NCBI GenBank assembly: GCA_030600545.1
Contig: JAUVLV010000007.1
Coordinates: 651 to 64,650 of the forward strand
Direction: 5' to 3'
Length of the DNA stretch: 64,000 nt
Source: Candidatus Aegiribacteria sp.
Lineage (GTDB): Bacteria; Fermentibacterota; Fermentibacteria; Fermentibacterales; JCC-6
Position numbers and translations under genes: made by a program. The notes under the pieces were generated by a model. The model was not told where the DNA came from. It searched no databases and saw only the letters and a list, made by a program, of their open reading frames with translations. Positions within the stretch are counted from its first letter, which is position 1. Every line of letters begins with the position of its first letter. Below, piece by piece: positions 1 to 64,000 of this stretch.

Positions 1-84
1 AATTTATTCATAGCGTTCAGCCCTATGATAAAATTGATCAGACCAAGGAAAAACAATATGCATATCCAGTTAAAGCAACTCATG

Positions 85-1626
85 TTACTCCCATTCGATT
101 GTGCCAGGCGGTTTGCTTGAGATATCATAGACTATACGGCTGACGCCGTTAACGTTGTTAACAATGGAGGATGAAATCCTTGCCAGATGCTCGGGAGGCA
201 TTCTGTACCAGTCAGCAGTCATCGCATCGGTTGAAGTCACTGCGCGAAGGGCTATGACCCTGTCATAGGTTCGCTCATCACCCATGACTCCGACTGTTCT
301 GACTGGAAGAAGCACAGCGAAAGCCTGCCATATCTCATTGTAGAGATCGTTCTCCAGCAGGTAGTCTATGAAGATCCTGTCCGCTTTTCTGAGTATATCC
401 AGGTCTTCAGGAATGATAGCACCAAGAATTCTGACCGCCAGTCCGGGGCCGGGAAAAGGATGCCTTGATACCATATTCTCTGGCAATCCCAGTTCACGTC
501 CAAGATCCCTCACTTCGTCCTTGAACAGCTCCCGAAGGGGTTCCAGCAGCTTCAGGTTCATTCTCTCAGGCAGACCACCCACATTGTGATGGCTCTTGAT
601 GGTCGCGGAAGGCCCTCGGAAGGAAACACTCTCGATAACATCAGGATATAGCGTTCCCTGGGCCAGATGCGTAACATTCTCAATTTCGGACGCAGCTTTT
701 TCAAAAAGCTCAATGAATACTCGACCTATGATCTTCCTTTTCTTCTCGGGATCTGTCACGCCGCTCAGAGCAGTAAGGAACTCGTCAGCACCGTCAATAA
801 CCTTAAGCGGCATCCTGAAATGGTCTCGGAAGGTCTCCACTACCGATTCCTTCTCACCCATTCTGAGAAGACCATTATCAACGAAGATGGGGGTGAATCT
901 ATCCGGCACTGCTTCGTGAAGAAGAGCAGCTACAACTGAGGAATCCACGCCTCCGGAAAGTCCCAGGATCACATTACCCCCGCCGGTAAGCTTATTCCGA
1001 ATCTTTTCAATTGAATTCTTCCGGAATGTTTTCATGTTCCATTTGGGCGAAATACCGCATATTCCAAAGATAAAATTCCTGAGCAGTTTTTCTCCGAATT
1101 CAGTGTGATTCACCTCAGGATGAAACTGTACTCCGTACCGCTTTCTGGTGACATCCGCCATGGCCGCGATCGGCAGTGATTCCGTACTGGCAATATGACT
1201 GTAACCATCGGGGACCTTTACAACTCTGTCTCCATGGCTCATCCAGGCCTGTAATCCGGTTCCAACACCTCTGAAAATATCAATGTTCTGCTCATGGTAA
1301 AGCTCCGCGGGACCATATTCCCTGACATGTCCACCCTCAACTTTTCCATTTTCATGGAGAGCGAGAAGCTGCATTCCGTAGCAGATGCCAAGCATCGGAA
1401 GTTCAAGCTGAAATACGCCGGGGTCAGGTTGAGGAGAGTTCTCATCGTACACGCTTGAAGGGCCGCCTGAAAGGATTATCGCGGCAGGATTTATCCTCAA
1501 TATCTCCGAAAGGGAAGCATTCCCGGGTATAAGTTCGCAGTAAACACCCATTTCCCTTATTCTTCGTGCGATCAGCTGGTTGTACTGGGAACCGAAATCA
1601 AGAATCGCTACTCCGCCGGAAATCAT
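85..1626 (-). CDS. guaA: GMP synthase (glutamine-hydrolysing)
   Basis: 513-aa ORF. N-terminal class I glutamine amidotransferase region (GICYGMQLL, QFHPEV). ATP-pyrophosphatase P-loop GLSGGVDSSV. C-terminal KPPGTIEWE end typical of GuaA. Its start overlaps the purF stop by 1 nt (TAATG). Confidence 0.95.
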   Translation of the reverse strand: MISGGVAILDFGSQYNQLIARRIREMGVYCELIPGNASLSEILRINPAAIILSGGPSSVYDENSPQPDPGVFQLELPMLGICYGMQLLALHENGKVEGGHVREYGPAELYHEQNIDIFRGVGTGLQAWMSHGDRVVKVPDGYSHIASTESLPIAAMADVTRKRYGVQFHPEVNHTEFGEKLLRNFIFGICGISPKWNMKTFRKNSIEKIRNKLTGGGNVILGLSGGVDSSVVAALLHEAVPDRFTPIFVDNGLLRMGEKESVVETFRDHFRMPLKVIDGADEFLTALSGVTDPEKKRKIIGRVFIELFEKAASEIENVTHLAQGTLYPDVIESVSFRGPSATIKSHHNVGGLPERMNLKLLEPLRELFKDEVRDLGRELGLPENMVSRHPFPGPGLAVRILGAIIPEDLDILRKADRIFIDYLLENDLYNEIWQAFAVLLPVRTVGVMGDERTYDRVIALRAVTSTDAMTADWYRMPPEHLARISSSIVNNVNGVSRIVYDISSKPPGTIEWE

Positions 1627-3083
1627 TATATCTCCTTAAATGTGGCTTTATACCCGTCGTATTTCATGTAATGATCAGATGGTTCTACAGGATATTCACC
1701 ATCAAAGCAGGCTGTGCAATAATCAGCGGGGTTATGTGCCCTGACGCAGCTGAGCATTCCCTCTTTCGACAGGTATCCCAGGCTGTCAAGTTCAAGCTGT
1801 TCCGCTATTTCTTCTATCGTGAAATTTCTTGCAATGAGCTTCGATGCTTCCGGGAAGTCTATTCCGAAGAAACAGGCAAATTTGTGCGGAGGACAACTTA
1901 CTCTCATATGAACCTCTGCCGCGCCAGCTTCACGAAGAGCCCTTATTCTGGCTCGACTAGTTGTACCCCTGACAATACTGTCCTCAACGACACACAGCCT
2001 TTTCCCCTTTACAGCTTCCGGAATAGGCTGAAGTTTTCTCATAACCATTGTCGCACGGTGAGCAGAAGCAGGATCGATAAATGTCCTTCCTACGTAATGG
2101 TTTCGGGTAAAGCACATATCGAAGGGCAATCCAAGCTCCCTGGCAAAACCCATTGCGGCAAACATACCGCTGTCGGGAACCGGAGCGACTATATCACATT
2201 CCGCAGGATATTCCCTGGCAAGTTGACGTCCCATTGCCAATCGTGTTAAATAGACGCTGTCGCCGAATATCCTGCTTCCAGGCCTTGCGAAATAGACATG
2301 TTCAAAGATGCACTGGGCAAGGTCCTGCCTGTTACTGAAGAGGTTCGTTCTGTTACTGAACTGGTTCGATTCCGGAACGAATGTTTCATGCGGAATATAC
2401 AGGATTTCACCAGCATTTATCTCCCGCTCGTATTCGGCACCGCATACATCGAAGGCCAGTGTTTCACTGGCGACAATCCATCCACCTTTCTCGAACCTTC
2501 CAAGGTTCAGGGGCCTGAATCCCAGTGGGTCTCTGACTGCATAAAAACCGTCCGGGGTCATTATCAGAAAACAGTATGCTCCCTGAAGTCTGTTAAGAGC
2601 TATCTCCAGGGCTTCCCGAATATTAAAACCTGTCTGTTCGAGATGACGTGACATCAGATGCAGAACAACCTCGGTATCAGTATTTGTCATGAAGATGGCA
2701 CCCTGACGCTGCAGTTCTTCCCTGAGCAATCCTGCATTTGAAAGCGTTCCGTTATGGGCAATCCCTATCTGAAATCCGGCCATACTTACCATCAGCGGCT
2801 GAGCGTTCTCAACCCCGCCCCCTCCATAAGTTCCATACCTTACATGACCCATAGCCGCTTCGATTCTGCCGGAGGAGAAATCGGATGGAATATCGGACAT
2901 AGCCTCGAATACGGAACCTTTTCCCTTGTGCAGCTTCATTTCACCATATGAATATGCAAGTACTCCTGCAGCTTCCTGGCCCCTGTGCTGCAGAGCGAGC
3001 AATCCCTCTGTAACAAGCGCAACGGAATTACCCTTGAATCCGCTTATCCCGCACAGTCCGCAGTATTCACCTGCTTTATTCAC
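1626..3083 (-). CDS. purF: Amidophosphoribosyltransferase (glutamine PRPP amidotransferase)
   Basis: N-terminal nucleophile motif LCGISGF, Ntn-amidotransferase region, PRPP-binding loop [12 protein letters not shown]. The ORF-track ORF runs to 3203. A GTG at 3083 ([13 protein letters not shown]...) gives a short propeptide and only an 8-nt overlap with pyrG, so the start is uncertain. Confidence 0.88.
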
Positions 3084-4692
3084 TTGCGTTTTTCCTCGCG
3101 GCTTTAACGAAGGCTTTAAACAGCGGATTGGGCTTAAGGGGTGTTGAAGTGAATTCCGGATGAAACTGGCACGCAAGAAACCATCTGTGGTCAGGTCTCT
3201 CAACTATTTCAACAAGCTGGCCGTCCGGAGAAAGGCCGGAATAGACAATTCCTGCTTCTGCAAGCATTTCCCTGTATTCATTGTTGAATTCGTACCTGTG
3301 CCTGTGCCGCTCGGAAATTCTGCTGTTTCCGTAAGCTGATCTCGCAGCTGAACCGTCAAGCAGATCACAGGGGTAAAGCCCCAGACGCATTGTCCCTCCC
3401 TTTTCGGTAATGCCTTTCTGTTCCTCCATAATGTGTATCACCGGATGGGAACATTCCGGGTTAAATTCGGAACTGTTGGCATCGGATAATCCCACAAGAT
3501 GCCTTGCGGTTTCGATTACTGCGCACTGCAGCCCCAGGCATATTCCAAGAAACGGTACATTCCGTTCCCTTGCAAACTGGACAGCTTCCAGTTTTCCCTC
3601 GATGCCCCGATAGCCAAATCCTCCGGGAACCAGTATCCCATCCAAACCTTCAAGGGCATCCGTCTTGCCCCCTTCAAGATCTTCCGATTCGATGCCCTTT
3701 ACTTCCAGAGCAACATCATTTGCAATACCTCCATGGGTAAGGGCTTCGAATATGCTTTTGTAAGCATCACGCAGACCCATGTACTTCCCGATAACTCCAA
3801 TTCTGACCAGAGGGCCGGAGGGATTCACTGCCCTGCTGATCATAGATTTCCAACTGTCAAGATCAAGATTATTAAGTGGCAGCTCCAGCTTTTTCAGTAT
3901 GAGTTCATCAAGCTTCTGTTCTGCAAGTTCAACGGGCACCTCGTATATGGAATTCTTTACGTCTTTCTCTTCGATTACAGCATTCCGAGGAACGTTACAG
4001 AACATGGAGAGCTTCCTGAAATGTTCATTCTGAAGAGATCTTTCTGTTCTGCATATAAGAATGTCCGGGATGATTCCAATATTTCGCAGAATGCTTGCTG
4101 ACTGTTGTGAGGGCTTTGTCTTCAATTCTCTGGATGCGGATAGATACGGTATCAGTGTAAGATGGATGTAGAGTACATTTTCTCTGCCGAGATCCTGGCT
4201 GAATTCCCTCAGGGCTTCAAGGAAAGGCAGACCCTCGATATCACCTGCTGTACCTCCCACCTCCGTAATTGCGATATCGATATTCTCTTTCGCCTGGGAA
4301 AGAACAGCTTTCTTGATTTCATCGGTAATGTGTGGTATCACCTGAACTGTCTTTCCCAGATAACCGCCCTCGCGTTCCCTTGCCAGAACGGCTGAATAAA
4401 TTTTACCTGCCGTATAATTGCTGTTGCGGTTGCACGATACTCCCGCAAAACGCTCGTAATGCCCCAGATCAAGATCAGCTTCAGTACCGTCATCTGTTAC
4501 GTATACCTCTCCATGCTGATATGGAGACATGGTTCCCGGATCAATATTAAGGTAGGGATCAAGTTTCTGCAGTGTTATCCTATAACCTCTCTGCCGAAGA
4601 AGGAGGGCAATTGAAGCAGCCGTTATTCCTTTTCCAAGGGAGGATACTACTCCACCAGTAACAAAAATGAATTTGCATCCGTCATGGGGCAT
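3076..4692 (-). CDS. pyrG: CTP synthase
   Basis: 538-aa ORF. N-terminal [14 protein letters not shown] synthetase motif. C-terminal glutamine amidotransferase domain ([14 protein letters not shown]). Confidence 0.95.
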
Positions 4693-5186
4693 GGGAACAC
4701 AACCTTTCTAAAGAAAAAAAACTTCCCAGCATAACTGAATATGGTTTCATACAATCTATTTTTCAAGGCTGCGCAGTCTTCTCGAAGCAACGTTACAACA
4801 TTTTATAGTTCTGTGTATCATTACACTTAAATAACCGTTGAAGAATCTAATCTGCTATGTGTTAATTCAAATTGCTCTTCCGGAATATATTTTAGTAAAT
4901 GCTACCGCAACTTCAGCCAATTCATAGAAGGCAGTCGAGAGAATCTTTCTGGGATGTATCCTTTCCGGTAACCAATATGGCTTTGGAGAACAGAATTATC
5001 TGGTACGAAGATCCCGATTAATCAGGACAATATTTGGAGTCGGTACCCGATTTCATCGCCAGATATAAATTACTGCTATTTATCTCTATCATAAGCTGAT
5101 ACAGCAATGATGAAAATAATCGTCTTGCTTGTTCCGAGCAAAATATGTGATCAACAGCGCAGGAGATTCCATGGCTCTGGTGACCG

Positions 5187-6221
5187 ATGCCTACAATATT
5201 TATTATTCAAAGAGCAAACAGGCCAGCTGATCTAATTAGCAGAAGCGGAGGGGTAAATACAGTGGAGTGGAATAGATCCGGCGGAGGTGATTTGACGAAG
5301 ATAACGATCGATGCAGAAGCAGCACAACTGTTAATTGAATGGGCTCAGTGCGATACTGTTTCACCACCTGATGTCTGGCGTTCCATGCCCGCCTACGTTC
5401 TCACACGATTATGGGCGAAATCGAATGCGCTGCCCGACCCGGATATCGAGGTGGAACGTATTCTGAATGACATTGCACTATCCAGTCGCAGGAATTCAAA
5501 TGAAACCCTTGTGGTTCAGGCGCAGAAGCTTATGATGAGCCTGCTGAACCAGCATCAGACTTTCACTGATATAGTAATCCCTCATCTTCAAGCCTATCTG
5601 CCATCAGGTACTCCCATTAACGGCCAGATAGTATTTGCGCTGTTCATTCCTGCCTATGCTTTTACATGGATAGGAGACGATGCAAACAGCATTGTAATCA
5701 ACCTCACTGCCTCATTCTGGGAATGGAATCCCGATAAAGTATTCAATCTTCTAGTCCATGAACTATATCATATTGGATTCGCATATCATCAGATGGGTGA
5801 ATCAGTCGCTGAGGTTTCAACTGTTGAAGCGCTGATCGAGAATATTCTGTGGCAGATTCAGAATGAAGGTATGGCTACCTATGTAGCCTATCTAGCACGG
5901 CCAGAGGGATTGAGTATTGAGGATTATCGGCTCTTGGACAATTCCGCCGAAGTATGCGCTTGCTTTGGAATGGTTCAACACCTGCTTGCTGAATTAAGTC
6001 AAATGGATTCAAAGGGAATTCTGGAGTTCCAAAAGCGAATTTGGAGCGATGGAATAAAATCGCGCGCTTTTTACGTCGTGGGAACCTTTATGGCACGCCG
6101 TATCGAGGAACAGATGGGTCGTAGTTCTCTTATAAGAACGATAAAGAGTGGGGCACAATCGTTTTTTGAAAAATATTCAGCAACTTCGCCGTCAAAGGGC
6201 TTAAGCATAGTAATACCGTAG
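5187..6221 (+). CDS. Hypothetical protein with gluzincin-like HExxH...NEGxA motifs (putative zinc peptidase-like)
   Basis: 344-aa ORF containing LLVHELYHIGF, and about 30 aa later QNEGMATY. No other family recognised. Start uncertain: the best Shine-Dalgarno (AGGAG at 5161) serves an out-of-frame ATG at 5171. Confidence 0.45.
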   Translation: MPTIFIIQRANRPADLISRSGGVNTVEWNRSGGGDLTKITIDAEAAQLLIEWAQCDTVSPPDVWRSMPAYVLTRLWAKSNALPDPDIEVERILNDIALSSRRNSNETLVVQAQKLMMSLLNQHQTFTDIVIPHLQAYLPSGTPINGQIVFALFIPAYAFTWIGDDANSIVINLTASFWEWNPDKVFNLLVHELYHIGFAYHQMGESVAEVSTVEALIENILWQIQNEGMATYVAYLARPEGLSIEDYRLLDNSAEVCACFGMVQHLLAELSQMDSKGILEFQKRIWSDGIKSRAFYVVGTFMARRIEEQMGRSSLIRTIKSGAQSFFEKYSATSPSKGLSIVIP

Positions 6222-6609
6222 AAATATTTCATCAACAACCGTATGAACCAAGCCCGGGGCAGAGAGATGGGCGAGAATCCCTGTTCAGTTTATGCAGAGC
6301 GATACCGAGCTTTACCTTTGTGATGATTTATTTCCTTAATTCATTTTACAGCAGTATTTTATACAATCGTCAGGTTTGTGTTTAAGACTATTGCGAATAC
6401 TATTCCTGTATAGCATACTGACAGGGTATAAAAATTATCACCCTGGAAAGGTTTTCGAACTAACTCCCGATGATTTGTGCGTAGCCGCATCAAAATACCC
6501 GATACCTGATAAGCGGTTCGTATCAATTGCCGATTGCAAACAGGAAGAAATTCAATCCGAATAGGAAACGCATGACAGACCCAGGCAGAATTGGAGTATA
6601 GCGAATAAT

Positions 6610-9246
6610 ATGACTTCACTCAAAAAACCTGACAAAGTCAGAATAGAGAAACTTGAAAACGGCCTTATGGTCATACTTCAGGAATTAACGTACTCCCCGG
6701 TAGTCGCTGTGTGTCTTGCATACAGGACAGGTTCATCGTGGGAAACCTCTGAAACTCGGGGCTTAAGCCATTTCTGCGAGCATATGATGTTCAAGGGGTC
6801 ACAAGAGTTCGGCCCCGGCAAGCACTGGCAGATGATTCAGCGCAACGGCGGGCTGGCAAACGCATATACATCCAGAGATATTACCGTCTATTACTCAGCA
6901 GTACCAAAGGCCGGCCTTAATGATATTCTTGAACTTGAGGCTGACAGGATGCGGAATTGCAGAATGACTGCGGATGATATTACTTCAGAAACAGCCGTGG
7001 TACTTGAAGAAGAGCTTCTTACAGAGAGAGATGATCCCGGGGGGACACTTGATTCCCTTCTGCACAGCAAAGCCTTCGGATCCCATCCCTACGGCAGGCC
7101 GATTACAGGTACGCAGGATGATATCAGATCATTTTCTCAAAAAGGACTGCAGGATTTTTACAGAAACTTCTACACTCCGTCAAATGCAGTAATTTCAGTT
7201 ATCGGAGATATTGACTGCGAAGCAGTATCAATAAAAATAAATGAACTTTTCGGTAAGTATTCGGGGCATGAGGCTGAAAGGCCTTCTGTTACGCCAGAAC
7301 CTCCCCAGACTAACCGGATACGAACAGAAATAGACTATCCCTCATATCTTCCCAGAGTCACCATAGGGTTCAAGGTTCCAGAAGCAGATCATCCGGATTC
7401 GGTACCACTTTCGCTTATTTCGGTTTATCTGTCATCCGGGAGATCCAGCAGATTTGAGGAGCTTCTGGTAAAACCATCACTGGTCCTGGACATCTCGGTT
7501 TCAACGAATACTCTTATCATGCCGGGGCTTTATGTGATACGGGCTGTGCTGCCAAGTGATGGCTCGGTTGAAGAAGTGGAAAGTATCATCTTTCATGAGT
7601 TAAGCAGGATAAGTGAAGAAGGTATTGACAATGAGACTCTGGCAACCCTTAAAATTCGCAGGGAAGCCTGGAGTATAATATCGGATGCCGACCCGCTGGG
7701 CAGGGCCAAAAGATTCTCCACAGGATATGCGAAATTCAATGATCCTTACTATTACTGGAATTCAATAAAGTTATTTAATACAGTAAGTGAAAGCGACATA
7801 AAAGGTGTTGCAACCAGGTATTTTAAAAGGAATATTTCAACTGTCGCTGTATTGCATCCTTCAAGCGCAGATATGTCTTCATCTAAACCGATCAAAATAT
7901 CCTCATCCGCTTCCGAACCTGATCTCATACCGCCCACGGCTCAGAAACCCTCTGAAATAGATATCCCCGACAGACTTCTGAAGGCACCTGATGTATCCGC
8001 ATCTGACAATGCAGAAGAAATAATCCTGGATAACGGTATCAGGATAATTCTGAAGGAGGACTTTTCCTTTCCGATCGTATCACTGGGATTCTCCTGCTCC
8101 ATGGGTTCAGACAGGGAACCTTCAGGTCTGACCGGTTTGTCGGAAATCGCAGCGGAAACCATGCTGTATGGAACACCCGATGAAGATAGTATCAAGTTCA
8201 ACGCAAGGCTTGAGAACCTTGGAACAGGTATGGATTTTTCTTCAACAAGCGAATATGCCGGAGGTATAATTACTTCACTGAGCAAGGATGTGAATGAAAT
8301 TCTATCCGTGATCTCCGACATGTTCATCAGGCCGGCCTTCCGTCAGAAAGATATTGATTCTGTCAAAACCGATGCGATCTCAACCCTTGAGGAATGGATA
8401 AAATCACCCGTGGGGGCTGCAATGAACTCCTTTTCCAGACAATCCACCGATCCGCCAGAGAGAGCAGCTGTACCCACAAGGGAATCACTTGAAACTATCA
8501 CTCGCGCGGACATTGTCGATTTTCATCACAGATTCTGCAAACCATCGGGAACCGTCATTGTCGCAGTTGGCAGTTTTCAGAAAGACGGAATACTCAAGTC
8601 AATCAACAGGTTCTTCTCCGACTGGAAGGAACCGGACTATCTTCCTGCAGAAATAGAGACAGTCAGCAATCAGCAAGAATCTTCTGAGCTGCATATCAAT
8701 CTGGAAGGCAGAATACAGATAGCTGCACTGATCGGATCACCGGCACCCCCAAGACTCCACGATGATTCCTATGCCATTTCCGTTCTCAGCGGAATACTTG
8801 GTGAAGGAATCGGGTCAAGGCTGGGAAGAAATATAAGGGAAACGGGTCTGTCATATCATGTAAGCAGCCTCTATATACCCCTGGCGGACAGGGGCAGAAT
8901 TGTTGCCCTTCTTCTAACAAGTCCTTCTGCTTTCTCCATGGCCTTTCAGAAACTTAAGCGGGAGATAGAGAATATTACCGAAAAGACAGTGAGCGAAAAT
9001 GAACTCAGACTGGAAAAAGCTTCGTACATTGGCCGTCAGGAACTGGGCATGATGAAGTACAGCGCTATAACCAGGATATTGCTTTCCTATGCGTCAATGA
9101 AACTTCCGCTGGACCACGACAGGTTTACACTGCGGAAAATATCAAAGCTGACAGTGGAAGATATCGGGCTTGCAGCGGAAAGATGGCTTGGAAGCGGAAT
9201 CACCTACGCATCTGTAGCGGGTGGTCTGGAGGCGATTCCCGAATAA
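6610..9246 (+). CDS. M16 (pitrilysin) family zinc peptidase, two M16 units fused in one chain
   Basis: 878 aa. The N-terminal half carries the inverted zinc motif HFCEHMMFKG (HxxEH). The C-terminal half repeats the M16 fold but has no HxxEH at the equivalent place (LSEIAAETMLYG). Confidence 0.85.
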   Translation: MTSLKKPDKVRIEKLENGLMVILQELTYSPVVAVCLAYRTGSSWETSETRGLSHFCEHMMFKGSQEFGPGKHWQMIQRNGGLANAYTSRDITVYYSAVPKAGLNDILELEADRMRNCRMTADDITSETAVVLEEELLTERDDPGGTLDSLLHSKAFGSHPYGRPITGTQDDIRSFSQKGLQDFYRNFYTPSNAVISVIGDIDCEAVSIKINELFGKYSGHEAERPSVTPEPPQTNRIRTEIDYPSYLPRVTIGFKVPEADHPDSVPLSLISVYLSSGRSSRFEELLVKPSLVLDISVSTNTLIMPGLYVIRAVLPSDGSVEEVESIIFHELSRISEEGIDNETLATLKIRREAWSIISDADPLGRAKRFSTGYAKFNDPYYYWNSIKLFNTVSESDIKGVATRYFKRNISTVAVLHPSSADMSSSKPIKISSSASEPDLIPPTAQKPSEIDIPDRLLKAPDVSASDNAEEIILDNGIRIILKEDFSFPIVSLGFSCSMGSDREPSGLTGLSEIAAETMLYGTPDEDSIKFNARLENLGTGMDFSSTSEYAGGIITSLSKDVNEILSVISDMFIRPAFRQKDIDSVKTDAISTLEEWIKSPVGAAMNSFSRQSTDPPERAAVPTRESLETITRADIVDFHHRFCKPSGTVIVAVGSFQKDGILKSINRFFSDWKEPDYLPAEIETVSNQQESSELHINLEGRIQIAALIGSPAPPRLHDDSYAISVLSGILGEGIGSRLGRNIRETGLSYHVSSLYIPLADRGRIVALLLTSPSAFSMAFQKLKREIENITEKTVSENELRLEKASYIGRQELGMMKYSAITRILLSYASMKLPLDHDRFTLRKISKLTVEDIGLAAERWLGSGITYASVAGGLEAIPE

Positions 9247-9362
9247 GACTTACAGACGAAAAATTCGGAAAAAACGCATCGGCTTATTCCTTTCCGAAAT
9301 TGTATCAAACACCTGGTCTTATCAGACTGAATCCGAACATTACTACAGTTCATCCAGAAGCA

Positions 9363-9391
9363 TTGACAAGAAAATAGAATAGGGCTATACA
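9363..9391 (+). promoter_or_regulatory. Candidate sigma70-type promoter of mazEF
   Basis: TTGACA (9363-9368), 17-nt spacer, TATACA (9386-9391). A second TATACA copy follows 5 nt later. AAGGTGG Shine-Dalgarno lies before the ATG at 9418. Confidence 0.35.
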
Positions 9392-9417
9392 TAGGATATA
9401 CACAAGGTGGTTCCATA

Positions 9418-9666
9418 ATGCATACGAAAATACAAAAATGGGGTAACAGTCAGGGGCTGCGCCTTACCAGAAACGTTCTGGAAGATGCTAATCTTGTTGT
9501 AGGTGATGAAGTTGATATCAAGGTACAGGATAACACTATCATTATAACTCCTTCCAGAAGGATTCGAGGAAAGCACCACATCGAAGATCTCATAGCGGAA
9601 ATTCCTGCGGATTACAGAACAGAGGAAGTCAACTGGGGAAAACCAGATGGCAGGGAGGAATGGTAA
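9418..9666 (+). CDS. mazE: MazE-type antitoxin (AbrB/SpoVT fold)
   Basis: 82 aa. KIQKWGNSQGLRL...DEVDIKV...IIITP and a C-terminal acidic W-ending tail (NWGKPDGREEW) closely parallel E. coli MazE. Confidence 0.85.
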   Translation: MHTKIQKWGNSQGLRLTRNVLEDANLVVGDEVDIKVQDNTIIITPSRRIRGKHHIEDLIAEIPADYRTEEVNWGKPDGREEW

Positions 9667-9669
9667 ACG

Positions 9670-10002
9670 ATGCCCTATATACCGGAACAGGGCGACATCA
9701 TTTCTGTTACTTTCGATCCTCAATCAGGACATGAACAGAAAGGTCGACGGCCTGCTATCGTAGTAAGTAAAAATCTGTTCAATCGAGGCACCGGTTTATC
9801 TATTGTATGCCCTCTTACGAACACATCACGCAAGTTCCCCTTCCATGTTCCAATCCCGGAAAAAAGCAGCCTTACAGGATTCATTATGGTTGAACAGGTA
9901 AAATCGATCGATTTCCATTCCAGAAAAGCCACTCTCATCGAAAAGGTCTCTCAAGATCTCCTCGCGGAGGTATTATCCATACTGGATGCCTGCATTTACT
10001 GA
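9670..10002 (+). CDS. mazF: MazF/PemK-type endoribonuclease toxin
   Basis: 110 aa. YIPEQGDIISVTFDPQSGHEQKGRRPAIVVS and EQVKSID match MazF/ChpA-family motifs. The gene starts 3 nt after mazE. Confidence 0.9.
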   Translation: MPYIPEQGDIISVTFDPQSGHEQKGRRPAIVVSKNLFNRGTGLSIVCPLTNTSRKFPFHVPIPEKSSLTGFIMVEQVKSIDFHSRKATLIEKVSQDLLAEVLSILDACIY

Positions 10003-10131
10003 ACTCCCTGTGCAGCATTTTCTTTTCAGTACATTCATGATTAACTGACTTTGACATGACTGTGAAACTACTTTTATTATTATTGCCTATCTGATTCTTT
10101 ACAGAATACGATTTATTAGAAAGGAATTTAC

Positions 10132-10330
10132 ATGAAGTACAGTGAAATCCTTGCGATAGCAGTTCTTGTTCTGTTCTCCGGCAGCGCAATATCGGACGAT
10201 ACTCCTAATGACTCGCTGCCAACGGTAATCGTTGTAACCACCGGTGGAACAATCGCTGAGAAATACGATCCAGCGACCGGCGGCGTCGTTCCCGCTGTAT
10301 CGGGAGACGATCTTCTTGCCGCAGGAGACA
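10132..10330 (+). pseudogene. 5' remnant of a periplasmic (type II) L-asparaginase gene
   Basis: Signal peptide followed by LPTVIVVTTGGTIAEKYDPATGG, the asparaginase TGGTIA active-site motif. Similarity ends after about 65 codons. The reading frame then runs antisense into the 3' end of the EamA gene. Confidence 0.6.
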
Positions 10331-10358
10331 AATGTGAGCAAAGCATGCACCATAAATT

Positions 10359-11258
10359 CTATTTCGTTTTGCCCATCTCCTGCAGAACGATGCCGCTGAT
10401 TACGAGAAGAAGCCCCGCGACGGTCCACAGGCCTATTCTCTCACCCACTGCGGTACCTATGAAAACAAGGGCTAGAAACGGCGTAAGGTAAATAAGGTTT
10501 CCAACTTCAGCAGTTGTATCCGCCAGCTCAAGCGCCTTATGCCAGATAACGAAAGTTATGCCCATTTCAAACAGCCCGATGTAAACGGAACCGATAACTC
10601 CTTGAAAATCCAGACTGCAGATGCCTGCTATCTTCCCGCTGACCGCTCCATATATGACAAGGTAAATAAAACCGAAAACGAAGGATTCAGCAAGATTCCT
10701 TACAATATCTCCCTTCGCGCGAATGCTCAGAATCCAGAACAGTGCCCAGATCACGGTGCTTAAAAGCGCCAGCCCCATTGCAGATAGTGACAGTTGCCCG
10801 CCAACGGGATTTCCGCCTAGAGCAAGAACCCCAATACCGCAGAAGCTTATCCCGGAAGCGGCAGCCATTTTCATAGTTATGCGCTGCTTGAGCAACGGAG
10901 CGGAGAGAATCATGAGAACTACAGGCCAGAGATAGTTTATCACCATTGCTATCTGAGCGGGTAATTCATTGTAAGCTTCAAGCAGAATAAGATAATAGAG
11001 GAATGGGTTGAGTAATCCCCTGACAGCAGAGCTTACAAGTGTACACCTTGTATTCTGTTCTTTTTCACGCTTCCCTCTGAAAAGTATCATTGTCCAGAGA
11101 ACGGCCATGGAAACGGCGGCAGCCAGCAGTACCAGCTGATAAGGGGTCATCCAGCGCAGAGTAAGCTTGAAAGCAGTGGCAGCTGTAGACCAGAAAATTA
11201 CAGCGGTCAGAGCCAGTATTCGCGGTTTTATTTTGGGTCCTTTCCATTGACGGCGCAT
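10359..11258 (-). CDS. EamA/DMT-superfamily transporter
   Basis: 299 aa with about 10 hydrophobic segments arranged as two EamA-like halves. Confidence 0.8.
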   Translation of the reverse strand: MRRQWKGPKIKPRILALTAVIFWSTAATAFKLTLRWMTPYQLVLLAAAVSMAVLWTMILFRGKREKEQNTRCTLVSSAVRGLLNPFLYYLILLEAYNELPAQIAMVINYLWPVVLMILSAPLLKQRITMKMAAASGISFCGIGVLALGGNPVGGQLSLSAMGLALLSTVIWALFWILSIRAKGDIVRNLAESFVFGFIYLVIYGAVSGKIAGICSLDFQGVIGSVYIGLFEMGITFVIWHKALELADTTAEVGNLIYLTPFLALVFIGTAVGERIGLWTVAGLLLVISGIVLQEMGKTK

Positions 11259-11570
11259 TTTCTCATTTCACAGCAATATGTTATAAAATCACCGGTGTCA
11301 ACCAGTTTGTTTTCACCCCTTTCCTGCCATTTGCGCACATCTTTCACAGGTGATTTACCATCTTGCATATAGCTCAATATATGGACATGCAGGCATTACA
11401 AAAATACCAGATGTTGTGCTTTTTCACTTGACACGGAAACGTAAAAAAATATACTCGACTTAAGGAAATTCGAGTTTTGGCGACCACATTAAATATGCGT
11501 GCTATTTCTGTTAATAAATGACCGCGGATTCTTTTCTGAGAACTGATTCTGCTACTTCGGGGTTAAATTC

Positions 11571-13691
11571 ATGGACTGGCTGATTCGTAAGCGTGATGGA
11601 AAAATTGTAAACTTCAGCAAGCTGAAAACTGAGAAAGCTATCGAACGCACGCTGAAAGCTTCATCGACAGAAGCTGAAGCCGGAGAGATCGCGGATCTGG
11701 TTGAAGCTGCCCTATATATGAATTACTTCAAGAGCGGCTCAATTCCAACTGTTGAGCATGTTCAGGATTTCATTGAAGAAACACTTGTTCTGCGAAAATT
11801 AACTTCTGCCGCAAGAGCATTCATTCTTTACCGGGAAAAGAAGAACGAAGCCAGGGATATGGATCATCTGCTCGGCGGAATGGAAGATATCGTACCCGAT
11901 TACCTTGGCAAAGTTGACTGGCGGGTCAAGGAAAACTCAAATATGAACTATTCCCTGCAGGGGCTTAATTTCTACCTGTCATCTTCGATAACAAGAAAAT
12001 ACTGGCTCAGCAAGATTTATACTCCCCGGATAAGGAAGTTCCAGGAAAATGGTGATTTCCATATTCACGATCTTGGAATACTTGGGCCATACTGTGTCGG
12101 CTGGGATCTCATGACACTTCTGAAGGAAGGTTTCAGGGGAGCAAGGGGGAAAACTGAATCCTCTCCCCCGGTACATCTCAGAACAGCCCTCGGACAGATT
12201 GTCAATTTCTTCTATACACTGCAGGGAGAAGCGGCAGGGGCACAGGCGTTCTCCAATTTCGACACACTGCTGGCTCCTTTCGTCAGGTATGACAACCTGG
12301 ACTATCCTCAAGTCAGGCAGGCTTTCCAGGAATTCCTTTTCAATGTGAACATCCCTACTCGGGTTGGATTCCAGGCTCCATTTACCAACATAACAATGGA
12401 TCTTAAGCCATCATCAACCTTCCGTGATCAGAAGGTGATTATCGGCGGTAAGCTCCAGGATAAAGTCTACGGAGATTTCCAGCCGGAAATGGACATGATC
12501 AACCGAGTTTTTGCTGAACTTATGATGGAGGGTGACTCAAAAGGAAGAATCTTCACTTTCCCCATTCCGACCTATAACCTTACAAAGGATTTCGAATGGG
12601 ATAACGACAATCTAAAACCATTGTGGGAAATGACCGGGAAATATGGGGTTCCTTACTTCAGCAATTTCGTAAATTCCGATATGGACCCGGAGGATGCCAG
12701 AAGCATGTGCTGCAGACTACGGCTTGATAACCGGGAGCTCCGCAGCAGGGGCGGAGGCCTTTTTGGGTCCAACCCTCTTACGGGATCCATAGGTGTTGTT
12801 ACTGTTAATCTTCCAAAAATTGGATACACATCAGCGGATGAGGACGAATTCTTTAACCGTCTTACCGCTGTAATGGAAGCCGCAAGGGAATCCCTCGAGC
12901 TTAAGCGGGATCTCATAGAAAAACTCACAGAAAAAGGACTTTACCCCTATACAAGCCACTACCTTCGCAGCATCAAAGCAAGTCAGGGACATTACTGGAG
13001 CAACCATTTCTCCACAATAGGGCTGATAGGAATGAACGAATGCTGCGTGAATTTCCTTGGTGAGAACATCGTATCCGAGGAAAGCCGCAAATGGTCATTA
13101 AAGGTACTCGATTTTATGCGGGAAAAGCTCACGGAATTTCAGGAAGAAACAGGGAATCTCTACAATCTTGAGGCTTCCCCCGCTGAGGGAGCTTCCTACA
13201 GTCTTGCAAGAAAGGATAAAAGCGAATTCCCTGACACATACTGTATGGGAATCTCCGATCCTTACTACACCAATTCAGTCCACATGCCGGTTACCGAAAA
13301 GAAGGATGTTTTCGAACTTCTTGAACATCAGGACCCCCTTCAGACCAAGTTCACCGGAGGCACGGTCGTTCATGTGTTCATAGGCGAAGCAATTACCGAC
13401 TGGAAAATGGTCAGAAAACTGGCCAAAACAATCGTTACACGGTATCATCTGCCGTATTTCAGCTTCACGCCCACCTTCTCAATATGCCCCGTTCACGGGT
13501 ATATCGCCGGAGAGCATTTCCTGTGCCCGTACCCCCATACCAGGGAAGAACTTGAGGAGTTCGGTGAAGTTGTCAACGCTGACGAGTATGACCAGCTGCC
13601 CGAAGGCAGCTACGTTGAAATTAATGACGCTGATTCAGAAAACCAGGGAAGTCTCTTCCTCAACATTGAAAAGGTTAAAACGAATGTCTGA
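11571..13691 (+). CDS. nrdD: Anaerobic ribonucleoside-triphosphate reductase, large polypeptide lacking the glycyl-radical domain
   Basis: 706 aa. N-terminal ATP-cone (LIRKRDGKIVNFS). Class III RNR core (SMCCRLRLD, SNPLTGSIGVVTVNLP). Cys/His cluster SICPVHGY...FLCPYPH. Ends in an acidic tail with no RxxGY glycyl-radical motif. Confidence 0.9.
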   Translation: MDWLIRKRDGKIVNFSKLKTEKAIERTLKASSTEAEAGEIADLVEAALYMNYFKSGSIPTVEHVQDFIEETLVLRKLTSAARAFILYREKKNEARDMDHLLGGMEDIVPDYLGKVDWRVKENSNMNYSLQGLNFYLSSSITRKYWLSKIYTPRIRKFQENGDFHIHDLGILGPYCVGWDLMTLLKEGFRGARGKTESSPPVHLRTALGQIVNFFYTLQGEAAGAQAFSNFDTLLAPFVRYDNLDYPQVRQAFQEFLFNVNIPTRVGFQAPFTNITMDLKPSSTFRDQKVIIGGKLQDKVYGDFQPEMDMINRVFAELMMEGDSKGRIFTFPIPTYNLTKDFEWDNDNLKPLWEMTGKYGVPYFSNFVNSDMDPEDARSMCCRLRLDNRELRSRGGGLFGSNPLTGSIGVVTVNLPKIGYTSADEDEFFNRLTAVMEAARESLELKRDLIEKLTEKGLYPYTSHYLRSIKASQGHYWSNHFSTIGLIGMNECCVNFLGENIVSEESRKWSLKVLDFMREKLTEFQEETGNLYNLEASPAEGASYSLARKDKSEFPDTYCMGISDPYYTNSVHMPVTEKKDVFELLEHQDPLQTKFTGGTVVHVFIGEAITDWKMVRKLAKTIVTRYHLPYFSFTPTFSICPVHGYIAGEHFLCPYPHTREELEEFGEVVNADEYDQLPEGSYVEINDADSENQGSLFLNIEKVKTNV

Positions 13692-13854
13692 AATTAAAGA
13701 AAAGAACCACATCAAAGCTATTAAAACCGAAGTCTATTCAAGGATCGTAGGATACTACAGGCCTGTTCAGAGCTGGAACAAAGGAAAAAGAGAAGAATTC
13801 TCTCAACGGGAGTACATTTCACTCAGCAATACCCGAGAAAAGACTGATAGTTGA
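13684..13854 (+). CDS. Stand-alone glycyl-radical domain of class III RNR (56 aa)
   Basis: Not listed separately in the ORF track. ATG at 13684 overlaps the nrdD stop (ATGTCTGA). The product contains TEVYSRIVGYYRPVQSWNKGKREEF, the canonical NrdD C-terminal glycyl-radical motif. Its stop overlaps the nrdG TTG start (TTGA). Confidence 0.75.
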   Translation: MSEIKEKNHIKAIKTEVYSRIVGYYRPVQSWNKGKREEFSQREYISLSNTREKTDS

Positions 13855-14546
13855 TCCGATCTCTCACGGGCACCAGCCTGATCGAATACCCAGGTAAAAT
13901 ATCATCCATTATTTTTATATCCGGCTGTAACCTGTACTGCCCATATTGCCATAATCCGGAGCTTGTCAGACCTGATTTACTCGATGGAGAGTTCATGCTC
14001 ACCCATGAGGAAGTAATAGATGAACTACTGAACAGAGAGGGCTTCATCGAAGCGGTATCCATCACCGGCGGAGAACCACTTATTTACAGTGGCATCCTTG
14101 AGCTTGTCAGAAGAATAAAATCCGAAACCAGCCTTTCCGTAAAAGTAGATACCAACGGCACTAAACCTCACATGCTCAAAGAAGTACTTCCTTATCTTGA
14201 CTACGTCGCAATGGATCTTAAAAGTTCTCCTTCAAAATATCTGAAGGCTACCGGTGAGAAAGCCGTTTTCGCGGATGTCCGGGAATCCATCGGAATTATC
14301 ATGTCACTGCCCGCATACGAATTCAGAACCACTATGGTCCCTGGAATAGTAGACCGGGATGATGTAATCGAACTCCTTCAGGAGACCGGCAGGATTAAGC
14401 GGTACGTTCTTCAGGCTTTTCATTCCAACAAGACCCTTTCAGCCGAGTTCACTAACATACCCACCTATCCCAAGGGCTATCTTGAAGATACAGCTGATAC
14501 AGTAAGAGAGATGAATCTGGCCGAAGAGGTTGTTATCAGATTTTAA
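13851..14546 (+). CDS. nrdG: Anaerobic RNR activating enzyme (radical SAM)
   Basis: 231 aa. Radical-SAM cluster motif GCNLYCPYCHNPE and ITGGEPL. Position is immediately after nrdD. TTG start. Confidence 0.85.
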   Translation: MIRSLTGTSLIEYPGKISSIIFISGCNLYCPYCHNPELVRPDLLDGEFMLTHEEVIDELLNREGFIEAVSITGGEPLIYSGILELVRRIKSETSLSVKVDTNGTKPHMLKEVLPYLDYVAMDLKSSPSKYLKATGEKAVFADVRESIGIIMSLPAYEFRTTMVPGIVDRDDVIELLQETGRIKRYVLQAFHSNKTLSAEFTNIPTYPKGYLEDTADTVREMNLAEEVVIRF

Positions 14547-14590
14547 AGATAGAAAAGAATTTATCCATTTGTCCTTTACATTTGAAATCT

Positions 14591-14610
14591 ATATTAGTAT
14601 ATACTTATAT
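14591..14610. promoter_or_regulatory. 20-bp near-perfect palindrome, candidate ArsR/SmtB operator
   Basis: ATATTAGTATATACTTATAT has 18 of 20 positions symmetric, with a perfect core AGTATATACT. It sits 17 nt upstream of the ArsR ATG at 14627. Confidence 0.4.
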
Positions 14611-14626
14611 ACTGAAATGGAGATCT

Positions 14627-15007
14627 ATGAAAACAGAAGAATTTTCTCTCAAGCAGCTGGCTGAACTTATGGGTGTACTTGGCGTTGAAAGCAGGCTCAG
14701 GATAATTGTCCTTCTTCGGGATTACGAATCCCTCTGCGTGAATGCCCTTGCCTGCCATCTCGAGATTTCCCAGAGCGCAGTTTCCCAGCACCTTAGAATC
14801 CTTCATTTCAGCGGTCTTGTTACTTCCCATCGGGACGGTTACTATACCCATTACCGGCTGAACAGAGAAAAACTTGACAGCTCGATAAAGCTGCTCGCTC
14901 AACTTTCTGTCAGCCATGAACCAGTTAATCCAAGTAAATGCAATTCGAAAGGAGAGGAACAATGTGCGAATGTGAAGGAAAATGCCAGAAACCGGAAAAT
15001 CTTATAA
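14627..15007 (+). CDS. ArsR/SmtB-family metalloregulator
   Basis: Winged-HTH region LCVNALACHLEISQSAVSQHLRILHFSGLV. Cys in the alpha3 position and two Cys in the C-terminal tail (KCNSKGEEQC). The ATG at 14627 is preferred over the TTG at 14582. Confidence 0.85.
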   Translation: MKTEEFSLKQLAELMGVLGVESRLRIIVLLRDYESLCVNALACHLEISQSAVSQHLRILHFSGLVTSHRDGYYTHYRLNREKLDSSIKLLAQLSVSHEPVNPSKCNSKGEEQCANVKENARNRKIL

Positions 15008-15099
15008 GTAAACCGAGTGAATGTTCCCCCGAACAGATACGGAAATGTCATGGTCCGGATGGTTATCATCCATGCAAATCTGACAAAAAGGAAAAATAA
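14962..15099 (+). CDS. Small cysteine/histidine-rich protein (45 aa), unlisted ORF
   Basis: GGAGAGG Shine-Dalgarno, then ATG at 14962. Product MCECEGKCQKPENLISKPSECSPEQIRKCHGPDGYHPCKSDKKEK has 6 Cys and 2 His. It overlaps the ArsR 3' end by 46 nt. Its stop overlaps the next ATG (TAATG). Confidence 0.5.
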   Translation: MCECEGKCQKPENLISKPSECSPEQIRKCHGPDGYHPCKSDKKEK

Positions 15100-15428
15100 T
15101 GAAACGGATTCTACTTATTGTGTTAAGCATCACGTTAGCAGGTACCTTAGCTATTGCGCAGGCCCAGGAAGATACCAATACTCCTGACTGCAACAACTGC
15201 GAAACAGCAGACGGAGAATGCTGCTGTAATGGTACAGTTGATGGCTGCAGCGGAGACTGTGATGATTGCGATGAATGCGACTGTGATTTTGAAAATGGAG
15301 AATGCACGGATTGCAAAGAAATCAATCCAGATTGCGAAGACTGCAGTGGAAACTGTGATGAATGTGATGAATTTACTTCAGAAGAAGATGCAGTAGTAGA
15401 GGTTCCCCACTGCGGTGGATGCCACTGA
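15099..15428 (+). CDS. Secreted Cys/Asp/Glu-rich protein (metallothionein-like composition)
   Basis: Sec signal peptide (cleavage likely after AQA). The 86-aa mature part has 18 Cys and many D/E, a repeated CSG[DN]CD[DE]CDE unit, and a C-terminal HCGGCH. Confidence 0.7.
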   Translation: MKRILLIVLSITLAGTLAIAQAQEDTNTPDCNNCETADGECCCNGTVDGCSGDCDDCDECDCDFENGECTDCKEINPDCEDCSGNCDECDEFTSEEDAVVEVPHCGGCH

Positions 15429-15447
15429 CCTTCAGTACGTTAAATTA

Positions 15448-15477
15448 TGAGCAGGCGGTAACGTCTGCTCTTTTTTT
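15448..15477. terminator. Rho-independent terminator, possibly bidirectional
   Basis: GAGCAGGCG-gtaa-CGTCTGCTC stem-loop followed by T8. It sits between convergent genes ending at 15428 (+) and 15485 (-). Confidence 0.7.
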
Positions 15478-15484
15478 TAAGCGA

Positions 15485-16090
15485 TTATGATTTCACTCTT
15501 ATAGAAATATCTTCCTTATCGTTGTACCCTTTTAGCGAGGATACAAGACCTGTAACAGCTCCCTTAATGATACTTGAAGGGAATTCACTCAGTTCGATAA
15601 GCCTGCCTCCCAGTTTCACTTCAACACTGCTCGAGGCGTAGTAACAATCCTCCTCCCTCTTCTCTCCCTGAAGAATAGCTTCTGCCAGCCTCCTGCAGTC
15701 CATTCCGCATTTTCCGCATTCTTCTGCCGTTTTCTGTGGAAGAAGGTTGAATGTTTTCCTGTATATATCTTCATAATCAATACCGGAATTTTCTCCATTG
15801 TACTGTGCGAGAAGCAGTGAACCATCTTCGATGGGCTCGCTGCCGCAGTAAATAATGGGAGCTGCCAGATAAATATGAGAACGCAGCAGAACGATATCCG
15901 GAGGCATGGATCGCATTATCTCCATTGCGAATGAAGAACCAGGGAAAGATACATTGCACTCTCCCGCTTCATTCTCTGAGATAACACATATCTTCCTGTT
16001 CCGCACAGTATCGCAGAAGTTAGTTATAAATTCGTTCACAAGATTGTCAGTACCGGTAACTTTAAGACATTTCATAGTTATACCCGCCAA
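15485..16090 (-). CDS. Fe-S cluster domain protein of unknown function (last gene of the tungstate-transporter operon)
   Basis: 201 aa. CGKCGMDCRRLAEAILQGEKREEDC resembles the RnfB-N-terminal / putative Fe-S cluster domain pattern (CxxCxxxC...C). The N-terminus is vaguely MobB-like but has no P-loop. Confidence 0.45.
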   Translation of the reverse strand: MAGITMKCLKVTGTDNLVNEFITNFCDTVRNRKICVISENEAGECNVSFPGSSFAMEIMRSMPPDIVLLRSHIYLAAPIIYCGSEPIEDGSLLLAQYNGENSGIDYEDIYRKTFNLLPQKTAEECGKCGMDCRRLAEAILQGEKREEDCYYASSSVEVKLGGRLIELSEFPSSIIKGAVTGLVSSLKGYNDKEDISIRVKS

Positions 16091-16093
16091 TTC

Positions 16094-17119
16094 TTAGAAT
16101 ACATGAACCGAGCTTGCCTTGAAAGATATATAGACTTCACTGCCAGCCGTAAGCTTCAATTCGATTACCGCATTTCTCGTTACATGTGATACTATAACAA
16201 AACTGCTGCAATCTACGGACACGCTGCAGGATGCTCCCATCTGCTCAATAGAACTTATGGTTCCGAAAAATCTGTTCCGTTCGCTCGTTACCGAAGAAGT
16301 GCAGGATATTACTACCGATTCCGGTGGAACAGCAATGAACCCTCGTCCATTTCTGGGAAAAGTGTGTCTTACGCTCAGTTCCCTTATATCCGCCAGATTA
16401 CCATCGAACTCAACCGGGAACACGTTCTTCATTCCTATGAACGATGCCATGAACGGAGTTGCGGGACTATAGAATATTTCATCTATCGTACCCTCCTGCT
16501 CAATCTTCCCGTCCCTGATTACCGCACCGTGGGTACCCATTGAAAGGGCATCCGTAAAGTCGTGCGTCGTCATCAGAAATGTTGTTCCCGTTTCATTGTG
16601 AAGCCGTTTCAGTTCGTTTCTTATCTCGCCTTTGAACATCTGGTCAAGGGAGCTGAGCGGTTCATCCAGAAGAATTACTTCGGGGCCGGTTATAAGTGCT
16701 CGGGCAAGGGCAGTTCGCTGTTTTTCGCCGCCGCTGAGTTTTCCGGGTAATCTATCCAGAAGCCGTCTCAAATCAAGAACTTCCACAAGTACATCGAAAT
16801 CGTAATCGTTTCGATTCGATGAGTAACGGACTCCGTACATGATGTTCTGCCTGACCGAAAGGTGTGGAAAAAGTGCGGTATCCTGGTAGACAATACCAAC
16901 ACTCCGTCTTCCGGGAGGGTTATCTGTAACATCGTGACCCGCTACCTCAATTGTACCTGTGTCCGGCTTAACAAGACCTGCAATCGTTTCAAGAAGGAGC
17001 GTTTTACCCGAACCGGTAGGTCCCATGAGCATGAAGAATACACCTTCCGGCACATCAAGGTGCAGCGGTCCAAGCTGGAATTCTTTGAAACTTACACTGA
17101 GATCCTTCAGCCTGATCAA
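16094..17119 (-). CDS. wtpC: Tungstate/molybdate ABC transporter ATP-binding protein with C-terminal TOBE/Mop-like domain
   Basis: Walker A GPTGSGKT, signature LSGGEKQR, Walker B ILLDEP, plus about 110 aa of C-terminal beta-rich extension. Confidence 0.85.
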   Translation of the reverse strand: MIRLKDLSVSFKEFQLGPLHLDVPEGVFFMLMGPTGSGKTLLLETIAGLVKPDTGTIEVAGHDVTDNPPGRRSVGIVYQDTALFPHLSVRQNIMYGVRYSSNRNDYDFDVLVEVLDLRRLLDRLPGKLSGGEKQRTALARALITGPEVILLDEPLSSLDQMFKGEIRNELKRLHNETGTTFLMTTHDFTDALSMGTHGAVIRDGKIEQEGTIDEIFYSPATPFMASFIGMKNVFPVEFDGNLADIRELSVRHTFPRNGRGFIAVPPESVVISCTSSVTSERNRFFGTISSIEQMGASCSVSVDCSSFVIVSHVTRNAVIELKLTAGSEVYISFKASSVHVF

Positions 17120-17898
17120 ACCGTTTTTCGCTTCCTGGAAGTAAGAACTCTGAGAGCAATGAATATCAAAAGGCTCATTGCTATAAGTATGAACGCTACC
17201 GGTTGGGAGTACTCAAGACCGTAAGCCTGATATCTTTCGAACATCAGAACAGGGGCAATCATTGGATGATAGGCTATAACAATAACCGCGCCGAATTCGC
17301 TGAGAGCCCTGGCGGCACTCATTATTGTTCCGGCGAGCATGCTTCTTCCGGCAAGGGGAAATGTAACTCGCCTGAATGTGGAAATCTTTGAAGCACCGAG
17401 GGTCATAGAGACCTTTTCAAGCCTTTCCGGAATGGATGCGAAACCCTCCTTGGCAGCGTTTATGAAAAAAGGGATCGATACGAATACAAGAACTGTAATT
17501 ATCCCGGCTGGACTTCCCATTATTCTTATTCCCAGGTCTGCAAGTATCTTACCGAACCAGTGATTTCTGCCGGATACAGCAAGTATGGCAATACCTACAA
17601 CCGGATGCGGAATAACTATGGGAATATCAACTATGCTCTCAACAAGTTTCTTCCCCGGGAAATCCTTTCTTGCAAGGAGGTACGCAAATGGGGTTCCCAG
17701 TATAAGGCAGATAACAGCGGCCATTCCCGAAGTGTAAAGACTCAGTAGAACGGCGTCCACTATCTCCCCGTCGTGCAGGGATTCCCAGATAATACCCGGT
17801 GATGGCGCTGTCGCGATGTTTACCAGCGGAAGGGCCAGAAAAGCAAGCACCACCACCGCAAAAGCAATGCAGATCCAGATGAATGGACCTGATTTCAT
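17116..17898 (-). CDS. wtpB: Tungstate/molybdate ABC transporter permease
   Basis: 260 aa with six hydrophobic segments and the CysTW/ModB-type EAA loop region (MTLGASKISTFRRVTFPLA). 4-nt overlap with the ATPase gene. Confidence 0.85.
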   Translation of the reverse strand: MKSGPFIWICIAFAVVVLAFLALPLVNIATAPSPGIIWESLHDGEIVDAVLLSLYTSGMAAVICLILGTPFAYLLARKDFPGKKLVESIVDIPIVIPHPVVGIAILAVSGRNHWFGKILADLGIRIMGSPAGIITVLVFVSIPFFINAAKEGFASIPERLEKVSMTLGASKISTFRRVTFPLAGRSMLAGTIMSAARALSEFGAVIVIAYHPMIAPVLMFERYQAYGLEYSQPVAFILIAMSLLIFIALRVLTSRKRKTV

Positions 17899-17901
17899 CG
17901 C

Positions 17902-18852
17902 TTACTCGACCAGGTCAGCAAGGCATTCCGGTATTGATGCCGCATCAGTCTCGGAGGAAATTCTACAGGGAATGAAGGGAGGCTGCCCCTTCTCTGACAA
18001 TACTGCGAGACCACCATCGGGTGACAGCATGTATTCAAGGAACGCTGTGGCCGCATCCGTATTCGGTGCCCGATTCAACAGTGTTATGCCATAGGCAATT
18101 GGAGCCCCTGTAACGGTTCTAGTCTCTCCAGGGGAATTCGCGGCTATTCTGGTTGATACCGTAGCGTAAAGATCAGCAAAATCCGGGTCTCCGAGGTTGA
18201 TTTCCGGAGGAAAATCAACGTATTCAAGATCGTGCTGAACCGCTACCGAAAGATATTCAAAGGCGTAGTCCAGATGACCGCTTTGAAGGAGCGCGATCAG
18301 TTCAACCGAGCGGGGGCGGATATTTCTTTCATCACGGTTTTCAAGTAGTGAAACCGCTATTCCCGAAATATCATAATAATCCTCAGCGAGCTGCAGCACC
18401 AGCAGAGTTCTGTAACCACAGGGATCAGCATCGGGGTCGGAATGGCCCCATTCAACATCGTCGTTCTGCAGTATTTCAATCCAGTTATCCGCGGTTATCT
18501 CATCCGCGAAGCGGCTTTGCGGAGTATAGGCAAGCACCATTCTGTTCGTTGCGAAAATGGCGTTCCAGGACGCTAGGTCCGGAATCAGCATATTGTCTAT
18601 CACACGATAATCGGCTGAAGCCATTATGTCGCAGTCTTCCCTGTCCAGCTCGGTTATCTTCCTTGCGCAGGCAACGCTTCCCGCGGATTCCCGTCTTACA
18701 TCAACATCGGGATACATTTCTTCGAATTGCTGTTCAATGATCTCGAGAGGAACCGTCAGGCTTCCCGCATGAAATATCGTAACAATTCCTGAAATGTCTT
18801 CTGCAAGCAAAATTGCCGACAGTATGAGAACAAAAGCTATACTCTTTCTCAA
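17902..18852 (-). CDS. wtpA: Periplasmic tungstate/molybdate-binding protein, WtpA-like
   Basis: IFHAGSLTVP, ESAGSVACARK, ASADY, DPCGYRTLLVLQLAEDYY resemble WtpA-type oxyanion-binding proteins. TTG start at 18852 follows GGAGGT and yields a signal peptide. The ORF-track ATG at 18921 is probably too far upstream. Confidence 0.78.
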   Translation of the reverse strand: MRKSIAFVLILSAILLAEDISGIVTIFHAGSLTVPLEIIEQQFEEMYPDVDVRRESAGSVACARKITELDREDCDIMASADYRVIDNMLIPDLASWNAIFATNRMVLAYTPQSRFADEITADNWIEILQNDDVEWGHSDPDADPCGYRTLLVLQLAEDYYDISGIAVSLLENRDERNIRPRSVELIALLQSGHLDYAFEYLSVAVQHDLEYVDFPPEINLGDPDFADLYATVSTRIAANSPGETRTVTGAPIAYGITLLNRAPNTDAATAFLEYMLSPDGGLAVLSEKGQPPFIPCRISSETDAASIPECLADLVE

Positions 18853-19045
18853 TCCATTACCTCCACTGAAAGAATGAAAAATTACGGTTGGGAATATATG
18901 CGTTATGTCTATCTGACACAATGGGGCCGGATTTCACTTGAGACACTTATGCAATTAAAATCAGTCTGATAAAGCCTTGTCTTTCCCATCTTTTTCACCT
19001 CTACCTCTTGCAATCCCTCGCAATAGTGCGTACACTAAAAGTACA

Positions 19046-19350
19046 ATGGGAAGAAAAATACGACCTGACTGGAAAGGTGCCCTGCACCACGTGATGGCTC
19101 GCGGGATTGATGGCAGAGCTGTTTTCAATTCCGAGAAAGATCGCTCAGACCTCTACCAGAGGAAATCATAGGAATCCTGAACTCACAAACGCCAGAGCTT
19201 TAATAGCATGGATATGTTGGAAACGACTGGGGTTAAGTAAAACAGAATGTGCAAAACTTCTTCATATGTACAGATCAGGAACATCGAAAGCAATCTGCAG
19301 AGGCGCTCAGCTTGTAGAAGATCGTACTTTCTCCGGGGAACTTAATTTGC
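19046..19350 (+). pseudogene. Degraded IS200-like / Y1 (RayT-type) transposase gene
   Basis: The N-terminal 40 codons (RKIRPDWKGALHHVMARGIDGRAVFNSEKDR) match the Y1-transposase start and then hit a stop. A second frame carries a DnaA-C-like HTH tail (ARALIAWICWKRLGLSKTECAKLL). The central ~150+ codons of a full-length gene are absent. Confidence 0.5.
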
Positions 19351-19973
19351 TAAGTGTCGCAAGTGAAGTCCGGCCCCGCAAGGAGTTCGATGATTTCATT
19401 GGCCATCATGGCTGCCACGATGGCGACTCTTGATGAAAGCGTACCCAGGGAAAGGTCGCTTTCCTGATCCCCTACGATCGTAAGGTTTTCCCTCCTGTCA
19501 ACTCTGATCAGATCAGTCCTTCCAAAACCTGCAATACCCGAACAGGAGAACACGGGTTTGCCGGGTAATCCCTCAAGCCAGGATTCAAGGAGCATGATCT
19601 TTGTCTTCTCGCTGTCCACAGCTTCAACGAGCACATCACAGTCCGCAAAAATGGAACAGGCGTTTTCAGAATCGATAAGTCTGTTGTGGATCTTAACTTC
19701 AGCATCGGGGTTTATTAGTATTAGATTGCGTTTCAGAGCTTCAACCTTGGGATATCCAATCTGATCTGCAAAATAGAATTGCCTGTTTAGATTGTTCAGT
19801 TCAACGGAATCGAAATCGGCGATCACGAGACTGCCAACCCCGGCACGAGTTAGTATTGCTGCTACATTCGATCCTATACCGCCAGCTCCGGTGATACCTA
19901 TTGAACTGTTGTTAAGAAGAACCGTAAGACCGGGTGGATTGTCTCGGAATGCATTAGTTTTTTCGTCAGTCAT
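19350..19973 (-). CDS. thiF: ThiF/MoeB/HesA-family E1-like adenylyltransferase (short form)
   Basis: 207 aa. Nucleotide-binding GITGAGGIGSNVA and DFDSVELNNLNRQ motifs. Confidence 0.8.
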   Translation of the reverse strand: MTDEKTNAFRDNPPGLTVLLNNSSIGITGAGGIGSNVAAILTRAGVGSLVIADFDSVELNNLNRQFYFADQIGYPKVEALKRNLILINPDAEVKIHNRLIDSENACSIFADCDVLVEAVDSEKTKIMLLESWLEGLPGKPVFSCSGIAGFGRTDLIRVDRRENLTIVGDQESDLSLGTLSSRVAIVAAMMANEIIELLAGPDFTCDT

Positions 19974-20138
19974 ATTTAAATTCTAAACAATCATTTCCCG
20001 AAGTGCCAGAGTCCTTTTGCAAGGGTTGTTTCCAGCCTCTGCAGTTTGTAACTTTCATGAGTATATTTCAATGATATTTTTATTATTACTATTATCAGAT
20101 GCTTTTTCAATTACTGGCACAAACACAGGGAGTTTTAT

Positions 20139-20948
20139 ATGGCAAGTACATACAACGCCGGTGAGATTCTTGAGAAACAGAAGGTTCTCGGTACTTTTGA
20201 GTACAGCCCCAAACCATCCATACGAGGGTATACGGGGGAAATACTCAGAGTTGATATCCATGAACCTTCCTTCAGGATCGTACCGGTATCCGAGAAAATG
20301 AAAGATGTATTCACCGGAGGAAAAGGGTTCGATCTCTGGATGATGTGGCAGGAAGTAACATCGGAAACAAAGTGGGATAGCCCCGAGAACCCCATCTGCA
20401 TAGCAGCAGGTCCCCTTGGAGGTACTCCTTCTTTTTCCGGATCCGGCAAATCTATTGTTACAACTATATCTCCTACAACCGGATCCGCGGTTGATTCCAA
20501 TGTTGGAGGACACTTCGGACCCTTGCTCAAGTTTTCAGGTTTTGACTGCCTCGTTATCACAGGAAAATCAGAAAAAGAAGTAATTGTATTCATTGATGGA
20601 ATGAATGGAAAAGTTCAGGTGATTGAATCACCGCTTCTTTCGGTGAATTCACACCTGGCCGCGGATGAGCTGGCTGAAATGTACTCCGATAATGATGATG
20701 ACAAGCGTCATATTTCTACGGTTTCCTCCGGCATCGGAGCGGAGCACGCATGGATCGGATGCCTGAATTTCTCCTGGTGGGACTGGAGAAGAAAAACAAT
20801 GAGGCTGAAACAAGCCGGAAGGGGCGGAACAGGCACCGTTTTCAGAAACAAGGGTTTGAAAGCCCTTGTGGTTAAGGCTCCACGAACAAGACCGGTATGG
20901 ACGATCTCACAGTTAGATACTGCTCCGCGGGAGGTATCAAATGATTGA
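20139..20948 (+). CDS. Aldehyde:ferredoxin oxidoreductase family, N-terminal domain (domain 1) only
   Basis: 269 aa. GGKGFDLWMMW, ICIAAGPLGG, SPTTGSAVDSNVGGHFGPLLKFSGFD and KQAGRGGTGTVFRNKGLKALVV follow AOR domain 1. The ORF stops at the domain 1/2 boundary. AGGGAG Shine-Dalgarno. Confidence 0.85.
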   Translation: MASTYNAGEILEKQKVLGTFEYSPKPSIRGYTGEILRVDIHEPSFRIVPVSEKMKDVFTGGKGFDLWMMWQEVTSETKWDSPENPICIAAGPLGGTPSFSGSGKSIVTTISPTTGSAVDSNVGGHFGPLLKFSGFDCLVITGKSEKEVIVFIDGMNGKVQVIESPLLSVNSHLAADELAEMYSDNDDDKRHISTVSSGIGAEHAWIGCLNFSWWDWRRKTMRLKQAGRGGTGTVFRNKGLKALVVKAPRTRPVWTISQLDTAPREVSND

Positions 20949-21402
20949 TATAAAAATTGTGGACGCGATCATTGAAAAATGGAATACCGATCCTGACTTC
21001 GTTATCGAAATGATGCAGGATGTTCAGGACGAATTCCGATATATCCCGAAGGAAGCGCTGGAAAGAATATCTGACAGAACCGAAAAACCAAGGGGCAAGC
21101 TGTTCCATATAGCAACTTTCTACAGTGCTTTCAGTCTTGATCAAAGAGGTGAAAAGGAAATACAGGTCTGCATGGGAACAGCGTGTTACGTTAAAGGAGC
21201 TCCGGATGTTCTTGCAGCCCTCGAAAGGGATCTTGGCATATCAAGCGGAGAAACAACACCTGATGGCAAATTCACACTTACAGAAGTCAGGTGTCTTGGC
21301 TGTTGTGGAATTGCTCCGGTGATAACGATTGGCAATGAGGTTATCGCAGAGGTCAAACCTTCACAGGTTAGCAACCTTATCTCCAGTTACTGCAAGAGCT
21401 GA
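20941..21402 (+). CDS. NuoE/HydC-like thioredoxin-fold [2Fe-2S] subunit
   Basis: 153 aa. Cys pattern VCMGTACYVKG ... RCLGCCGIAPV. 8-nt overlap with the upstream gene. Confidence 0.85.
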   Translation: MIDIKIVDAIIEKWNTDPDFVIEMMQDVQDEFRYIPKEALERISDRTEKPRGKLFHIATFYSAFSLDQRGEKEIQVCMGTACYVKGAPDVLAALERDLGISSGETTPDGKFTLTEVRCLGCCGIAPVITIGNEVIAEVKPSQVSNLISSYCKS

Positions 21403-21412
21403 GGGAGTTATC

Positions 21413-23275
21413 ATGAATACCAATGCAATAGATCAATTAAAAACTCTTCTTGAATCATCTGCAGGCGCTGCAAGTGATACGGCATTATTCCTCACGGTCC
21501 ATCTAGGTACGTGTGGAATAGCCGCTGGAGCAGGTAGAACGCTTGAGGCTGTGAAAACCTCTATTACATCCGGAAGCGTTCAGCCCATTGAACTGAGATC
21601 CAGCGGATGCGCAGGCCTTTGTAGCTGTGAGCCTATGATATCCGTCAGCAGGAATGGTGAACAAACGGTGATGTACCTTGATGTTACCGAGGACAAGGTC
21701 AATGACCTGTTAGATTGTATCAGAGGAGTAAAAACAGCTGAAGAATGTAGTTTAAAGACTATAACCCACGATGATCCCTTCTACCTCAAGCAGCAAACGG
21801 TAGTATTTGTCAATCGAGGGCTCATCGATCCGGAAAGCCTTGATGATGCTCTTGCAAGTGGTGCCTACAAAGGGCTGGCCAGCATACTTGACAATATGGA
21901 TCCCGCAGAAGTCATCACAGAAATAACTAAATCGGGACTTCGAGGAAGGGGTGGTGGTGGTTTCCCTGCCGGAGTGAAATGGTCTTCCTGCGTCAGTGCG
22001 TCTGAACGGACTGGAGGCATCCCTGTAATAATCTGTAATGCGGATGAGGGTGATCCTGGCGCATATATGGATAGATCTATTCTGGAGTCCGATCCTCATT
22101 CGATCATAGAGGGCATGGCTATCGGAGCATACGCGATCGGGGCAGAGGAGGGTTATATTTACATCAGAAAAGAATACCCCCTCGCCATGGAAATCCTTGA
22201 GAATGCAATCCAACAAGCTCGCGAGAAGAACCTTCTTGGAAAGGGTATACTCGGAACTGATTTCTCTTTTGATCTCGTCATTCATCGCGGAGCAGGAGCA
22301 TTTGTCTGTGGTGAATCATCAGCCCTCATGGTCTCAATGAGCGGTATGCCGGGTGAACCTCGAGCGAAGTACATTCATACTGTTGAATCCGGTTACAAAG
22401 GACGTCCAACAGTCCTCAACAACGTCGAGACTCTGGCTAATATTCCGAGAATTATTACAAGGGGAGCTAAATGGTTTGCATCCATAGGAACCGGAGATGT
22501 TTCCGAGAATCCGTGGAACGGTTCATCCGGAACGAAGGTCTTTTCGCTGGTCGGAGATATTAATAACGCTGGTTTAATAGAGATTCCAATGGGTATTACT
22601 CTCAGAGAAATCATCTTCGATATCGGCGGCGGAATCCCCGATGAAAAGGAATTTAAAGCAGTTCAGACCGGAGGTCCCTCCGGAGGAGTCCTCCCTGCTG
22701 AAAAGCTTGATCTTGCGGTTGATTTCGACACATTAACTGAAGCAGGCTCTATGATGGGTTCCGGCGGTATGATCGTCATGAACAATGAAACATGTATGAT
22801 CCAGATAGCAAAATACTTCGTTGATTTTCTCAAAGAAGAGTCCTGCGGCAAGTGCACACCCTGCAGGGAAGGGCTTGTCGCCCTTGGTACAATTCTGGAA
22901 AGAATAATCAACGGTGATGGCCGCAATGGTGACATCGAACTCCTCGAGGAATATGGACAGAACATGTGCGAAACCAGCCTGTGCGCGCTGGGTCAGACCG
23001 CGGCAAATCCTGTTCTCAGCACCATCGAGTATTTCCGGGATGAGTACGAAGAACACATACGACACGGAAAATGCAGAGCGCTCAAGTGCAAGGCGCTTAT
23101 TGAGTACTACATTAACGCGGAGAACTGTACAGGCTGCAATATCTGTGCCAGAAACTGCCCGGTGGACGCAATCGAGGGCAGCCTTAAGGAACCACATGTT
23201 ATAGACCAGAAGAAATGTATACGCTGCGGAGTCTGCAGAGAAGTATGCAACTTCAATGCGGTGGAGGTGCGGTAA
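21413..23275 (+). CDS. NuoF/HydB-like NAD(P)H-binding FMN Fe-S subunit with extra N-terminal [2Fe-2S] and C-terminal 2x[4Fe-4S] domains
   Basis: GLRGRGGGGFPAGVKW (FMN/NADH site). ESCGKCTPCREG (N3-type cluster). N-terminal GTCG...SGCAGLCSCEP. C-terminal CTGCNICARNCP and CIRCGVCREVC. The ATG at 21413 follows GAGGGAG; the ORF-track start at 21329 overlaps the previous gene. Confidence 0.9.
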   Translation: MNTNAIDQLKTLLESSAGAASDTALFLTVHLGTCGIAAGAGRTLEAVKTSITSGSVQPIELRSSGCAGLCSCEPMISVSRNGEQTVMYLDVTEDKVNDLLDCIRGVKTAEECSLKTITHDDPFYLKQQTVVFVNRGLIDPESLDDALASGAYKGLASILDNMDPAEVITEITKSGLRGRGGGGFPAGVKWSSCVSASERTGGIPVIICNADEGDPGAYMDRSILESDPHSIIEGMAIGAYAIGAEEGYIYIRKEYPLAMEILENAIQQAREKNLLGKGILGTDFSFDLVIHRGAGAFVCGESSALMVSMSGMPGEPRAKYIHTVESGYKGRPTVLNNVETLANIPRIITRGAKWFASIGTGDVSENPWNGSSGTKVFSLVGDINNAGLIEIPMGITLREIIFDIGGGIPDEKEFKAVQTGGPSGGVLPAEKLDLAVDFDTLTEAGSMMGSGGMIVMNNETCMIQIAKYFVDFLKEESCGKCTPCREGLVALGTILERIINGDGRNGDIELLEEYGQNMCETSLCALGQTAANPVLSTIEYFRDEYEEHIRHGKCRALKCKALIEYYINAENCTGCNICARNCPVDAIEGSLKEPHVIDQKKCIRCGVCREVCNFNAVEVR

Positions 23276-25263
23276 TGGCTGATAAAAACATGGTAACTAT
23301 TGAAATCGACGGAAATTCAGTTTCGGTTGAGAAAGACACAACCATTCTTGAAGCAGCTCAAAGTATCGATATATACATTCCTGCCCTCTGCAACAATGAA
23401 CTGGTAGAACCGTATGCGGCATGCAGGCTCTGTATTGTGGAAGTGGATGACGGAAGAAAGACAAAACTTGTTACTTCGTGCAATTATCCTGTTCGAAGAC
23501 CCATCAGTGTATACACCTCTTCAGAAAAGGTACTCAGGAACAGAAAAATCACTTTGGAGATGATGCTTTCCAGATGGCCCAATGTGCAGGTTATCAAGGA
23601 TCTCGCTAAGAATGCCGGAGTAGAAAAAGCCCGTTATCAGCACCCTGCTGTCGATCTGAATTCCAATGCCTGCATTCTATGCGGTCTCTGCATGAGAGTC
23701 TGCGAGCAGGGTATCTGGGAGAATATCATTAACTTCACCAACAGGGGCGCTGAAAGAAATGTTCGAATGCCTTACGATTCCGATCAGCCCCATTGTGTTG
23801 GATGCGGCGCCTGCGCTGAAATATGTCCCACCGGGGCAATAACCATGGCTGACGACCCCAACCAGCCCTTCGATGCCGAAATGATAAGAAAAGCCGGCAT
23901 GAGGATAACCGAGGAGATGATCAGGTACGACGAGGAGCAGTGCGATATGCGCGGTGTGGGAACCGCCCACCTTGTTGAGATAATGGATGCCTACGATCTC
24001 CTCCCTGTCATGAACTACCGATACGGAAAGCATGAAGAAACTCCGAAAATCAGCTCCGATGTCTTCAGAAAACACTTCACAAGTGGCAAACCTGACGGAT
24101 GCTGGCTCGGATGTACCATGGCCTGTGCCAAGGCTATTGAGAACTTTGAACTGAAAACCGGTCCTTACAAGGGTGAGAGAGTCCTTGTTGATGGCCCGGA
24201 GTATGAAACGCTTGGCGGTTCATCCAATATGGGAATATTCGATCCCTATTTCGTAGCCGAGTACAATTTCTACTGTGATACGTACGGACTTGATACGATA
24301 TCCTTCTCAACAGGAACATCCTTTATCATGGAATGTTACGAAGCAGGTGTTCTTGATAAGGAAAAAACAGGAGGGCTTGAACTTCCCTTCGGCGCCAAGG
24401 ACGCAGCTCTTGAACTCCTTCACCAGATAGGCCGCGGAGAAGGTTTCGGCCTTGTAGCCGGCAAGGGCATTCGTTACATGAAAAAATACTTCGTAGAGAA
24501 TTTTGGTGCCGATCCGGGTTTTGTGTTTGACATAGGCATGGAAGCCAAAGGGATGGAATACTCGGAATACGTGACCAAGGAATCCCTTGCCCAGCAGGGC
24601 GGTTACGGAATAGCCCTTAAAGGCGCCCAGCATGACGAAGCATGGCTCATCTTCATGGACATGGTCAACAAGCAGATACCAACTTTTGAAGATAAGGCGG
24701 AAGCCCTTCATTACTTCCCCATGTGGAGAACCTGGTTCGGCCTCTGCGGTCTTTGCAAGCTCCCGTGGAACGATATTGAACCTGCTGACAACGCTGAAAC
24801 CGATGAACCGGCAAAAGTTCCCGGACATGTTCAGGGGTACTGCGAGTTCTTCGAAGGTGTAACAGGAAAACCTCAGACAATGGACAGCCTGGTAAGAATG
24901 TCCGAGAAAGTCTACAACTTCCAGCGCGTGTTCAACCTGAAGATGGGCTTCGGCAGGCGCGAACATGACGCAATACCTTACAGGTCCGCTGGCCCTGTCA
25001 CAGTCGAGGAATACGAATCACGTCAGGAAAGGTACGACACTCAGCTTAAAGAAGACGCAGGTATTGATCCCACGGGAATGTCTTCCGAAGAGAAAGTAGC
25101 CCTTACGCGAAAGCACAGGGAAGCCCAGTACGAGCATCTGCTGAACGCGGTATACAAGCGCAGGGGATGGACAAATGACGGTGTTCCGACTGTCGCCAAG
25201 CTTATGGAACTCGGGGTGGATTTTCCCGATGTGATCGAGCTTGTCAAGAAGCATGGAGGATAA
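23275..25263 (+). CDS. Fusion: NuoG/HydA-N-terminal-like [2Fe-2S] + 2x[4Fe-4S] ferredoxin domains joined to AOR-family domains 2-3 (pterin/[4Fe-4S] part)
   Basis: The N-terminus IYIPALCNNELVEPYAACRLCIVEV...TSC is the C-x10-C-x2-C-x13-C pattern. Then ACILCGLCMRVCE and HCVGCGACAEICPTGA. The remainder matches AOR C-terminal domains (DGCWLGCTMACAK, VDGPEYETLG, YNFYCDTYGLDTIS). The ATG at 23275 overlaps the upstream stop (TAATG). Confidence 0.85.
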   Translation: MADKNMVTIEIDGNSVSVEKDTTILEAAQSIDIYIPALCNNELVEPYAACRLCIVEVDDGRKTKLVTSCNYPVRRPISVYTSSEKVLRNRKITLEMMLSRWPNVQVIKDLAKNAGVEKARYQHPAVDLNSNACILCGLCMRVCEQGIWENIINFTNRGAERNVRMPYDSDQPHCVGCGACAEICPTGAITMADDPNQPFDAEMIRKAGMRITEEMIRYDEEQCDMRGVGTAHLVEIMDAYDLLPVMNYRYGKHEETPKISSDVFRKHFTSGKPDGCWLGCTMACAKAIENFELKTGPYKGERVLVDGPEYETLGGSSNMGIFDPYFVAEYNFYCDTYGLDTISFSTGTSFIMECYEAGVLDKEKTGGLELPFGAKDAALELLHQIGRGEGFGLVAGKGIRYMKKYFVENFGADPGFVFDIGMEAKGMEYSEYVTKESLAQQGGYGIALKGAQHDEAWLIFMDMVNKQIPTFEDKAEALHYFPMWRTWFGLCGLCKLPWNDIEPADNAETDEPAKVPGHVQGYCEFFEGVTGKPQTMDSLVRMSEKVYNFQRVFNLKMGFGRREHDAIPYRSAGPVTVEEYESRQERYDTQLKEDAGIDPTGMSSEEKVALTRKHREAQYEHLLNAVYKRRGWTNDGVPTVAKLMELGVDFPDVIELVKKHGG

Positions 25264-25268
25264 TCGGG

Positions 25269-25291
25269 GCGGGAACTGATTGAGTTCCCGC
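25269..25291 (+). other. Perfect 9-bp intercistronic stem-loop
   Basis: GCGGGAACT-gattg-AGTTCCCGC lies in the 36-nt gap between the AOR fusion gene and the ThiS-like gene. No U-tract follows. Confidence 0.5.
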
Positions 25292-25299
25292 TTACAATC

Positions 25300-25497
25300 A
25301 TGATAGTTGTCAATGGAATAGCCCTCGACTGGCATGAAGGTAAAACCGTTCGTGATGTCATAAGGGAAATGAATTACCTCTTTCCCCTTCTTATCGCACG
25401 AATCAACGGTAAATTCATACCCAGAAACAAGTACGATTCAACAGAAATTCCCGATGAAGCTACAGTAGATATTATCCATCTGATGTCCGGCGGATAA
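25300..25497 (+). CDS. ThiS/MoaD-family ubiquitin-like sulfur-carrier protein
   Basis: 65 aa ending in the diglycine ...HLMSGG, with size and hydrophobic pattern typical of ThiS/MoaD. A ThiF-like gene lies divergently on the other side of the operon. Confidence 0.7.
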   Translation: MIVVNGIALDWHEGKTVRDVIREMNYLFPLLIARINGKFIPRNKYDSTEIPDEATVDIIHLMSGG

Positions 25498-25624
25498 ATA
25501 CAGGGTTTCAATCATCAATGCCATGTCAGATTCAAAATTGCTATGCCAGTTTTCAATTTTGTTCAAATGAGGATAACCGGGAATTCGCTTTAGCGATATT
25601 GAAGATGGAAGAAAACTCAATTTT

Positions 25625-27751
25625 TTACTGGCCCGGATTATTTTCCATATTAAGGACACTGCTTAGCTTATCGAGAAGATCAGATATGCGATATGGTTTG
25701 GAAAGGAAATCTGATATTCCGCTTCCGATGAATTGCTTTTCAACGTGCGTTTTACTATAACCGCTCGAAATTATAACAGGAATAGTGGAATCGATTTCCC
25801 TGAGCTTCGAGCATGTCTCTTTCCCGTCCATCTGTGGCATTGTCAGGTCAAGAACAACGCAGACAATCTCTGCCCGTTTCTCCTTGAACAGGTCAAGAGC
25901 TTCCTGTCCTCCAGTTGCTGTAAGCACTGAAAATCCCAGTGTTTCCAACATCTCTTTTCCTACTGAAAGAACAGTTTCAACATCATCAACAAGAAGTACG
26001 GTTCCTCTGCCAATGAGTTCGTTGTCATCCCGAAATTCCCCCGGTGCTGAATCTGAGGGACCCCAATATGCCGGGAACGCTATCTTTATTGTTGAACCCT
26101 TCCCGGGTTCGCTTGAGACTCTGATAGCACCCCCATGCCCCCTGACGATTCCTATCACAGCTGCAAGCCCCAGTCCTCTGCCGAAGAATTTTGTAGTAAA
26201 GAACGGATCAAACATGCTGGCAATTGTTTCTTTATTCATTCCGCAACCTGTATCTGTCACTTTGACGAATACATAAGTACCCTCCGGATTTCCTTGCTTG
26301 ATGTATTCTTCGGTAATCCCGGTACCGTCAAATTCCATTACACCTGAAGTAAGTTTGATGATGCCGCTCTTCTCACCAATTGCTTCCGAAGCGTTTGTGA
26401 TGAGATTCATGACTATCTGGCTGATCTGTGAGATATCGGCTCTGATTGGCGGAAGCTTTTCTGCAAGGTTGTAACTGAGAATTATGTTCTTTGATATTGA
26501 TGTCTTGAGAAGATAGGTCATTTCTTCAATAATATCGTTTAGATTCAGAATTTCAATTATAAATTTACCTTTACCTGAATACGCCAGCATCTGCCTGCTT
26601 AGGTCGGAAGCCCGCATTGCCGCTTTCTCAATTTGCATGATGTTCGCATGCGTTGAAGAAGATGGAGAAAGGCCTCTAAGGGCAAGATCAGCGTTTCCAA
26701 GAATACCAACCAGCAGATTGTTGAAGTCATGAGCAATGCCACCGGCAAGTACGCCAAGGCTCTCCAGCTTCTGGGCATGCTGAACACCCTTCTCAAATTC
26801 AAGGCGTTCCTCTTCCGCCCTTCTGCGATCCGAAATATCTCGTACAACTGACTGGAGATAGTCCTCTTCAGCGATAGACACCTTGTTCAAAGCCACCTCA
26901 GCGCAAAACGGAGTTCCATCCCATCTGCAATGAAGCCATTCAAAAAGCTGGGGTATCTCCTTGAGCGCTTCTAATGCTCTTCTTTCTCCCAAAAAACGGG
27001 ATTTTGTACCGTTAGGCTGGAGTTCGGGAGAAAAACGGTAAGGCGATTTTCCAATGATCTGCCCGCGCGTGCAACCGAACATCGCAAGAGTCACCGGATT
27101 ACAGTCCACTATTCTGTAATCCTTCATTATGAATATCGCGTCTCTTGCTGAATTGAATAAATTACGGTAGCGTTGTTCGCTTTCCCTGAGTGCGCTCTCA
27201 GCTTTTTTCCTTTCAAGTATTTCACGCATGAGCATATCATGTGAAAGACATCCTGCGAGTGATAATGCAAATTTTGAAACAACACTTCGAAGCTGGTTGA
27301 TTTCCCTTTCGCTAAAAGGCTCTTCTCGGGATACCGAATAGAGTTTGAGAACACCTATTTCATTCAGAGGAAATATCGTGAACATTCCCCTGTCCATTCC
27401 TTTTTCAGTAACCAGATCCTGAAAAGCCGCCTCAGAAGAGGCTACGCTTACAATTTCGCCGGTTCTTAGTGCCTCAAAAAGCGGACTGTTAATCGAAAGA
27501 TGAGTATCTTTAACCTTGAACTCAGGATAAGCATAAATGAGAGTAACTTCAGCAGAATCCTGTATTTGAGTCAGAAAAGCATTTCTAATCCAGATGGATA
27601 CGAATCCCAGATTTTTTCTCAGCATCAATGTATTTAGAAAACTGATGCAGTTTTCCCTCACATTGATTGAAGTACCAATTGAAAGTGACAGTTCGTATAG
27701 AAGAGAAATCTCCTGAATGATCTTTCCGGAATCAGAATTGTTCTTACTCAT
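25625..27751 (-). CDS. Soluble hybrid sensor histidine kinase (GAF-like, PAS, HisKA, HATPase_c, REC)
   Basis: H-box GGIAHDFNNLLVGILG, N/G boxes NLITNASEA, DTGCGM, GRGLGLA, receiver LLVDDVE...DLTMPQMDG. No transmembrane segment seen. Confidence 0.85.
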   Translation of the reverse strand: MSKNNSDSGKIIQEISLLYELSLSIGTSINVRENCISFLNTLMLRKNLGFVSIWIRNAFLTQIQDSAEVTLIYAYPEFKVKDTHLSINSPLFEALRTGEIVSVASSEAAFQDLVTEKGMDRGMFTIFPLNEIGVLKLYSVSREEPFSEREINQLRSVVSKFALSLAGCLSHDMLMREILERKKAESALRESEQRYRNLFNSARDAIFIMKDYRIVDCNPVTLAMFGCTRGQIIGKSPYRFSPELQPNGTKSRFLGERRALEALKEIPQLFEWLHCRWDGTPFCAEVALNKVSIAEEDYLQSVVRDISDRRRAEEERLEFEKGVQHAQKLESLGVLAGGIAHDFNNLLVGILGNADLALRGLSPSSSTHANIMQIEKAAMRASDLSRQMLAYSGKGKFIIEILNLNDIIEEMTYLLKTSISKNIILSYNLAEKLPPIRADISQISQIVMNLITNASEAIGEKSGIIKLTSGVMEFDGTGITEEYIKQGNPEGTYVFVKVTDTGCGMNKETIASMFDPFFTTKFFGRGLGLAAVIGIVRGHGGAIRVSSEPGKGSTIKIAFPAYWGPSDSAPGEFRDDNELIGRGTVLLVDDVETVLSVGKEMLETLGFSVLTATGGQEALDLFKEKRAEIVCVVLDLTMPQMDGKETCSKLREIDSTIPVIISSGYSKTHVEKQFIGSGISDFLSKPYRISDLLDKLSSVLNMENNPGQ

Positions 27752-28865
27752 ACAGAATCAATACAACCGTCGTAAGATTCAGATATTCAAGATATCGTTC
27801 TCCTAAGGATGAAATTTCTCCCAGAGTCAGAACTCCTTCGGGGATTTCCTCATTATCAGCAGGTTGAATTCCACGAATGATTGCCTTGAGTTCCTCAGTA
27901 TATTCGTTTTCAAGAAGAAGCGCTCTGGATATGCAGTCTGAAACAAGACAGTGACGAATTCTTCGTCCTTCAGGTAACCGGCAATCTTCCGCAGCCATTT
28001 GTGCTGCTTTAATCAGAGACTCTTTCTTTCCGCCGAGAATATCGACTACCGCATTGCCCTGCACTTCCCCTCCACAGACAATATCACCTTCAGCAGTCAT
28101 GGCAACAGTGGCTCGCCCTATGCTTTCACAGCCCTCTCTAAATAGTCCAAGAGGGTATTCCTTTGCTATATCGTAGAAATCGTTTTCAGAGAACTTCCTG
28201 CCCGAATCCTTTTCTATAGCCTTACGGTACACTTCGAAAGCATTTTCCCAGTTAAATTCATTGATCAAGTTTCGATCCGTTCGCGTCGCAACAAATGGAC
28301 CAAGCATTTTCTTCCAGCCATGACGGACACCAAGAGAACTCTCAAGCTTGACAAGAACAACTATCGCTGCATCATTACAAAACCCTTCGGATGAAAAAAG
28401 GCATAGGTCTTTCTTCATGCTCTGGTAGCCTGCTCCTCCGCCGAAGTAATTAACTGAATTTCCCAGCTTATCAAGCATCTCCGAAAGGAACAATCCGATA
28501 TTAGGAGCCATTCCGTCGATCAGGATAATGGCGGTGTATTTAGTATCGGATTCCATATTCTGAAATCCTGTGAAATCAGGAATCTTTATGCAATCCGGTT
28601 CCTTTATACATAAAACAGCCGGTTTCCTTATTCCAGGCATTTTACGGATGATTGCGCCTCTGGTGCATTTCGACTCGCCATGAATGACACCGGGAAATAT
28701 CCCACCGAAAAAGCATATCCCCTTGTTATTCAAGTCACTCGTCATACCTTCAACATCAGGTACACTATCTTCCCCAATAAGGATCATGACTACTTCATTG
28801 TCTTTTACATCAAGCTCGCAAACAGCTTCAACGATGCTATCTCGATTCACTTCAGTCAAAAACAT
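27744..28865 (-). CDS. FIST-domain signal-transduction protein
   Basis: 373 aa. The pattern of FIST_N/FIST_C (…VVMILIGEDS…FFGGIFPGVI…, …YFGGGAGYQS…, …CGGEV…) is recognised by eye. Its stop overlaps the kinase start by 8 nt (ATGAGTAA). Confidence 0.62.
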   Translation of the reverse strand: MFLTEVNRDSIVEAVCELDVKDNEVVMILIGEDSVPDVEGMTSDLNNKGICFFGGIFPGVIHGESKCTRGAIIRKMPGIRKPAVLCIKEPDCIKIPDFTGFQNMESDTKYTAIILIDGMAPNIGLFLSEMLDKLGNSVNYFGGGAGYQSMKKDLCLFSSEGFCNDAAIVVLVKLESSLGVRHGWKKMLGPFVATRTDRNLINEFNWENAFEVYRKAIEKDSGRKFSENDFYDIAKEYPLGLFREGCESIGRATVAMTAEGDIVCGGEVQGNAVVDILGGKKESLIKAAQMAAEDCRLPEGRRIRHCLVSDCISRALLLENEYTEELKAIIRGIQPADNEEIPEGVLTLGEISSLGERYLEYLNLTTVVLILYE

Positions 28866-29189
28866 ATTCCACCTCGCAAATTTCCTGCTACGATTATTCT
28901 ATATGAATTTTGATCCAGCGCCAAACTGTCTTAACAAGAAGGCATTTTCATGAGTTCTTTGATATATTGTCAAACTGCTGCGGGAAGCTGGTGTATTGGT
29001 ATGCAGTTCATCTGATCAAACGTAACCGTTTAGCTGTTAAATGAACAATTCTGATAGAGTTTTGACCATAAGAATAAATGTGCCATATTCAAAAGGAAAA
29101 ATAACACTGTGATTGGTGATCAACTGCACCTGATTCTTATCCGGTATCTTTTCAGGTGAGTGAGTTTCAGCAGTAACCAAAGGTGATAC

Positions 29190-31889
29190 ATGATGAAAAG
29201 CCCGATTCACAATGATCTGAAAACGGATATGCTTGATAATGCTCCTGTGATCATCGCATTCCTCGATATGGATCACAATATTGTCTGGGCTAACAAAGCA
29301 TATCAGAAAACCACAGGTTTGTCTCTGCAGGAAATGGAAGGTAAGAAATGCTACTTATCCTGGGGACTTGCCGAACCTTGTAGTAATTGCCCTGTGATGA
29401 AAGCAATTAATACGGGAGAACCCAGCGAAGCCGAGTTGACTCCGCAAAATCAGGAACAATGGTCTGATACCCAGGGTTTATGGTTGATAAGGGCAATGCC
29501 AATCAGAAATGAGGACGGCGATATAATCGGTGCAATGATGGTTGCTTTCGATATCACCGACCGCAAAAAGGCGGAGAAAACGCTCCGAGAAAGTGAAGAA
29601 CAGCTACAAACTCTGATTAACGCTATGCCGGGTTTTATATGTTTCAAGGATGGTGATGGACGTTGGATCAAGGTTAATGATGCCGGCATCCGCATTTTCC
29701 AGCTTGAGAATATTGACTATCGAGGAAGGACAGATTCCGAACTGGCTGAACTCAGCAACCATCTTCAAGGTGCTTTCCTTACGTGCGAAAAATCCGATAA
29801 AATGGCATGGAATGAGAAACGTCTTTTTACCCAGGAAGAGAGAATTTCTCAGTCTGATGGAACGATTCGAGATTATGATGTCACCAAAGTCCCTGTTTTT
29901 CATTCGGATGGCAGGCGTAAGGGCATCGTTGTTATTGGACATGACATCACAGACCGCAAGAATGCGGAGGATGCGCTGCGGAAGAGCGAAAAGAAATACC
30001 GCTCCCTCACCGAGAACATGTCTGACATCGTGTATTCGATTGACCTGAATGGCACTTTAACCTACATCAGTCCTCAGACAAAACAATATGGTATAAATCC
30101 TGAGACATTAATATCCAGGAATCTGTTGGAGATTGTCCACCCGGAAGACCGGGATAGCATTGCAAAAGAGTATCAGAGAGTTCTTGAAACAGGTAAGGAG
30201 TTTCCCAGCACATTCAGAGTGCTGGATACAGAGGAAGATATTCACTGGTTCGAAGATATAGGAAAAATCCAACGCGACAAAGAAGGGAACGTCACCGGAC
30301 TGGCGGGTGTTCTCCGCGACATCACCGAACGCAAACAGACAGAAAAAGCATTATGTGATAGCGAACAGAATTTCAGAGATATGACGAATCTTTTACCACA
30401 GATCGTCTTTGAGATTGATACCGATGGAAATCTCACTTTTGTGAATAAACAGGCATTTGATTCTTTTGGATATTCTCAAGAGGAATTCGAAAAAGGAGTT
30501 AATCTTCTGCAGACATTAATCCCGTCCGACAGAAAAAAAACAAAAGAGAACATACAGAATTCGTTGCGTGGAAAAGCTGTTAGAAATTCTGAGTATACTG
30601 CCCTGAGAAAAGATGGAAGCACATTTCCAATTGTAATATACTCAAGTGCAATTCTTAAAGATAACAAACCCGTTGGTTTAAGAGGAATCATTGTTGACGC
30701 TACCGAACTTAAGCATGCCGAAGAGGAAAAGGCACAGATCGAGGATCAATACCGTCAGGCTCAGAAAATGGAATCAGTCGGTCGTCTGGCGGGTGGAGTA
30801 GCTCACGATTTTAACAACATGCTTGGAGTAATTCTCGGTTACACGGAAATACTGCAGAACAAGATATCCCCAGACCAACCGATCTATGCTGCCCTTCAGG
30901 AGATCCATAAGGCCGCAGACCGCTCCGCCGACCTTACCCGGCAATTACTCGCCTTTGCCCGCAGACAGACTGTATCGCCCAAAGTGCTTGAACTTAATGA
31001 GACCGTGGAAGGAATGCTTAATATGCTCCTGCGGCTCATAGGCGAGGATATAGATCTCGTATGGCTGCCGGGTACGGATCTTTGGCCGATTATGGTGGAT
31101 CCGGCACAGATCGATCAGATTCTGGCCAATCTGTGCGTCAATGGCCGTGATGCCATCGCAGGCGTAGGTAAGATGACCATAGAAACAAGAAACGTTTTTC
31201 TCAACAAGTCCTATTGCAACAAATTTCCAGGATCTATCCCCGGCGAGTATATTCTTCTTGCCGTTAGTGACGATGGCTGTGGCATGGACAATGATACTCT
31301 GGAAAATCTCTTCGAACCATTTTTCACAACCAAAGAAGTTGGTCAGGGTACCGGCCTTGGGCTGGCCACTGTCTACGGCATAGTCAAGCAGAACAACGGT
31401 TTCATCAACGTATGCAGCAAACCTGGCGAAGGAACGACCTTTAATATCTACCTTTCAAGATACGTTGGGGAAAAAGCGCAGATGCAAAAGGAAAGTCAGA
31501 CGGAACCGGTTGGACATGGCAACGAAACCATCCTTCTGGTGGAAGATGAGCCGGCAATTCTGGAAATGGCAACGGCTATGCTTGAAATGCAGGGTTACAC
31601 CGTTTTGGCCGCCACCATACCATGTGAGGCCATCCTTATGGCCGAGAAATACGACAGCGAAATTCACCTGCTCATGACCGACGTGGTAATGCCCGAAATG
31701 AACGGTCGTGATCTTGCTAAAAAACTGTTATCACTTCGTCCGGATATTAAGTACCTGTTCATGTCCGGCTATACAGCCAACGTTATCGCCCACAGGCGTG
31801 TGCTGGACGAAGGTATTAATTTTATCCAGAAACCCTTCACTTTGCAGGACCTGTCTACAAAAGTGCGTGAAGTCCTGGACTGCGAATGA
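29190..31889 (+). CDS. Soluble multi-PAS hybrid sensor histidine kinase
   Basis: 899 aa. About four PAS/PAC repeats (recurring ...DITDRKxAEExLRxSE linkers). H-box GGVAHDFNNMLGVILG. HATPase motifs DDGCGM, GTGLGLA. C-terminal receiver (LLVEDEP...TDVVMPEMNG). Confidence 0.85.
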   Translation: MMKSPIHNDLKTDMLDNAPVIIAFLDMDHNIVWANKAYQKTTGLSLQEMEGKKCYLSWGLAEPCSNCPVMKAINTGEPSEAELTPQNQEQWSDTQGLWLIRAMPIRNEDGDIIGAMMVAFDITDRKKAEKTLRESEEQLQTLINAMPGFICFKDGDGRWIKVNDAGIRIFQLENIDYRGRTDSELAELSNHLQGAFLTCEKSDKMAWNEKRLFTQEERISQSDGTIRDYDVTKVPVFHSDGRRKGIVVIGHDITDRKNAEDALRKSEKKYRSLTENMSDIVYSIDLNGTLTYISPQTKQYGINPETLISRNLLEIVHPEDRDSIAKEYQRVLETGKEFPSTFRVLDTEEDIHWFEDIGKIQRDKEGNVTGLAGVLRDITERKQTEKALCDSEQNFRDMTNLLPQIVFEIDTDGNLTFVNKQAFDSFGYSQEEFEKGVNLLQTLIPSDRKKTKENIQNSLRGKAVRNSEYTALRKDGSTFPIVIYSSAILKDNKPVGLRGIIVDATELKHAEEEKAQIEDQYRQAQKMESVGRLAGGVAHDFNNMLGVILGYTEILQNKISPDQPIYAALQEIHKAADRSADLTRQLLAFARRQTVSPKVLELNETVEGMLNMLLRLIGEDIDLVWLPGTDLWPIMVDPAQIDQILANLCVNGRDAIAGVGKMTIETRNVFLNKSYCNKFPGSIPGEYILLAVSDDGCGMDNDTLENLFEPFFTTKEVGQGTGLGLATVYGIVKQNNGFINVCSKPGEGTTFNIYLSRYVGEKAQMQKESQTEPVGHGNETILLVEDEPAILEMATAMLEMQGYTVLAATIPCEAILMAEKYDSEIHLLMTDVVMPEMNGRDLAKKLLSLRPDIKYLFMSGYTANVIAHRRVLDEGINFIQKPFTLQDLSTKVREVLDCE

Positions 31890-31905
31890 GAAGATCATAA
31901 CCCGT

Positions 31906-32265
31906 TTAATCCCCGGCTATAAGTCTTGATGCAGTTTCTACATCTATTTCTCCATCACTGAGCCTCTTGAGAACATCAGCGGGGTCCTGTGGAGGTTTTT
32001 CACCCTTCAGTTCACTGAACATACTTTCTATTCTCAGTCTTACAGTAGGATAAGATACGCCCAGTTTCCTCTGTACTTCCTTGAGATTCCCTCTTGATTC
32101 CATGAACAGGTCAAACAATTCTCTGTTTTTCGCCTCAAGTGCACATACCGGGCACAAGTCGAACTCACCGTTTACTTCTGTACCACAGGAGCTGCACTGA
32201 AGTTTAACAACTATGAGTCTGTCTCCGCAACTTGGACATTTAGGTGGAATGGAACTGTCACTCAT
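31906..32265 (-). CDS. DUF2089-like zinc-ribbon/HTH protein
   Basis: 119 aa. CPSCGDRL...CSSCGTEV zinc-ribbon, then RNLKEVQRKLGVSYPTVRLRI HTH-like segment. Confidence 0.7.
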   Translation of the reverse strand: MSDSSIPPKCPSCGDRLIVVKLQCSSCGTEVNGEFDLCPVCALEAKNRELFDLFMESRGNLKEVQRKLGVSYPTVRLRIESMFSELKGEKPPQDPADVLKRLSDGEIDVETASRLIAGD

Positions 32266-33298
32266 TTTCTCTCATTTCCTCGTTTTTCTGTTGTTTTTCT
32301 TCTTCCACGTACTTCTCTTTAACAGGTTCTTTGCCGGACCGCACGATTGAGATATTGCCTCCCATGGTTTTTATTCTGAGTTCGGGGGATTCATCTCCAT
32401 CCGTCAGGTCTATATTTACTCTGGAAGAACCAGGATGTCCAGACTCGGTTAATCCGGATATATCATCCTGAACGGATATTTCACCTCCCATGGTCTTTGC
32501 CGATATCTCAGCCTTTGTACTTTCACATATATCCAGTATTATGTTACCGCCCATTGTAGTAACTTTTGAATCTTCATTCCAGTCATCAGTAAGTCTGATC
32601 AGAATATTTCCCCCCATCGTTTTCGATCTGAAAGCTCTTGAAACTTCATTCAGGCTGATATCGCCACCCATTGTTTTAATATCAGTTGTTGCAGATATAC
32701 TGTTTAGAGTGATGTTTCCACCCGTTATGCTCGCCTTTATATTTCCAACCGTTTCCGGAATGTTTAGCGACAGATCACCCTTATCCCATTTTAGATAAAC
32801 CGTTCCATTATCCCGGTATAAGCGTATGTTTGGAGTATTATCTCCAATTACTTCAAGAATCGAACCTTCTACTCCGTTCAAAACCAGATCACCCCCGCTT
32901 TTCCTACTTCGCCTGTGAACAGGTCGTTTCAGAACAAGCTTTGTACCTTCTTCCAGTTCAATTGAACCTTCTAGAAGCTCGGCATCTTCGAATATATCTT
33001 CATCTATTTCAACGAATTCATCATCATTACCGGATACAGAGTCCTTTACGATACCGCGAACCATGCGGCCTATATCACGCAATCCGTCAAGACCGGTTAT
33101 ATGCCCGCTTCCTATGTTCTCACGCATCATACGCTTCTTTTCCTTAACCCTCCTTGCCGGTGATTCTATCTCCCTTCTCTTTTGGTTACCTTTCTCAAGT
33201 GCTTCCAGAAGTTTTGCGCCATCGTCGGCACTTATTTTTCCATCGGACACCATCTGAAGGATCTCTCTCTGTTCTTCGCTCATGACCGCTCCTTTCAA
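32258..33298 (-). CDS. DUF4097-like beta-strand-repeat protein with SHOCT/LiaX-like N-terminal helix
   Basis: 346 aa. N-terminal ILQMVSDGKISADDGAKLLEAL. Five copies of a KTMGG[ND]I(S/L/I) repeat. 8-nt overlap with the DUF2089 gene. Confidence 0.6.
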   Translation of the reverse strand: MKGAVMSEEQREILQMVSDGKISADDGAKLLEALEKGNQKRREIESPARRVKEKKRMMRENIGSGHITGLDGLRDIGRMVRGIVKDSVSGNDDEFVEIDEDIFEDAELLEGSIELEEGTKLVLKRPVHRRSRKSGGDLVLNGVEGSILEVIGDNTPNIRLYRDNGTVYLKWDKGDLSLNIPETVGNIKASITGGNITLNSISATTDIKTMGGDISLNEVSRAFRSKTMGGNILIRLTDDWNEDSKVTTMGGNIILDICESTKAEISAKTMGGEISVQDDISGLTESGHPGSSRVNIDLTDGDESPELRIKTMGGNISIVRSGKEPVKEKYVEEEKQQKNEEMRENE

Positions 33299-33319
33299 TT
33301 TGTGAATTATTGTGAGTAA

Positions 33320-33348
33320 TTTATAATGTTTGTTTTACATTTTGTCAA
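33320..33348 (-). promoter_or_regulatory. Candidate sigma70-type promoter of the DUF4097/DUF2089 operon
   Basis: On the minus strand: TTGACA (33348-33343), 17-nt spacer, TATAAA (33325-33320). A second TTGACA lies 16 nt further upstream. AAAGGAG Shine-Dalgarno precedes the ATG at 33298. Confidence 0.35.
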
Positions 33349-33573
33349 GTATTTGTTTCCATAGTGTCAAATTTTTTGTATCAATTCAGGAATTTGTAAT
33401 GTGATGTGAACGTACCATACTTAGTAAACTTGCGAAAGTCTTAATGAAATGGGGATGTACAAGACTTAGAAGACTTATAAAACATAATAATTGTAAATAA
33501 TCCGCTAAAAAATATTATTGAATATTTTCAAGATAATATGTATATTTAATCATGATATAATAAAGATTCGCGG

Positions 33574-34539
33574 TTATTCGGTCCAGTAGGTTGAAGAAGT
33601 TTGGTACGTCCCCGGGTTTCCGCAGTGTTTTATATCACCTCTGAGAATCTCAAGGGCATGATCGAGAACAGGGAAAGTAAAACCGGCGCATTCGATCGCG
33701 GCCTTCCTGCTCCCCGGAAGATTAATCACCAGCGTACGTTCTCTGATTCCAGCCCGGGCTCTTGAAAGCCACGCCGATTCAACGATTTCCGCTGACTTCT
33801 GCCTTATCATCTCCGGGATTCCGGGAACCGCCCTGTCGCAGACCATTTCCGTCGCTTCCGGAGTAACGTCCCTTACCGAAAATCCTGTTCCACCCGTCGT
33901 AAACAGCACATCAAGGAAACCATCCTCGCACCAGTTCCTGAGTTTTGCCGCTATTTCAGGCACCTCATCGGGAACAATGTCATACCTTGCCGGAAGAAAA
34001 CCGTTACCGCGAAGCAATTCTATCAATGCGGGACCGCTCAGATCATCGTAAACCCCTCCGGACGCTGAATCACTTACGGTCAGTACACCTGCGCTGTATC
34101 CTGGTTTACGGAGTATTTCAACTGAATCGCCCGGTTTAACAGCGCCACCTGTGAGAACTTCAGCGAAGACACCCTCCCGGGGGAAAATGTTCTTCTGAAT
34201 GACATTGTCAGCATGGCCGTCGGAATCGTCCTTACCTATTTCCGTAATTCTTACAATCGCGGAATCGCCAAGCTTCATCTGAACTCCCCGAAGAAGTGTA
34301 TGCATTTCGATTGCGCCATGGATATCGATATTCTCACCGCAGCAGCCGTGCAGGGTTCTTATTCCATCCGCTTCCATTTTTGCAAGGGACAGCTCCGAGA
34401 GTATCGAAACCTGGCGCGGACCTTCCCCTCCGTGCGCGTCTCCCTCAACACCGAAGTTACGAACGAGATTGATGAAATTCTGTTTTACTTTTCGCGTATG
34501 GCTTTTCTCGGAAAGACATACAGCGCTTACCCTTGCCAT
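33574..34539 (-). CDS. MOSC domain fused to MoaB/MogA-type molybdopterin-binding domain
   Basis: 321 aa. The N-terminal half is MOSC-like (GVEGDAHGG...RQVSILS). The C-terminal half is MoaB/Mog-like (GVLTVSDSASGG...VLFTTGGTGFSVRDVTPEAT). Confidence 0.75.
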   Translation of the reverse strand: MARVSAVCLSEKSHTRKVKQNFINLVRNFGVEGDAHGGEGPRQVSILSELSLAKMEADGIRTLHGCCGENIDIHGAIEMHTLLRGVQMKLGDSAIVRITEIGKDDSDGHADNVIQKNIFPREGVFAEVLTGGAVKPGDSVEILRKPGYSAGVLTVSDSASGGVYDDLSGPALIELLRGNGFLPARYDIVPDEVPEIAAKLRNWCEDGFLDVLFTTGGTGFSVRDVTPEATEMVCDRAVPGIPEMIRQKSAEIVESAWLSRARAGIRERTLVINLPGSRKAAIECAGFTFPVLDHALEILRGDIKHCGNPGTYQTSSTYWTE

Positions 34540-35000
34540 CTGTACTCTCCCGATTTTCCTCCGCTTTTACGTACGAGCCTTACTTCTCCTATTTCCATGC
34601 CCCTGTCCAGTGCCTTGGTCATATCGTAGATGATAAGAAGGGCGGTAGTAACTCCTGTGAGGGCTTCCATCTCAAATCCGGTTGATTCGATGCCCTTAAC
34701 GGTACAGGTAACTTCAACGGTGTTTCCGTACCTGCTGAAATCTATCTCCACCACGCCGATTCTTACTGGATGACACAGCGGTATTAATTCCCAGGTTTTC
34801 TTCACTGCGGTAATGGCGCCTATTCTAGCTGTAGAGAATACATCGCCCTTGGGAGCGGAGTCATCGTCAATCGCAGCGGCAGCGTTCCTGCCAAGTTTAA
34901 TACAACCGGATGCTACAGCTGTTCTTGCTGTAGGTTCCTTCAATGAAACATCAACCATCCTTGCATTTCCCTTTTCATCAATATGTGACATTTTCTTCAT
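34527..35000 (-). CDS. moaC: Cyclic pyranopterin monophosphate synthase accessory protein
   Basis: 157 aa. HIDEKGNARMVDVS, IPLCHP and MEALTGVTTALLIIYDM match MoaC. Confidence 0.9.
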   Translation of the reverse strand: MKKMSHIDEKGNARMVDVSLKEPTARTAVASGCIKLGRNAAAAIDDDSAPKGDVFSTARIGAITAVKKTWELIPLCHPVRIGVVEIDFSRYGNTVEVTCTVKGIESTGFEMEALTGVTTALLIIYDMTKALDRGMEIGEVRLVRKSGGKSGEYRWQG

Positions 35001-35001
35001 A

Positions 35002-35946
35002 CTAACCGCCTATTCTCCACATCTTCGCATGAACACATCCACCGTGTGAATCAGGTTTTCTCATTACGGTTTCCCTGACCAGCTTAGAAATCGTTTCATC
35101 ACATGAATCACCGCGCAGCAGCTCTATCAGCGATACTCCCTCCGCCGCCGCCAGACATGTGTAAAGAGTGCCCCGGGCCGAAAGTCTTATTCTACTGCAG
35201 GAGCTGCACATGGGATCGGAGAATGGCGCGATTATTCCGAAGGTCAGCCCGGTGTCCTCTTCGGTGTAAATACCTGCTGTACCGATATCATCCTGCCTGA
35301 CGATTTTTCCAAGAACGGAAGCTCTTTCGATTATCTCATCCCTCGAAACAAATGTATCATCGGACAGCATCGAAGGCATATGTTCAATGAAACGAACTGT
35401 AACGCCTGTCTCCCCGCTCCATTTGATGAACTCGGCTATCTCGTCATCGTTGATATTTCTCATGACTACGCAATTCACCTTTACCGGACCAAAACCTGCA
35501 TCGAAGGCTGACGCAATGGCATTCTCAATGATTTCCAGGGATATATCCCTCCTGGAAATAAGTCTTATCCGGTCATCCCTCAGGCTGTCCAGGCTGATGT
35601 TGACCCTCTTTATACCCGCACCGGCAAGCTGAGGCGCCATACCGCTTAGTAATAGTCCATTTGTCGTAAGTACAAGTTCTTCAGGGTGGTGACCGGAAAC
35701 TCCGCGCAAGAGGTCCAGAAGCCCTTTTCTTACGAGTGGCTCCCCTCCGGTTATCCTGACTTTCCTGATGCCTGCCGCTTTTATTATTATCCCGGTAAGT
35801 TGGATGGTTTCATCCACGGATAGAACATCATCGTGAGATACAAGGGGAATACCCTCCTCCGGCATGCAGTAGATACACCTGAGATTACACCTGTCCGTCA
35901 CCGAAAGCCTGAGGTAATCGATCTCTCGCCCTTTTGAATCCTTCAC
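35002..35946 (-). CDS. moaA: GTP 3',8-cyclase (radical SAM)
   Basis: 314 aa. LRLSVTDRCNLRCIYCMPEEG cluster motif, ITGGEPL, C-terminal Cys cluster CSSCSRIRLSARG. Confidence 0.9.
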   Translation of the reverse strand: MKDSKGREIDYLRLSVTDRCNLRCIYCMPEEGIPLVSHDDVLSVDETIQLTGIIIKAAGIRKVRITGGEPLVRKGLLDLLRGVSGHHPEELVLTTNGLLLSGMAPQLAGAGIKRVNISLDSLRDDRIRLISRRDISLEIIENAIASAFDAGFGPVKVNCVVMRNINDDEIAEFIKWSGETGVTVRFIEHMPSMLSDDTFVSRDEIIERASVLGKIVRQDDIGTAGIYTEEDTGLTFGIIAPFSDPMCSSCSRIRLSARGTLYTCLAAAEGVSLIELLRGDSCDETISKLVRETVMRKPDSHGGCVHAKMWRIGG

Positions 35947-37154
35947 GAAAAGGAAAGTTCACCCGCTGTGGAACTGAGAAAGTGAAAAGGCAGGGCTTCC
36001 CCGTCCCGAATACTCAATTGATCAATACCAACCATGGCCAGGGCGTTGATATTTACAGTACTCATAAGATCTCCCGAACCTGAGGAATCAGGATGATGAA
36101 GCTTCCATGAATTGCCTTCCCTGTATGCAAGAACCCTGAGAAAATGCAGTCTTCCCGGCTTCTTTCTGTAATCAGAAGTTATTTCACCATGGTATATGCG
36201 CTTATGGTATCCCTTGAAGCCTGATTTTTTTCTCAGAAGTGGAAGAACGTACTCCTCGATGGATACCATCACTGAAACAGGATTCCCCGGCAGGCCGAAA
36301 ACAGGCTTTCCTGTCGGTCCGCTGCCGAAGGTCAGGGGTTTGCCTGGTTTCTGGGCAACCATCCTGAAGTGTATATTCACACCCAGGGATTCGAGAACGG
36401 ATGGAACGAAATCCCTTGTTCCCTTCGAAACTCCCCCAGCTGTCACAAGAACATCGCTGCAGCTGAGAAGCTGGGTAAAGGTTGCCCTGAGAGAATCCGG
36501 ATCGTCAGCGGAATGTATCGACACCTCGACCGGAAAACCGCTCATTGACAATTGAGAATTAATCAAAGGCAGATTCGCGTTCCTTACTTTTCCCGGTGAC
36601 GGTATCCATGTGGGTGGAATAACTTCAGTTCCTGTAGTTACCACGGCAATATGGGGTTTTCTGAAAACCGGCAATACACTCCTTCCGGCCATAGCAGCAA
36701 TACCCATATGCTGATGGGAGAGTCTTGTACCATGCTCCAGCACCATCTGACCTTTGTTAATGTCTTCGCCCCTCCAGCAGATGTGCGCCCCCTCAGACGG
36801 AACCTTTTCAAGATGTAAAATGGAATCTTCAATAACTGATTCTTCGACTATTACGATTCTGTCCGCGCCTTCAGGTACGGGAGCCCCTGTCATTATCGGG
36901 TATGCAACGCCAGGTTTTACTCTGATTTCTCTGGAATCACCCGCAGTGATCTCTCCTTGGAGTTCGTGCCTATGATCGTCTCCTGAAATGGCAAATCCAT
37001 CCATTGCCGACCGGTTGAAAGGTGGCATATCGATATCAGAATGGACATCCTCGGCCAGAATGTGACCGTCAGCCTTACCTATGGGCACTTCTTCCATCTC
37101 CGGTTCTCCTGAATTATCAAGTACCAGTTTCAGTGCTTCCTCTATCGGTAGCAT
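35943..37154 (-). CDS. moeA: Molybdopterin molybdenum/tungsten transferase
   Basis: 403 aa. PPFNRSAMDGFAI, IMTGAPVPEGAD, VTAGGVSKGTRDF and GLPGNPVS are MoeA motifs. Confidence 0.85.
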   Translation of the reverse strand: MLPIEEALKLVLDNSGEPEMEEVPIGKADGHILAEDVHSDIDMPPFNRSAMDGFAISGDDHRHELQGEITAGDSREIRVKPGVAYPIMTGAPVPEGADRIVIVEESVIEDSILHLEKVPSEGAHICWRGEDINKGQMVLEHGTRLSHQHMGIAAMAGRSVLPVFRKPHIAVVTTGTEVIPPTWIPSPGKVRNANLPLINSQLSMSGFPVEVSIHSADDPDSLRATFTQLLSCSDVLVTAGGVSKGTRDFVPSVLESLGVNIHFRMVAQKPGKPLTFGSGPTGKPVFGLPGNPVSVMVSIEEYVLPLLRKKSGFKGYHKRIYHGEITSDYRKKPGRLHFLRVLAYREGNSWKLHHPDSSGSGDLMSTVNINALAMVGIDQLSIRDGEALPFHFLSSTAGELSFS

Positions 37155-37981
37155 TATACCTCCAGTTTTTCAAGCATCTTAATGAAATCCTCTTCAGATT
37201 TTTCCCAGATGTTAAGCAGAGTCTCCGCCAGAGGAGTAATGCTGGTTCCTCCGCCTCCGGCTCCTCCCCTGCCGCTGAAAAGCAGTTTCGCGCCAAGCCG
37301 CTGCTCCGCGTCATGCAACAGTATCCAGGCTCTTTTGTATTGAATTCCGGTTTTCTTCGCAGCCTGGAGTATCGAACCTGTCTCACGGACAGCTTTAAGA
37401 AGATCCATTCGCCCCTCACCGAAGAGTGGTTTTCCATGAATGTTCAGCCAGTGCTTGCCGCCGATCGTAATTGGAGAACTGTTTCTAATTTCCATAAATC
37501 CGGGAACAAGCCGGGCGATTTTTTCGGCATTCCCTGCTGAAACCGGGCCCGGGGAAATGAGGTCTGCTTTCTGTTCCAATCCTTCCGCAGACAGTTTCTG
37601 CCCGGATTCTGAACTTATATGAATATGAAAATCAGGATCGAATAAATTAAGAACCGAGTTGCTCTCGAGAATGAGAATATCCGTATCGAACGAAAAGCCG
37701 CCAATAGCGTCTGCAAGTTCGTCTATGGCTGAATACTTGAAGAACATAACCTTTGAAGCGCCGGCTGTACTGTAACGGTCAGTATCTGCACCCGGAGGTC
37801 CCGGGCCGTCGGTGATACCGTCAGGACCGTGCCCCCCATGCGACAGCTTGATACAGGTAACCGTTAATCCGGATGACGTCAGTTCTTTTACGAGGCTTTC
37901 GGCGATCAGTGTTTTGCCGAGTTTTCTGCAATCCGATGAGATGACTACCCTTTTTTTCAAAGCACTCCATCCAAACAACAT
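37154..37981 (-). CDS. Fusion of a MobB-like (degenerate P-loop) domain and a ModE-N-terminal-like winged-HTH domain
   Basis: The N-terminal CRKLGKTLIAESL...CIKLSHGGHGPD...DTDRYSTAGASKV follows the MobB pattern. The C-terminal LLKAVRETGSILQAAKKTGIQYKRAW...GRGGAGGGGTSITPLAETLL follows the ModE N-domain pattern. Confidence 0.6.
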   Translation of the reverse strand: MLFGWSALKKRVVISSDCRKLGKTLIAESLVKELTSSGLTVTCIKLSHGGHGPDGITDGPGPPGADTDRYSTAGASKVMFFKYSAIDELADAIGGFSFDTDILILESNSVLNLFDPDFHIHISSESGQKLSAEGLEQKADLISPGPVSAGNAEKIARLVPGFMEIRNSSPITIGGKHWLNIHGKPLFGEGRMDLLKAVRETGSILQAAKKTGIQYKRAWILLHDAEQRLGAKLLFSGRGGAGGGGTSITPLAETLLNIWEKSEEDFIKMLEKLEV

Positions 37982-38241
37982 TTACGGGTTATACCAATGA
38001 AACATAACGACTGCAGATGTTATGGAAAACTGTCTTATTCTGTTTGGCTGCCTATAGGATTTCAAACGTATAACCTTTTCCTGATGAATAGAGCTTACAA
38101 AACTTAGGTTAGCGGATATGAAATTGTTTATAATGTTGTTTATTGTTCGAATTGGCTGCCATATCAGGATTTTTTGCTCTGAAACAAATAAGGTGAGAAT
38201 CTGTTTAAACCGTTTTCAGTATATCAATAGAGAGGGAATTT

Positions 38242-39991
38242 ATGTTTACAGGATTTTATCGGATATGGGTATTATCAATACTGTGCACTGTTCTGACAGT
38301 TACGCGCATCTCAGCTGAACAGGTTGAAGCGCCTGTTCTTGACAATATGGGCTTCGAGGTTACGGATGCTGACAGCCTTATGCCGCTAAACTGGATCTTT
38401 GAAGGTCCTGGCTACTCCGGGGGTTGTGATTCTCTGGTGGCCTATAATGGGAAACGCTCCTTCAGAATAGACTACATAGACATAGAGCCGGCGGACAACT
38501 ACGGTTTTATTTGCCGATACATTCCTTTCATTACTTGATGCCGCCACAGAACCTGAGAGGCAGCAATCACTCCTGGGTCTGATAGATAATCTTGAACCAG
38601 TCTCAGCCCGTGAATGCTCGATTTCTTCAACTGATGAGATCCGTCTGAGTCCGAATTTCGATTGGATCAGCGGCCCTGAGGTTGGTCCGGAGCTTGCCGC
38701 CGCGCTCTTGAACGTTTACGAGGGGCGTTTTCAGGAGGAACATTACTACGTGAGAGGAACGCCCCATTCCAACTTCAACGAATGCGGGTACGAGGATATG
38801 GCCATCCCTGATACGGGATTCCGGCTTCTGGCCCTGTATCGGTACTGGGGAATCATCGAGTATTACTTCCCGTACCGCTATGCAATTGACGGAGACTGGA
38901 ACGATATACTCAGGGAATACATCCCTGTCTTCGTAGCAGCTGATGATCCGCTTTCCTATCAACTCGCGCTTCAGCAGCTTATTGTAAATGTCGGTGATTC
39001 CCACGCGAAAATTCTGGACGAACCGGACGCTTTGCGGGAATTCTTCGGCAGTTTCTTTACTCCCGTCCGGCTTGCGTATGTAGAAAACCAGTGGGTTGTT
39101 GATGGATTCACCCATGAGTCCGCCCTATCGGCAGGAGTCGAAATCGGTGATGTAGTAACGGCCATTGAAGGTCGACCGATCTCGGAGCGCGTTGAAGAGC
39201 TGTACCCGTATATAAGTGCTTCAACTGAGGGTTCGTTCTACGAGAGACTCGGCAGAAAATTGCTGCGGGGCAACACCGGGACGGTAAATATCAGCGTTCA
39301 GAGGGGCTGTGATACACTGGTTATCACTATGCCCGGGATAGAAGAAGATGATCTGAATATGGACATGGCTAAACGGCCTGCGGCAGGCGATGGCCCGTAT
39401 ACTCTTCTGGACAACAGAACCGGTTACGCTTACGCAGGTATGCTCACAAGAGATGATGTCGAAGGGATGATGGAGGAATTCCAACACACGAACGGGTTGA
39501 TACTTGATCTGCGGGATTACCCGAAAGACTTCGTGTTATACGCTGTGGCAGATTTCATCCTGCCTGAAGAGACAACTTTTGTCCGATTTACATATCCCGA
39601 TTACACTAATCCAGGAACTTTCATCTGGAAAAAGCCTGGTACCGCCGGAAGAGGGGATTCTCCCTACGAAGGCAAAATCGCTATCCTTATCGATGAAGGC
39701 TCCGTAAGTCAGGCTGAGTTCACTGCGATGGCCTGGAGGCTTGCGCCTCAGGCCCGGGTATTCGGCAGCCCGAGTGACGGGGCAGATGGCGACGTGGTAT
39801 TTGTCCGGTTTCCAGGGGGTGTCAGTACCAGGTTCACCGGAATTGGTGTCTACTATCCGGACGGAAGCGAAACGCAAAGGGTGGGAATTCAGCCTGATGT
39901 GCTCGTCATGCCAACTGTCGATGGCTTGCAGACAGGCCATGATGAGGTACTCGAAGCGGCACTGGAGTGGTTGGCTGAACCTCGGGAATAA
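38242..39991 (+). pseudogene. Disrupted S41-family serine peptidase
   Basis: The 5' piece (38242-38538) has a signal peptide and the start of an N-terminal domain, then a stop. The remainder is open in the +1 frame from 38486 and carries S41 motifs (LILDLRDYP, AILIDEGSVSQAEF, FGSPSDGADG). The first in-frame ATG of the 3' part is at 38708. Confidence 0.6.
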
Positions 39992-40048
39992 CCGGTTTCC
40001 CCAGGAGTTGGAACAGCTTGGATATCCTTCCTTTTACCTCATCCCGGA

Positions 40049-41545
40049 TTAGTATTTCAGCAGAATCATCCGCTTTGTGCAATTGAATGAAGATCCTTCA
40101 ATCCTGCAGAAATACACTCCCGGAGTGATAGTATGCCCTCTCCTGTCAGTCCCGTTCCAAATTATGGAATGAGAACCGGTCTCCATTGGTTCATCAATCA
40201 AAGTCGTTACACTTCTACCGTAAATATCGTAGATCGAAAGGGACACCGCTCCATCTACCCCCGATGGAACATCAAAAGCAATTGTTGTTAAATGACTGAA
40301 AGGGTTAGGATAGATGCTGATCCCAGCTGGTTCAGCCACCGTACCGGATCGCGGCTGCGAAACCGATGTCTCAGGACCTAGTTTTATCAGATATATATTG
40401 TATTCCCCGGCATAAAAATCGTACGTACTTCCGGCAACGATAAACCCGCCGTCAGTAGTCAAATCCACCGATCTGCCCCGATCAAGATTTTCTCCTCCTA
40501 CAGTCATTGACCATTCAGTATCACCACTGTCATCCGTTCTTATGAGCCAGACATCAAAATTGCCGGCCCCGATGGATTCAGTGTAACCGGCAACGATATA
40601 CCCTCCATCGCCTGTTTGCAGTACGGAACAGCCGCAATCCTCTTCAGCTCCGCCGAAAGTCTGCGCCCATATGCTTCCACCGTCGCTATCTGTCTTCACC
40701 AGCCAGATATCGTAATCACCTGAACCGTAGGATCTGGTATCACCTGCTATAATGTAACCGCCATCCGCGGTCTGCTGAACCGAATGACTGCGCTCGGTGC
40801 CGGTTCCTCCGAAGGTGTTCGTCCACGATGAATCACCGCTGCTGTTGGTCTTAATCAGCCAGAAATCACTGCTTCCCGCTCCGTAGGAATAGGTATCGGC
40901 AATAACGACGTAACCACCATCAGCGGTCTGCTGAACCGACATACCATTATCGCAATTGTCTATTGTTCCGAATGTTTTTGCCCATTCACATTCTCCATCG
41001 GTATCTGTTTTTACCAGGCAGACATCCCAGTCTCCAGTACCGGAAAGATCCGTCATACCGGTAAGAATGTATCCTCCGTCCGTGGTCTGCTGTACCGATG
41101 TTGCCCAGTCCCAGAATGATCCTCCGAACGTTTTTGTCCAAAGAGTATTGCCTGCGCTATCGGTTCTTATAAGCCAGATATCGAGACCACCCGCTCCATA
41201 GGAACTGGTAGAGCCAGCTATTATGTATCCTCCATCCGTGGTCTGATCCACAGAGAATCCCCGATCCTCTCCCGTCCCTCCGAATGTCTTTGTCCAGAGG
41301 CTATTACCCATATTATCGGTTTTGATGAGCCAGACGTCAAAATTTCCTACTCCGAAGGATTGCGTGTCGCCAACAACGATATATCCGCCATCCGTCGTCT
41401 GCTGAACACACCGCCCGAATTCATAATTACCTCCACCGAAGATTTTCGTCCACTGCACATCCGGCTCTGTCTGGGCTGATGAAAATGACGTTAGAATAAC
41501 TATTACACTGAGTAGAAGCATCTTCCTTTTCTGCATCTTCATCAA
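40049..41545 (-). CDS. Secreted seven-repeat (probable beta-propeller) protein with T9SS/Por-type C-terminal sorting domain
   Basis: Signal peptide. Seven tandem ~52-aa repeats (WTKTFGG...SVQQTxDGGYIxxGxTxSxGAGxxDxWLIKTDxxG). C-terminus IYPNPFSHLTTIAF...LSIYDIYGRSV...GVYFCRI...KRMILLK. Confidence 0.8.
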   Translation of the reverse strand: MMKMQKRKMLLLSVIVILTSFSSAQTEPDVQWTKIFGGGNYEFGRCVQQTTDGGYIVVGDTQSFGVGNFDVWLIKTDNMGNSLWTKTFGGTGEDRGFSVDQTTDGGYIIAGSTSSYGAGGLDIWLIRTDSAGNTLWTKTFGGSFWDWATSVQQTTDGGYILTGMTDLSGTGDWDVCLVKTDTDGECEWAKTFGTIDNCDNGMSVQQTADGGYVVIADTYSYGAGSSDFWLIKTNSSGDSSWTNTFGGTGTERSHSVQQTADGGYIIAGDTRSYGSGDYDIWLVKTDSDGGSIWAQTFGGAEEDCGCSVLQTGDGGYIVAGYTESIGAGNFDVWLIRTDDSGDTEWSMTVGGENLDRGRSVDLTTDGGFIVAGSTYDFYAGEYNIYLIKLGPETSVSQPRSGTVAEPAGISIYPNPFSHLTTIAFDVPSGVDGAVSLSIYDIYGRSVTTLIDEPMETGSHSIIWNGTDRRGHTITPGVYFCRIEGSSFNCTKRMILLKY

Positions 41546-41682
41546 CCTTTCGAGAAAAGTAATTATAATTCAATGTTATAGCACATTTTCGATCTGAAAA
41601 CCACGTTTTCCACATTACTTTCTTTGCAGGAGCAGATGGAAAAACCGAAGATAGGATAGAAAACCTCAGGAGGAATGCTAAG

Positions 41683-43776
41683 TCAGATTTTCAGCACTCC
41701 GAACAAACCGTCACTCAATTCTTTTAAACTGAATGGTTTAGTGATAGTACCCATGAATCCATAGTCAGAATAATCAGACAATACAGGATTGTTTGAGTAA
41801 CCGCTTGATACAATTACCTTAACGTCAGGATCGATTTTAAGGAGTTGTATTATTGCATCCTCCCCTCCCATCCCTCCAGGTATAGTCAAATCCATGATAA
41901 CTGCATCAAAGGGATTATCTGATTCTTCTGCAGCGATATAAGCCTCAATTGCTTCCTGCCCGTCCCGAACGGCAGATGCCTTAAAACCCAGGCTGCCCAG
42001 CATTTCAACAGCAACATTCCTGACCATTTCCTCATCATCCATAACCAGTACCCGGCCCTTGCCGGCCTTTGGGGGTTCTATATCCTTTATTATGATTTCA
42101 GGCTTTTCATTTGTTGCGGGAATATAGATGAAAAATGTTGTACCATGTCCCGGTTCTGATTCAACGGTCATCAACCCATCATGTTTACAGATTATGGAAT
42201 ACGCAGTTGCAAGACCCAACCCGCTCCCTCTGTCCTTAGTTGTGAAGTATGGGTCAAATATCTTCTGAAGGTTTTCTTTGGCTATACCAACTCCCTGGTC
42301 ATTTACAGTTACCATTACATACATTCTATCTTCCAGCGGAAGAGTATGTTCTGTTTTTCCTTCTACATTCTTTGCTTTAATAGTAAGAAGACCGCCATCA
42401 GGCATTGACTGGTGTGCATTGATCGTTAAATTCTCGATGACCTGCCTGAACTGCACCACGTCGATGTTAACAGCCCATAGATCGTCAGGCTGAATGTATT
42501 CAAACCTGATTTTGGTACCGCTTAAAATGAAATTCACGGAATCAGTGATTATCTCTGAAATTGAAGCAGTTGTCCTGAGAGGTGTGCCGCCTCTGGAGAA
42601 AGTAAGAAGTTTCTGAGTCAATCCCTTTGCTCTGTTCGCTGCATCTTCAGCATTATTCAAAAACCTGAGAGCTTCACCTGCCGGATCTGAAAACGTCTTT
42701 GCTATGTTGATATTACCCAGTATCCCGGTCAGTATGTTGTTGAAATCATGAGCGATTCCACCAGCAAGAACACCGATGGATTCTATCCTCTGGATCCTTA
42801 ATTGCTCTTCTTCCATCTTTTTACGTTCAGCAATATCGAGCGCAACGATCTGAACCGCAGCCCTGCCCTTGAAAGTAAAAGGTATGGCTACCATATCTAC
42901 ATCCACAACAGAACCATCGATCTTTTTAAATCTTCTTTCCGTCAGTGGAGTTTCACAATGCTCTTCCAATATTTCGGTTATAAAATCCATCATTGTTTCG
43001 TAATCGTCCGGATGGATAAAATCCTGAAGTTGTTTTCCAATGATTTCGTCGGGATTTTCCGCTCCCAGAAGCTTTATCCCGGCATTATTAGCAAAGTTAA
43101 GTTTATTATCACTGAAAATAAAGATGGATTCCGGTGAAGACTCAACAAGCCTTCGGTACCTTCCCTCGGATTTCAGCAAAGCCTTTTCAGCCTCTTTGCG
43201 TTTGACAATATCGATAAAAACGCTCAGTGAGCTTTCAACTATACTCCTGTCTTTCTCCTCAAAGGGGAAACGGAATATTTTATCCTCGGTCTTATTGCCA
43301 ATTAAGAGCGCAATTCCTTCGTGCCTGTTGAAAGTCCAAAGGATATATGGTGTTTCAATTGCGCTGCAGAGAGTGTCGGCAATAGAGCCCGGTGCTGTTC
43401 CCGAGTTTACAAAAAGGAATTCCGGCACCTTGCCCGGTAACTTGATAACCGGCTTAATGTCCTTTCTTGAACCAGGATCGAACTCTGAAACAAAAGTATC
43501 TGCAGCCTCATCGTATCGAAGAATGAGGATACGATCAGCAGACATGCTGCTCATGATTGCCTGAAAAAAGTGGTTCTCGATACTCTCGATGGAGACGTCA
43601 CTGTTGATCAAATTGTACGTTTTCAGAATAAGCGAATTTATTGTCAGAGATCGTCTGACATCTTTTCGAACTTCAGTGAGTTCCTGTTGTAATCTCAGTA
43701 TCTGTTGGCCGAGTTCATCAGATTGACGGCGATAGTAATCTCTCTCTGCTTTAATATCATTCATAGATCTATCCAT
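41683..43776 (-). CDS. Soluble hybrid sensor histidine kinase (coiled coil, GAF-like, PAS, HisKA, HATPase_c, REC)
   Basis: H-box GGIAHDFNNILTGILG, DQGVGI, GSGLGLA, receiver VLVMDDEE...DLTIPGGMGG. Confidence 0.85.
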   Translation of the reverse strand: MDRSMNDIKAERDYYRRQSDELGQQILRLQQELTEVRKDVRRSLTINSLILKTYNLINSDVSIESIENHFFQAIMSSMSADRILILRYDEAADTFVSEFDPGSRKDIKPVIKLPGKVPEFLFVNSGTAPGSIADTLCSAIETPYILWTFNRHEGIALLIGNKTEDKIFRFPFEEKDRSIVESSLSVFIDIVKRKEAEKALLKSEGRYRRLVESSPESIFIFSDNKLNFANNAGIKLLGAENPDEIIGKQLQDFIHPDDYETMMDFITEILEEHCETPLTERRFKKIDGSVVDVDMVAIPFTFKGRAAVQIVALDIAERKKMEEEQLRIQRIESIGVLAGGIAHDFNNILTGILGNINIAKTFSDPAGEALRFLNNAEDAANRAKGLTQKLLTFSRGGTPLRTTASISEIITDSVNFILSGTKIRFEYIQPDDLWAVNIDVVQFRQVIENLTINAHQSMPDGGLLTIKAKNVEGKTEHTLPLEDRMYVMVTVNDQGVGIAKENLQKIFDPYFTTKDRGSGLGLATAYSIICKHDGLMTVESEPGHGTTFFIYIPATNEKPEIIIKDIEPPKAGKGRVLVMDDEEMVRNVAVEMLGSLGFKASAVRDGQEAIEAYIAAEESDNPFDAVIMDLTIPGGMGGEDAIIQLLKIDPDVKVIVSSGYSNNPVLSDYSDYGFMGTITKPFSLKELSDGLFGVLKI

Positions 43777-44977
43777 TTGTGAATACCGTCAGAACTCCTG
43801 TCCAGTCCAGTGGACGGCTGCGGCCTAGTAGCGGTGCGATCTCCACACCTGAGTAAAAACCCAAAAATGGTATGCTCTCACCTATTATCTTCCTGACGAT
43901 ATCAGCCTCCTCGGTCTCAGAGCCGCTTAAGGCGGAAGCTCTCCCCGCGCAGTCAATATACAGGGCAAATTCCGCATTTCCCAGGTCAATAGTTTCGAGC
44001 AGTTCAGCGGTACCCTTATCAACCGATTCAACCATCAATTGATTATCCCGCGACATTACCTGGACAATATCTCCCTGCTGGAAATCCGCCTCAAAGATCG
44101 TTACAGAACCCTCTTCATGGTTTGAGTCAATAACAAGGCGATTTACATACATCTGTTCATCGAAGGGGGCGTATTGTTCTCCATACTTCTTACCGAGTGT
44201 AACTATGAAAGGGATCTTTGAATTGCATAATTCTTTCGAGTCAATCCCGAGCATCTCGCTGAAAACATCTGTTGCGGGACGACCGTCAAGTTCGTACAGA
44301 ACGGGACCATCGATCCTTGTTATTTCCTTAAATGAACTGATAGGTTTGCAGCCATGCATTATGGTCGTATGTGAAGTAAAAACCTCCGGAAGGACTATCC
44401 CCATGACCGAGTGCTCAACCGCCCTGCGGCCATCGAAAATGAAACTTGGTGAAAATGTAAAATCTCCAACCAGGCCTGAACCAATGATATTCAGAGTATC
44501 TTTATTAAGCTCGGCATATATCCCATCCATCAAAGTGCTTCCCGTATAGAGTACGGGGGGCGGTGTTGATCTAAGGTTGGTGTAAAATATGAGCACGGTG
44601 TCACCTTCGTTCGTCAATTCGTCCAGAGCCAGTCCTATCTCTTTACCCGCCTCGAACTCACCCGCTTTCAAATTATTATTAACCACTACTTCGGGCGCCG
44701 GGGAAGCTGAAGTGAATACGGCAAGGCCACATTCGTAGCCCGTATATCCAAGTGAATCATTCGTAATGATTCCAGCCGTTGCCCCGCCATAAATCGCAAC
44801 ATCACCCAGTTCGGATCTTATTCCCTCAAGAACACTGTCAGCTTCATGCCTGCCGCCGCAGAATGCGAGCACCCAGGAAATGGTTTCCTTGTTTTTGAAT
44901 TGGTTTTTCGCCAGAGCTGCAGCTTCCCGACCAGCTTTTTCGGAATCTGTATCGTGACTGATACCTATGTATGTCAT
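43769..44977 (-). CDS. FIST-domain signal-transduction protein (second copy)
   Basis: The ATG at 44977 follows GAAGGAG. ISWVLAFCGGRH...IYGGATAGII and later FIST_C-like segments. Its stop overlaps the kinase start by 8 nt (ATGGATAG). The ORF-track start at 45088 is probably too long. Confidence 0.65.
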   Translation of the reverse strand: MTYIGISHDTDSEKAGREAAALAKNQFKNKETISWVLAFCGGRHEADSVLEGIRSELGDVAIYGGATAGIITNDSLGYTGYECGLAVFTSASPAPEVVVNNNLKAGEFEAGKEIGLALDELTNEGDTVLIFYTNLRSTPPPVLYTGSTLMDGIYAELNKDTLNIIGSGLVGDFTFSPSFIFDGRRAVEHSVMGIVLPEVFTSHTTIMHGCKPISSFKEITRIDGPVLYELDGRPATDVFSEMLGIDSKELCNSKIPFIVTLGKKYGEQYAPFDEQMYVNRLVIDSNHEEGSVTIFEADFQQGDIVQVMSRDNQLMVESVDKGTAELLETIDLGNAEFALYIDCAGRASALSGSETEEADIVRKIIGESIPFLGFYSGVEIAPLLGRSRPLDWTGVLTVFTNG

Positions 44978-45257
44978 TTTCTCCTTCTTCCAAGCTATTA
45001 TTTCTCTAAAATTAACTGAGGTAAACCCTGACTCATAATAATGTATATGAATCATTCTCGCATAGAACAAATCGCATGCGCTGAGCAATATTCGAGGGTT
45101 TTAAGAGAAGGCTGCTCTTACAACTGATCGTAAGATGTGATTGTCAAAAGATGCCAAGATTGATATACGGGAATTGACTTCTACTAGCCCGACCTGCAGT
45201 GTTTTCAATCAGTATTTCCTTATAGAAAAAATAGCAAATAAAGTGTTGATAGATGAT

Positions 45258-46973
45258 CTATCTGGTGGATTTTCTCCGAAAGTGACCCGGAAGTGATGCC
45301 AGCTGGTTTTTTTTCAGTGATGGTTTCCGGGCTACATAAATCTCTTCGCCAGTTTCCGGATTGATGCCTGTAAGGTACATAGCCGTTGCCATGGTCATGG
45401 GAGTTGGAAGAAAAATCTGAGCCTTTTCAGGCTTCATTCGCTGGCTCCTGAGCTCCGCTGCCGCCCTTTGCATCTGCTTCATGTCGCAGCCCGGAACTGC
45501 AACAAGTATGTATGGTTCAATATACTGTTCCTTGCCTGCTTCTTGTGAAATATCTTCGAAAAGTACTTTGAATCTTCTCCAGAGATCGGGGGATGGTTTC
45601 CGCATCAGTTTCAAAACATCCGGATCGAAGTGTTCAGGGGCAATCTTCAGGTATCCCGATACATTATCCCTTACCAGTTTTTCAATGAAACTCCTGTCCC
45701 TAAGGGCTACATCGTAACGTATACCGCTGGAAACAAAAACATTTCGCACACCAGAGATGTTCGCGACTGCATCAAGAAGTTCGATATACGGACTGTGATC
45801 CGTTCTGAAATTCTCGCAGATATCGGGATACAGGCATGAATATCTTCTGCATTTCTCAAGAATTTCTCCGCCGGTGCAGCCGAGACCGTAAAGATTAGCA
45901 GTGGGGCCACCGAGATCGGTAACTGTTCCCCTGAAATATGGTTTGCATGTAAGCGTTTTTACTTCCCGTAAAACTGAATCTCGGCTCCTGCTGCTTATAA
46001 GTTTCCCCTGGTGCAGTCCCAGAGCACAGAAACTGCAGCCTCCCGCACAGCCGCGAACAACTGTAATCGAATTCTGTATCATACTGAACGAAGGAATCTC
46101 TTCAGTGTAAATCGGATGAGGTTCCCTGGAGTATGGCAGTTCGTATACACTGTCCATCTCATCGGTACTCAACGGATACTGTGGTGGATAGACAATAACA
46201 GCACGGCTGTCGGCCTTCTGAACAAGAGCGGAGCCCGAAAAGGGGCTGATTTCCCGCTCAAGGATCTTTGTCATTCCCAAGAACGAATCTGAATTGCCCG
46301 AAACTTCTTCATGAGAAGGCAGTTCGATGTAGTTATCAAGATCCATTTCGCGAAAGGCTTTTTCGCTGGTGTAAACCGCAGTACCCCTGATTCCGCTGAT
46401 ATCTCTTCCGGACGACAGCGCATCTGCAATAGAGCCCGTCGCCTTTTCGCCCATTCCATACACAAGGATGTTCGCCTTTGTGTCAAGCAGAATTGATTTT
46501 CTGACTTTGTCGCTCCAGTAATCGTAATGACTCAGCCTTCTCAGACTGGCTTCTATACCACCAATCACTATCGGAACACCCGGCATTGTTCTCTGAACAA
46601 GGTTCACATATCTCATCAATGCCCTGTCAGGCCTTTTTCCGGGCTTTCCCCCTTCAGAATAAGCGTCGTTGGATCGGAGCCGATTCAGGGATGTATAGTG
46701 ATTTACCATTGAATCCATGGCACCGGAGGTGATTCCAACGAAAAGCTTCGGAATACCAAGCCGTAGAAATTCTTCCGGTGAAGATATGTCCGGCTGGGGA
46801 ATGATTCCCACTTTGTATCCCATGCTTTCCAGATACCTGCCTATAACGGCCGCTCCGAAGGAAGGATGATCCACGTATGCATCCCCTGTGACCAGGATGA
46901 TATCACAGGAATCCCATCCAAGGGATTCCATCTCTTTTCCCGTAACCGGCAAAAAGGGAACTGCTTCTATCAT
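45258..46973 (-). CDS. ygiQ: YgiQ-family (UPF0313) radical SAM protein
   Basis: 571 aa. N-terminal DIILVTGDAYVDHPSFG. Radical-SAM region RGCAGGCSFCAL. Confidence 0.85.
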   Translation of the reverse strand: MIEAVPFLPVTGKEMESLGWDSCDIILVTGDAYVDHPSFGAAVIGRYLESMGYKVGIIPQPDISSPEEFLRLGIPKLFVGITSGAMDSMVNHYTSLNRLRSNDAYSEGGKPGKRPDRALMRYVNLVQRTMPGVPIVIGGIEASLRRLSHYDYWSDKVRKSILLDTKANILVYGMGEKATGSIADALSSGRDISGIRGTAVYTSEKAFREMDLDNYIELPSHEEVSGNSDSFLGMTKILEREISPFSGSALVQKADSRAVIVYPPQYPLSTDEMDSVYELPYSREPHPIYTEEIPSFSMIQNSITVVRGCAGGCSFCALGLHQGKLISSRSRDSVLREVKTLTCKPYFRGTVTDLGGPTANLYGLGCTGGEILEKCRRYSCLYPDICENFRTDHSPYIELLDAVANISGVRNVFVSSGIRYDVALRDRSFIEKLVRDNVSGYLKIAPEHFDPDVLKLMRKPSPDLWRRFKVLFEDISQEAGKEQYIEPYILVAVPGCDMKQMQRAAAELRSQRMKPEKAQIFLPTPMTMATAMYLTGINPETGEEIYVARKPSLKKNQLASLPGHFRRKSTR

Positions 46974-47092
46974 GATTCCTCTTATTCCTTCCCGACGAAA
47001 GAAGGTACTTTAACCAGGCGGGTATTGACAAGTCCTTCAAAAAAGCGGACACTGGTAGTGAACGGATGTTTACACTGAAGGGAGAAGAAGAA

Positions 47093-47542
47093 ATGAGTAA
47101 CCAGAACGGGTCACTGTTCAGCGGAAGGGTATCGGCCGGAAGAACAACTTACTTCATAGATGTAAGGCAGGCAGTTAATGACAGATTCTACCTTTCGCTA
47201 ACGGAATCACGCAGAGTATCCGATTCCGGTTTCGACCAGAACAGAGTTTTCCTTTTCGAAGAGAACCTTGAAGAAATCGGTGCCATGCTCTCAAAAGCGG
47301 CTGATGAACTCAGGCAGGCTGCCGAAAAAAGAGGAGAGCTGCCGCAGGACGGGTCATCGGGCAATTATGAGCGCAGCGGAAAAACCTGGACCGAGGAAGA
47401 AGAGGGTATGCTGCAGGAAGAATTTCGGAAAAATACTCTGCGGGACGATATCGCATCCAAATTGAAAAGAAGCAGCTATGCCGTAACCCTCAGGCTGGAA
47501 AAACTGGGCCTTATAGAGAAAGAGAAAAAAGCAGTGGTGTAA
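47093..47542 (+). CDS. PUR-alpha-like (DUF3276-type) nucleic-acid-binding protein
   Basis: FSGRVSAGRTTYFIDVRQAVNDRFYLSLTESRR...NRVFLFEENLEEI resembles bacterial Pur-repeat proteins. The ATG at 47093 is preferred (AGGGAG upstream); an alternative ATG is at 47066. Confidence 0.5.
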   Translation: MSNQNGSLFSGRVSAGRTTYFIDVRQAVNDRFYLSLTESRRVSDSGFDQNRVFLFEENLEEIGAMLSKAADELRQAAEKRGELPQDGSSGNYERSGKTWTEEEEGMLQEEFRKNTLRDDIASKLKRSSYAVTLRLEKLGLIEKEKKAVV

Positions 47543-47572
47543 AAATACAGCTCAAAAGATCAGGTGTGATTG

Positions 47573-48016
47573 TCAGTTCAACTTTGCCGATCCTCTGATG
47601 GTTTCTGCCCACTTCTCCAGGTTATCTACCAGCCACGCAACGGAATCCGTGCCCCCGGCATCACTCCTGAAATCGATTTTCAGGAGTTTCTTCCCCTTCG
47701 TCTTTCCCAGAAAACTCCTGGGAGTCTCAACGGATATGATGCTGCGAAGAGGTACCAGTATTTCTTTTTTTGGCAGGAGCATTCTGAAGTAAAGCTGTGA
47801 AGACGTAAGCAGAAGAATACCGTTACCTCTTATCTGTTTCATCCCGCTGGATTTCAACCCGAAAAGGTTCGCCATGGGGGATGTCAGAATCCTGCTGTGT
47901 TCAGGATATTTCGCAGAAACTTCCTCCATGGCGGATTTGTTGAGCTTTCGAACCAGAAATACAAGCCCCATGATAAGAAACATCGAAGCTGCAATGAAAT
48001 TGATGGCTGTATTCAT
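47573..48016 (-). CDS. Membrane-anchored hypothetical protein (possible PH/GRAM-like domain)
   Basis: 147 aa. One N-terminal TM helix, then a beta-rich segment (IRGNGILLLTSSQLYFRML...). No confident family assignment. Confidence 0.35.
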   Translation of the reverse strand: MNTAINFIAASMFLIMGLVFLVRKLNKSAMEEVSAKYPEHSRILTSPMANLFGLKSSGMKQIRGNGILLLTSSQLYFRMLLPKKEILVPLRSIISVETPRSFLGKTKGKKLLKIDFRSDAGGTDSVAWLVDNLEKWAETIRGSAKLN

Positions 48017-48054
48017 ACGAGTTATTTCCCGGTATCTCCCGGATTTTCAGCCGA

Positions 48055-48429
48055 TCACATATCGAGTATTATCCACTCTCCATCCGAATTCAGTTCTAAA
48101 TCCATATCTTGATCATCGGTGTCTGTCTCGCCGGAATCGATTTCCTTAATTGTAATAGTATATTCAACTTCTACTTCGGTGCTGTCGTGATCGTAATCGA
48201 TCTCATCTATGGAGAATGACACGATTTCAATTCCATCAAGCATAGCTTCGTTGAATTCTGACTGCATTTCCGCTGACATGTAACTCTTCATCTTATCGTA
48301 ATCACCAGCCTGTGCTGCCTCAAGCATACTTTGCGCGATTTCTCCCGGTCCTGCAGGTGTGGATGATCCGCAGGATACGGCACCGGTGAGGATGATCATC
48401 AATACTGCGACTGCAGTTACTTTTAACAT
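48055..48429 (-). CDS. Putative lipoprotein, acidic
   Basis: 124 aa. Signal peptide ending LTGAVSCGSS (imperfect lipobox). The mature part is very acidic. Confidence 0.45.
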   Translation of the reverse strand: MLKVTAVAVLMIILTGAVSCGSSTPAGPGEIAQSMLEAAQAGDYDKMKSYMSAEMQSEFNEAMLDGIEIVSFSIDEIDYDHDSTEVEVEYTITIKEIDSGETDTDDQDMDLELNSDGEWIILDM

Positions 48430-48547
48430 TTTCCCTCCATTCGCCCTTCATGTATTGAAGGGTACATTAATGATGAAACGCGATTCCACAAGTTAAAGTA
48501 ACCTTGGCGAAATCCCGCTTCTCTGTTAGTGTAAGTAACCAATACTA

Positions 48548-49318
48548 ATGGAAAGACAATATGAAATGAATCCTCTTAACGCAATATTGCTTTTTCTGGC
48601 AGGTACTGCCGCCGGTTTCGTAAATGTCAACGCGGGTGGCGGCTCTTTTCTCACAATACCCCTTCTGATGCTCCTGGGGGGATTACCCGCGACTGCCGCA
48701 AACGGAACTAACAGAGTAGCTGTGCTGTTGCAGAATATTATCGCTGTCAGGAATTTCAGAAGACACGGGTTCAGGGATATAAGGCAGGGATTTAAACTTG
48801 GAGCTTCGGCAATGGCCGGCGCGGTCATAGGGTCAATAATAGTACAGGATATACCGGAGAGTACCTTTCGCACCATACTTTCTGTAATAATGGTTCTTGC
48901 TCTTGTAATTGTCCTCCGTCCGGGCAGAAAGAATTCCATCGAATACTGCGCAGAACAGCTCAAACACCCGGTTCTGCAGATTTTTCTGTTCTTCTTAATT
49001 GGTATTTACGGCGGTTTCATTCAGGCCGGAACCGGATACCTTATAATATTTTCTCTGTCTATTCTGGGAGGCCTTTCTCTCGTCAAAACCAACAGCCTTA
49101 AAATTATTATCATCGCAGCTTACCTTCTGCCCTCCCTGTTGGTTTTCATAATTAACGGAGAAGTTCGCTGGCTGCCTGCGATAATCCTTGCGGCTGGAAC
49201 CTCTACAGGCGGATGGTTCGGCTCTACCTTTGCAATAAAAAAGGGCGACAAATGGATACGGGTAATACTGGCTGCCGCAATTGTAGCGATGGCAGCAAAG
49301 ATGCTGGGGTTATTCTGA
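48548..49318 (+). CDS. TauE/SafE (TSUP) family anion exporter
   Basis: 256 aa, about 8 TM segments, with a glycine-rich repeat of two halves (GGGSFLTIPLL ... IQAGTGYLIIF). Confidence 0.8.
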   Translation: MERQYEMNPLNAILLFLAGTAAGFVNVNAGGGSFLTIPLLMLLGGLPATAANGTNRVAVLLQNIIAVRNFRRHGFRDIRQGFKLGASAMAGAVIGSIIVQDIPESTFRTILSVIMVLALVIVLRPGRKNSIEYCAEQLKHPVLQIFLFFLIGIYGGFIQAGTGYLIIFSLSILGGLSLVKTNSLKIIIIAAYLLPSLLVFIINGEVRWLPAIILAAGTSTGGWFGSTFAIKKGDKWIRVILAAAIVAMAAKMLGLF

Positions 49319-51634
49319 TAATTTATCGTTCTGTTTCTCAAGAACTTCCCTGATCATTGCTGAAAGATCTCCAATGCGGTAAGGTTTCTGAATATATCCC
49401 GCCAGGCGCTTACCCGCGAACCTGAGCATTACATCTTCCCTGCCGAAACCGCTGGACACGACCACCGGAATGTCGGTGCGAATACGGCGGATTTCCGTGT
49501 AAACTTCGTCACCGCTCAGGTGGGGCATGGTCAGATCCAGTATAACAAGTACCAGATCCTCCGCATTTTTCCTGAACATATCAACAGCTTCCCGGCCATC
49601 CATGGCCTGCAGGACAGTGAACCCAAGATGCTCAAGCATCCTTCGCCCCACGGCAAGAACAGTATCTTCATCATCAGCGAACAGTACGGTTCCTTTTCCA
49701 ACCCACTCTTTTTCCGTAATCCCCTCATCGGTATCAAGACCATCCGCACAATCGGTATCATAAACCGGGAAAAGAACCTTGAAAGTCGTTCCCTCCCCCG
49801 GCTCACTGTAAACCTTGATTGCTCCGTTATGACCTCTGATTATTCCCAGTACAGATGAAAGACCCAGGCCTCTTCCAGTGAACTTGGTAGTAAAGAAGGG
49901 TTCAAAGAGTTGCGATTTCACGGATTCGTCCATTCCGCACCCTGTATCGGATACTTCAATATAGACGTACATATTTTCCCTTATCTCCGAGGCCAGTTCA
50001 GTTGTATTCAAATATGCCGCGTCACAGTACATCGCCCCGGTTGTAATCGAAATAACACCGCTGGAATCTCCTATGGCCTCCGAAGCGTTGGTGATAAGAT
50101 TCATCAGGACCTGTCTTATCTGGGCTGCGTCAGCCACTATGAGCGGCAGCTTATCCGCAAGTCTGAATTTAAGAACAGCTTTCTTGGATATGCTTACCTC
50201 AAGCATATGTGTGAGTTCAACGACAACTCTATTCAGGTCAAGAGGCAGTATCTCATAATCACTTCTTCCGGAATAGGCGAGCATCTGTCTGGCAAGATCA
50301 GCCGCGGTAGTCGCTGCGTTTACAATCTCGTTCAGCGAACTCCTTGCGAGGCTGGTTTTTGGAACAGCTGTCAGCGCAAGGTCAGCATTCCCGAGAATAG
50401 CCATAAGGATGTTATTGAAATCGTGAGCGATGCCGCCAGTAAGAACCCCCAGGCTCTCCAGTTTCTGTGTATGCTGAATCTTTGCCTCCAGCTCAATTCG
50501 TTCTATCTCAGCTTTTCTCCGGGCTGTGATTTCTCGAACTAATGCTATTACCATCTCTTCTCCGTAAGGAGATAACCTTGCTTCGTAGAACCTGTGCTCC
50601 GACTGAATATCCAGCTCGTATTCCACTGACTGTACTCCTCCGCCTTCAAGGACATCATTTATACAGTCAAGGATCTCCTGGAGTTTGTCCTCGACCAGAT
50701 CGAGTTCTCTTATGTTACTTCCAATTATCCTTTCAGAAGGAAAAGCCAGATCTCTATCATCCTCTACAAAGAAATCGACATATTCCCCATCCCGCGTAAG
50801 TACGAACATTAAATCAGGCATGGTTTTTAGAAGGCTCTCCATATTCTGAACGCTCCGGTGGAGTTCCTTCTGAGTCTCTTTCAATTCGGATATGTCCAGA
50901 AGAGAGCAGACACTCCTTTTGGTACCGGGTATCATGTCTACCTGAAGAAGAACATTCTTCCGATTACCTTCTCTATCGATGAAATGGAATTCGTATTCGT
51001 TGGGAGAGGACCCTTTTTCTGCTCTTCTGTCTTCATGATACTTCATCATTCTGTCAATGTCTTCCGGATCAACGAATTCTGTCCATTGTTTCTTTCCGCA
51101 GATCTCATCGGTTGTACAGCCGGACAGCCGCTCAAATCCCCTGTTCGCCAGAAGAATTGTCTTGTCGCAGTCCAGGATAATCGTGGCCGTACCGGTGTTC
51201 TGAAAGACCGCCCTGTACCTTTCTTCGCTTTCCCTGAGAGCCTGCTTTGATTTGTACCAGTCGGTGATATCTATCGCGATTCCCCCTATCAGGGGTTCTT
51301 TATCCTCTCTGTCAATGCGGAACGAATGCACTTCAAAGGTAGATTCCGAACCATCGCGCCGAATATTCTTCTCGAAAACATTGTATCCCGTTCTCAGGGT
51401 TATTTCATCCTCTTCGGCCATTCCCTGAGCAAATTCATCGGCAAAATTCGCACCGTGCTCCTTACCGATAAAGTTCTCCTCAGGTCCGAAATAATCCGTG
51501 AAATACTTATTAACGTGAAGGTAATTTGAATGGTTGTCCCTTATGAATGCCGTTCCGGGAAAATGGTCAAGAAATGCGTTCAGAAGCATCTCCGATTCCT
51601 CCGATGATTCCACAGATTGCTTTTTCTCTGACAT
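49310..51634 (-). CDS. Soluble multi-PAS hybrid sensor histidine kinase
   Basis: 774 aa. Three PAS-like segments. H-box GGIAHDFNNILMAILG, DTGCGM, GRGLGLS, receiver VLFADDED...DLTMPHLSG. Confidence 0.85.
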   Translation of the reverse strand: MSEKKQSVESSEESEMLLNAFLDHFPGTAFIRDNHSNYLHVNKYFTDYFGPEENFIGKEHGANFADEFAQGMAEEDEITLRTGYNVFEKNIRRDGSESTFEVHSFRIDREDKEPLIGGIAIDITDWYKSKQALRESEERYRAVFQNTGTATIILDCDKTILLANRGFERLSGCTTDEICGKKQWTEFVDPEDIDRMMKYHEDRRAEKGSSPNEYEFHFIDREGNRKNVLLQVDMIPGTKRSVCSLLDISELKETQKELHRSVQNMESLLKTMPDLMFVLTRDGEYVDFFVEDDRDLAFPSERIIGSNIRELDLVEDKLQEILDCINDVLEGGGVQSVEYELDIQSEHRFYEARLSPYGEEMVIALVREITARRKAEIERIELEAKIQHTQKLESLGVLTGGIAHDFNNILMAILGNADLALTAVPKTSLARSSLNEIVNAATTAADLARQMLAYSGRSDYEILPLDLNRVVVELTHMLEVSISKKAVLKFRLADKLPLIVADAAQIRQVLMNLITNASEAIGDSSGVISITTGAMYCDAAYLNTTELASEIRENMYVYIEVSDTGCGMDESVKSQLFEPFFTTKFTGRGLGLSSVLGIIRGHNGAIKVYSEPGEGTTFKVLFPVYDTDCADGLDTDEGITEKEWVGKGTVLFADDEDTVLAVGRRMLEHLGFTVLQAMDGREAVDMFRKNAEDLVLVILDLTMPHLSGDEVYTEIRRIRTDIPVVVSSGFGREDVMLRFAGKRLAGYIQKPYRIGDLSAMIREVLEKQNDKLSE

Positions 51635-51744
51635 ATCCCTCCTATAATACTGATTGTAGAATATGTTTGAATATTGACTATATTACAATGAAGCGGTTGC
51701 GCAAGTTTGGATTCAGTCGAAGCCGAACTTATTCGGAAGGAACA

Positions 51745-52404
51745 ATGACTATCAGGATTTTGATACTGATTCTGGCAGCAAACACATTCTGCTCCGCAAA
51801 CCCGTCTGATACCATCATCCATTTACCCGAACCGGAACCGGACAGCGGCATGTCTGTAATGGAAGCCATCTGTCAAAGGCGGTCTGTAAGAAATTTCTCA
51901 GAGGAAAGTATATCACTTCCCGAACTCGCCGGGATTCTATTTGCCGCCCAGGGGATAACTTCGGAAACTGGTTACCGTGCAGCCCCTTCAGCTGGAGCGA
52001 CGTATCCTCTTTCAATTCTGATTGTGGCGGAAAATGTGGATTCCCTTGAACCGGGGATATACCGATTCGATCCGGAGGAAAACACTCTGACAACCGTGCG
52101 AACAGGATATTTTCAGAGTGACCTTGCCCTTGCAGCTATGGGCCAGCAGTTCATCAGCAGCGCACCTGTCGTTATTGCAATAGTAGCGAATTACCACATT
52201 ACAACCTCCGTATATGGTAACAGAGGTGTTATGTACGTACATATGGAAGCTGGGCACGTTTCGCAGAATATATATCTTCAGTGTACGGCACTGGAACTTG
52301 GGACCGTCGCAATCGGCGCTTTCACCAATGGCGCAGTTGCTGAGGTTCTGGGTATGGATGAGGATGAGACACCCCTCTACATCATGCCCATTGGCAAACC
52401 CTGA
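51745..52404 (+). CDS. SagB/nitroreductase-family flavoprotein with N-terminal hydrophobic signal-like segment
   Basis: RRSVRNFSEESISLPELAGILFAAQG, SAGATYPL and HMEAGHVSQNIYLQ are typical of the family. The ATG at 51745 follows GGAAGG. The ORF-track start at 51547 overlaps the divergent kinase. Confidence 0.75.
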   Translation: MTIRILILILAANTFCSANPSDTIIHLPEPEPDSGMSVMEAICQRRSVRNFSEESISLPELAGILFAAQGITSETGYRAAPSAGATYPLSILIVAENVDSLEPGIYRFDPEENTLTTVRTGYFQSDLALAAMGQQFISSAPVVIAIVANYHITTSVYGNRGVMYVHMEAGHVSQNIYLQCTALELGTVAIGAFTNGAVAEVLGMDEDETPLYIMPIGKP

Positions 52405-52412
52405 AAGGGAGT

Positions 52413-52688
52413 GTGTTTTTGCCTGACCTGTTCAGAATTTTTATCAGAAAGCTGTTCCCCCCTCTCTTTACCATTCGCATAAGGGGCGGTGAAGCCATTG
52501 TGGAAAACGGTAAACTTACGTCTGTATTCATACGGGACTGTTCGGATATTGCTGGAAAGAGTAAAATATCTTCCGGATGGATATGGGGTTTCAGCTCCGA
52601 TGACGGCGTAAGGTTAGAATTCTCTTCGGGCATCAACGGAAGCGACAGGCAGCGCTTCAGAAATGTTACCGGAGTCCACAGGCTCTAA
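52413..52688 (+). CDS. Hypothetical small protein (DUF3634-like by recollection)
   Basis: 91 codons from GTG at 52413 (or TTG at 52419, 7 nt after AAAGGGAG). The pattern ...VENGKL...FIRDCSDIA...RQRFRNV is assigned from memory only. Confidence 0.3.
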   Translation: MFLPDLFRIFIRKLFPPLFTIRIRGGEAIVENGKLTSVFIRDCSDIAGKSKISSGWIWGFSSDDGVRLEFSSGINGSDRQRFRNVTGVHRL

Positions 52689-52739
52689 AGGATATGCAAA
52701 GGGGATAACGGAATTGATCGGAAAGAGAACAGGTGTCGG

Positions 52740-53072
52740 GTGAGCACAAAAAAATCAATGTACGAAAGGATCTACTCGGTTGTCAGCATGGTTCCCCCTG
52801 GCAGAGTAGCAACCTACGGACAGATAGCCAGGATTGCGGGAAGATGCTCCGCACGAAACGTGGGTTATGCTATGTCCTCCGTTCCTCCCGGAAGCGATGT
52901 ATCCTGGCACAGGATAATAAACAGCAGGGGAAGCGTAAGTATCAGAAGCCATGGAGAATCGTGCACCGCACAAAGACAGATGCTGGAGAGCGAGGGAATT
53001 ATCTTCAGCAACAGGGGAATTGTTAACCTGGACAGATTCGGCTGGCAGAAACCTCAACTCGATAAAGGGTAA
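52740..53072 (+). CDS. Alkyltransferase-like (ATL) protein: MGMT/Ogt DNA-binding domain lacking the acceptor cysteine
   Basis: VPPGRVATYGQIARIAG HTH, and SWHRIINSRG in place of the PCHRV active site (Trp at the Cys position, as in Atl1/YbaZ). Confidence 0.75.
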   Translation: MSTKKSMYERIYSVVSMVPPGRVATYGQIARIAGRCSARNVGYAMSSVPPGSDVSWHRIINSRGSVSIRSHGESCTAQRQMLESEGIIFSNRGIVNLDRFGWQKPQLDKG

Positions 53073-53073
53073 T

Positions 53074-54030
53074 ATGGCAGATAAGGATAGAAGAGACTGG
53101 TCCGAAAAGGATCTGAAGAAGCATATAATTGAAGCCAGAAAATACCTCTGGCGCGAAAGCACCATCGAGAGAATATCCTTCTGGCTTGGTTTGAAAAACG
53201 GTATAACTGCGGTCGATGTAGGCTGCGGACTTGGATACCTGGGCTGGACTTTCTGGCCGCACTTCGGCGATGGCAGTACTTACATAGGTTTAGACTGCTC
53301 GATCAAGCTGCTCCGCGAAGCACAGGATACTTCTTCAGAATGGTCAGAGGGCGGCAGGGCTTTTTTCGCGAATTGCTCTATATACAGTATTCCCCTGCCC
53401 GATGAATGCGCCGACTGGGTAATGTGCCAGACACTGCTGATGCACCTCGAATTTCCCGAAGATGCCATGAACGAAATGATCAGGATAACGAAACCCGGCG
53501 GCGTTATCATGTGCATGGAACCGGACAACATTTCCTCATCGCTGAACATGGTATCCAATTCGGTATACTCCCCTTCGATCAAAGAGAAACTTGAGCAGTT
53601 CAAGATGCAGCTGATCTGGGCTGAAGGTAGAAAGAAACTTGGAAGGGGCGACTGGGGAATAGGCACCAGTGTACCAAAGATGATGGCCGACCTGGGGCTG
53701 ATGAATATCGATGCCCTTATTAACGACTCTCCCCATTTTGTTCACCCTCCTTACGAAACGGAAGTTCAGAAGTACAGTATTGAGAAAATGCCTGAACACA
53801 TCAAGGATAGGGATGAGAACACCAGGAAGCTGCTCTGGAAGGAATTCAGAGAGTGTTTCCTCGCCGGAGGCGGTTCACTGACCACTTTTTACAGGTACAA
53901 AAAAAACAGTGAGGAAAAACAGAAGCAGTACGAACCGATTATTCTTGATCAGCTGGAGAAAAAAACCTACTATCACGGTATCAGCGGCTCTCACTTCTTC
54001 TGCATAAGGGGGTTCAAACCGGAAGGATGA
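53074..54030 (+). CDS. Class I SAM-dependent methyltransferase
   Basis: Motif I VDVGCGLGYLG and post-I/II regions. ATG at 53074, 1 nt after the upstream stop. The ORF-track start at 52951 overlaps the ATL gene. Confidence 0.7.
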   Translation: MADKDRRDWSEKDLKKHIIEARKYLWRESTIERISFWLGLKNGITAVDVGCGLGYLGWTFWPHFGDGSTYIGLDCSIKLLREAQDTSSEWSEGGRAFFANCSIYSIPLPDECADWVMCQTLLMHLEFPEDAMNEMIRITKPGGVIMCMEPDNISSSLNMVSNSVYSPSIKEKLEQFKMQLIWAEGRKKLGRGDWGIGTSVPKMMADLGLMNIDALINDSPHFVHPPYETEVQKYSIEKMPEHIKDRDENTRKLLWKEFRECFLAGGGSLTTFYRYKKNSEEKQKQYEPIILDQLEKKTYYHGISGSHFFCIRGFKPEG

Positions 54031-54509
54031 TCGATTATAAACAGAAGATCATCAGGATCATCCCGGCTGACAAACACGGGAAATTCAGCACCTGGCACCA
54101 GCCTGTGAAGATGGATAAGGCTGATGTGATCTCTGTGAATCGTCCTGTAAGATTCCCTTCCAGCTGCAGAAACCTCCAGCTCCATCTCAAGCTGCGGTAC
54201 GTTATTTGTGGTCAGGCCGGTTTCATTAACCGAAATTATCGTAGCAATTCCTTTCATTCCATTCTCAATAAGCAATGTTTCCCGCTTCTGTCGCTTCCGG
54301 ACCATGCGGGAAATCATCAGGAGGGCAACTAAGGGAGAAAGAATGAAGAACACTCCCAGAGTGGTGAAGGAATTCAGAAACCCGGGTTTCATTTGAGGTG
54401 AAGGATCACCGATGATGTCAAATATTATGAGACCTGAGCCTACCAGAACAAATACTACTATCGGTATTGCGAAAATCCACCATCTCCCCGGAATGTACTG
54501 CCAGGCCAT
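53991..54509 (-). CDS. Membrane protein (DUF3592-like topology)
   Basis: 172 aa. Two N-terminal TM helices, then a soluble beta-rich domain. No catalytic motif. Confidence 0.4.
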   Translation of the reverse strand: MAWQYIPGRWWIFAIPIVVFVLVGSGLIIFDIIGDPSPQMKPGFLNSFTTLGVFFILSPLVALLMISRMVRKRQKRETLLIENGMKGIATIISVNETGLTTNNVPQLEMELEVSAAGRESYRTIHRDHISLIHLHRLVPGAEFPVFVSRDDPDDLLFIIDHPSGLNPLMQKK

Positions 54510-54543
54510 ATGACCTCCTCCATCAACTTGTCTAGACTCAAGG

Positions 54544-54768
54544 TCAGGGCATTTGTATCATGTATACCTTCTGCACGCCATTTTCCGGATCTTCTTCACA
54601 GGCAAGTATACCAGGAAATTCGATGTGAAACATCCAACTCAATCTGAGGACACGGTACATATTCGGGCGGTGCCTGTAGTGCCAGGCCGCTTCTACAAGA
54701 AGGCGCCTGATAAAACTGTTACCGCAACGAGTAATGCTGCTGCGCTTTTCTCTAAGCTCCTCCTGCAA
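54544..54768 (-). pseudogene. C-terminal remnant of an IS110-family transposase
   Basis: ITRCGNSFIRRLLVEAAWHYRHRP matches the conserved IS110 C-terminal segment (..GN..LRRLLVEAAW...). There is no N-terminal DEDD domain and the frame decays afterwards. Confidence 0.55.
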
Positions 54769-54845
54769 CTTCCCCTTGACTTACCAATATATCCCGATTA
54801 ATTTGTGGACCACAGATGACACATTGACTCAAGAATGGGATAAGA

Positions 54846-55892
54846 ATGAGCAAATGGCTTATAACCGGTGGTTCCGGTTTCCTGGGAATAAATCTTATAC
54901 GCGCTCTTGTTGAAAAGGGGCATGAGGTTGTTTCTATTGATATTGCGCCATTCACCTATTCCGACATGTCAGACCTCATTGATCATCGTATCGTAGATAT
55001 CAGGGACAGGAAAACGGTTGATGAGTGCATGTCACTTGGAATTGATGTTTTCATGCATGGAGCTGCAGCTCTGCCTCTTTACAAAAAGTCAGATATTCTC
55101 TCCACAAATATCGAAGGAACCCGCAATGTTCTTGAATCCGCATATGAACACGGTGTCAAGCGTGGTATTTACATCTCATCCACTGCTGTTTACGGAATTC
55201 CGGAAAAACATCCGCTTTTTGAAGATGACCCGCTTGTAGGTGTGGGAGCTTACGGTTATACAAAGATCGAAGCAGAGAAGATAGTTCATGAGTTCCGCGA
55301 CAAGGGAATGACCATTACAACATTAAGACCGAAATCCTTCGTGGGACCGGAACGACTTGGCGTGTTTGCTATCTTTTATCAGTGGGCATCCGAGGGTAGA
55401 AGCTTCCCAATGATCGGGAGAGGTAAGAACCTCTACCAGCTTTTACATGTTGAAGACCTTTGCAATTCCATTATTATGTTCGCTGAACACAGTGATACTG
55501 ATTCAATTAATACCGAGTTCAATATTGGCGCGAAGGTCTTTTCCACCATGAGGGAAGACTACCAGGTGGTTCTGGACAAAGCGGGTTTTGAAAAGAAGAT
55601 CAAGGAATCCCCGGCCCATCTTGTTATTTTTGCCCTTGAGGTTCTGGAGCTTCTCAATCTCTCCCCGCTGTATCCATGGGTTTACAAGACAGCCACAAAA
55701 GACTCCTTTGTTTCTACAGACAAAGCTGAGAAAATTATTGGTTTTACTCCAAAGTACTCCAACAAGGATGCTTTGTTGAGGAATTACCAATGGTATCTTG
55801 ATAACAAGAACAAATTCGAAAAGGGAGATGGAGTAACCCACAGAACTCCATGGAGCCAGGGTGTTCTGGGTTTAGTGAGACATTTCTTTTAG
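54846..55892 (+). CDS. NAD-dependent epimerase/dehydratase (extended SDR)
   Basis: ITGGSGFLGINL Rossmann motif, catalytic YGYTK (YxxxK), 348 aa. Confidence 0.85.
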   Translation: MSKWLITGGSGFLGINLIRALVEKGHEVVSIDIAPFTYSDMSDLIDHRIVDIRDRKTVDECMSLGIDVFMHGAAALPLYKKSDILSTNIEGTRNVLESAYEHGVKRGIYISSTAVYGIPEKHPLFEDDPLVGVGAYGYTKIEAEKIVHEFRDKGMTITTLRPKSFVGPERLGVFAIFYQWASEGRSFPMIGRGKNLYQLLHVEDLCNSIIMFAEHSDTDSINTEFNIGAKVFSTMREDYQVVLDKAGFEKKIKESPAHLVIFALEVLELLNLSPLYPWVYKTATKDSFVSTDKAEKIIGFTPKYSNKDALLRNYQWYLDNKNKFEKGDGVTHRTPWSQGVLGLVRHFF

Positions 55893-56131
55893 AAAACGAA
55901 TAGGATCATTACAGAAGATAAGTCTAAATTAATTGCAGAGCACTTATCCGGCTGTTGTGTTTCAATTGCATTAAATTTTATGGCTTTCGACACGATAATA
56001 CCATCAATGCTGATAAATGAGGTAGGCAATGCAGGTTTGCCGGGAATTCTGACCATATGATGTTATTAGTCGTTGCAACCAGTATTGTCTTTACAAAAAG
56101 ACTCCCATGCAAATAAGAGGAAATATTAATT

Positions 56132-56788
56132 ATGCACAGAAACTATCCTGATTCAAAAGTAGAGATTCAAGGACTTTCCGCAAAACATTATGACAATTTG
56201 TTGAATATTGCTTCACTGGGAGGCTACAGCCATTTTATTAAAAAAGCAATTGGAGAGATTAACATTGCACAGGATGATACAATTCTGGATTTCGGTGCCG
56301 GAACCGGAAGAAATGCTCTTTTGATGAACAAAAAGCTTTCCGGGAAAGGTGAAATTCTTGGACTGGAGATCTCTGAATTGATGATTGTTCAATTCAGGAA
56401 GAAAACCGAAAAATTCGATAACATCAATGTAATAAATCAGCGGATCGATCAACCATTTGAACTTGACAGGAAATATGACAAAGTCTTTATCTCCTTCGTA
56501 TTTCATGGATTTCCCTTTGAGACACAGAAAAACATCATTGTTAACGCATTTAATGCATTGAAAGATGACGGTGAATTTGTTATGCTCGATTTCAATGAAT
56601 TTATTACTGATGATACACCGTTCTATTTTAGAATCCCCTTTAAAATTATCGAATGCAGATACGCTTTCGAGTATGTTGAACGGGATTGGAAACACATCTT
56701 TTCCGAATACGGTTTCCACGATTTCAACGAAAAGTTATTCCTTGGGAATCACATTCGTCTGCTGACAACAAGGAAGGAAATCCAATGA
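56132..56788 (+). CDS. Class I SAM-dependent methyltransferase
   Basis: ILDFGAGTGRNA motif I and VFISFVFHGF motif. 218 aa. Confidence 0.75.
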   Translation: MHRNYPDSKVEIQGLSAKHYDNLLNIASLGGYSHFIKKAIGEINIAQDDTILDFGAGTGRNALLMNKKLSGKGEILGLEISELMIVQFRKKTEKFDNINVINQRIDQPFELDRKYDKVFISFVFHGFPFETQKNIIVNAFNALKDDGEFVMLDFNEFITDDTPFYFRIPFKIIECRYAFEYVERDWKHIFSEYGFHDFNEKLFLGNHIRLLTTRKEIQ

Positions 56789-57195
56789 AGCTTCTTATGA
56801 TTTACTGTAATACATTTGCCTACAGTACCAACGTTAAAAATCTGGAGTCAGTTAAAGAGTACGATGAAAATGAAAATTTTGAAAATACACTTGTCGGCTT
56901 CATTCAGGTGGAGAAAAAGGATGAGGAAGATCTTTCCAGAATTGAAACAAAAATGATAAAGAATCTGAAATGGGCAGCAAAGAAAAACGATACAAGCAAG
57001 ATTGTCCTGCACTCTTTTGCTCACTTATCAATGAGCAAAGCTGATGAGACAACAACGAAAGAGATGTTCGACAGGACTGAAAAGAGACTGGATAAATCAG
57101 GTTATGAAACATCACAAACTCCATTCGGTTACTTCCTGGATCTGGATGTCCAGGCGCCAGGCAAATCTCTGGCGAGGATTTTCAAGGAATTCTAA
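56785..57195 (+). CDS. Free-standing homolog of the archaeal-type threonyl-tRNA synthetase editing domain (DTD-like fold)
   Basis: 136 aa from the ATG at 56785, which overlaps the methyltransferase stop (ATGA). LVGFIQVEKKDEED, VLHSFAHLS and TPFGYFLDLDVQAPGKSLARIF resemble the tRNA-Thr_ED family as I recall it. Confidence 0.5.
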   Translation: MKLLMIYCNTFAYSTNVKNLESVKEYDENENFENTLVGFIQVEKKDEEDLSRIETKMIKNLKWAAKKNDTSKIVLHSFAHLSMSKADETTTKEMFDRTEKRLDKSGYETSQTPFGYFLDLDVQAPGKSLARIFKEF

Positions 57196-57285
57196 ATGAT
57201 TGAGTCCAGTAAGCGGAATATTCCAGAAAGATTTTCCGTTTTCGGAATAGAACTACAATAATAAAGGAAAATAATTATCAGAATT

Positions 57286-57366
57286 ATGAATGCCGGTGAA
57301 ATGGATAAAATGAGAAAAGCAGGAAGATTAGCTGTCAAATATCCAGATCAGTTCCTCATCCGCTAA
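57286..57366 (+). pseudogene. Possible 5' stub of a methionine aminopeptidase gene
   Basis: The 26-codon ORF MNAGEMDKMRKAGRLAVKYPDQFLIR has 8 of 13 identities to E. coli MetAP residues EKMRVAGRLAAEV. It is cut off where the convergent membrane-protein gene ends. Confidence 0.3.
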
Positions 57367-58237
57367 CCAGCATTGTTCTGGCAAGCTTTCCTTGAAATCT
57401 TCCTGTCATTTTTGCAAGGTGCAATGTTGAAAGAAAAAGCACAACACCGGCAATAACTACAAAGGGCATGAGCCAGACGGGTGTCCACCAGACTTCAGGG
57501 AAATCGAACACGGGTATTTTCAGAATAAGCTCGAATACCGGATCGGTAATCAGTGCAAATGATACTGCTACAAGAGTAATGAATACACTGAAGTACAGCA
57601 CGCCCAATGGCAGCATGAGTATAAGGTATATGAAAGAAGACCATGTACTTCCCGTTGAAAATATTCCCTTAACACTTCCCCACCATCCTTTGCCCTTTCT
57701 TATGAAAACCGCTCTTCTTGGCATTCTCACACCAAGAAGCGCTTCAACTATCCTGCCTTCAACGAAAGCAAGACCCCTGAAGGAGAGAAAGAACAACCAG
57801 GCAAGTGGAACACCTATAATGAGAATCAACATACCTGCGGAAAGAGAAATACCCGTAACAGTCCATGTAAAGTAAATGATACCTGTAGCCAGTGAAAGGA
57901 TCATATACAGCAGCGCGGCCCAGGCTGAGGGATCGGCAATTATACCGAAGAAAGCGGACGATCCATGTCTGGTTCTTTTCTTTGAAGAAATAAGCGGAGT
58001 GGTATACTTCTCCACATTACGATAGTGTTCCGCCACCTCCTCAGGCTCACCGTACATACAGATGATATTCTTTGCAGCTTCTTCCTTTGTTTCCTCAGGA
58101 TGCTCTGACAGTTCTATATCAAGAGCTGTACTCAGGTGATCCTCAGCATCGGACAGTGCGTCCTGTATGGTTGCTCTGTCGCTTCCCTTCAGTTCTTCTC
58201 TGAAAGCATTCAGGTAATCTTCAATCAGCCTAATCAT
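57356..58237 (-). CDS. PadR-associated integral membrane protein (DUF1700-like N-terminus)
   Basis: The cytoplasmic N-terminal helix bundle (IEDYLNAFREEL...) is typical of proteins encoded after PadR, followed by about 6 TM segments. The ATG at 58237 overlaps the PadR stop by 8 nt. Confidence 0.55.
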   Translation of the reverse strand: MIRLIEDYLNAFREELKGSDRATIQDALSDAEDHLSTALDIELSEHPEETKEEAAKNIICMYGEPEEVAEHYRNVEKYTTPLISSKKRTRHGSSAFFGIIADPSAWAALLYMILSLATGIIYFTWTVTGISLSAGMLILIIGVPLAWLFFLSFRGLAFVEGRIVEALLGVRMPRRAVFIRKGKGWWGSVKGIFSTGSTWSSFIYLILMLPLGVLYFSVFITLVAVSFALITDPVFELILKIPVFDFPEVWWTPVWLMPFVVIAGVVLFLSTLHLAKMTGRFQGKLARTMLVSG

Positions 58238-58634
58238 TGGGGACACCTCCCAGTATCTTTTCAATCAGTTTGCAAGTTCTTTTCCATATCTCCACCCATC
58301 GTCCGAGTGCTTCCGCGCCTTCATCTGTTATTCGATAATAACGCCGTGGCGGCCCGGAAACGGATGGTTCCACCCTGCTTGCAAGCAGGCCGTTACCCTC
58401 AAGAGATCTCAGTACCGGATAAAGGGCTCCATGCTTTATAAGTGGCACCGTCTGCTTCTCATCCTCTTCCATCAACTTGGCTATCTGATACCCGTACATC
58501 GGCTCATCCGCATTATTCAGAATACTCATCAGAGCAAGCGAAGTTATCCCGGCACTTAGTTCTTTCCTGTATTTTCTATCAACGACCTCGGCATTTTTTA
58601 CCGCCATATTCCCGGATTGGGACGAATCATCCAT
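58230..58634 (-). CDS. PadR-family transcriptional regulator
   Basis: LALMSILNNADEPMYGYQIAKLME...GALYPVLRSLEGNGLLAS is the PadR winged-helix signature. Confidence 0.85.
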   Translation of the reverse strand: MDDSSQSGNMAVKNAEVVDRKYRKELSAGITSLALMSILNNADEPMYGYQIAKLMEEDEKQTVPLIKHGALYPVLRSLEGNGLLASRVEPSVSGPPRRYYRITDEGAEALGRWVEIWKRTCKLIEKILGGVPND

Positions 58635-58658
58635 TTAACCATCTCCCTTTTGCAGAAT

Positions 58659-58698
58659 AGTATCATTGCAGGTGAATACTACTAGTAACTTAATACTA
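58659..58698. promoter_or_regulatory. Short inverted repeats upstream of padR (candidate operator)
   Basis: AGTAT-N12-ATACT (58659-58680) and TAGTA-N6-TACTA (58683-58698), within 65 nt of the PadR start codon. Confidence 0.25.
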
Positions 58699-58823
58699 TG
58701 TCAAGGTGAACTATACTATATGGCAATGGCCATGGAAGATACATTACAGCTTACTGCTGAATCGCTTCTCCTTTATTATGATATCCGCGCAGGAAATGAA
58801 TTTCATTTTAATCAGGGAGTACC

Positions 58824-60503
58824 ATGATATCCGAAGATAAGGAAAAAGGCATCGATTTTATCAGGGAGATCGTTGAGAGGGACATCAAAGAAGGTAAACA
58901 TGGCGGCAGGATACATACCAGGTTCCCGCCTGAGCCAAATGGCTATCTTCACATAGGTCATGCAAAGGCCATTTGCATTGATTTCGGTATCGCTGAGGAG
59001 TACGATGGGCTTTGTAATCTACGCTTTGACGATACAAATCCTGTTAAGGAAGATGTTGAATACGTCGAATCAATAATGAAGGACATCAGATGGCTCGGTT
59101 TCGACTGGGAAGACAGGCTTTATTACGCTTCAGATTACTTCAACAAAATGTATGACTACGCTGAACAGCTGGTAAAAAAAGGTGTCGCCTACGTATGCGA
59201 TCTTTCAGCAGAAGAAGTCCGTAAATACAGGGGTACTCTGACAGAACCCGGCAGGAACAGCCCCTGGAGAAACAGATCTGTGGAGGAGAACCTGGATCTC
59301 TTCAGAGAAATGAAAGCCGGTGAATTCTCCGACGGCGCCAGAACTCTTCGCGCAAAAATAGACATGGCTTCCCCCAACATGAACATGCGGGATCCCGCCA
59401 TCTATCGTATACTGAGGAAAAGCCATCACAGAACAGGTAATGAATGGTGTATCTATCCCATGTACGATTACGCCCACTGTCTTGAGGATTCCATTGAGGG
59501 AATAACCCACTCCTGCTGTTCGATCGAATTTGAGGACCATCGCCCGCTTTACGACTGGTTCCTCGACCAGCTGGATATCTTTCACCCTCAGCAAATTGAA
59601 TTCGCAAGGTTGAATCTCACTTACACAGTCATGAGCAAGCGCAAGCTGGCCATGCTTGTTGAAGATGGCCTTGTATCCGGCTGGGACGATCCTAGAATGC
59701 CGACCCTTTCCGGTCTCAGAAGGCGTGGTTATACCCCGGAGGCGATAAAGGATTTCACAGACAGAATCGGTATTGCAAAGAGGGACAGCACGGTTGACAT
59801 GGCGCTTCTCGAGTACTGCATAAGAGACGATCTTAACAAAAGGGCTGCCAGATTTATGGGGGTTCTCGATCCCCTTAAGGTTATCATTGAAAACTACCCG
59901 ATAGGTAAATATGAGGAACTGGAATTCATAAATAATCCCGAAGATGAATCCGCCGGGACCAGAATGGTTCCATTTTCAAGGGTGATCTATATAGAGAGGG
60001 ATGACTTTCAGGAGGAACCACACAAAAAGTTCCGGCGGATGGCTCCCGGAAGGGAAGTTCGCCTCAGGTATGCCTATTTAATTACATGCGTTGATGTTGT
60101 GAAAGATGATGAGGGTAATCTGAAAGAGCTTATCTGCACATACGATCCGGATACCAGGGGAGGCAACGCCCCGGATGGAAGAAGAGTAAAAAGCACGATT
60201 CACTGGGTCTCAGCGGAACATGCGGTACCCGCGGAAGTCCGGCTTTACGACAGGCTTTTCACCGTAGAGAACCCCCTTGCGTCAGATAATTTTATCGATA
60301 CAATGAATGAAGATTCTTTAAGAATTCTGAAGGATTGCAGAATTGAACCTTCGGCGGCTGATATAGAAATCGGCATACCATTTCAGTTCGAAAGGAAGGG
60401 CTATTTCTGCAAGGATACGGATTCAACTGAAGAGAATCCGGTCTTTAATAGAACAATCTCACTAAGGGATACCTGGAAAAGAATATTGAAGAATCAGAAA
60501 TAG
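58824..60503 (+). CDS. glnS: Glutaminyl-tRNA synthetase
   Basis: 559 aa. HIGH motif [17 protein letters not shown] variant VMSKRKL. GlnRS-type C-terminal beta-barrel anticodon-binding region. Confidence 0.93.
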
Positions 60504-60551
60504 GCAATCAACCGGAAAAACGGAAAGGCAGTAATAATCGGCAATCAGAAT

Positions 60552-61676
60552 GTGGAATTGATCGAATTCAGGCACCTGCTGCACAGGAATCCCGATATTT
60601 CAGGCATGGAGGATTTCACCTCAACTGCGATATTGAATCGTATCACCGGATACAAACCTGACAGGCTTGTAACAAACCTGGGAGGCAAGGGTATTGCCGC
60701 TGAGTTTACAGGATCGGATATGGGGCCGAGAATCCTCCTGAGATGCGACATGGATGCACTTCCAATAAATGAAACTATGGATATTCCTCATCGTTCCGTT
60801 ACCACTGGAGTATCCCACAAATGCGGTCACGATGGTCACATGGCGATTATGATGGGGGTTGCTGCCAGGCTCCACAAAACTCCTCCCGCAAAGGGCTCCG
60901 TAGTTCTCCTTTTTCAGCCTTCGGAAGAGACGGGAGATGGAGCCCGGAAAGTAATCGCAGACAGTAAATTCAAAGATATAGAACCCGATATCGTTTTTGC
61001 TATGCACAATCTTCCAGGTTTTCCAATGGGAAGCATCATTATGAAGAATGGAGTTTTCGCTTCTGCGTCCAGTGGTATCGTTGTGGAACTGACTGGAGTT
61101 TCCGCTCACGCGTCTGAACCTCACCTCGGAAACAGTCCTGCACTTGCCGTTGCACAGATAATCGAAGCCTTCAACGATATTTCTAGATCGAAGGTTCCCA
61201 TGGATAAAACTGCAATGGCCACTGTCATACACGCCCGGGTCGGCGAAAAAGCGTTTGGAACATCTCCTGGTAAGGGCTGCGTAATGGCAACGCTAAGAGC
61301 CTGTAGTATTGAAGCGATGAATTTCATCTCAAGAAGAGCTGAAGAAACAGCTGAGACTATCGCTAAAGCTCATAAGCTGGATTGCAGAATCAGCTGGACT
61401 CAGGATTTTCCGGTCACTATAAACTCCGGTAAAGCGGTGAATACAGTACGTGCAGCAGCCGAAAATCTCGGCCTGGAAATACTGCAGCCGGATGCCCCTT
61501 TTCCATGGTCCGAGGACTTCGGTCATTTCACGCAAACGTATCCGGGAACTCTTTTCGGCATCGGTGCAGGTATCGACGCTCCCCCGTTGCATAATCCCCT
61601 GTACGATTTCCCCGATGAACTGATTCCAGGGGGAGTCGATATCTTCATTGGGATCATCAAAGAGCTGTTGAATTGA
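60552..61676 (+). CDS. M20D-family amidohydrolase (N-acyl-amino-acid amidohydrolase / hippuricase-like)
   Basis: LIEFRHLLHRNPDISGME start, HKCGHDGH metal site, LFQPSEE. 374 aa. GTG start. Confidence 0.85.
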   Translation: MELIEFRHLLHRNPDISGMEDFTSTAILNRITGYKPDRLVTNLGGKGIAAEFTGSDMGPRILLRCDMDALPINETMDIPHRSVTTGVSHKCGHDGHMAIMMGVAARLHKTPPAKGSVVLLFQPSEETGDGARKVIADSKFKDIEPDIVFAMHNLPGFPMGSIIMKNGVFASASSGIVVELTGVSAHASEPHLGNSPALAVAQIIEAFNDISRSKVPMDKTAMATVIHARVGEKAFGTSPGKGCVMATLRACSIEAMNFISRRAEETAETIAKAHKLDCRISWTQDFPVTINSGKAVNTVRAAAENLGLEILQPDAPFPWSEDFGHFTQTYPGTLFGIGAGIDAPPLHNPLYDFPDELIPGGVDIFIGIIKELLN

Positions 61677-61803
61677 AAGATCACATAATCTGCCAATATT
61701 TACAATTCATGATATTGACATTTCCGAATTGACCGAATATTTTATTTTTGGTTTTATTATAAAATTTTGAAGGATGTTTTTATCTTTCTGGATAGGAGAA
61801 ATC

Positions 61804-62499
61804 ATGAAAACTGCGATTATATTGTTTGTTGTTATCAGTGCAGCCTCGTTTTCAACGGTACTGGTGAGTGATGACTTCAGCGATGGTAATGCAGACGGCT
61901 GGACCGAAATGCCCACTGGAGCCTCGTATACCGTAGAGGCAGGGCGGTACTGCTTTACCCAAACAGCTCCGGATACGGTCTGGGCCGATTCCTGGATAAG
62001 CGATATTGTAGGCGGCATGAGTGTATCAGATTATTCGTGCAGAGTAAACTTGATACCAAACGAAGGTGAAATGTTCGGAATAGTCGGGCGAGGAAACGTT
62101 GGCACTATTCAAGGATACGGCCTGTTCATATTGATTGATAAAATTGATAACTATTTGCTTCTTATAAAAATAGAAGGAATTGGACAGGGACAGGTACTTG
62201 GTGTAATGCCGGGTTCTTTTTCCTATGGGCAGGAATACTGGCTGAGGCTTGAGATGAACGGACATCTTATCGGCGGAAAATACTGGACCGGTAACGCCGG
62301 GGATGAGCCTGCTGTATGGAATCTTACCGCTAAAGATGATTCTTATAATGACCCGGGAATCTTCACTTTATTTGGATATGATTCCAATACTGGCGGTTCT
62401 GCTTCAATGGATGTTTCCTTTGACGATGTTGAAATAACGGATGAAACCACCCTTGATCTGCAGAGCGGTTCCTGGGCTTTCGTAAAGACTCTTTTCTGA
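61804..62499 (+). CDS. Secreted protein with concanavalin-A-like/LamG (DUF1080-like) domain
   Basis: Signal peptide, then DDFSDGNADGWTE..., typical of the start of LamG/DUF1080-type domains. The ATG at 61804 follows AGGAG. Confidence 0.45.
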   Translation: MKTAIILFVVISAASFSTVLVSDDFSDGNADGWTEMPTGASYTVEAGRYCFTQTAPDTVWADSWISDIVGGMSVSDYSCRVNLIPNEGEMFGIVGRGNVGTIQGYGLFILIDKIDNYLLLIKIEGIGQGQVLGVMPGSFSYGQEYWLRLEMNGHLIGGKYWTGNAGDEPAVWNLTAKDDSYNDPGIFTLFGYDSNTGGSASMDVSFDDVEITDETTLDLQSGSWAFVKTLF

Positions 62500-62595
62500 T
62501 CCCGCACGGAGTTCATCTGAATCCGTCACAGGCTTGAAGTATCTGTACTGTTTTTTCGCGTATTTCAAGAATGGTTGCAGACTTACTTACCTCGA

Positions 62596-64000
62596 TTACA
62601 GCATGAAGTAGACCGAATGCCCCTGTCGCCAGATCAAAAGCAGCATATCGTCGGCAGATGAGATCAGTCTGTTCAGTTCCTCGGGTGTAGTGACTTCGAA
62701 GCCGTCAACCTCCAGAATAACATCTCCGGGTTTAATTCCCACATTAGAAGCCCTGCCGGACTGTCTGACATCAACTACAAGAACACCTCTGAGGGAGGGG
62801 TCGCCAAGGGTTTCAGCTGTCTCTCTGTCCAGTTCTTCAAGAGCCCATCCAAAATCTTCAGATGTTGAAGGCATGGTGGATACAACCGTCTCATCGATAG
62901 CTCTTTCACCGAGTATTGCACGGAGGGATACATCTCTCCCATCCCGGAAAACCCCGACCTCGACTTCGCTGCCAGGATCATTTTCCGCAATCATATTCCG
63001 GAACTCTTTTGCCGTTTGAAAACCTTCTCCATCAACAGTCAGTATTACATCCCCCCTTTGAATGCCGCAGACACTGGCCGGAGTATCGCTGAGAACCTGC
63101 GATACCAGAACACCACCATCACTCTCACTCAGTCCGAAATGCTCGGCAAGGCCTGGAGTGAGTTCCTGTATAGTGACGCCAAGCCAGCCCCTCCTCACAT
63201 ATCCATGAGTAACCAGATCTTCCATAACATCGACTGCAACGTTAACGGGTATGGCGAATCCTATCCCCTGATAGTTGCCGGTTCTTGTTACTATTGCTGT
63301 ATTGATTCCAACCAGCCTTCCATCAAGGTCAACAAGGGCTCCGCCGCTGTTACCGGGATTGATGGCGGCATCTGTCTGAATGTAATCCTCGTATGCGGCA
63401 AGACCAACATCGGATCTTCCAATATAGCTTATTATTCCCTGTGTTACCGTCTGGCTCAAAGCAAAGGGAGATCCTATGGCAAGCACCCACTGCCCCACTT
63501 TCAGTTCATCGCTGTCACCTACTTCGATTACAGGCAGGTCGATTGCGTCGATGCTTATAACCGCGATGTCAGTTTCAGGATCGGTCCCTACGAGTTCACC
63601 GGAAAACCTTTCTCCACTCTGCAGAACAACTTCGAATTCGTCCGCTTCACCCACAACATGATGATTCGTGAGAATCATCCCGTCGCTTGATACAATGACG
63701 CCACTGCCAATACCTATCATGGTATACTGCTGTTCCTGCGGCATCTGAAAAAAATCTTCCCAGGGTTCCGTCATGAACGGGCTGGAAAAACCGGGGAATG
63801 AGGGCACCCTTGTGACTACAGTGGTGTGCGATGTGATGGTTACAACGCTGGGACCCACCAGTTCCGATATATCAACGAACATATTGCTCAGCATATGCGG
63901 ATCGAATACCACAGGGGGATTCTCCGGAATCGTATCAGCAAATCCAGTTGTGGAAAATATTCCGATAAGTAAGAATGATAGCAGAACGATCTGCTTAATA
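62596..64000 (-). CDS. htrA: HtrA/DegP-family serine protease with two PDZ domains (5' end runs off the window)
   Basis: Catalytic-triad regions TNHHVV, D...DIAV and GNSGGALVD. Two PDZ segments. The reading frame stays open upstream of the M at 63912 to position 63999, encoding a signal peptide (IKQIVLLSFLLIGIF...), so the start codon lies outside the window. Confidence 0.9.
   Translation of the reverse strand, partial: IKQIVLLSFLLIGIFSTTGFADTIPENPPVVFDPHMLSNMFVDISELVGPSVVTITSHTTVVTRVPSFPGFSSPFMTEPWEDFFQMPQEQQYTMIGIGSGVIVSSDGMILTNHHVVGEADEFEVVLQSGERFSGELVGTDPETDIAVISIDAIDLPVIEVGDSDELKVGQWVLAIGSPFALSQTVTQGIISYIGRSDVGLAAYEDYIQTDAAINPGNSGGALVDLDGRLVGINTAIVTRTGNYQGIGFAIPVNVAVDVMEDLVTHGYVRRGWLGVTIQELTPGLAEHFGLSESDGGVLVSQVLSDTPASVCGIQRGDVILTVDGEGFQTAKEFRNMIAENDPGSEVEVGVFRDGRDVSLRAILGERAIDETVVSTMPSTSEDFGWALEELDRETAETLGDPSLRGVLVVDVRQSGRASNVGIKPGDVILEVDGFEVTTPEELNRLISSADDMLLLIWRQGHSVYFML

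Follow-up and report, generated by a model that had tools for sequence, protein, structure and literature searches.

The locus considered here raises the question of what role an exported protein, about one-fifth cysteine and one-third acidic residues, plays when its gene is placed under an ArsR/SmtB-family repressor. The locus lies in a window, the whole stretch of 64,000 nucleotides analyzed here, from a metagenome-assembled genome (MAG) of Candidatus Aegiribacteria sp. (phylum Fermentibacterota) that is 73% complete. The gene (15099-15428, plus strand) encodes a Cys-rich protein of 109 residues including its signal peptide.

The signal peptide (residues 1-22; 15099-15164, plus strand) is judged from the sequence to be of the Sec type, with predicted cleavage between AQA and QEDT. 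It reads MKRILLIVLSITLAGTLAIAQA, with K/R in a basic n-region, then a hydrophobic core and the AxA site. The whole family keeps this layout of n-, h- and c-regions together with AxA, and the N-termini of family members include MKRIL, MKTRL, MRKLI and MKARL. Neither a lipobox cysteine nor a conserved twin-arginine motif was found in the family N-termini; RR occurs in only a few members, and never within the Tat consensus S/T-R-R-x-F-L-K. An export signal with AxA is present in all relatives, which is consistent with the extracytoplasmic location that the sequence-only reading had proposed and sets the family apart from bacterial metallothioneins, for which a cytosolic location is expected.

The mature protein comprises 87 residues, one more than the 86 first counted, and the signal peptide and the 18 cysteines of that earlier count both stand. 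Cysteine makes up 20.7% of the mature chain and acidic residues 33% (16 Asp and 13 Glu, 29 in all), with 1 Lys, no Arg, 2 His, 2 Phe and neither Tyr nor Trp, and the net charge is near -28. An Asp or Glu directly precedes 11 of the 18 Cys, which bears out the earlier description of a highly acidic protein with about 21% Cys, mostly in DC and EC dipeptides. CxC, CxxC, CC and CCC motifs are all present. The protein thus resembles a metallothionein in the broad sense, being small and rich in Cys arranged as CxC, CxxC and CC, with few aromatic residues. Among the 3,897 open reading frames of at least 80 codons in the 2.29-Mb genome, its product has the highest Cys content (16.5% against a median of 1.7%), and it is the only one of the top-ranked Cys-rich products that is also acidic.

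Several parts can be distinguished in the mature chain. The core module CCCNGTVDGCSGDCDDCDECDC (residues 41-62; 15219-15284, plus strand) is the most conserved block of the family and is doubled in distant members. The unit CSG[DN]CD[DE]CDE occurs at residues 50 and 82, because the gene contains a 37-nt direct repeat (15240-15276 and 15336-15372) whose copies are 84% identical. The chain ends in HCGGCH (residues 104-109; 15408-15425, plus strand), in which C105, G106, G107 and C108 are invariant in an alignment of 15 family sequences. Both the doubled unit and the HCGGCH end had been recognized in the sequence-only reading. AlphaFold2, supplied with the family alignment, returned no fold for the Cys-rich protein (pLDDT 43.6) and no confident helices past the signal peptide, as expected of an apo-thionein, and the low confidence of the model limits the weight of this result. 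This model and that of the mini-protein described below (pLDDT 65.6) were too weak for a fold search.

The class had not been recognized from the sequence, and database searches led to the same result. No Pfam family matched the Cys-rich protein at E<=1, there was no relevant NCBIfam match, and the bacterial metallothionein profile (SmtA/BmtA, Pfam Metallothio_Pro) did not match it. The remote-homology search that had been proposed as a check was carried out with profiles and gave no known family; the family profile retrieved no PDB chain at E<=10. A word-indexed search gave seven relatives, and HMMER, run exhaustively over 1.84 billion representative proteins, gave only eight. All named sources of these relatives are MAGs of Candidatus Aegiribacteria or Fermentibacteria, and the family is confined to Fermentibacterota. 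Its signature consists of a signal peptide, one or two modules of the form CCCGG[TE]V[DE]GC[T]GDC[D][D]C, an acidic filler with CxC and CxxC, and HCGGCH at the extreme C-terminus. Literature searches on exported metallothioneins under ArsR and on TsoR found no description of the family. The gene is real and under purifying selection, as follows from a pairwise dN/dS of 0.13-0.33, from the higher identity of the Cys columns of the family alignment (80%) than of its other mature columns (44%), and from homologues found across GC contents.

The operon containing the Cys-rich gene consists of arsR, a 45-aa Cys4His2 open reading frame (mini-ORF) and the Cys-rich gene, in this order, so that the Cys-rich gene is indeed the last of three genes opened by an ArsR/SmtB regulator, as read at first. 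The start of the Cys-rich gene is joined to the stop of the mini-ORF by a TAATG overlap. A -35-like hexamer, TTTACA (14575-14580, plus strand), was read directly from the DNA upstream of arsR and is replaced by TTGACA in other genera; it was not listed by the promoter consensus scan because the -10 region reads TATATA. The position of the hexamer is kept in loci L001, L002, L013, L014, L006, L010, L020 and L023. Behind it, and overlapping the -10 region, lies the presumed ArsR operator, a 12-2-12 inverted repeat TCTATATTAGTA-TA-TACTTATATACT (14588-14613, plus strand). The repeat reported earlier in front of the operon is therefore present, and it is an imperfect 12-2-12 repeat rather than a 20-bp palindrome. 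The consensus of the promoter-operator region across loci is AGTATATAAGTA-nn-TACTTATATACT. This block is near-invariant across genera in which the proteins are 30-60% identical and the remaining upstream DNA is unrelated. Conservation of operator and promoter between genera while the flanks diverge supports the proposed control by ArsR/SmtB, the operator itself being a putative site recognized by its form and its place at the promoter. A search for a regulon found no further copy of the 12-2-12 operator elsewhere in the window's own genome, a 73% complete MAG. The terminator that had been placed after the operon was also found (15449-15478, plus strand); it is an intrinsic terminator with a 9-bp stem containing 6 G-C pairs, a 4-nt loop and a T8 run. 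Read in this way, the unit has the classic layout of an autoregulated ArsR/SmtB operon.

The arsR gene (14627-15007, plus strand) encodes a 126-aa winged-helix repressor of the ArsR type, which matches PF01022 (HTH_5) with 53.8 bits (cut-off 22) and NF033788 with 76.7 bits (cut-off 55). Cys37, in the alpha3 'LCV' motif, and the C-terminal pair Cys105-x7-Cys113 are conserved in all ArsR regulators of the triad. The second of these Cys lies in a Pro-containing tail beyond alpha5 and not within alpha5. The closest solved relatives are HlyU and SmtB. The regulator falls far under the cut-off of every NCBIfam equivalog for the characterized sensor subgroups, with scores of 34 bits for CmtR (cut-off 150), 36.6 bits for BigR (cut-off 155) and 40 bits for TsoR (cut-off 115).

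The mini-ORF (14962-15099, plus strand) overlaps the 3' end of arsR by 46 nt and is preceded by the Shine-Dalgarno sequence GGAGAGG (14951-14957, plus strand). Its product follows the pattern MCxxxxKCxKPENLKGKPEECSPEQIxxCHGxxxxHPC. It has no Pfam or NCBIfam match at E<=1, and its family profile has no match to a PDB chain at E<=10. The mini-protein family comprises at least 376 proteins. The mini-ORF is present at every locus with a Cys-rich gene and in 45 of the 70 genomes of the phylum, and the pair formed by arsR and the overlapping mini-ORF was found in at least 520 metagenome stretches from several phyla. No mention of a pair of arsR and a 45-aa Cys4His2 protein was found in literature searches. 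A TGA within the mini-ORF of genus g8 had been considered as a selenocysteine codon; it is the stop codon directly after HPCC.

The genomic surroundings of the operon differ between genera. In the window's genus the order is nrdD-nrdG, then arsR, mini-ORF and Cys-rich gene, then a convergent FeS-protein gene with tupCBA. Unrelated genes (HPP, Mrp antiporter and others) flank the operon in other genera, the original Mahoney Lake MLS_C genome included, and the triad stays intact despite this. The adjacency to the tungstate ABC transporter, which the sequence-only reading had left as possibly meaningful, is thus limited to the window's genus and represents genus-level synteny only; a functional link to this transporter was rejected. 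The family HMM matches 26 of the 70 genomes of the phylum, and in 25 of these the Cys-rich gene directly adjoins the mini-ORF.

Further copies of the sensor pair were examined for the gene that follows it, hereafter its cargo. This set contained 26 loci from 25 genomes; 21 of the loci lay in genomes whose mini-ORF had no detectable family partner, and the other 5 in family-positive genomes from other genera. In nearly all 26 loci the next gene encodes a protein of 76-148 aa with a signal peptide and an acidic, Cys-rich chain. The divergent cargo proteins contain metallothionein-like (CTCED)n runs and a C-terminal CxGC(PGxGC)[H/Q/R] tail, and variants of a CxxC(x3-4)C/H tail are found on all of them. 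The cargo class thus spans the phylum, but its evolution is too fast for a single profile. Almost every examined copy of arsR and the mini-ORF in Fermentibacterota therefore precedes an exported, acidic, Cys-rich cargo. Genus g6 has as its cargo an exported LTXXQ protein of 176 aa from the CpxP/Spy/ZraP family (PF07813, 27.3 bits; cut-off 24.3) that ends in CDCSGGGCH, the same tail as that of the Cys-rich cargo, which suggests an equivalent role in the envelope. In family f2 the operon runs on into genes for an ABC-2 ATPase and permease, whose products share 59-70% identity with the reference copy on L030.

The picture was extended to 80 sampled metagenome loci. The sensor pair, which is common outside the phylum and there mostly drives the same ABC-2 exporter, is followed by this exporter in 40 of these loci and by an S-adenosylmethionine (SAM) methyltransferase in 7; a Cys-rich cargo occurs in only 2, both of the Aegiribacteria type. 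Against the arsenite methyltransferase (ArsM) model, whose cut-off is 263, the methyltransferase cargo of other phyla scores only 31-35 bits. The sensor pair therefore normally drives a cargo for efflux or detoxification; in Fermentibacterota an exported polythiol protein has joined this cargo and in some genera has replaced it. Outside the phylum, the neighbours of the sensor pair sometimes include genes for TusA, DsrE, a cysteine desulfurase and a protein of the metallo-beta-lactamase fold (Lactamase_B).

The chemical state of the cysteines bears on every reading of the protein. None of the 26 genomes of the genus, 15 of which are at least 90% complete, encodes DsbB or VKOR, and DsbA was not found in the window's own genome, a 73% complete MAG. 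The number of mature Cys in the family ranges from 9 to 23 and is odd about as often as even, which is a poor fit to a fixed disulfide scaffold. Attachment of haem c at the C-terminal CGGCH, a CXXCH motif, was rejected; CcmC/CcmF/CcsA (PF01578) was found in 0 of the 26 genus genomes, in several members Q, R or Y stands in place of the final His, and divergent cargo proteins differ in their Cys spacing. MNIO (PF05114) was likewise found in 0 of the 26 genus genomes and in none of the conserved triad loci, and the lack of an MNIO gene excludes a bufferin-type RiPP. A SCIFF or other radical-SAM-modified peptide was also rejected, since the radical SAM gene upstream encodes the NrdG activase (TIGR02495, 163 bits; cut-off 131) and is missing from the triad loci of other genera. 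Free thiols are the most economical reading, given the absence of DsbB, VKOR, Ccm and MNIO and the mixture of odd and even Cys counts, and the Cys are accordingly graded as likelier to be free than disulfide-bonded, haem-bound or RiPP-modified.

The best explanation, to which we assign a probability of roughly 0.45, is that the Cys-rich protein is an extracytoplasmic trap for a thiophilic metal or metalloid, comparable to a metallothionein or phytochelatin. The protein would be a Sec-exported, intrinsically unstructured polythiol and polycarboxylate. In the proposed mechanism, ArsR without its effector would occupy the 12-2-12 operator over the -10 region and repress its own three-gene operon. 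The effector would be thiophilic, in all likelihood a soft metal or metalloid; it would bind the three conserved Cys of ArsR and release the repressor from the DNA, and the translationally coupled Cys4His2 mini-protein may help in sensing the effector. The Cys-rich protein would then be exported with its Cys kept reduced, because the lineage lacks a periplasmic disulfide-forming system, and would take up the metal or metalloid in thiolate and carboxylate clusters outside the cytoplasm. It probably traps what an exporter pumps out or what is about to enter; this division of labour is proposed because f2, the sister family within the phylum, co-transcribes the Cys-rich gene with the ABC-2 exporter that is the usual cargo elsewhere.

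Several results favour the metal trap. Among them are the composition of Cys and acidic residues with CxC, CxxC and CCC motifs, and the metallothionein-like (CTCED)n runs of the relatives. The triad is conserved between unrelated flanks, and its operator is both conserved and unique in the genome. The variants of the cargo, namely the LTXXQ protein of genus g6 and the ABC-2 exporter of family f2, point to the envelope and to efflux. The thiols are likely to be free, and AlphaFold2 finds no fold. The chemistry is plausible in the light of known examples. Peptides of the (Glu-Cys)n type made on the ribosome (EC20), expressed in bacteria or displayed on them, bind Cd, Hg, Zn, Pb, Cu, Ni and As (PMC4611968), and storage on thiolates outside the cytoplasm has its models in Csp1 (PMC7558416) and the bufferins (PMC11626156). 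The reading is weakened by the placement of ArsR in no characterized sensor subgroup, by an acidity that is extreme and atypical of metallothioneins, and by the sulfidic, anoxic habitat of the Fermentibacterota hosts (PMC4846661), in which free soft-metal ions are scarce.

Other features that weaken the metal trap lead to its main rival, which we regard as doubtful. According to this explanation the system is a reactive-sulfur or thiol redox buffer, in which a dithiol ArsR of the SqrR/BigR/HlyU type would sense persulfides, polysulfides or oxidants, and the exported polythiol would soak up sulfane sulfur or oxidants in the periplasm. Cys37 at 'LCV' is followed by Cys105 and Cys113, and the 68-residue spacing from Cys37 to Cys105 resembles the 66 residues between C41 and C107 of the persulfide sensor SqrR (10.1101/2020.03.22.001966). 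HlyU is among the closest solved relatives of ArsR, the TusA, DsrE, cysteine desulfurase and Lactamase_B neighbours in other phyla hint at sulfur chemistry, and both the euxinic habitat, rich in sulfide and polysulfide (PMC4846661), and the probably free thiols would suit such a buffer. However, the BigR equivalog gives only 36.6 bits against its cut-off of 155, and the second Cys of ArsR lies in the Pro-containing tail after alpha5 and not inside this helix. At the Fermentibacterota loci that were examined, no gene for a sulfide:quinone oxidoreductase, a persulfide dioxygenase or a rhodanese was seen in the operon. Elsewhere the cargo is most often an efflux pump, with or without a methyltransferase, as is typical when a toxicant is resisted, and a content of one-third Asp and Glu has no obvious role in sulfane-sulfur chemistry.

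A second rival, which we consider improbable, is metal acquisition. A periplasmic thiolate protein would compete with sulfide for scarce Zn, Ni, Co or Fe, perhaps also for thio-tungstate or thio-molybdate, and would pass the metal to importers. Thiophilic metals are sulfide-bound in sulfidic habitats, as expected from general geochemistry and from the habitat of these hosts (PMC4846661), the operon adjoins a tungstate ABC importer in the window's genus, and the invariant CxxC(H) tail at the C-terminus has the look of a site for docking or hand-over. Against this, ArsR/SmtB repressors classically derepress under metal excess, the tungstate adjacency is lost in other genera, the partner cargo in f2 and in other phyla is an ABC-2 exporter and not an importer, and a protein whose net charge is near -28 is unlikely to bind an anionic oxo- or thiometallate. 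A disulfide-knotted secreted peptide (signal, bacteriocin, adhesin or structural protein) or an acidic mineral-nucleating or calcium-binding protein is very improbable; the product is small, secreted and Cys-rich and its acidity recalls biomineralization proteins, but none of the results specifically supports such a function, and a disulfide-knotted product is at odds with a genus without DsbB and VKOR, with Cys that are odd or even in number and variable in position outside the core, with a conserved unit that is under ArsR control and holds no immunity, processing or dedicated export genes, and with a cargo that can be swapped for an LTXXQ stress protein.

The metal trap can be compared with several known systems, among them SmtB-SmtA. 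In both, a small protein rich in Cys, with CxC and CxxC motifs, is under the control of an ArsR/SmtB repressor whose operator is of the 12-2-12 type. SmtA is a cytosolic protein of about 56 aa with 9 Cys and His ligands, a Zn4 cluster fold and a zinc-finger-like core. In contrast, the Cys-rich protein is Sec-exported and hyper-acidic, contains 18 Cys and has no sequence relation to SmtA (no Pfam match at E<=1); regulator and cargo are here co-transcribed, with the Cys4His2 mini-protein as a third product between them. The system works like SmtB-SmtA without belonging to that family, from which it differs in sequence, location, composition and operon layout.

About 10% of the residues of Csp1 are Cys. 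Csp1 of methanotrophs and Neisseria is exported by the Tat route and binds 13 Cu(I) per monomer (PMC7558416). The likeness lies in an extracytoplasmic location and in a soft metal held on many Cys thiolates, a property that for the Cys-rich protein we infer. Csp1 is a pre-folded four-helix bundle, whereas the Cys-rich protein has a Sec-type signal, no confidently predicted helices (pLDDT 43.6), about 21% Cys and no Pfam or other family match. With phytochelatins and EC20 it shares the alternation of acidic residues and Cys. Natural phytochelatins are intracellular, made by enzymatic synthesis and joined by gamma-Glu linkages, and EC20 is engineered. The Cys-rich protein, in contrast, is natural, gene-encoded and exported, and two of its conserved blocks, the module CCCGG..GC..DC and the end HCGGCH, are not repeats.

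Like the Cys-rich protein, bufferins are small, contain Cys and carry a Sec signal peptide, and they chelate periplasmic copper after an adjacent MNIO (DUF692) and its partner have converted Cys to thiooxazoles (PMC11626156). They differ in this enzyme, no gene for which is present in the 26 genus genomes or in the conserved triad. The link to ZraP/CpxP/Spy (LTXXQ) runs through genus g6, where arsR and the mini-ORF drive a periplasmic LTXXQ protein that ends in the same Cys tail, but the Cys-rich protein of the window has neither an LTXXQ domain nor a helical fold. The Cys-rich protein is best described as an exported, hyper-acidic, ArsR-controlled member of an undescribed family with an undescribed mini-protein partner, for which metal binding is the proposed function.

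A broader proposal is offered only tentatively and is rather unlikely in its full form. Fermentibacterota would encode a natural exported 'phytochelatin', a fast-evolving polythiol and polycarboxylate that stays reduced in a Dsb-less periplasm. This protein would form the extracytoplasmic arm of an undescribed, widespread module of ArsR, Cys4His2 co-sensor and ABC-2 exporter directed against the thiophilic metals, metalloids or thio-metal species of euxinic waters, and its CxxC(H) tail would be the site of loading or hand-over.

Bacterial metallothioneins are regarded as rare and cytosolic, and the thiolate stores known from outside the cytoplasm are Csp1, which is folded and Tat-exported, and the enzyme-modified bufferins. 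If the proposed function is true, a Sec-exported, unmodified protein with 21% Cys and 33% Asp and Glu would represent a third means of extracytoplasmic buffering for thiophilic metals or sulfur species. The protein is an obvious candidate for metal-capture applications because it is short and repeat-like. Characterization of the pair formed by ArsR and the 45-aa Cys4His2 protein could add a new mode of sensing to the ArsR/SmtB family. The Cys-rich protein is conserved across a candidate phylum of strict anaerobes, and its strategy can work only if the periplasm remains reducing.

The arsR gene and the open reading frame for a Cys4His2 mini-protein of about 45 aa (positions 14962-15099 of the window) form a widespread, unannotated module found in several phyla. 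This pair was identified in the window and at loci L025, L030, L034, L078, L081 and L084-L163, and the source names of the loci include Brocadiia, Phycisphaerae and Verrucomicrobiota. The mini-protein also occurs in tandem-double versions of 75-81 aa, and it has no matches in Pfam, NCBIfam or PDB. At the loci compared, the start of the mini-ORF usually overlaps the 3' end of arsR by about 43-46 nt. In the window, the mini-ORF begins with ATG-TGC, and this start shares bases with the TGT codon in CAATGTGCG that specifies the second of the conserved cysteines in the ArsR tail (14935-14975). One short run of bases thus encodes a conserved cysteine in each of the two reading frames.

At L074 (G067:C46), three stop codons break up the mini-ORF and the downstream Cys-rich open reading frame is intact, encoding 76 aa that end in HCGRCY; either decay of the locus or a misassembly could explain this. 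At L002, a segment containing DUF4143 and Por_Secre_tail genes is inserted between the triad and the tungstate transporter. A partial copy of the Cys-rich gene, covering its N-terminal part (56 aa, 7802-7969), lies at the far edge of this separating segment and so resembles the kind of duplication scar that an insertion leaves.

The only arsenic-related neighbour observed is a low-molecular-weight-phosphatase-type arsenate reductase-like gene in one MAG (L023, 5366-5815, minus strand), which is convergent with the triad and immediately 3' of it. This gene scored 113 bits against TIGR02691, below the cut-off of 174. The protein encoded on the minus strand at 15485-16090 of the window, which has 201 aa and a putative Fe-S domain (PF04060), is outside the arsR triad. 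Its gene closes the operon of the tungstate transporter, with which it is kept genus-wide (58-67% identity).

The arsR and mini-protein pair usually has an ABC-2 exporter as its cargo, in some cases together with a SAM methyltransferase. The phylum's sister family has the operon order arsR, mini-ORF, Cys-rich gene, ABC-2 ATPase and ABC-2 permease (L070-L073 in G001, G006, G007 and G008). The window's genome contains only a distant paralogue of this exporter, on contig C64 (41% and 29% identity). In one Fermentibacterota genus, an exported 176-aa LTXXQ-domain protein (CpxP/Spy/ZraP-like) is encoded directly after the mini-ORF (L061 in G040:C18 and L062 in G041:C1). The N-terminal part of this protein is Cys/His-rich, and its C-terminal Cys tail (...CDCSGGGCH) is the same as that on the Cys-rich proteins.

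Follow-up and report, generated by a model that had tools for sequence, protein, structure and literature searches.

Can the fold of a tungstopterin aldehyde:ferredoxin oxidoreductase (AOR) be divided between two genes with a flavin module encoded between them, and what would such an enzyme do? The question is raised by a 64,000-nucleotide window (the whole stretch of DNA analysed) from Candidatus Aegiribacteria (Fermentibacterota), in which four translationally coupled + strand genes, named g1 to g4 here, form one operon (Table 1). ORF and junction inspection found the genes and their boundaries as originally predicted. g1 and g2 overlap by 8 nt (ATGATTGA) with GGGAGG preceding g2, g2 and g3 are separated by a 10-nt gap, and g3 and g4 meet at TAATG. 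A GGGAG site precedes ATG 21413, most likely the start of g3, while the mechanical ORF opens at TTG 21329. The start codons, the ribosome-binding sites and the overlaps all look intact. The original prediction had carried the four-gene span to 25497; however, g4 stops at 25263, and 25300-25497 is a fifth gene (g5) that it did not mention.

Table 1. Operon genes, regions of g4 and neighbouring cofactor genes, in window coordinates.
Feature	Position	Strand	Description
WtpA, WtpB, WtpC tungstate ABC transporter	16094-18921	-	SBP_bac_11, BPD_transp_1, ABC_tran+TOBE (Pfam)
ThiF/MoeB-family adenylyltransferase	19350-19973	-	divergent from g1; ThiF 7.6e-35 (Pfam)
g1	20139-20948	+	269 aa; AOR domain 1 as separate subunit
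g2	20941-21402	+	153 aa; BfuC (NuoE/HoxE-like) [2Fe-2S] subunit
g3	21413-23275	+	620 aa; BfuB (NuoF-like) FMN/NAD(H) subunit
g4	23275-25263	+	662 aa; BfuA/HydA-type module continuing in frame into AOR domains 2-3
g4 residues 1-196	23275-23862	+	BfuA/HydA-type module: A1 [2Fe-2S], A2 and A4 [4Fe-4S]
g4 residues 197-662	23863-25263	+	AOR domains 2-3: tungstopterin site and AOR [4Fe-4S] cluster
g5	25300-25497	+	65-aa ThiS/MoaD-family sulfur carrier, GG at end
Pterin-cofactor genes (MoCF_biosynth protein, MoaA, MoeA, MobB-like)	33574-37981	-	8-12 kb downstream

Profile searches of the four proteins, as proposed with the original prediction, found all the expected Pfam domains. g1 is indeed AOR domain 1 alone, matching AFOR_N (E=4e-46, residues 33-246) and not AFOR_C, with some 30 extra residues at the N-terminus and a tail of 23 aa at the C-terminus. 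It aligns with residues 3-213 of PfAOR, pairing N121 with N93, K104 with R76 and A226-G-R-G-G230 with A184-GRGG. None of its 120 closest homologues carries AFOR_C; these comprise 86 AFOR_N-only clusters and 34 natural fusions from other lineages, in which AFOR_N is joined to the g2-type (BfuC) domain.

The complementary part of the AOR lies in g4, where Fer2_4 (5-83) and a Fer4 dicluster (129-191) are followed by AFOR_C (213-647, E=5.5e-90), so a BfuA/HydA-type N-terminus runs straight into domains 2-3, in line with the original prediction. The closest solved relative of this N-terminus is WorA (9mqx_A, 1.6e-36; residues 6-196 against 4-190). An AF2 model of g4 (pLDDT 81.7, pTM 0.77) matches WorA at the N-terminus (TM 0.68, rmsd 3.0 against 9mqx_A by Foldseek) and AOR large subunits at the C-terminus. 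All 16 cluster-ligand cysteines are invariant across 121 homologues, 12 of them in the BfuA-type module and four, C276/C280/C284/C494, in the AOR part. T230, E309-Y310-E311, H453 and D335xxG338xD340 of the AOR part are equally invariant, and with its four cysteines they align with ligands and active-site residues of PfAOR. The His-ligated A3 cluster is missing, and LSRWPNV stands in place of its His/Cys motif.

An artefactual split, whether by frameshift, pseudogene formation or chimeric assembly of an AOR gene interrupted by unrelated nuoEF genes, is refuted by comparative data, and we give it next to no credence. The survey that the original prediction had called for, of AFOR_N-only genes near NuoEF-like genes, showed the operon gene order in 52 of 80 retrieved loci. 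These come from several phyla and were independently assembled with identical order and junctions; therefore neither chance nor chimeric assembly accounts for it. The 86 AFOR_N-only and 34 AFOR_N::NuoE clusters, at least 120 clusters of fused g4-type proteins (~660 aa) and the invariant ligands of g4 also speak against an artefact. Nothing was found in its favour, though one low-quality relative (L076) has frameshift-like breaks.

Unsplit AORs of the same uncharacterised ~715-aa clade (~700-740 aa; for example P0242, P0243, and L077-L079 in Thermotogae, Bipolaricaulis and Anaerolineae MAGs) are collinear with g1 plus the C-terminal half of g4, the break falling exactly in the 8-residue inter-domain linker. 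They are 48-54% identical to g1 and 59-71% to g4 domains 2-3; in P0242, residues 7-236 match g1 at 54% and residues 245-710 match g4 at 59%. They share the N-terminal extension and the CxxxCxxxC and FGLCGLC motifs, but are single polypeptides with neither a BfuA module nor BfuBC neighbours, and L079 has a WorS-like polyferredoxin upstream. In six loci the g1/g4 pair occurs with no BfuBC nearby, hence the catalytic pair may also function without the flavin module.

Because of the translational coupling, the order in 52 of the 80 loci, the AFOR_N::BfuC fusions and the collinearity with unsplit AORs, we infer that g1 to g4 make up a single complex, probably a tungsten-dependent aldehyde oxidoreductase belonging to the 'Type 1' BfuABC (HydABC-type) flavin-based electron-bifurcating enzymes. 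By docking on the C-terminal AOR domains of g4, g1 would restore a normal AOR fold, placing the W-bis-pyranopterin at the subunit interface. By homology, aldehyde would be oxidised to acid at W and electrons would pass to the AOR [4Fe-4S] cluster (C276/C280/C284/C494), then directly to A4, A2 and the A1 [2Fe-2S] cluster within the same g4 polypeptide. From A1 they would reach B1 and the FMN of g3, with C1 of g2, for joint delivery to two acceptors, NAD+ at the FMN and ferredoxin via the C-terminal B3/B4 clusters of g3. Entry through A4, a catalytic domain C-terminal to the BfuA module and a three-subunit ABC logic are features of the Type 1 enzymes FeFe-HydABC, Fdh-Bfu, Nfn-Bfu and F420-Bfu (PMC9304861). 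The catalytic domains named in the text consulted of that paper are an H-cluster, Fdh pterin, Nfn-like or F420 domain, and AOR is not among them. Unlike these, the g4 catalytic domain is two-thirds of a fold and needs a fourth subunit, g1, to complete it.

The flavin module matches its prediction as a NuoE/NuoF-like pair with HydABC-type extra clusters. g2 is a full-length 2Fe-2S_thioredx protein (4e-46); among solved structures it comes closest to WorC (9mqx_C, 9e-38), with HydC and NfnC next. g3 contains Complex1_51K (4e-44), NADH_4Fe-4S (1e-32), SLBB and two C-terminal Fer4 domains, and combines an N-terminal [2Fe-2S] domain, a B1 cluster and a B2 site with two C-terminal [4Fe-4S] clusters, the extra domains at both ends being as predicted. 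Five bifurcating BfuB chains align with it end to end, including 9bov_B (1.7e-200), WorB (9mqx_B, 1.4e-191) and 7t2r_B (2.8e-188). According to PMC9304861, what sets bifurcating NuoF proteins apart from non-bifurcating ones is a B5 domain at the N-terminus, the B2-site His/Cys set, B3/B4 clusters at the C-terminus, and A202/M204; g3 holds all of these, retaining Cys/His/Cys/Cys at the B2 site and equivalents of A202/M204.

The same architecture might nevertheless serve a plain NAD+-linked AOR, with BfuBC acting as a simple diaphorase like AorC and ferredoxin optional or unused. AorABC is a precedent for an NAD-linked AOR (PMC6365974), the potential of aldehyde oxidation (about -560 to -580 mV) allows NAD+ or ferredoxin to be reduced uncoupled (PMC12096430, PMC9304861), and the g3 position equivalent to the B2-site C476 of BfuB is Ile, neither Cys nor Thr. 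We consider this rather unlikely: the N-terminal [2Fe-2S] domain, the B2-site set and the two C-terminal [4Fe-4S] clusters, elements absent from non-bifurcating NuoF homologues, are maintained in g3 across phyla, and the closest characterised enzyme requires both acceptors. That enzyme is WorABCSL (WOR1, Wor-Bfu) of Acetomicrobium mobile, a BfuABC-based bifurcating tungsten AOR that has been purified and solved (PDB 9mqx; PMC12318220, PMC9304861). NAD+ and ferredoxin are reduced by it solely together (PMC9304861); a 2025 review holds that all that has been shown for WOR1 is a distribution of electrons between ferredoxin and NAD+ that includes no endergonic step (PMC12096430). On sequence grounds, NAD(H)- and ferredoxin-coupled aldehyde oxidation would be the best-supported function of g1 to g4.

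The original prediction had left open whether the complex might instead confurcate. Running in reverse, it would use electrons from NADH and reduced ferredoxin to convert carboxylic acids to aldehydes, with alcohol production as one conceivable purpose. In principle Bfu enzymes can work in either direction (PMC9304861), AORs reduce acids under favourable conditions (PMC6365974) and the host organisms are fermenters (PMC5030696). Electrons merged from NADH (about -280 mV) and ferredoxin (about -500 mV) would, however, have a potential of about -390 mV, against about -560 to -580 mV for the acid/aldehyde couple, making acid reduction harder with NADH than with ferredoxin alone. Nor was a conserved alcohol dehydrogenase found adjoining the operon in the neighbourhoods examined. 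Carboxylate reduction by confurcation is thus thermodynamically unlikely, and we regard this direction as quite improbable.

The AOR clade of g1 and g4 is uncharacterised. It shares only 31-38% identity with canonical AORs and matches none of the curated NCBIfam AOR equivalogs; its substrate is therefore a guess. Among solved structures, AorB is the top match to g4 domains 2-3 (98 bits), with WorL at 65 bits. The W site could accept something other than a simple aldehyde or perform a special reaction, as in WOR5/ASOR, GAPOR and BamB, and several features of the clade are in keeping with this besides its distance from canonical AORs: a CxxxCxxxC cluster motif in place of CxxCxxxC, Gly489 replacing Asp in the second DxxGLC pterin motif, and ~60 additional residues in domains 2-3. 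Such a specialised site seems unlikely, as the residues aligned with PfAOR Glu313, Tyr312, His448 and Thr243 are invariant, in keeping with the usual oxidation of aldehydes, BamB scores near the bottom of the solved matches (28 bits), and no conserved substrate-specific gene was found in the neighbourhoods of the loci examined.

An aldehyde-oxidising, bifurcating complex would resemble WorABCSL ('Type 2' Bfu) in several respects: a BfuABC-type core joined to a tungstopterin AOR, a BfuA with A1, A2 and A4 but no A3, the full bifurcating cofactor set in BfuB/BfuC, and a presumed reaction of aldehyde with NAD+ and oxidised ferredoxin. In WorABCSL, however, WorL is an intact 604-aa AOR and WorA a separate 247-aa protein whose C-terminal Zn finger and helix recruit the WorS polyferredoxin, and one ABC core bears three WorSL units as a nanowire. 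The operon here lacks WorS, its WorA-type module passes into AOR domains 2-3 at residue ~196, domain 1 is separate, and the AOR belongs to a different clade. The g4 fusion may take over from both the zinc-finger plug of WorA and the WorS 'nanowire'. In AorABC of Aromatoleum aromaticum (PDB 8c0z) an AOR is likewise coupled to NAD+ reduction through a flavin subunit, but with a polyferredoxin (AorA), an FAD subunit unrelated to NuoF (AorC), an intact AOR and no bifurcation. The BamB-I class II benzoyl-CoA reductase, a proposed bifurcating complex, combines an AOR-family tungsten subunit with NuoEFG/HydABC-like subunits; it differs in its intact BamB, its active-site chemistry and its eight subunits, including Hdr-like ones. 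Since WorABCSL has already been purified and solved, the concept itself has a precedent, and novelty is confined to the division of the AOR and its direct fusion to BfuA. No description of this layout was found in the searchable literature, and it is apparently an undescribed form of an enzyme type that gut bacteria are already known to have.

The genes around the operon point to the metal. The putative tungstate transporter includes a WtpA above its equivalog cutoff (NF003196, 381 bits against 355), while WtpB (E=7e-85) and WtpC (E=2.8e-97) are the top-scoring models for the next two genes, both under their cutoffs. g5 matches ThiS (2.4e-9) and TIGR01683 (45.8 bits, cutoff 37.45), and in most loci, from different phyla, a g5-like gene comes after g4. 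Its role is probably in cofactor maturation, outside the enzyme itself; the aorABCDE operon is also closed by MoaD-like genes (PMC6365974). The divergent ThiF-family protein (NF006395, 217 bits, cutoff 159) is its probable activator, and 25 of the 80 loci have a ThiF-type gene next to the operon. Because of the WtpA equivalog and the surrounding ThiF/ThiS and Moa/Moe genes, we favour tungsten as the metal, and these genes would together supply and mature its cofactor. The downstream pterin-cofactor genes carry MoCF_biosynth, Radical_SAM+Mob_synth_C, MoeA_N+MoCF_biosynth and MobB domains, and other Fermentibacterota loci also have MoaA-like and MoeA-like genes, judged from their sequences, next to the operon.

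The operon comprises five genes: an AOR domain 1 gene (g1), a NuoE-like bfuC gene (g2), a NuoF-like bfuB gene (g3), a gene joining a BfuA module to AOR domains 2-3 (g4) and a ThiS/MoaD-like gene (g5). The original prediction had placed four forward-strand genes in the interval 20139-25497; those four genes and their strand are retained, with g5 added as a fifth. Gene g4 had been run on to 25497, but its stop codon lies well before that point and the remaining interval is taken up by g5. The predicted junctions were exact on re-inspection, with an 8-nt overlap of g1 and g2 (ATGATTGA), a 10-nt gap between g2 and g3 and a TAATG shared by g3 and g4, and a purine-rich ribosome-binding site is present at each of these three junctions. 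The mechanical ORF of g3 begins further upstream, at TTG 21329.

Positions of the operon genes and of the tungsten- and pterin-related genes around them
Feature	Position	Strand	Remarks
wtpABC, followed by MobB/FeS-domain protein	15485-18921	-	wtpABC divergent from g1; WtpA equivalog, 381 bits vs cutoff 355
ThiF-family adenylyltransferase	19350-19973	-	divergent from g1
g1, AOR domain 1	20139-20948	+	269 aa
g2, BfuC (NuoE-like)	20941-21402	+	153 aa
g3, BfuB (NuoF-like)	21413-23275	+	620 aa, counted from the ATG after a GGGAG site
g4, BfuA module::AOR domains 2-3	23275-25263	+	662 aa
g5, ThiS/MoaD-like	25300-25497	+	65 aa; ThiS (Pfam); TIGR01683 above cutoff; C-terminal GG
MoCF_biosynth protein, MoaA, MoeA, MobB-like protein	33574-37981	-	8-12 kb downstream of the operon

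Pfam profile searches bore out the predicted domain content, with AFOR_N in g1, 2Fe-2S_thioredx in g2, Complex1_51K and NADH_4Fe-4S in g3, and Fer2_4 and Fer4 followed by AFOR_C in g4. AFOR_N is the sole Pfam domain of g1 (4e-46), which can be aligned to residues 3-213, or domain 1, of the reference AOR of PDB 1aor (PfAOR). AFOR_C covers residues 213-647 of g4 (5.5e-90), and the C-terminal part of an AlphaFold2 model of g4 superposes on the AOR large subunits 9mqx_D, 1aor and 1b25 (Foldseek). AOR domain 1 and domains 2-3 are therefore encoded by separate genes in the window, with two genes between them, and the same is seen in 52 or more related loci. To our knowledge, all three domains are carried on one polypeptide in every characterised AOR-family enzyme, a feature which this operon breaks.

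The cluster ligands C276, C280, C284 and C494 of g4 are invariant in 121 homologues and align with PfAOR C288, C291, C295 and C494, although the spacing is CxxxCxxxC, one residue more than the CxxCxxxC of the reference. Also invariant are E311, Y310, H453 and T230, aligned with Glu313, Tyr312, His448 and Thr243 of PfAOR, which we take to be its active-site residues from the 1aor literature. The first DxxGL(C/D) pterin motif (D335-T-Y-G-L-D340) is invariant, and in the second the Asp is replaced at G489 (Gly in 109, Ser in 11 and Ala in one of the 121 homologues) with G492-L-C494 retained. Both deviations, the CxxxCxxxC spacing and Gly489, are common to the whole clade, including the unsplit AOR relative P0242, which has the same FGLCGLC. 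In g1, N121, K104 and AGRGG (226-230) align with N93, R76 and A184-GRGG of PfAOR, segments that in the 1aor structure touch the pterin phosphates and the bridging Mg2+. In WOR5, segments in the same role hold the Mg2+ through the backbone carbonyls of Val93 and Ala196 (PMC12096430). As g1 is aligned with the phosphate- and Mg2+-contacting segments, the tungstopterin cofactor of g1 and g4 would sit at the subunit interface. No NCBIfam AOR model matched the C-terminal half of g4, and no curated AOR equivalog among the NCBIfam models matched the unsplit relatives. A YdhV-type identity was rejected, as g1 and the unsplit relatives match NF007354 by the N-domain only (87-101 bits vs a cutoff of 868).

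The two genes between g1 and g4, together with the N-terminal part of g4, correspond to a HydABC-type flavin-based electron-bifurcating (Bfu) module. The g2 protein is a full-length NuoE-type 2Fe-2S_thioredx domain (4e-46) whose best solved relative is WorC (9e-38), and this predicted domain corresponds to BfuC with its [2Fe-2S] cluster C1. The Pfam content of g3 is Complex1_51K, SLBB, NADH_4Fe-4S and two C-terminal Fer4 domains. PMC9304861 defines the BfuABC family through four InterPro domains of BfuB: FMN/NADH, SLBB, NADH_4Fe-4S (B1) and a C-terminal 2x[4Fe-4S] domain (B3, B4). Pfam equivalents of all four are found in g3, the two SLBB matches being at about 22 bits, under Pfam's 27-bit cutoff. 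The protein aligns end to end with five solved bifurcating BfuB subunits (9bov_B, 8oh5_B, 9mqx_B, 7t2r_B and 7q4v_B; 1.7e-200 to 3.1e-187), and its residues 27-125 match the N-terminal [2Fe-2S] (B5) domain of bifurcating BfuBs, in which three ligands could be placed at the aligned cysteines C34, C66 and C70. The B2 site, described in PMC9304861 for the BfuB of the Acetomicrobium mobile NiFe enzyme as C438, C476/T, H525, C531 and C536, is stated there to be absent from non-bifurcating homologues. The Cys of 'ETCM' and the His and two Cys of 'EEHIRHGKCRALKC' in g3 align with C438, H525, C531 and C536 of 7t2r_B. The position aligned with C476, within 'LERIINGDG', is Ile in g3; most BfuBs have Cys or Thr there, with Cys in the NiFe enzyme and, according to PMC9304861, Thr in about two-thirds of BfuBs. 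Equivalents of A202 and M204 are retained. Non-bifurcating NuoF homologues, as compared in that source (PMC9304861), are without B2-B5 and without the His.

The third component of the module is the N-terminus of g4. Residues 1-196 form a BfuA/HydA/NuoG-type module, with Fer2_4 followed by a Fer4 dicluster in Pfam, and the best solved relative is WorA (9mqx_A, 1.6e-36, residues 6-196 vs 4-190) of WorABCSL, the characterised bifurcating tungsten aldehyde oxidoreductase of A. mobile. The AlphaFold2 model (pLDDT 81.7, pTM 0.77) superposes on WorA with a TM score of 0.68 and an rmsd of 3.0 A. Across 121 homologues there is no variation in the 12 cysteines of the module, four at the A1 [2Fe-2S] site (39, 50, 53 and 69) and eight at two [4Fe-4S] sites (133/136/139/143 and 174/177/180/184), which corresponds to a BfuA with A1, A2 and A4. 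The His-ligated A3 cluster of HydA and NuoG is absent from g4, which has LSRWPNV where the His/Cys motif would be; A3 is likewise missing in WorA and in BfuB clade 45.

WorABCSL was purified in 2021; its classification as a Type 2 Bfu enzyme followed in 2022 and its structure in 2025 (PMC9304861, PMC12318220). The operon differs from it in three respects. WorS, the polyferredoxin linking WorL to WorA, is missing, with no polyferredoxin gene in or beside the operon and none conserved in related loci; the C-terminal Zn finger and adaptor helix of WorA are absent, the g4 match stopping at WorA residue 190 of 247; and there is no intact WorL, the AOR being split. As g4 runs into AOR domain 2 at the point where WorA has its Zn-finger/helix 'plug', the fusion takes the place of the plug and of WorS, and does away with the 1:3 stoichiometry. 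The operon instead agrees with the definition of the Type 1 Bfu class, where BfuA is fused to the catalytic domain for the third substrate. As members of this class, the 2022 account of it in PMC9304861 names the FeFe, Fdh, Nfn and F420 types, and AOR is not among these.

Judged by its homology to WorABCSL and to further Bfu enzymes, the operon is best read as encoding an aldehyde-oxidising enzyme that would deliver electrons jointly to NAD+ and ferredoxin. The g1 protein would cap domains 2-3 of g4 and so complete the AOR fold around a W-bis-pyranopterin, and an aldehyde would be oxidised at this putative tungsten site. Electrons are predicted to leave the AOR [4Fe-4S] cluster for A4, A2 and A1, all within the g4 polypeptide, and to move on to B1 and FMN, from where the BfuBC core would hand them to NAD+ and, via B3 and B4, to ferredoxin, in a probably obligate coupling. 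The reverse reaction, in which an acid would be reduced by NADH and ferredoxin, is disfavoured because the electrons of NADH merged with those of ferredoxin would have a potential far above that of the acid/aldehyde couple. For the split itself a plausible reason is that only a free domain-2 N-terminus would permit an Fe-S module to be fused beside the AOR cluster. The alignment of g1 residues with the PfAOR phosphate and Mg2+ contacts, and the linkage of g1 to the bfuC gene (translationally coupled in the window, fused elsewhere), also bear on a functional reading of the split, to which we give little credence: g1 would cover the tungstopterin site as a lid that can come off, the conformational cycle of the bifurcating BfuBC core would then be linked mechanically either to the loading of the cofactor or to substrate access and turnover, and the clade would oxidise a substrate other than a generic aldehyde. 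Conserved neighbours in the related loci gave no clue to the substrate, those that recur being limited to ThiF, ThiS, Wtp and Moa/Moe genes.

A search of a species-representative genome collection returned 514 stretches with a relative, and architectures were counted in the best 80 of these 514 loci. Three of them (L001-L003) have 94% identity in g4 to the window, which comes from Candidatus Aegiribacteria (Fermentibacterota). The pairing of AFOR_N-only genes with NuoEF-like genes, for which the original prediction had suggested a survey, is recurrent, with the order AFOR_N, BfuC, BfuB, BfuA::AFOR_C of the window found in 52 of the best 80 loci, a count that omits L029 and the error-ridden L076. 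Of the same 80, three have an AFOR_N::BfuC fusion followed by BfuB and BfuA::AFOR_C, six have AFOR_N and BfuA::AFOR_C with no BfuBC in the flanks (L036, L053, L055, L058, L059 and L065) and three have an unsplit AOR; the remaining loci are cut by contig ends, and ORF calling is crude in the high-GC loci. The BfuA module and AFOR_C share one ORF in the window and in 76 of the best 80 loci. At least 120 clusters (90% identity) of proteins of about 660 aa have Fer2_4, Fer4 and AFOR_C without AFOR_N, with source names that include Fermentibacteria, Cloacimonetes, Deltaproteobacteria, Myxococcota, Armatimonadetes and KSB1. Among the closest 120 relatives of g1, 86 are AFOR_N-only, 34 have AFOR_N fused to a NuoE-type domain and none has AFOR_C. 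The recurrent gene order, the AFOR_N-only proteins and the fusions exclude an assembly or frameshift artefact as the origin of the split. The natural AFOR_N::BfuC fusions are also independent evidence for domain 1 and the flavin module being in one complex. These fusions are about 420-460 aa long (for example in L069, L072 and L073, and proteins P0159, P0167, P0195, P0225 and P0232) and are often labelled 'NADH:ubiquinone oxidoreductase subunit E' by their sources.

Two apparent variants were discarded. In L029, BfuA and AFOR_C seemed to be separated, but on translation the stop precedes the start codon and the locus has a normal fusion. In L036, a 933-aa ORF seemed to carry AFOR_N, BfuA and AFOR_C in one chain as an insertion; its AFOR_N match is in a different frame, and its length is an upstream stop-free extension in high-GC DNA. 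The flanks of the six BfuBC-free g1/g4 pairs hold unrelated neighbours, except for a Fer4/CdhD-like gene in L058, and such pairs may work alone or with partners encoded elsewhere. In Candidatus Sabulitectum silens JCC-6 (L076), tblastn recovers each of the homologues of g1, g2 and g3 as two or three fragments that differ in frame, and the breaks look like sequencing or assembly errors rather than biology. On the L070 contig the complete operon is followed, about 3 kb downstream, by a second, partial BfuA-end/AFOR_C copy (12238-13377), which shares 59-70% identity with the window protein and may be a paralogue truncated where the contig stops.

When the C-terminal half of g4 was searched exhaustively, only 101 representatives reached E<=1e-30. 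Closest to it were fused proteins together with unsplit AORs (AFOR_N+AFOR_C) 700-740 aa long; canonical AORs of about 605-640 aa were 31-38% identical. Residues 15-246 of g1 correspond to P0242 residues 7-236 and residues 196-661 of g4 to P0242 residues 245-710, and by these collinear matches the break and the BfuA graft both lie precisely within the 8-residue linker joining domains 1 and 2. Unsplit AORs of about 715-724 aa occur in L077 (5549-7696), L078 and L079 (3875-6049), in Thermotogae, Bipolaricaulis and Anaerolineae MAGs, and are 69-71% identical to domains 2-3 of the window, as close as many split homologues. In L079 a WorS-like polyferredoxin gene lies directly upstream of the unsplit AOR, and thus the same catalytic module occurs elsewhere with classical wiring. 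A neighbour-joining tree built from 36 sequences over 422 columns of the AFOR_C core intermixes the split sequences with the unsplit ones, L077-L079 included, and none of 100 bootstraps returned the fused forms as monophyletic; as this is a rough distance tree, no number or direction of fission and fusion events was drawn from it.

With the Wtp and ThiF genes on one side and the Moa/Moe genes on the other, the operon lies in a tungsten-uptake and pterin-cofactor island. This gene context (WtpA, ThiF/ThiS, MoaA, MoeA) supports W as the metal of the putative W-bis-pyranopterin cofactor. ThiF adjoins the operon in 25 of the best 80 loci, ThiS follows g4 in most, and the pair is retained across phyla, which suggests that the tungsten cofactor has a sulfur-carrier system of its own. 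In NCBIfam, g5 and the ThiF-family neighbour are named as thiamine proteins (ThiS/ThiF), a naming that is doubtful because of the gene context. No Moco/Tuco riboswitch or other RNA was matched by Rfam at gathering thresholds over the whole window, or at E<=1 over 18800-20300.

Bifurcating tungsten aldehyde oxidation is already known as a function class, and the apparently new part is the architecture. Neither a split AOR nor a fusion of BfuA to an AOR was found described in the literature searched, including PMC12318220, PMC9304861, PMC12096430, PMC5030696 and PMC6365974, though the 2021 PNAS work defining 92 WOR clades may mention one. If the proposed reading is correct, tungsten AOR would join the Type 1 Bfu class, and the enzyme would be the first of the AOR family with its fold and cofactor site divided between two polypeptides. 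Its AOR cluster would be wired directly to A4, with neither a polyferredoxin nanowire nor the 1:3 stoichiometry of WorABCSL, providing a simpler system in which to study how a low-potential tungsten site feeds a bifurcating FMN/Fe-S core. The architecture would be surprising and useful to specialists in tungsten enzymes or flavin-based bifurcation, without being a new category of system. The natural series of variants (unsplit, split pair, split with BfuBC, and AFOR_N::BfuC fusion) lends itself to a study of how genes for a cofactor-binding fold split and fuse. Many uncultured anaerobes carry the operon, among them Fermentibacterota, Myxococcota and 'Deltaproteobacteria' MAGs, Acidobacteriota, Eisenbacteria and Cloacimonetes, and it is currently mis-annotated or under-annotated, with '(2Fe-2S)-binding protein', 'hypothetical protein' or 'NADH:ubiquinone oxidoreductase subunit E' as the labels of its parts in those genomes. 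Reconstructions of the metabolism of these groups may therefore miss an NADH- and ferredoxin-producing aldehyde oxidation and a tungsten requirement.

Other genes of the window include two paralogous pairs on the reverse strand (25625-28865 and 41683-45088); in both, a PAS hybrid histidine kinase/response regulator comes after a FIST-domain protein. One of these pairs is directly downstream of the operon, and an 899-aa multi-PAS hybrid kinase is encoded on the forward strand between the two (29190-31889). Also on the forward strand, at 11571-14546, an NrdG-type radical-SAM activase (TIGR02495, 163 bits vs a cutoff of 131) comes after an ORF of 706 aa; these genes are probably an anaerobic ribonucleotide reductase pair, unrelated to the AOR operon.
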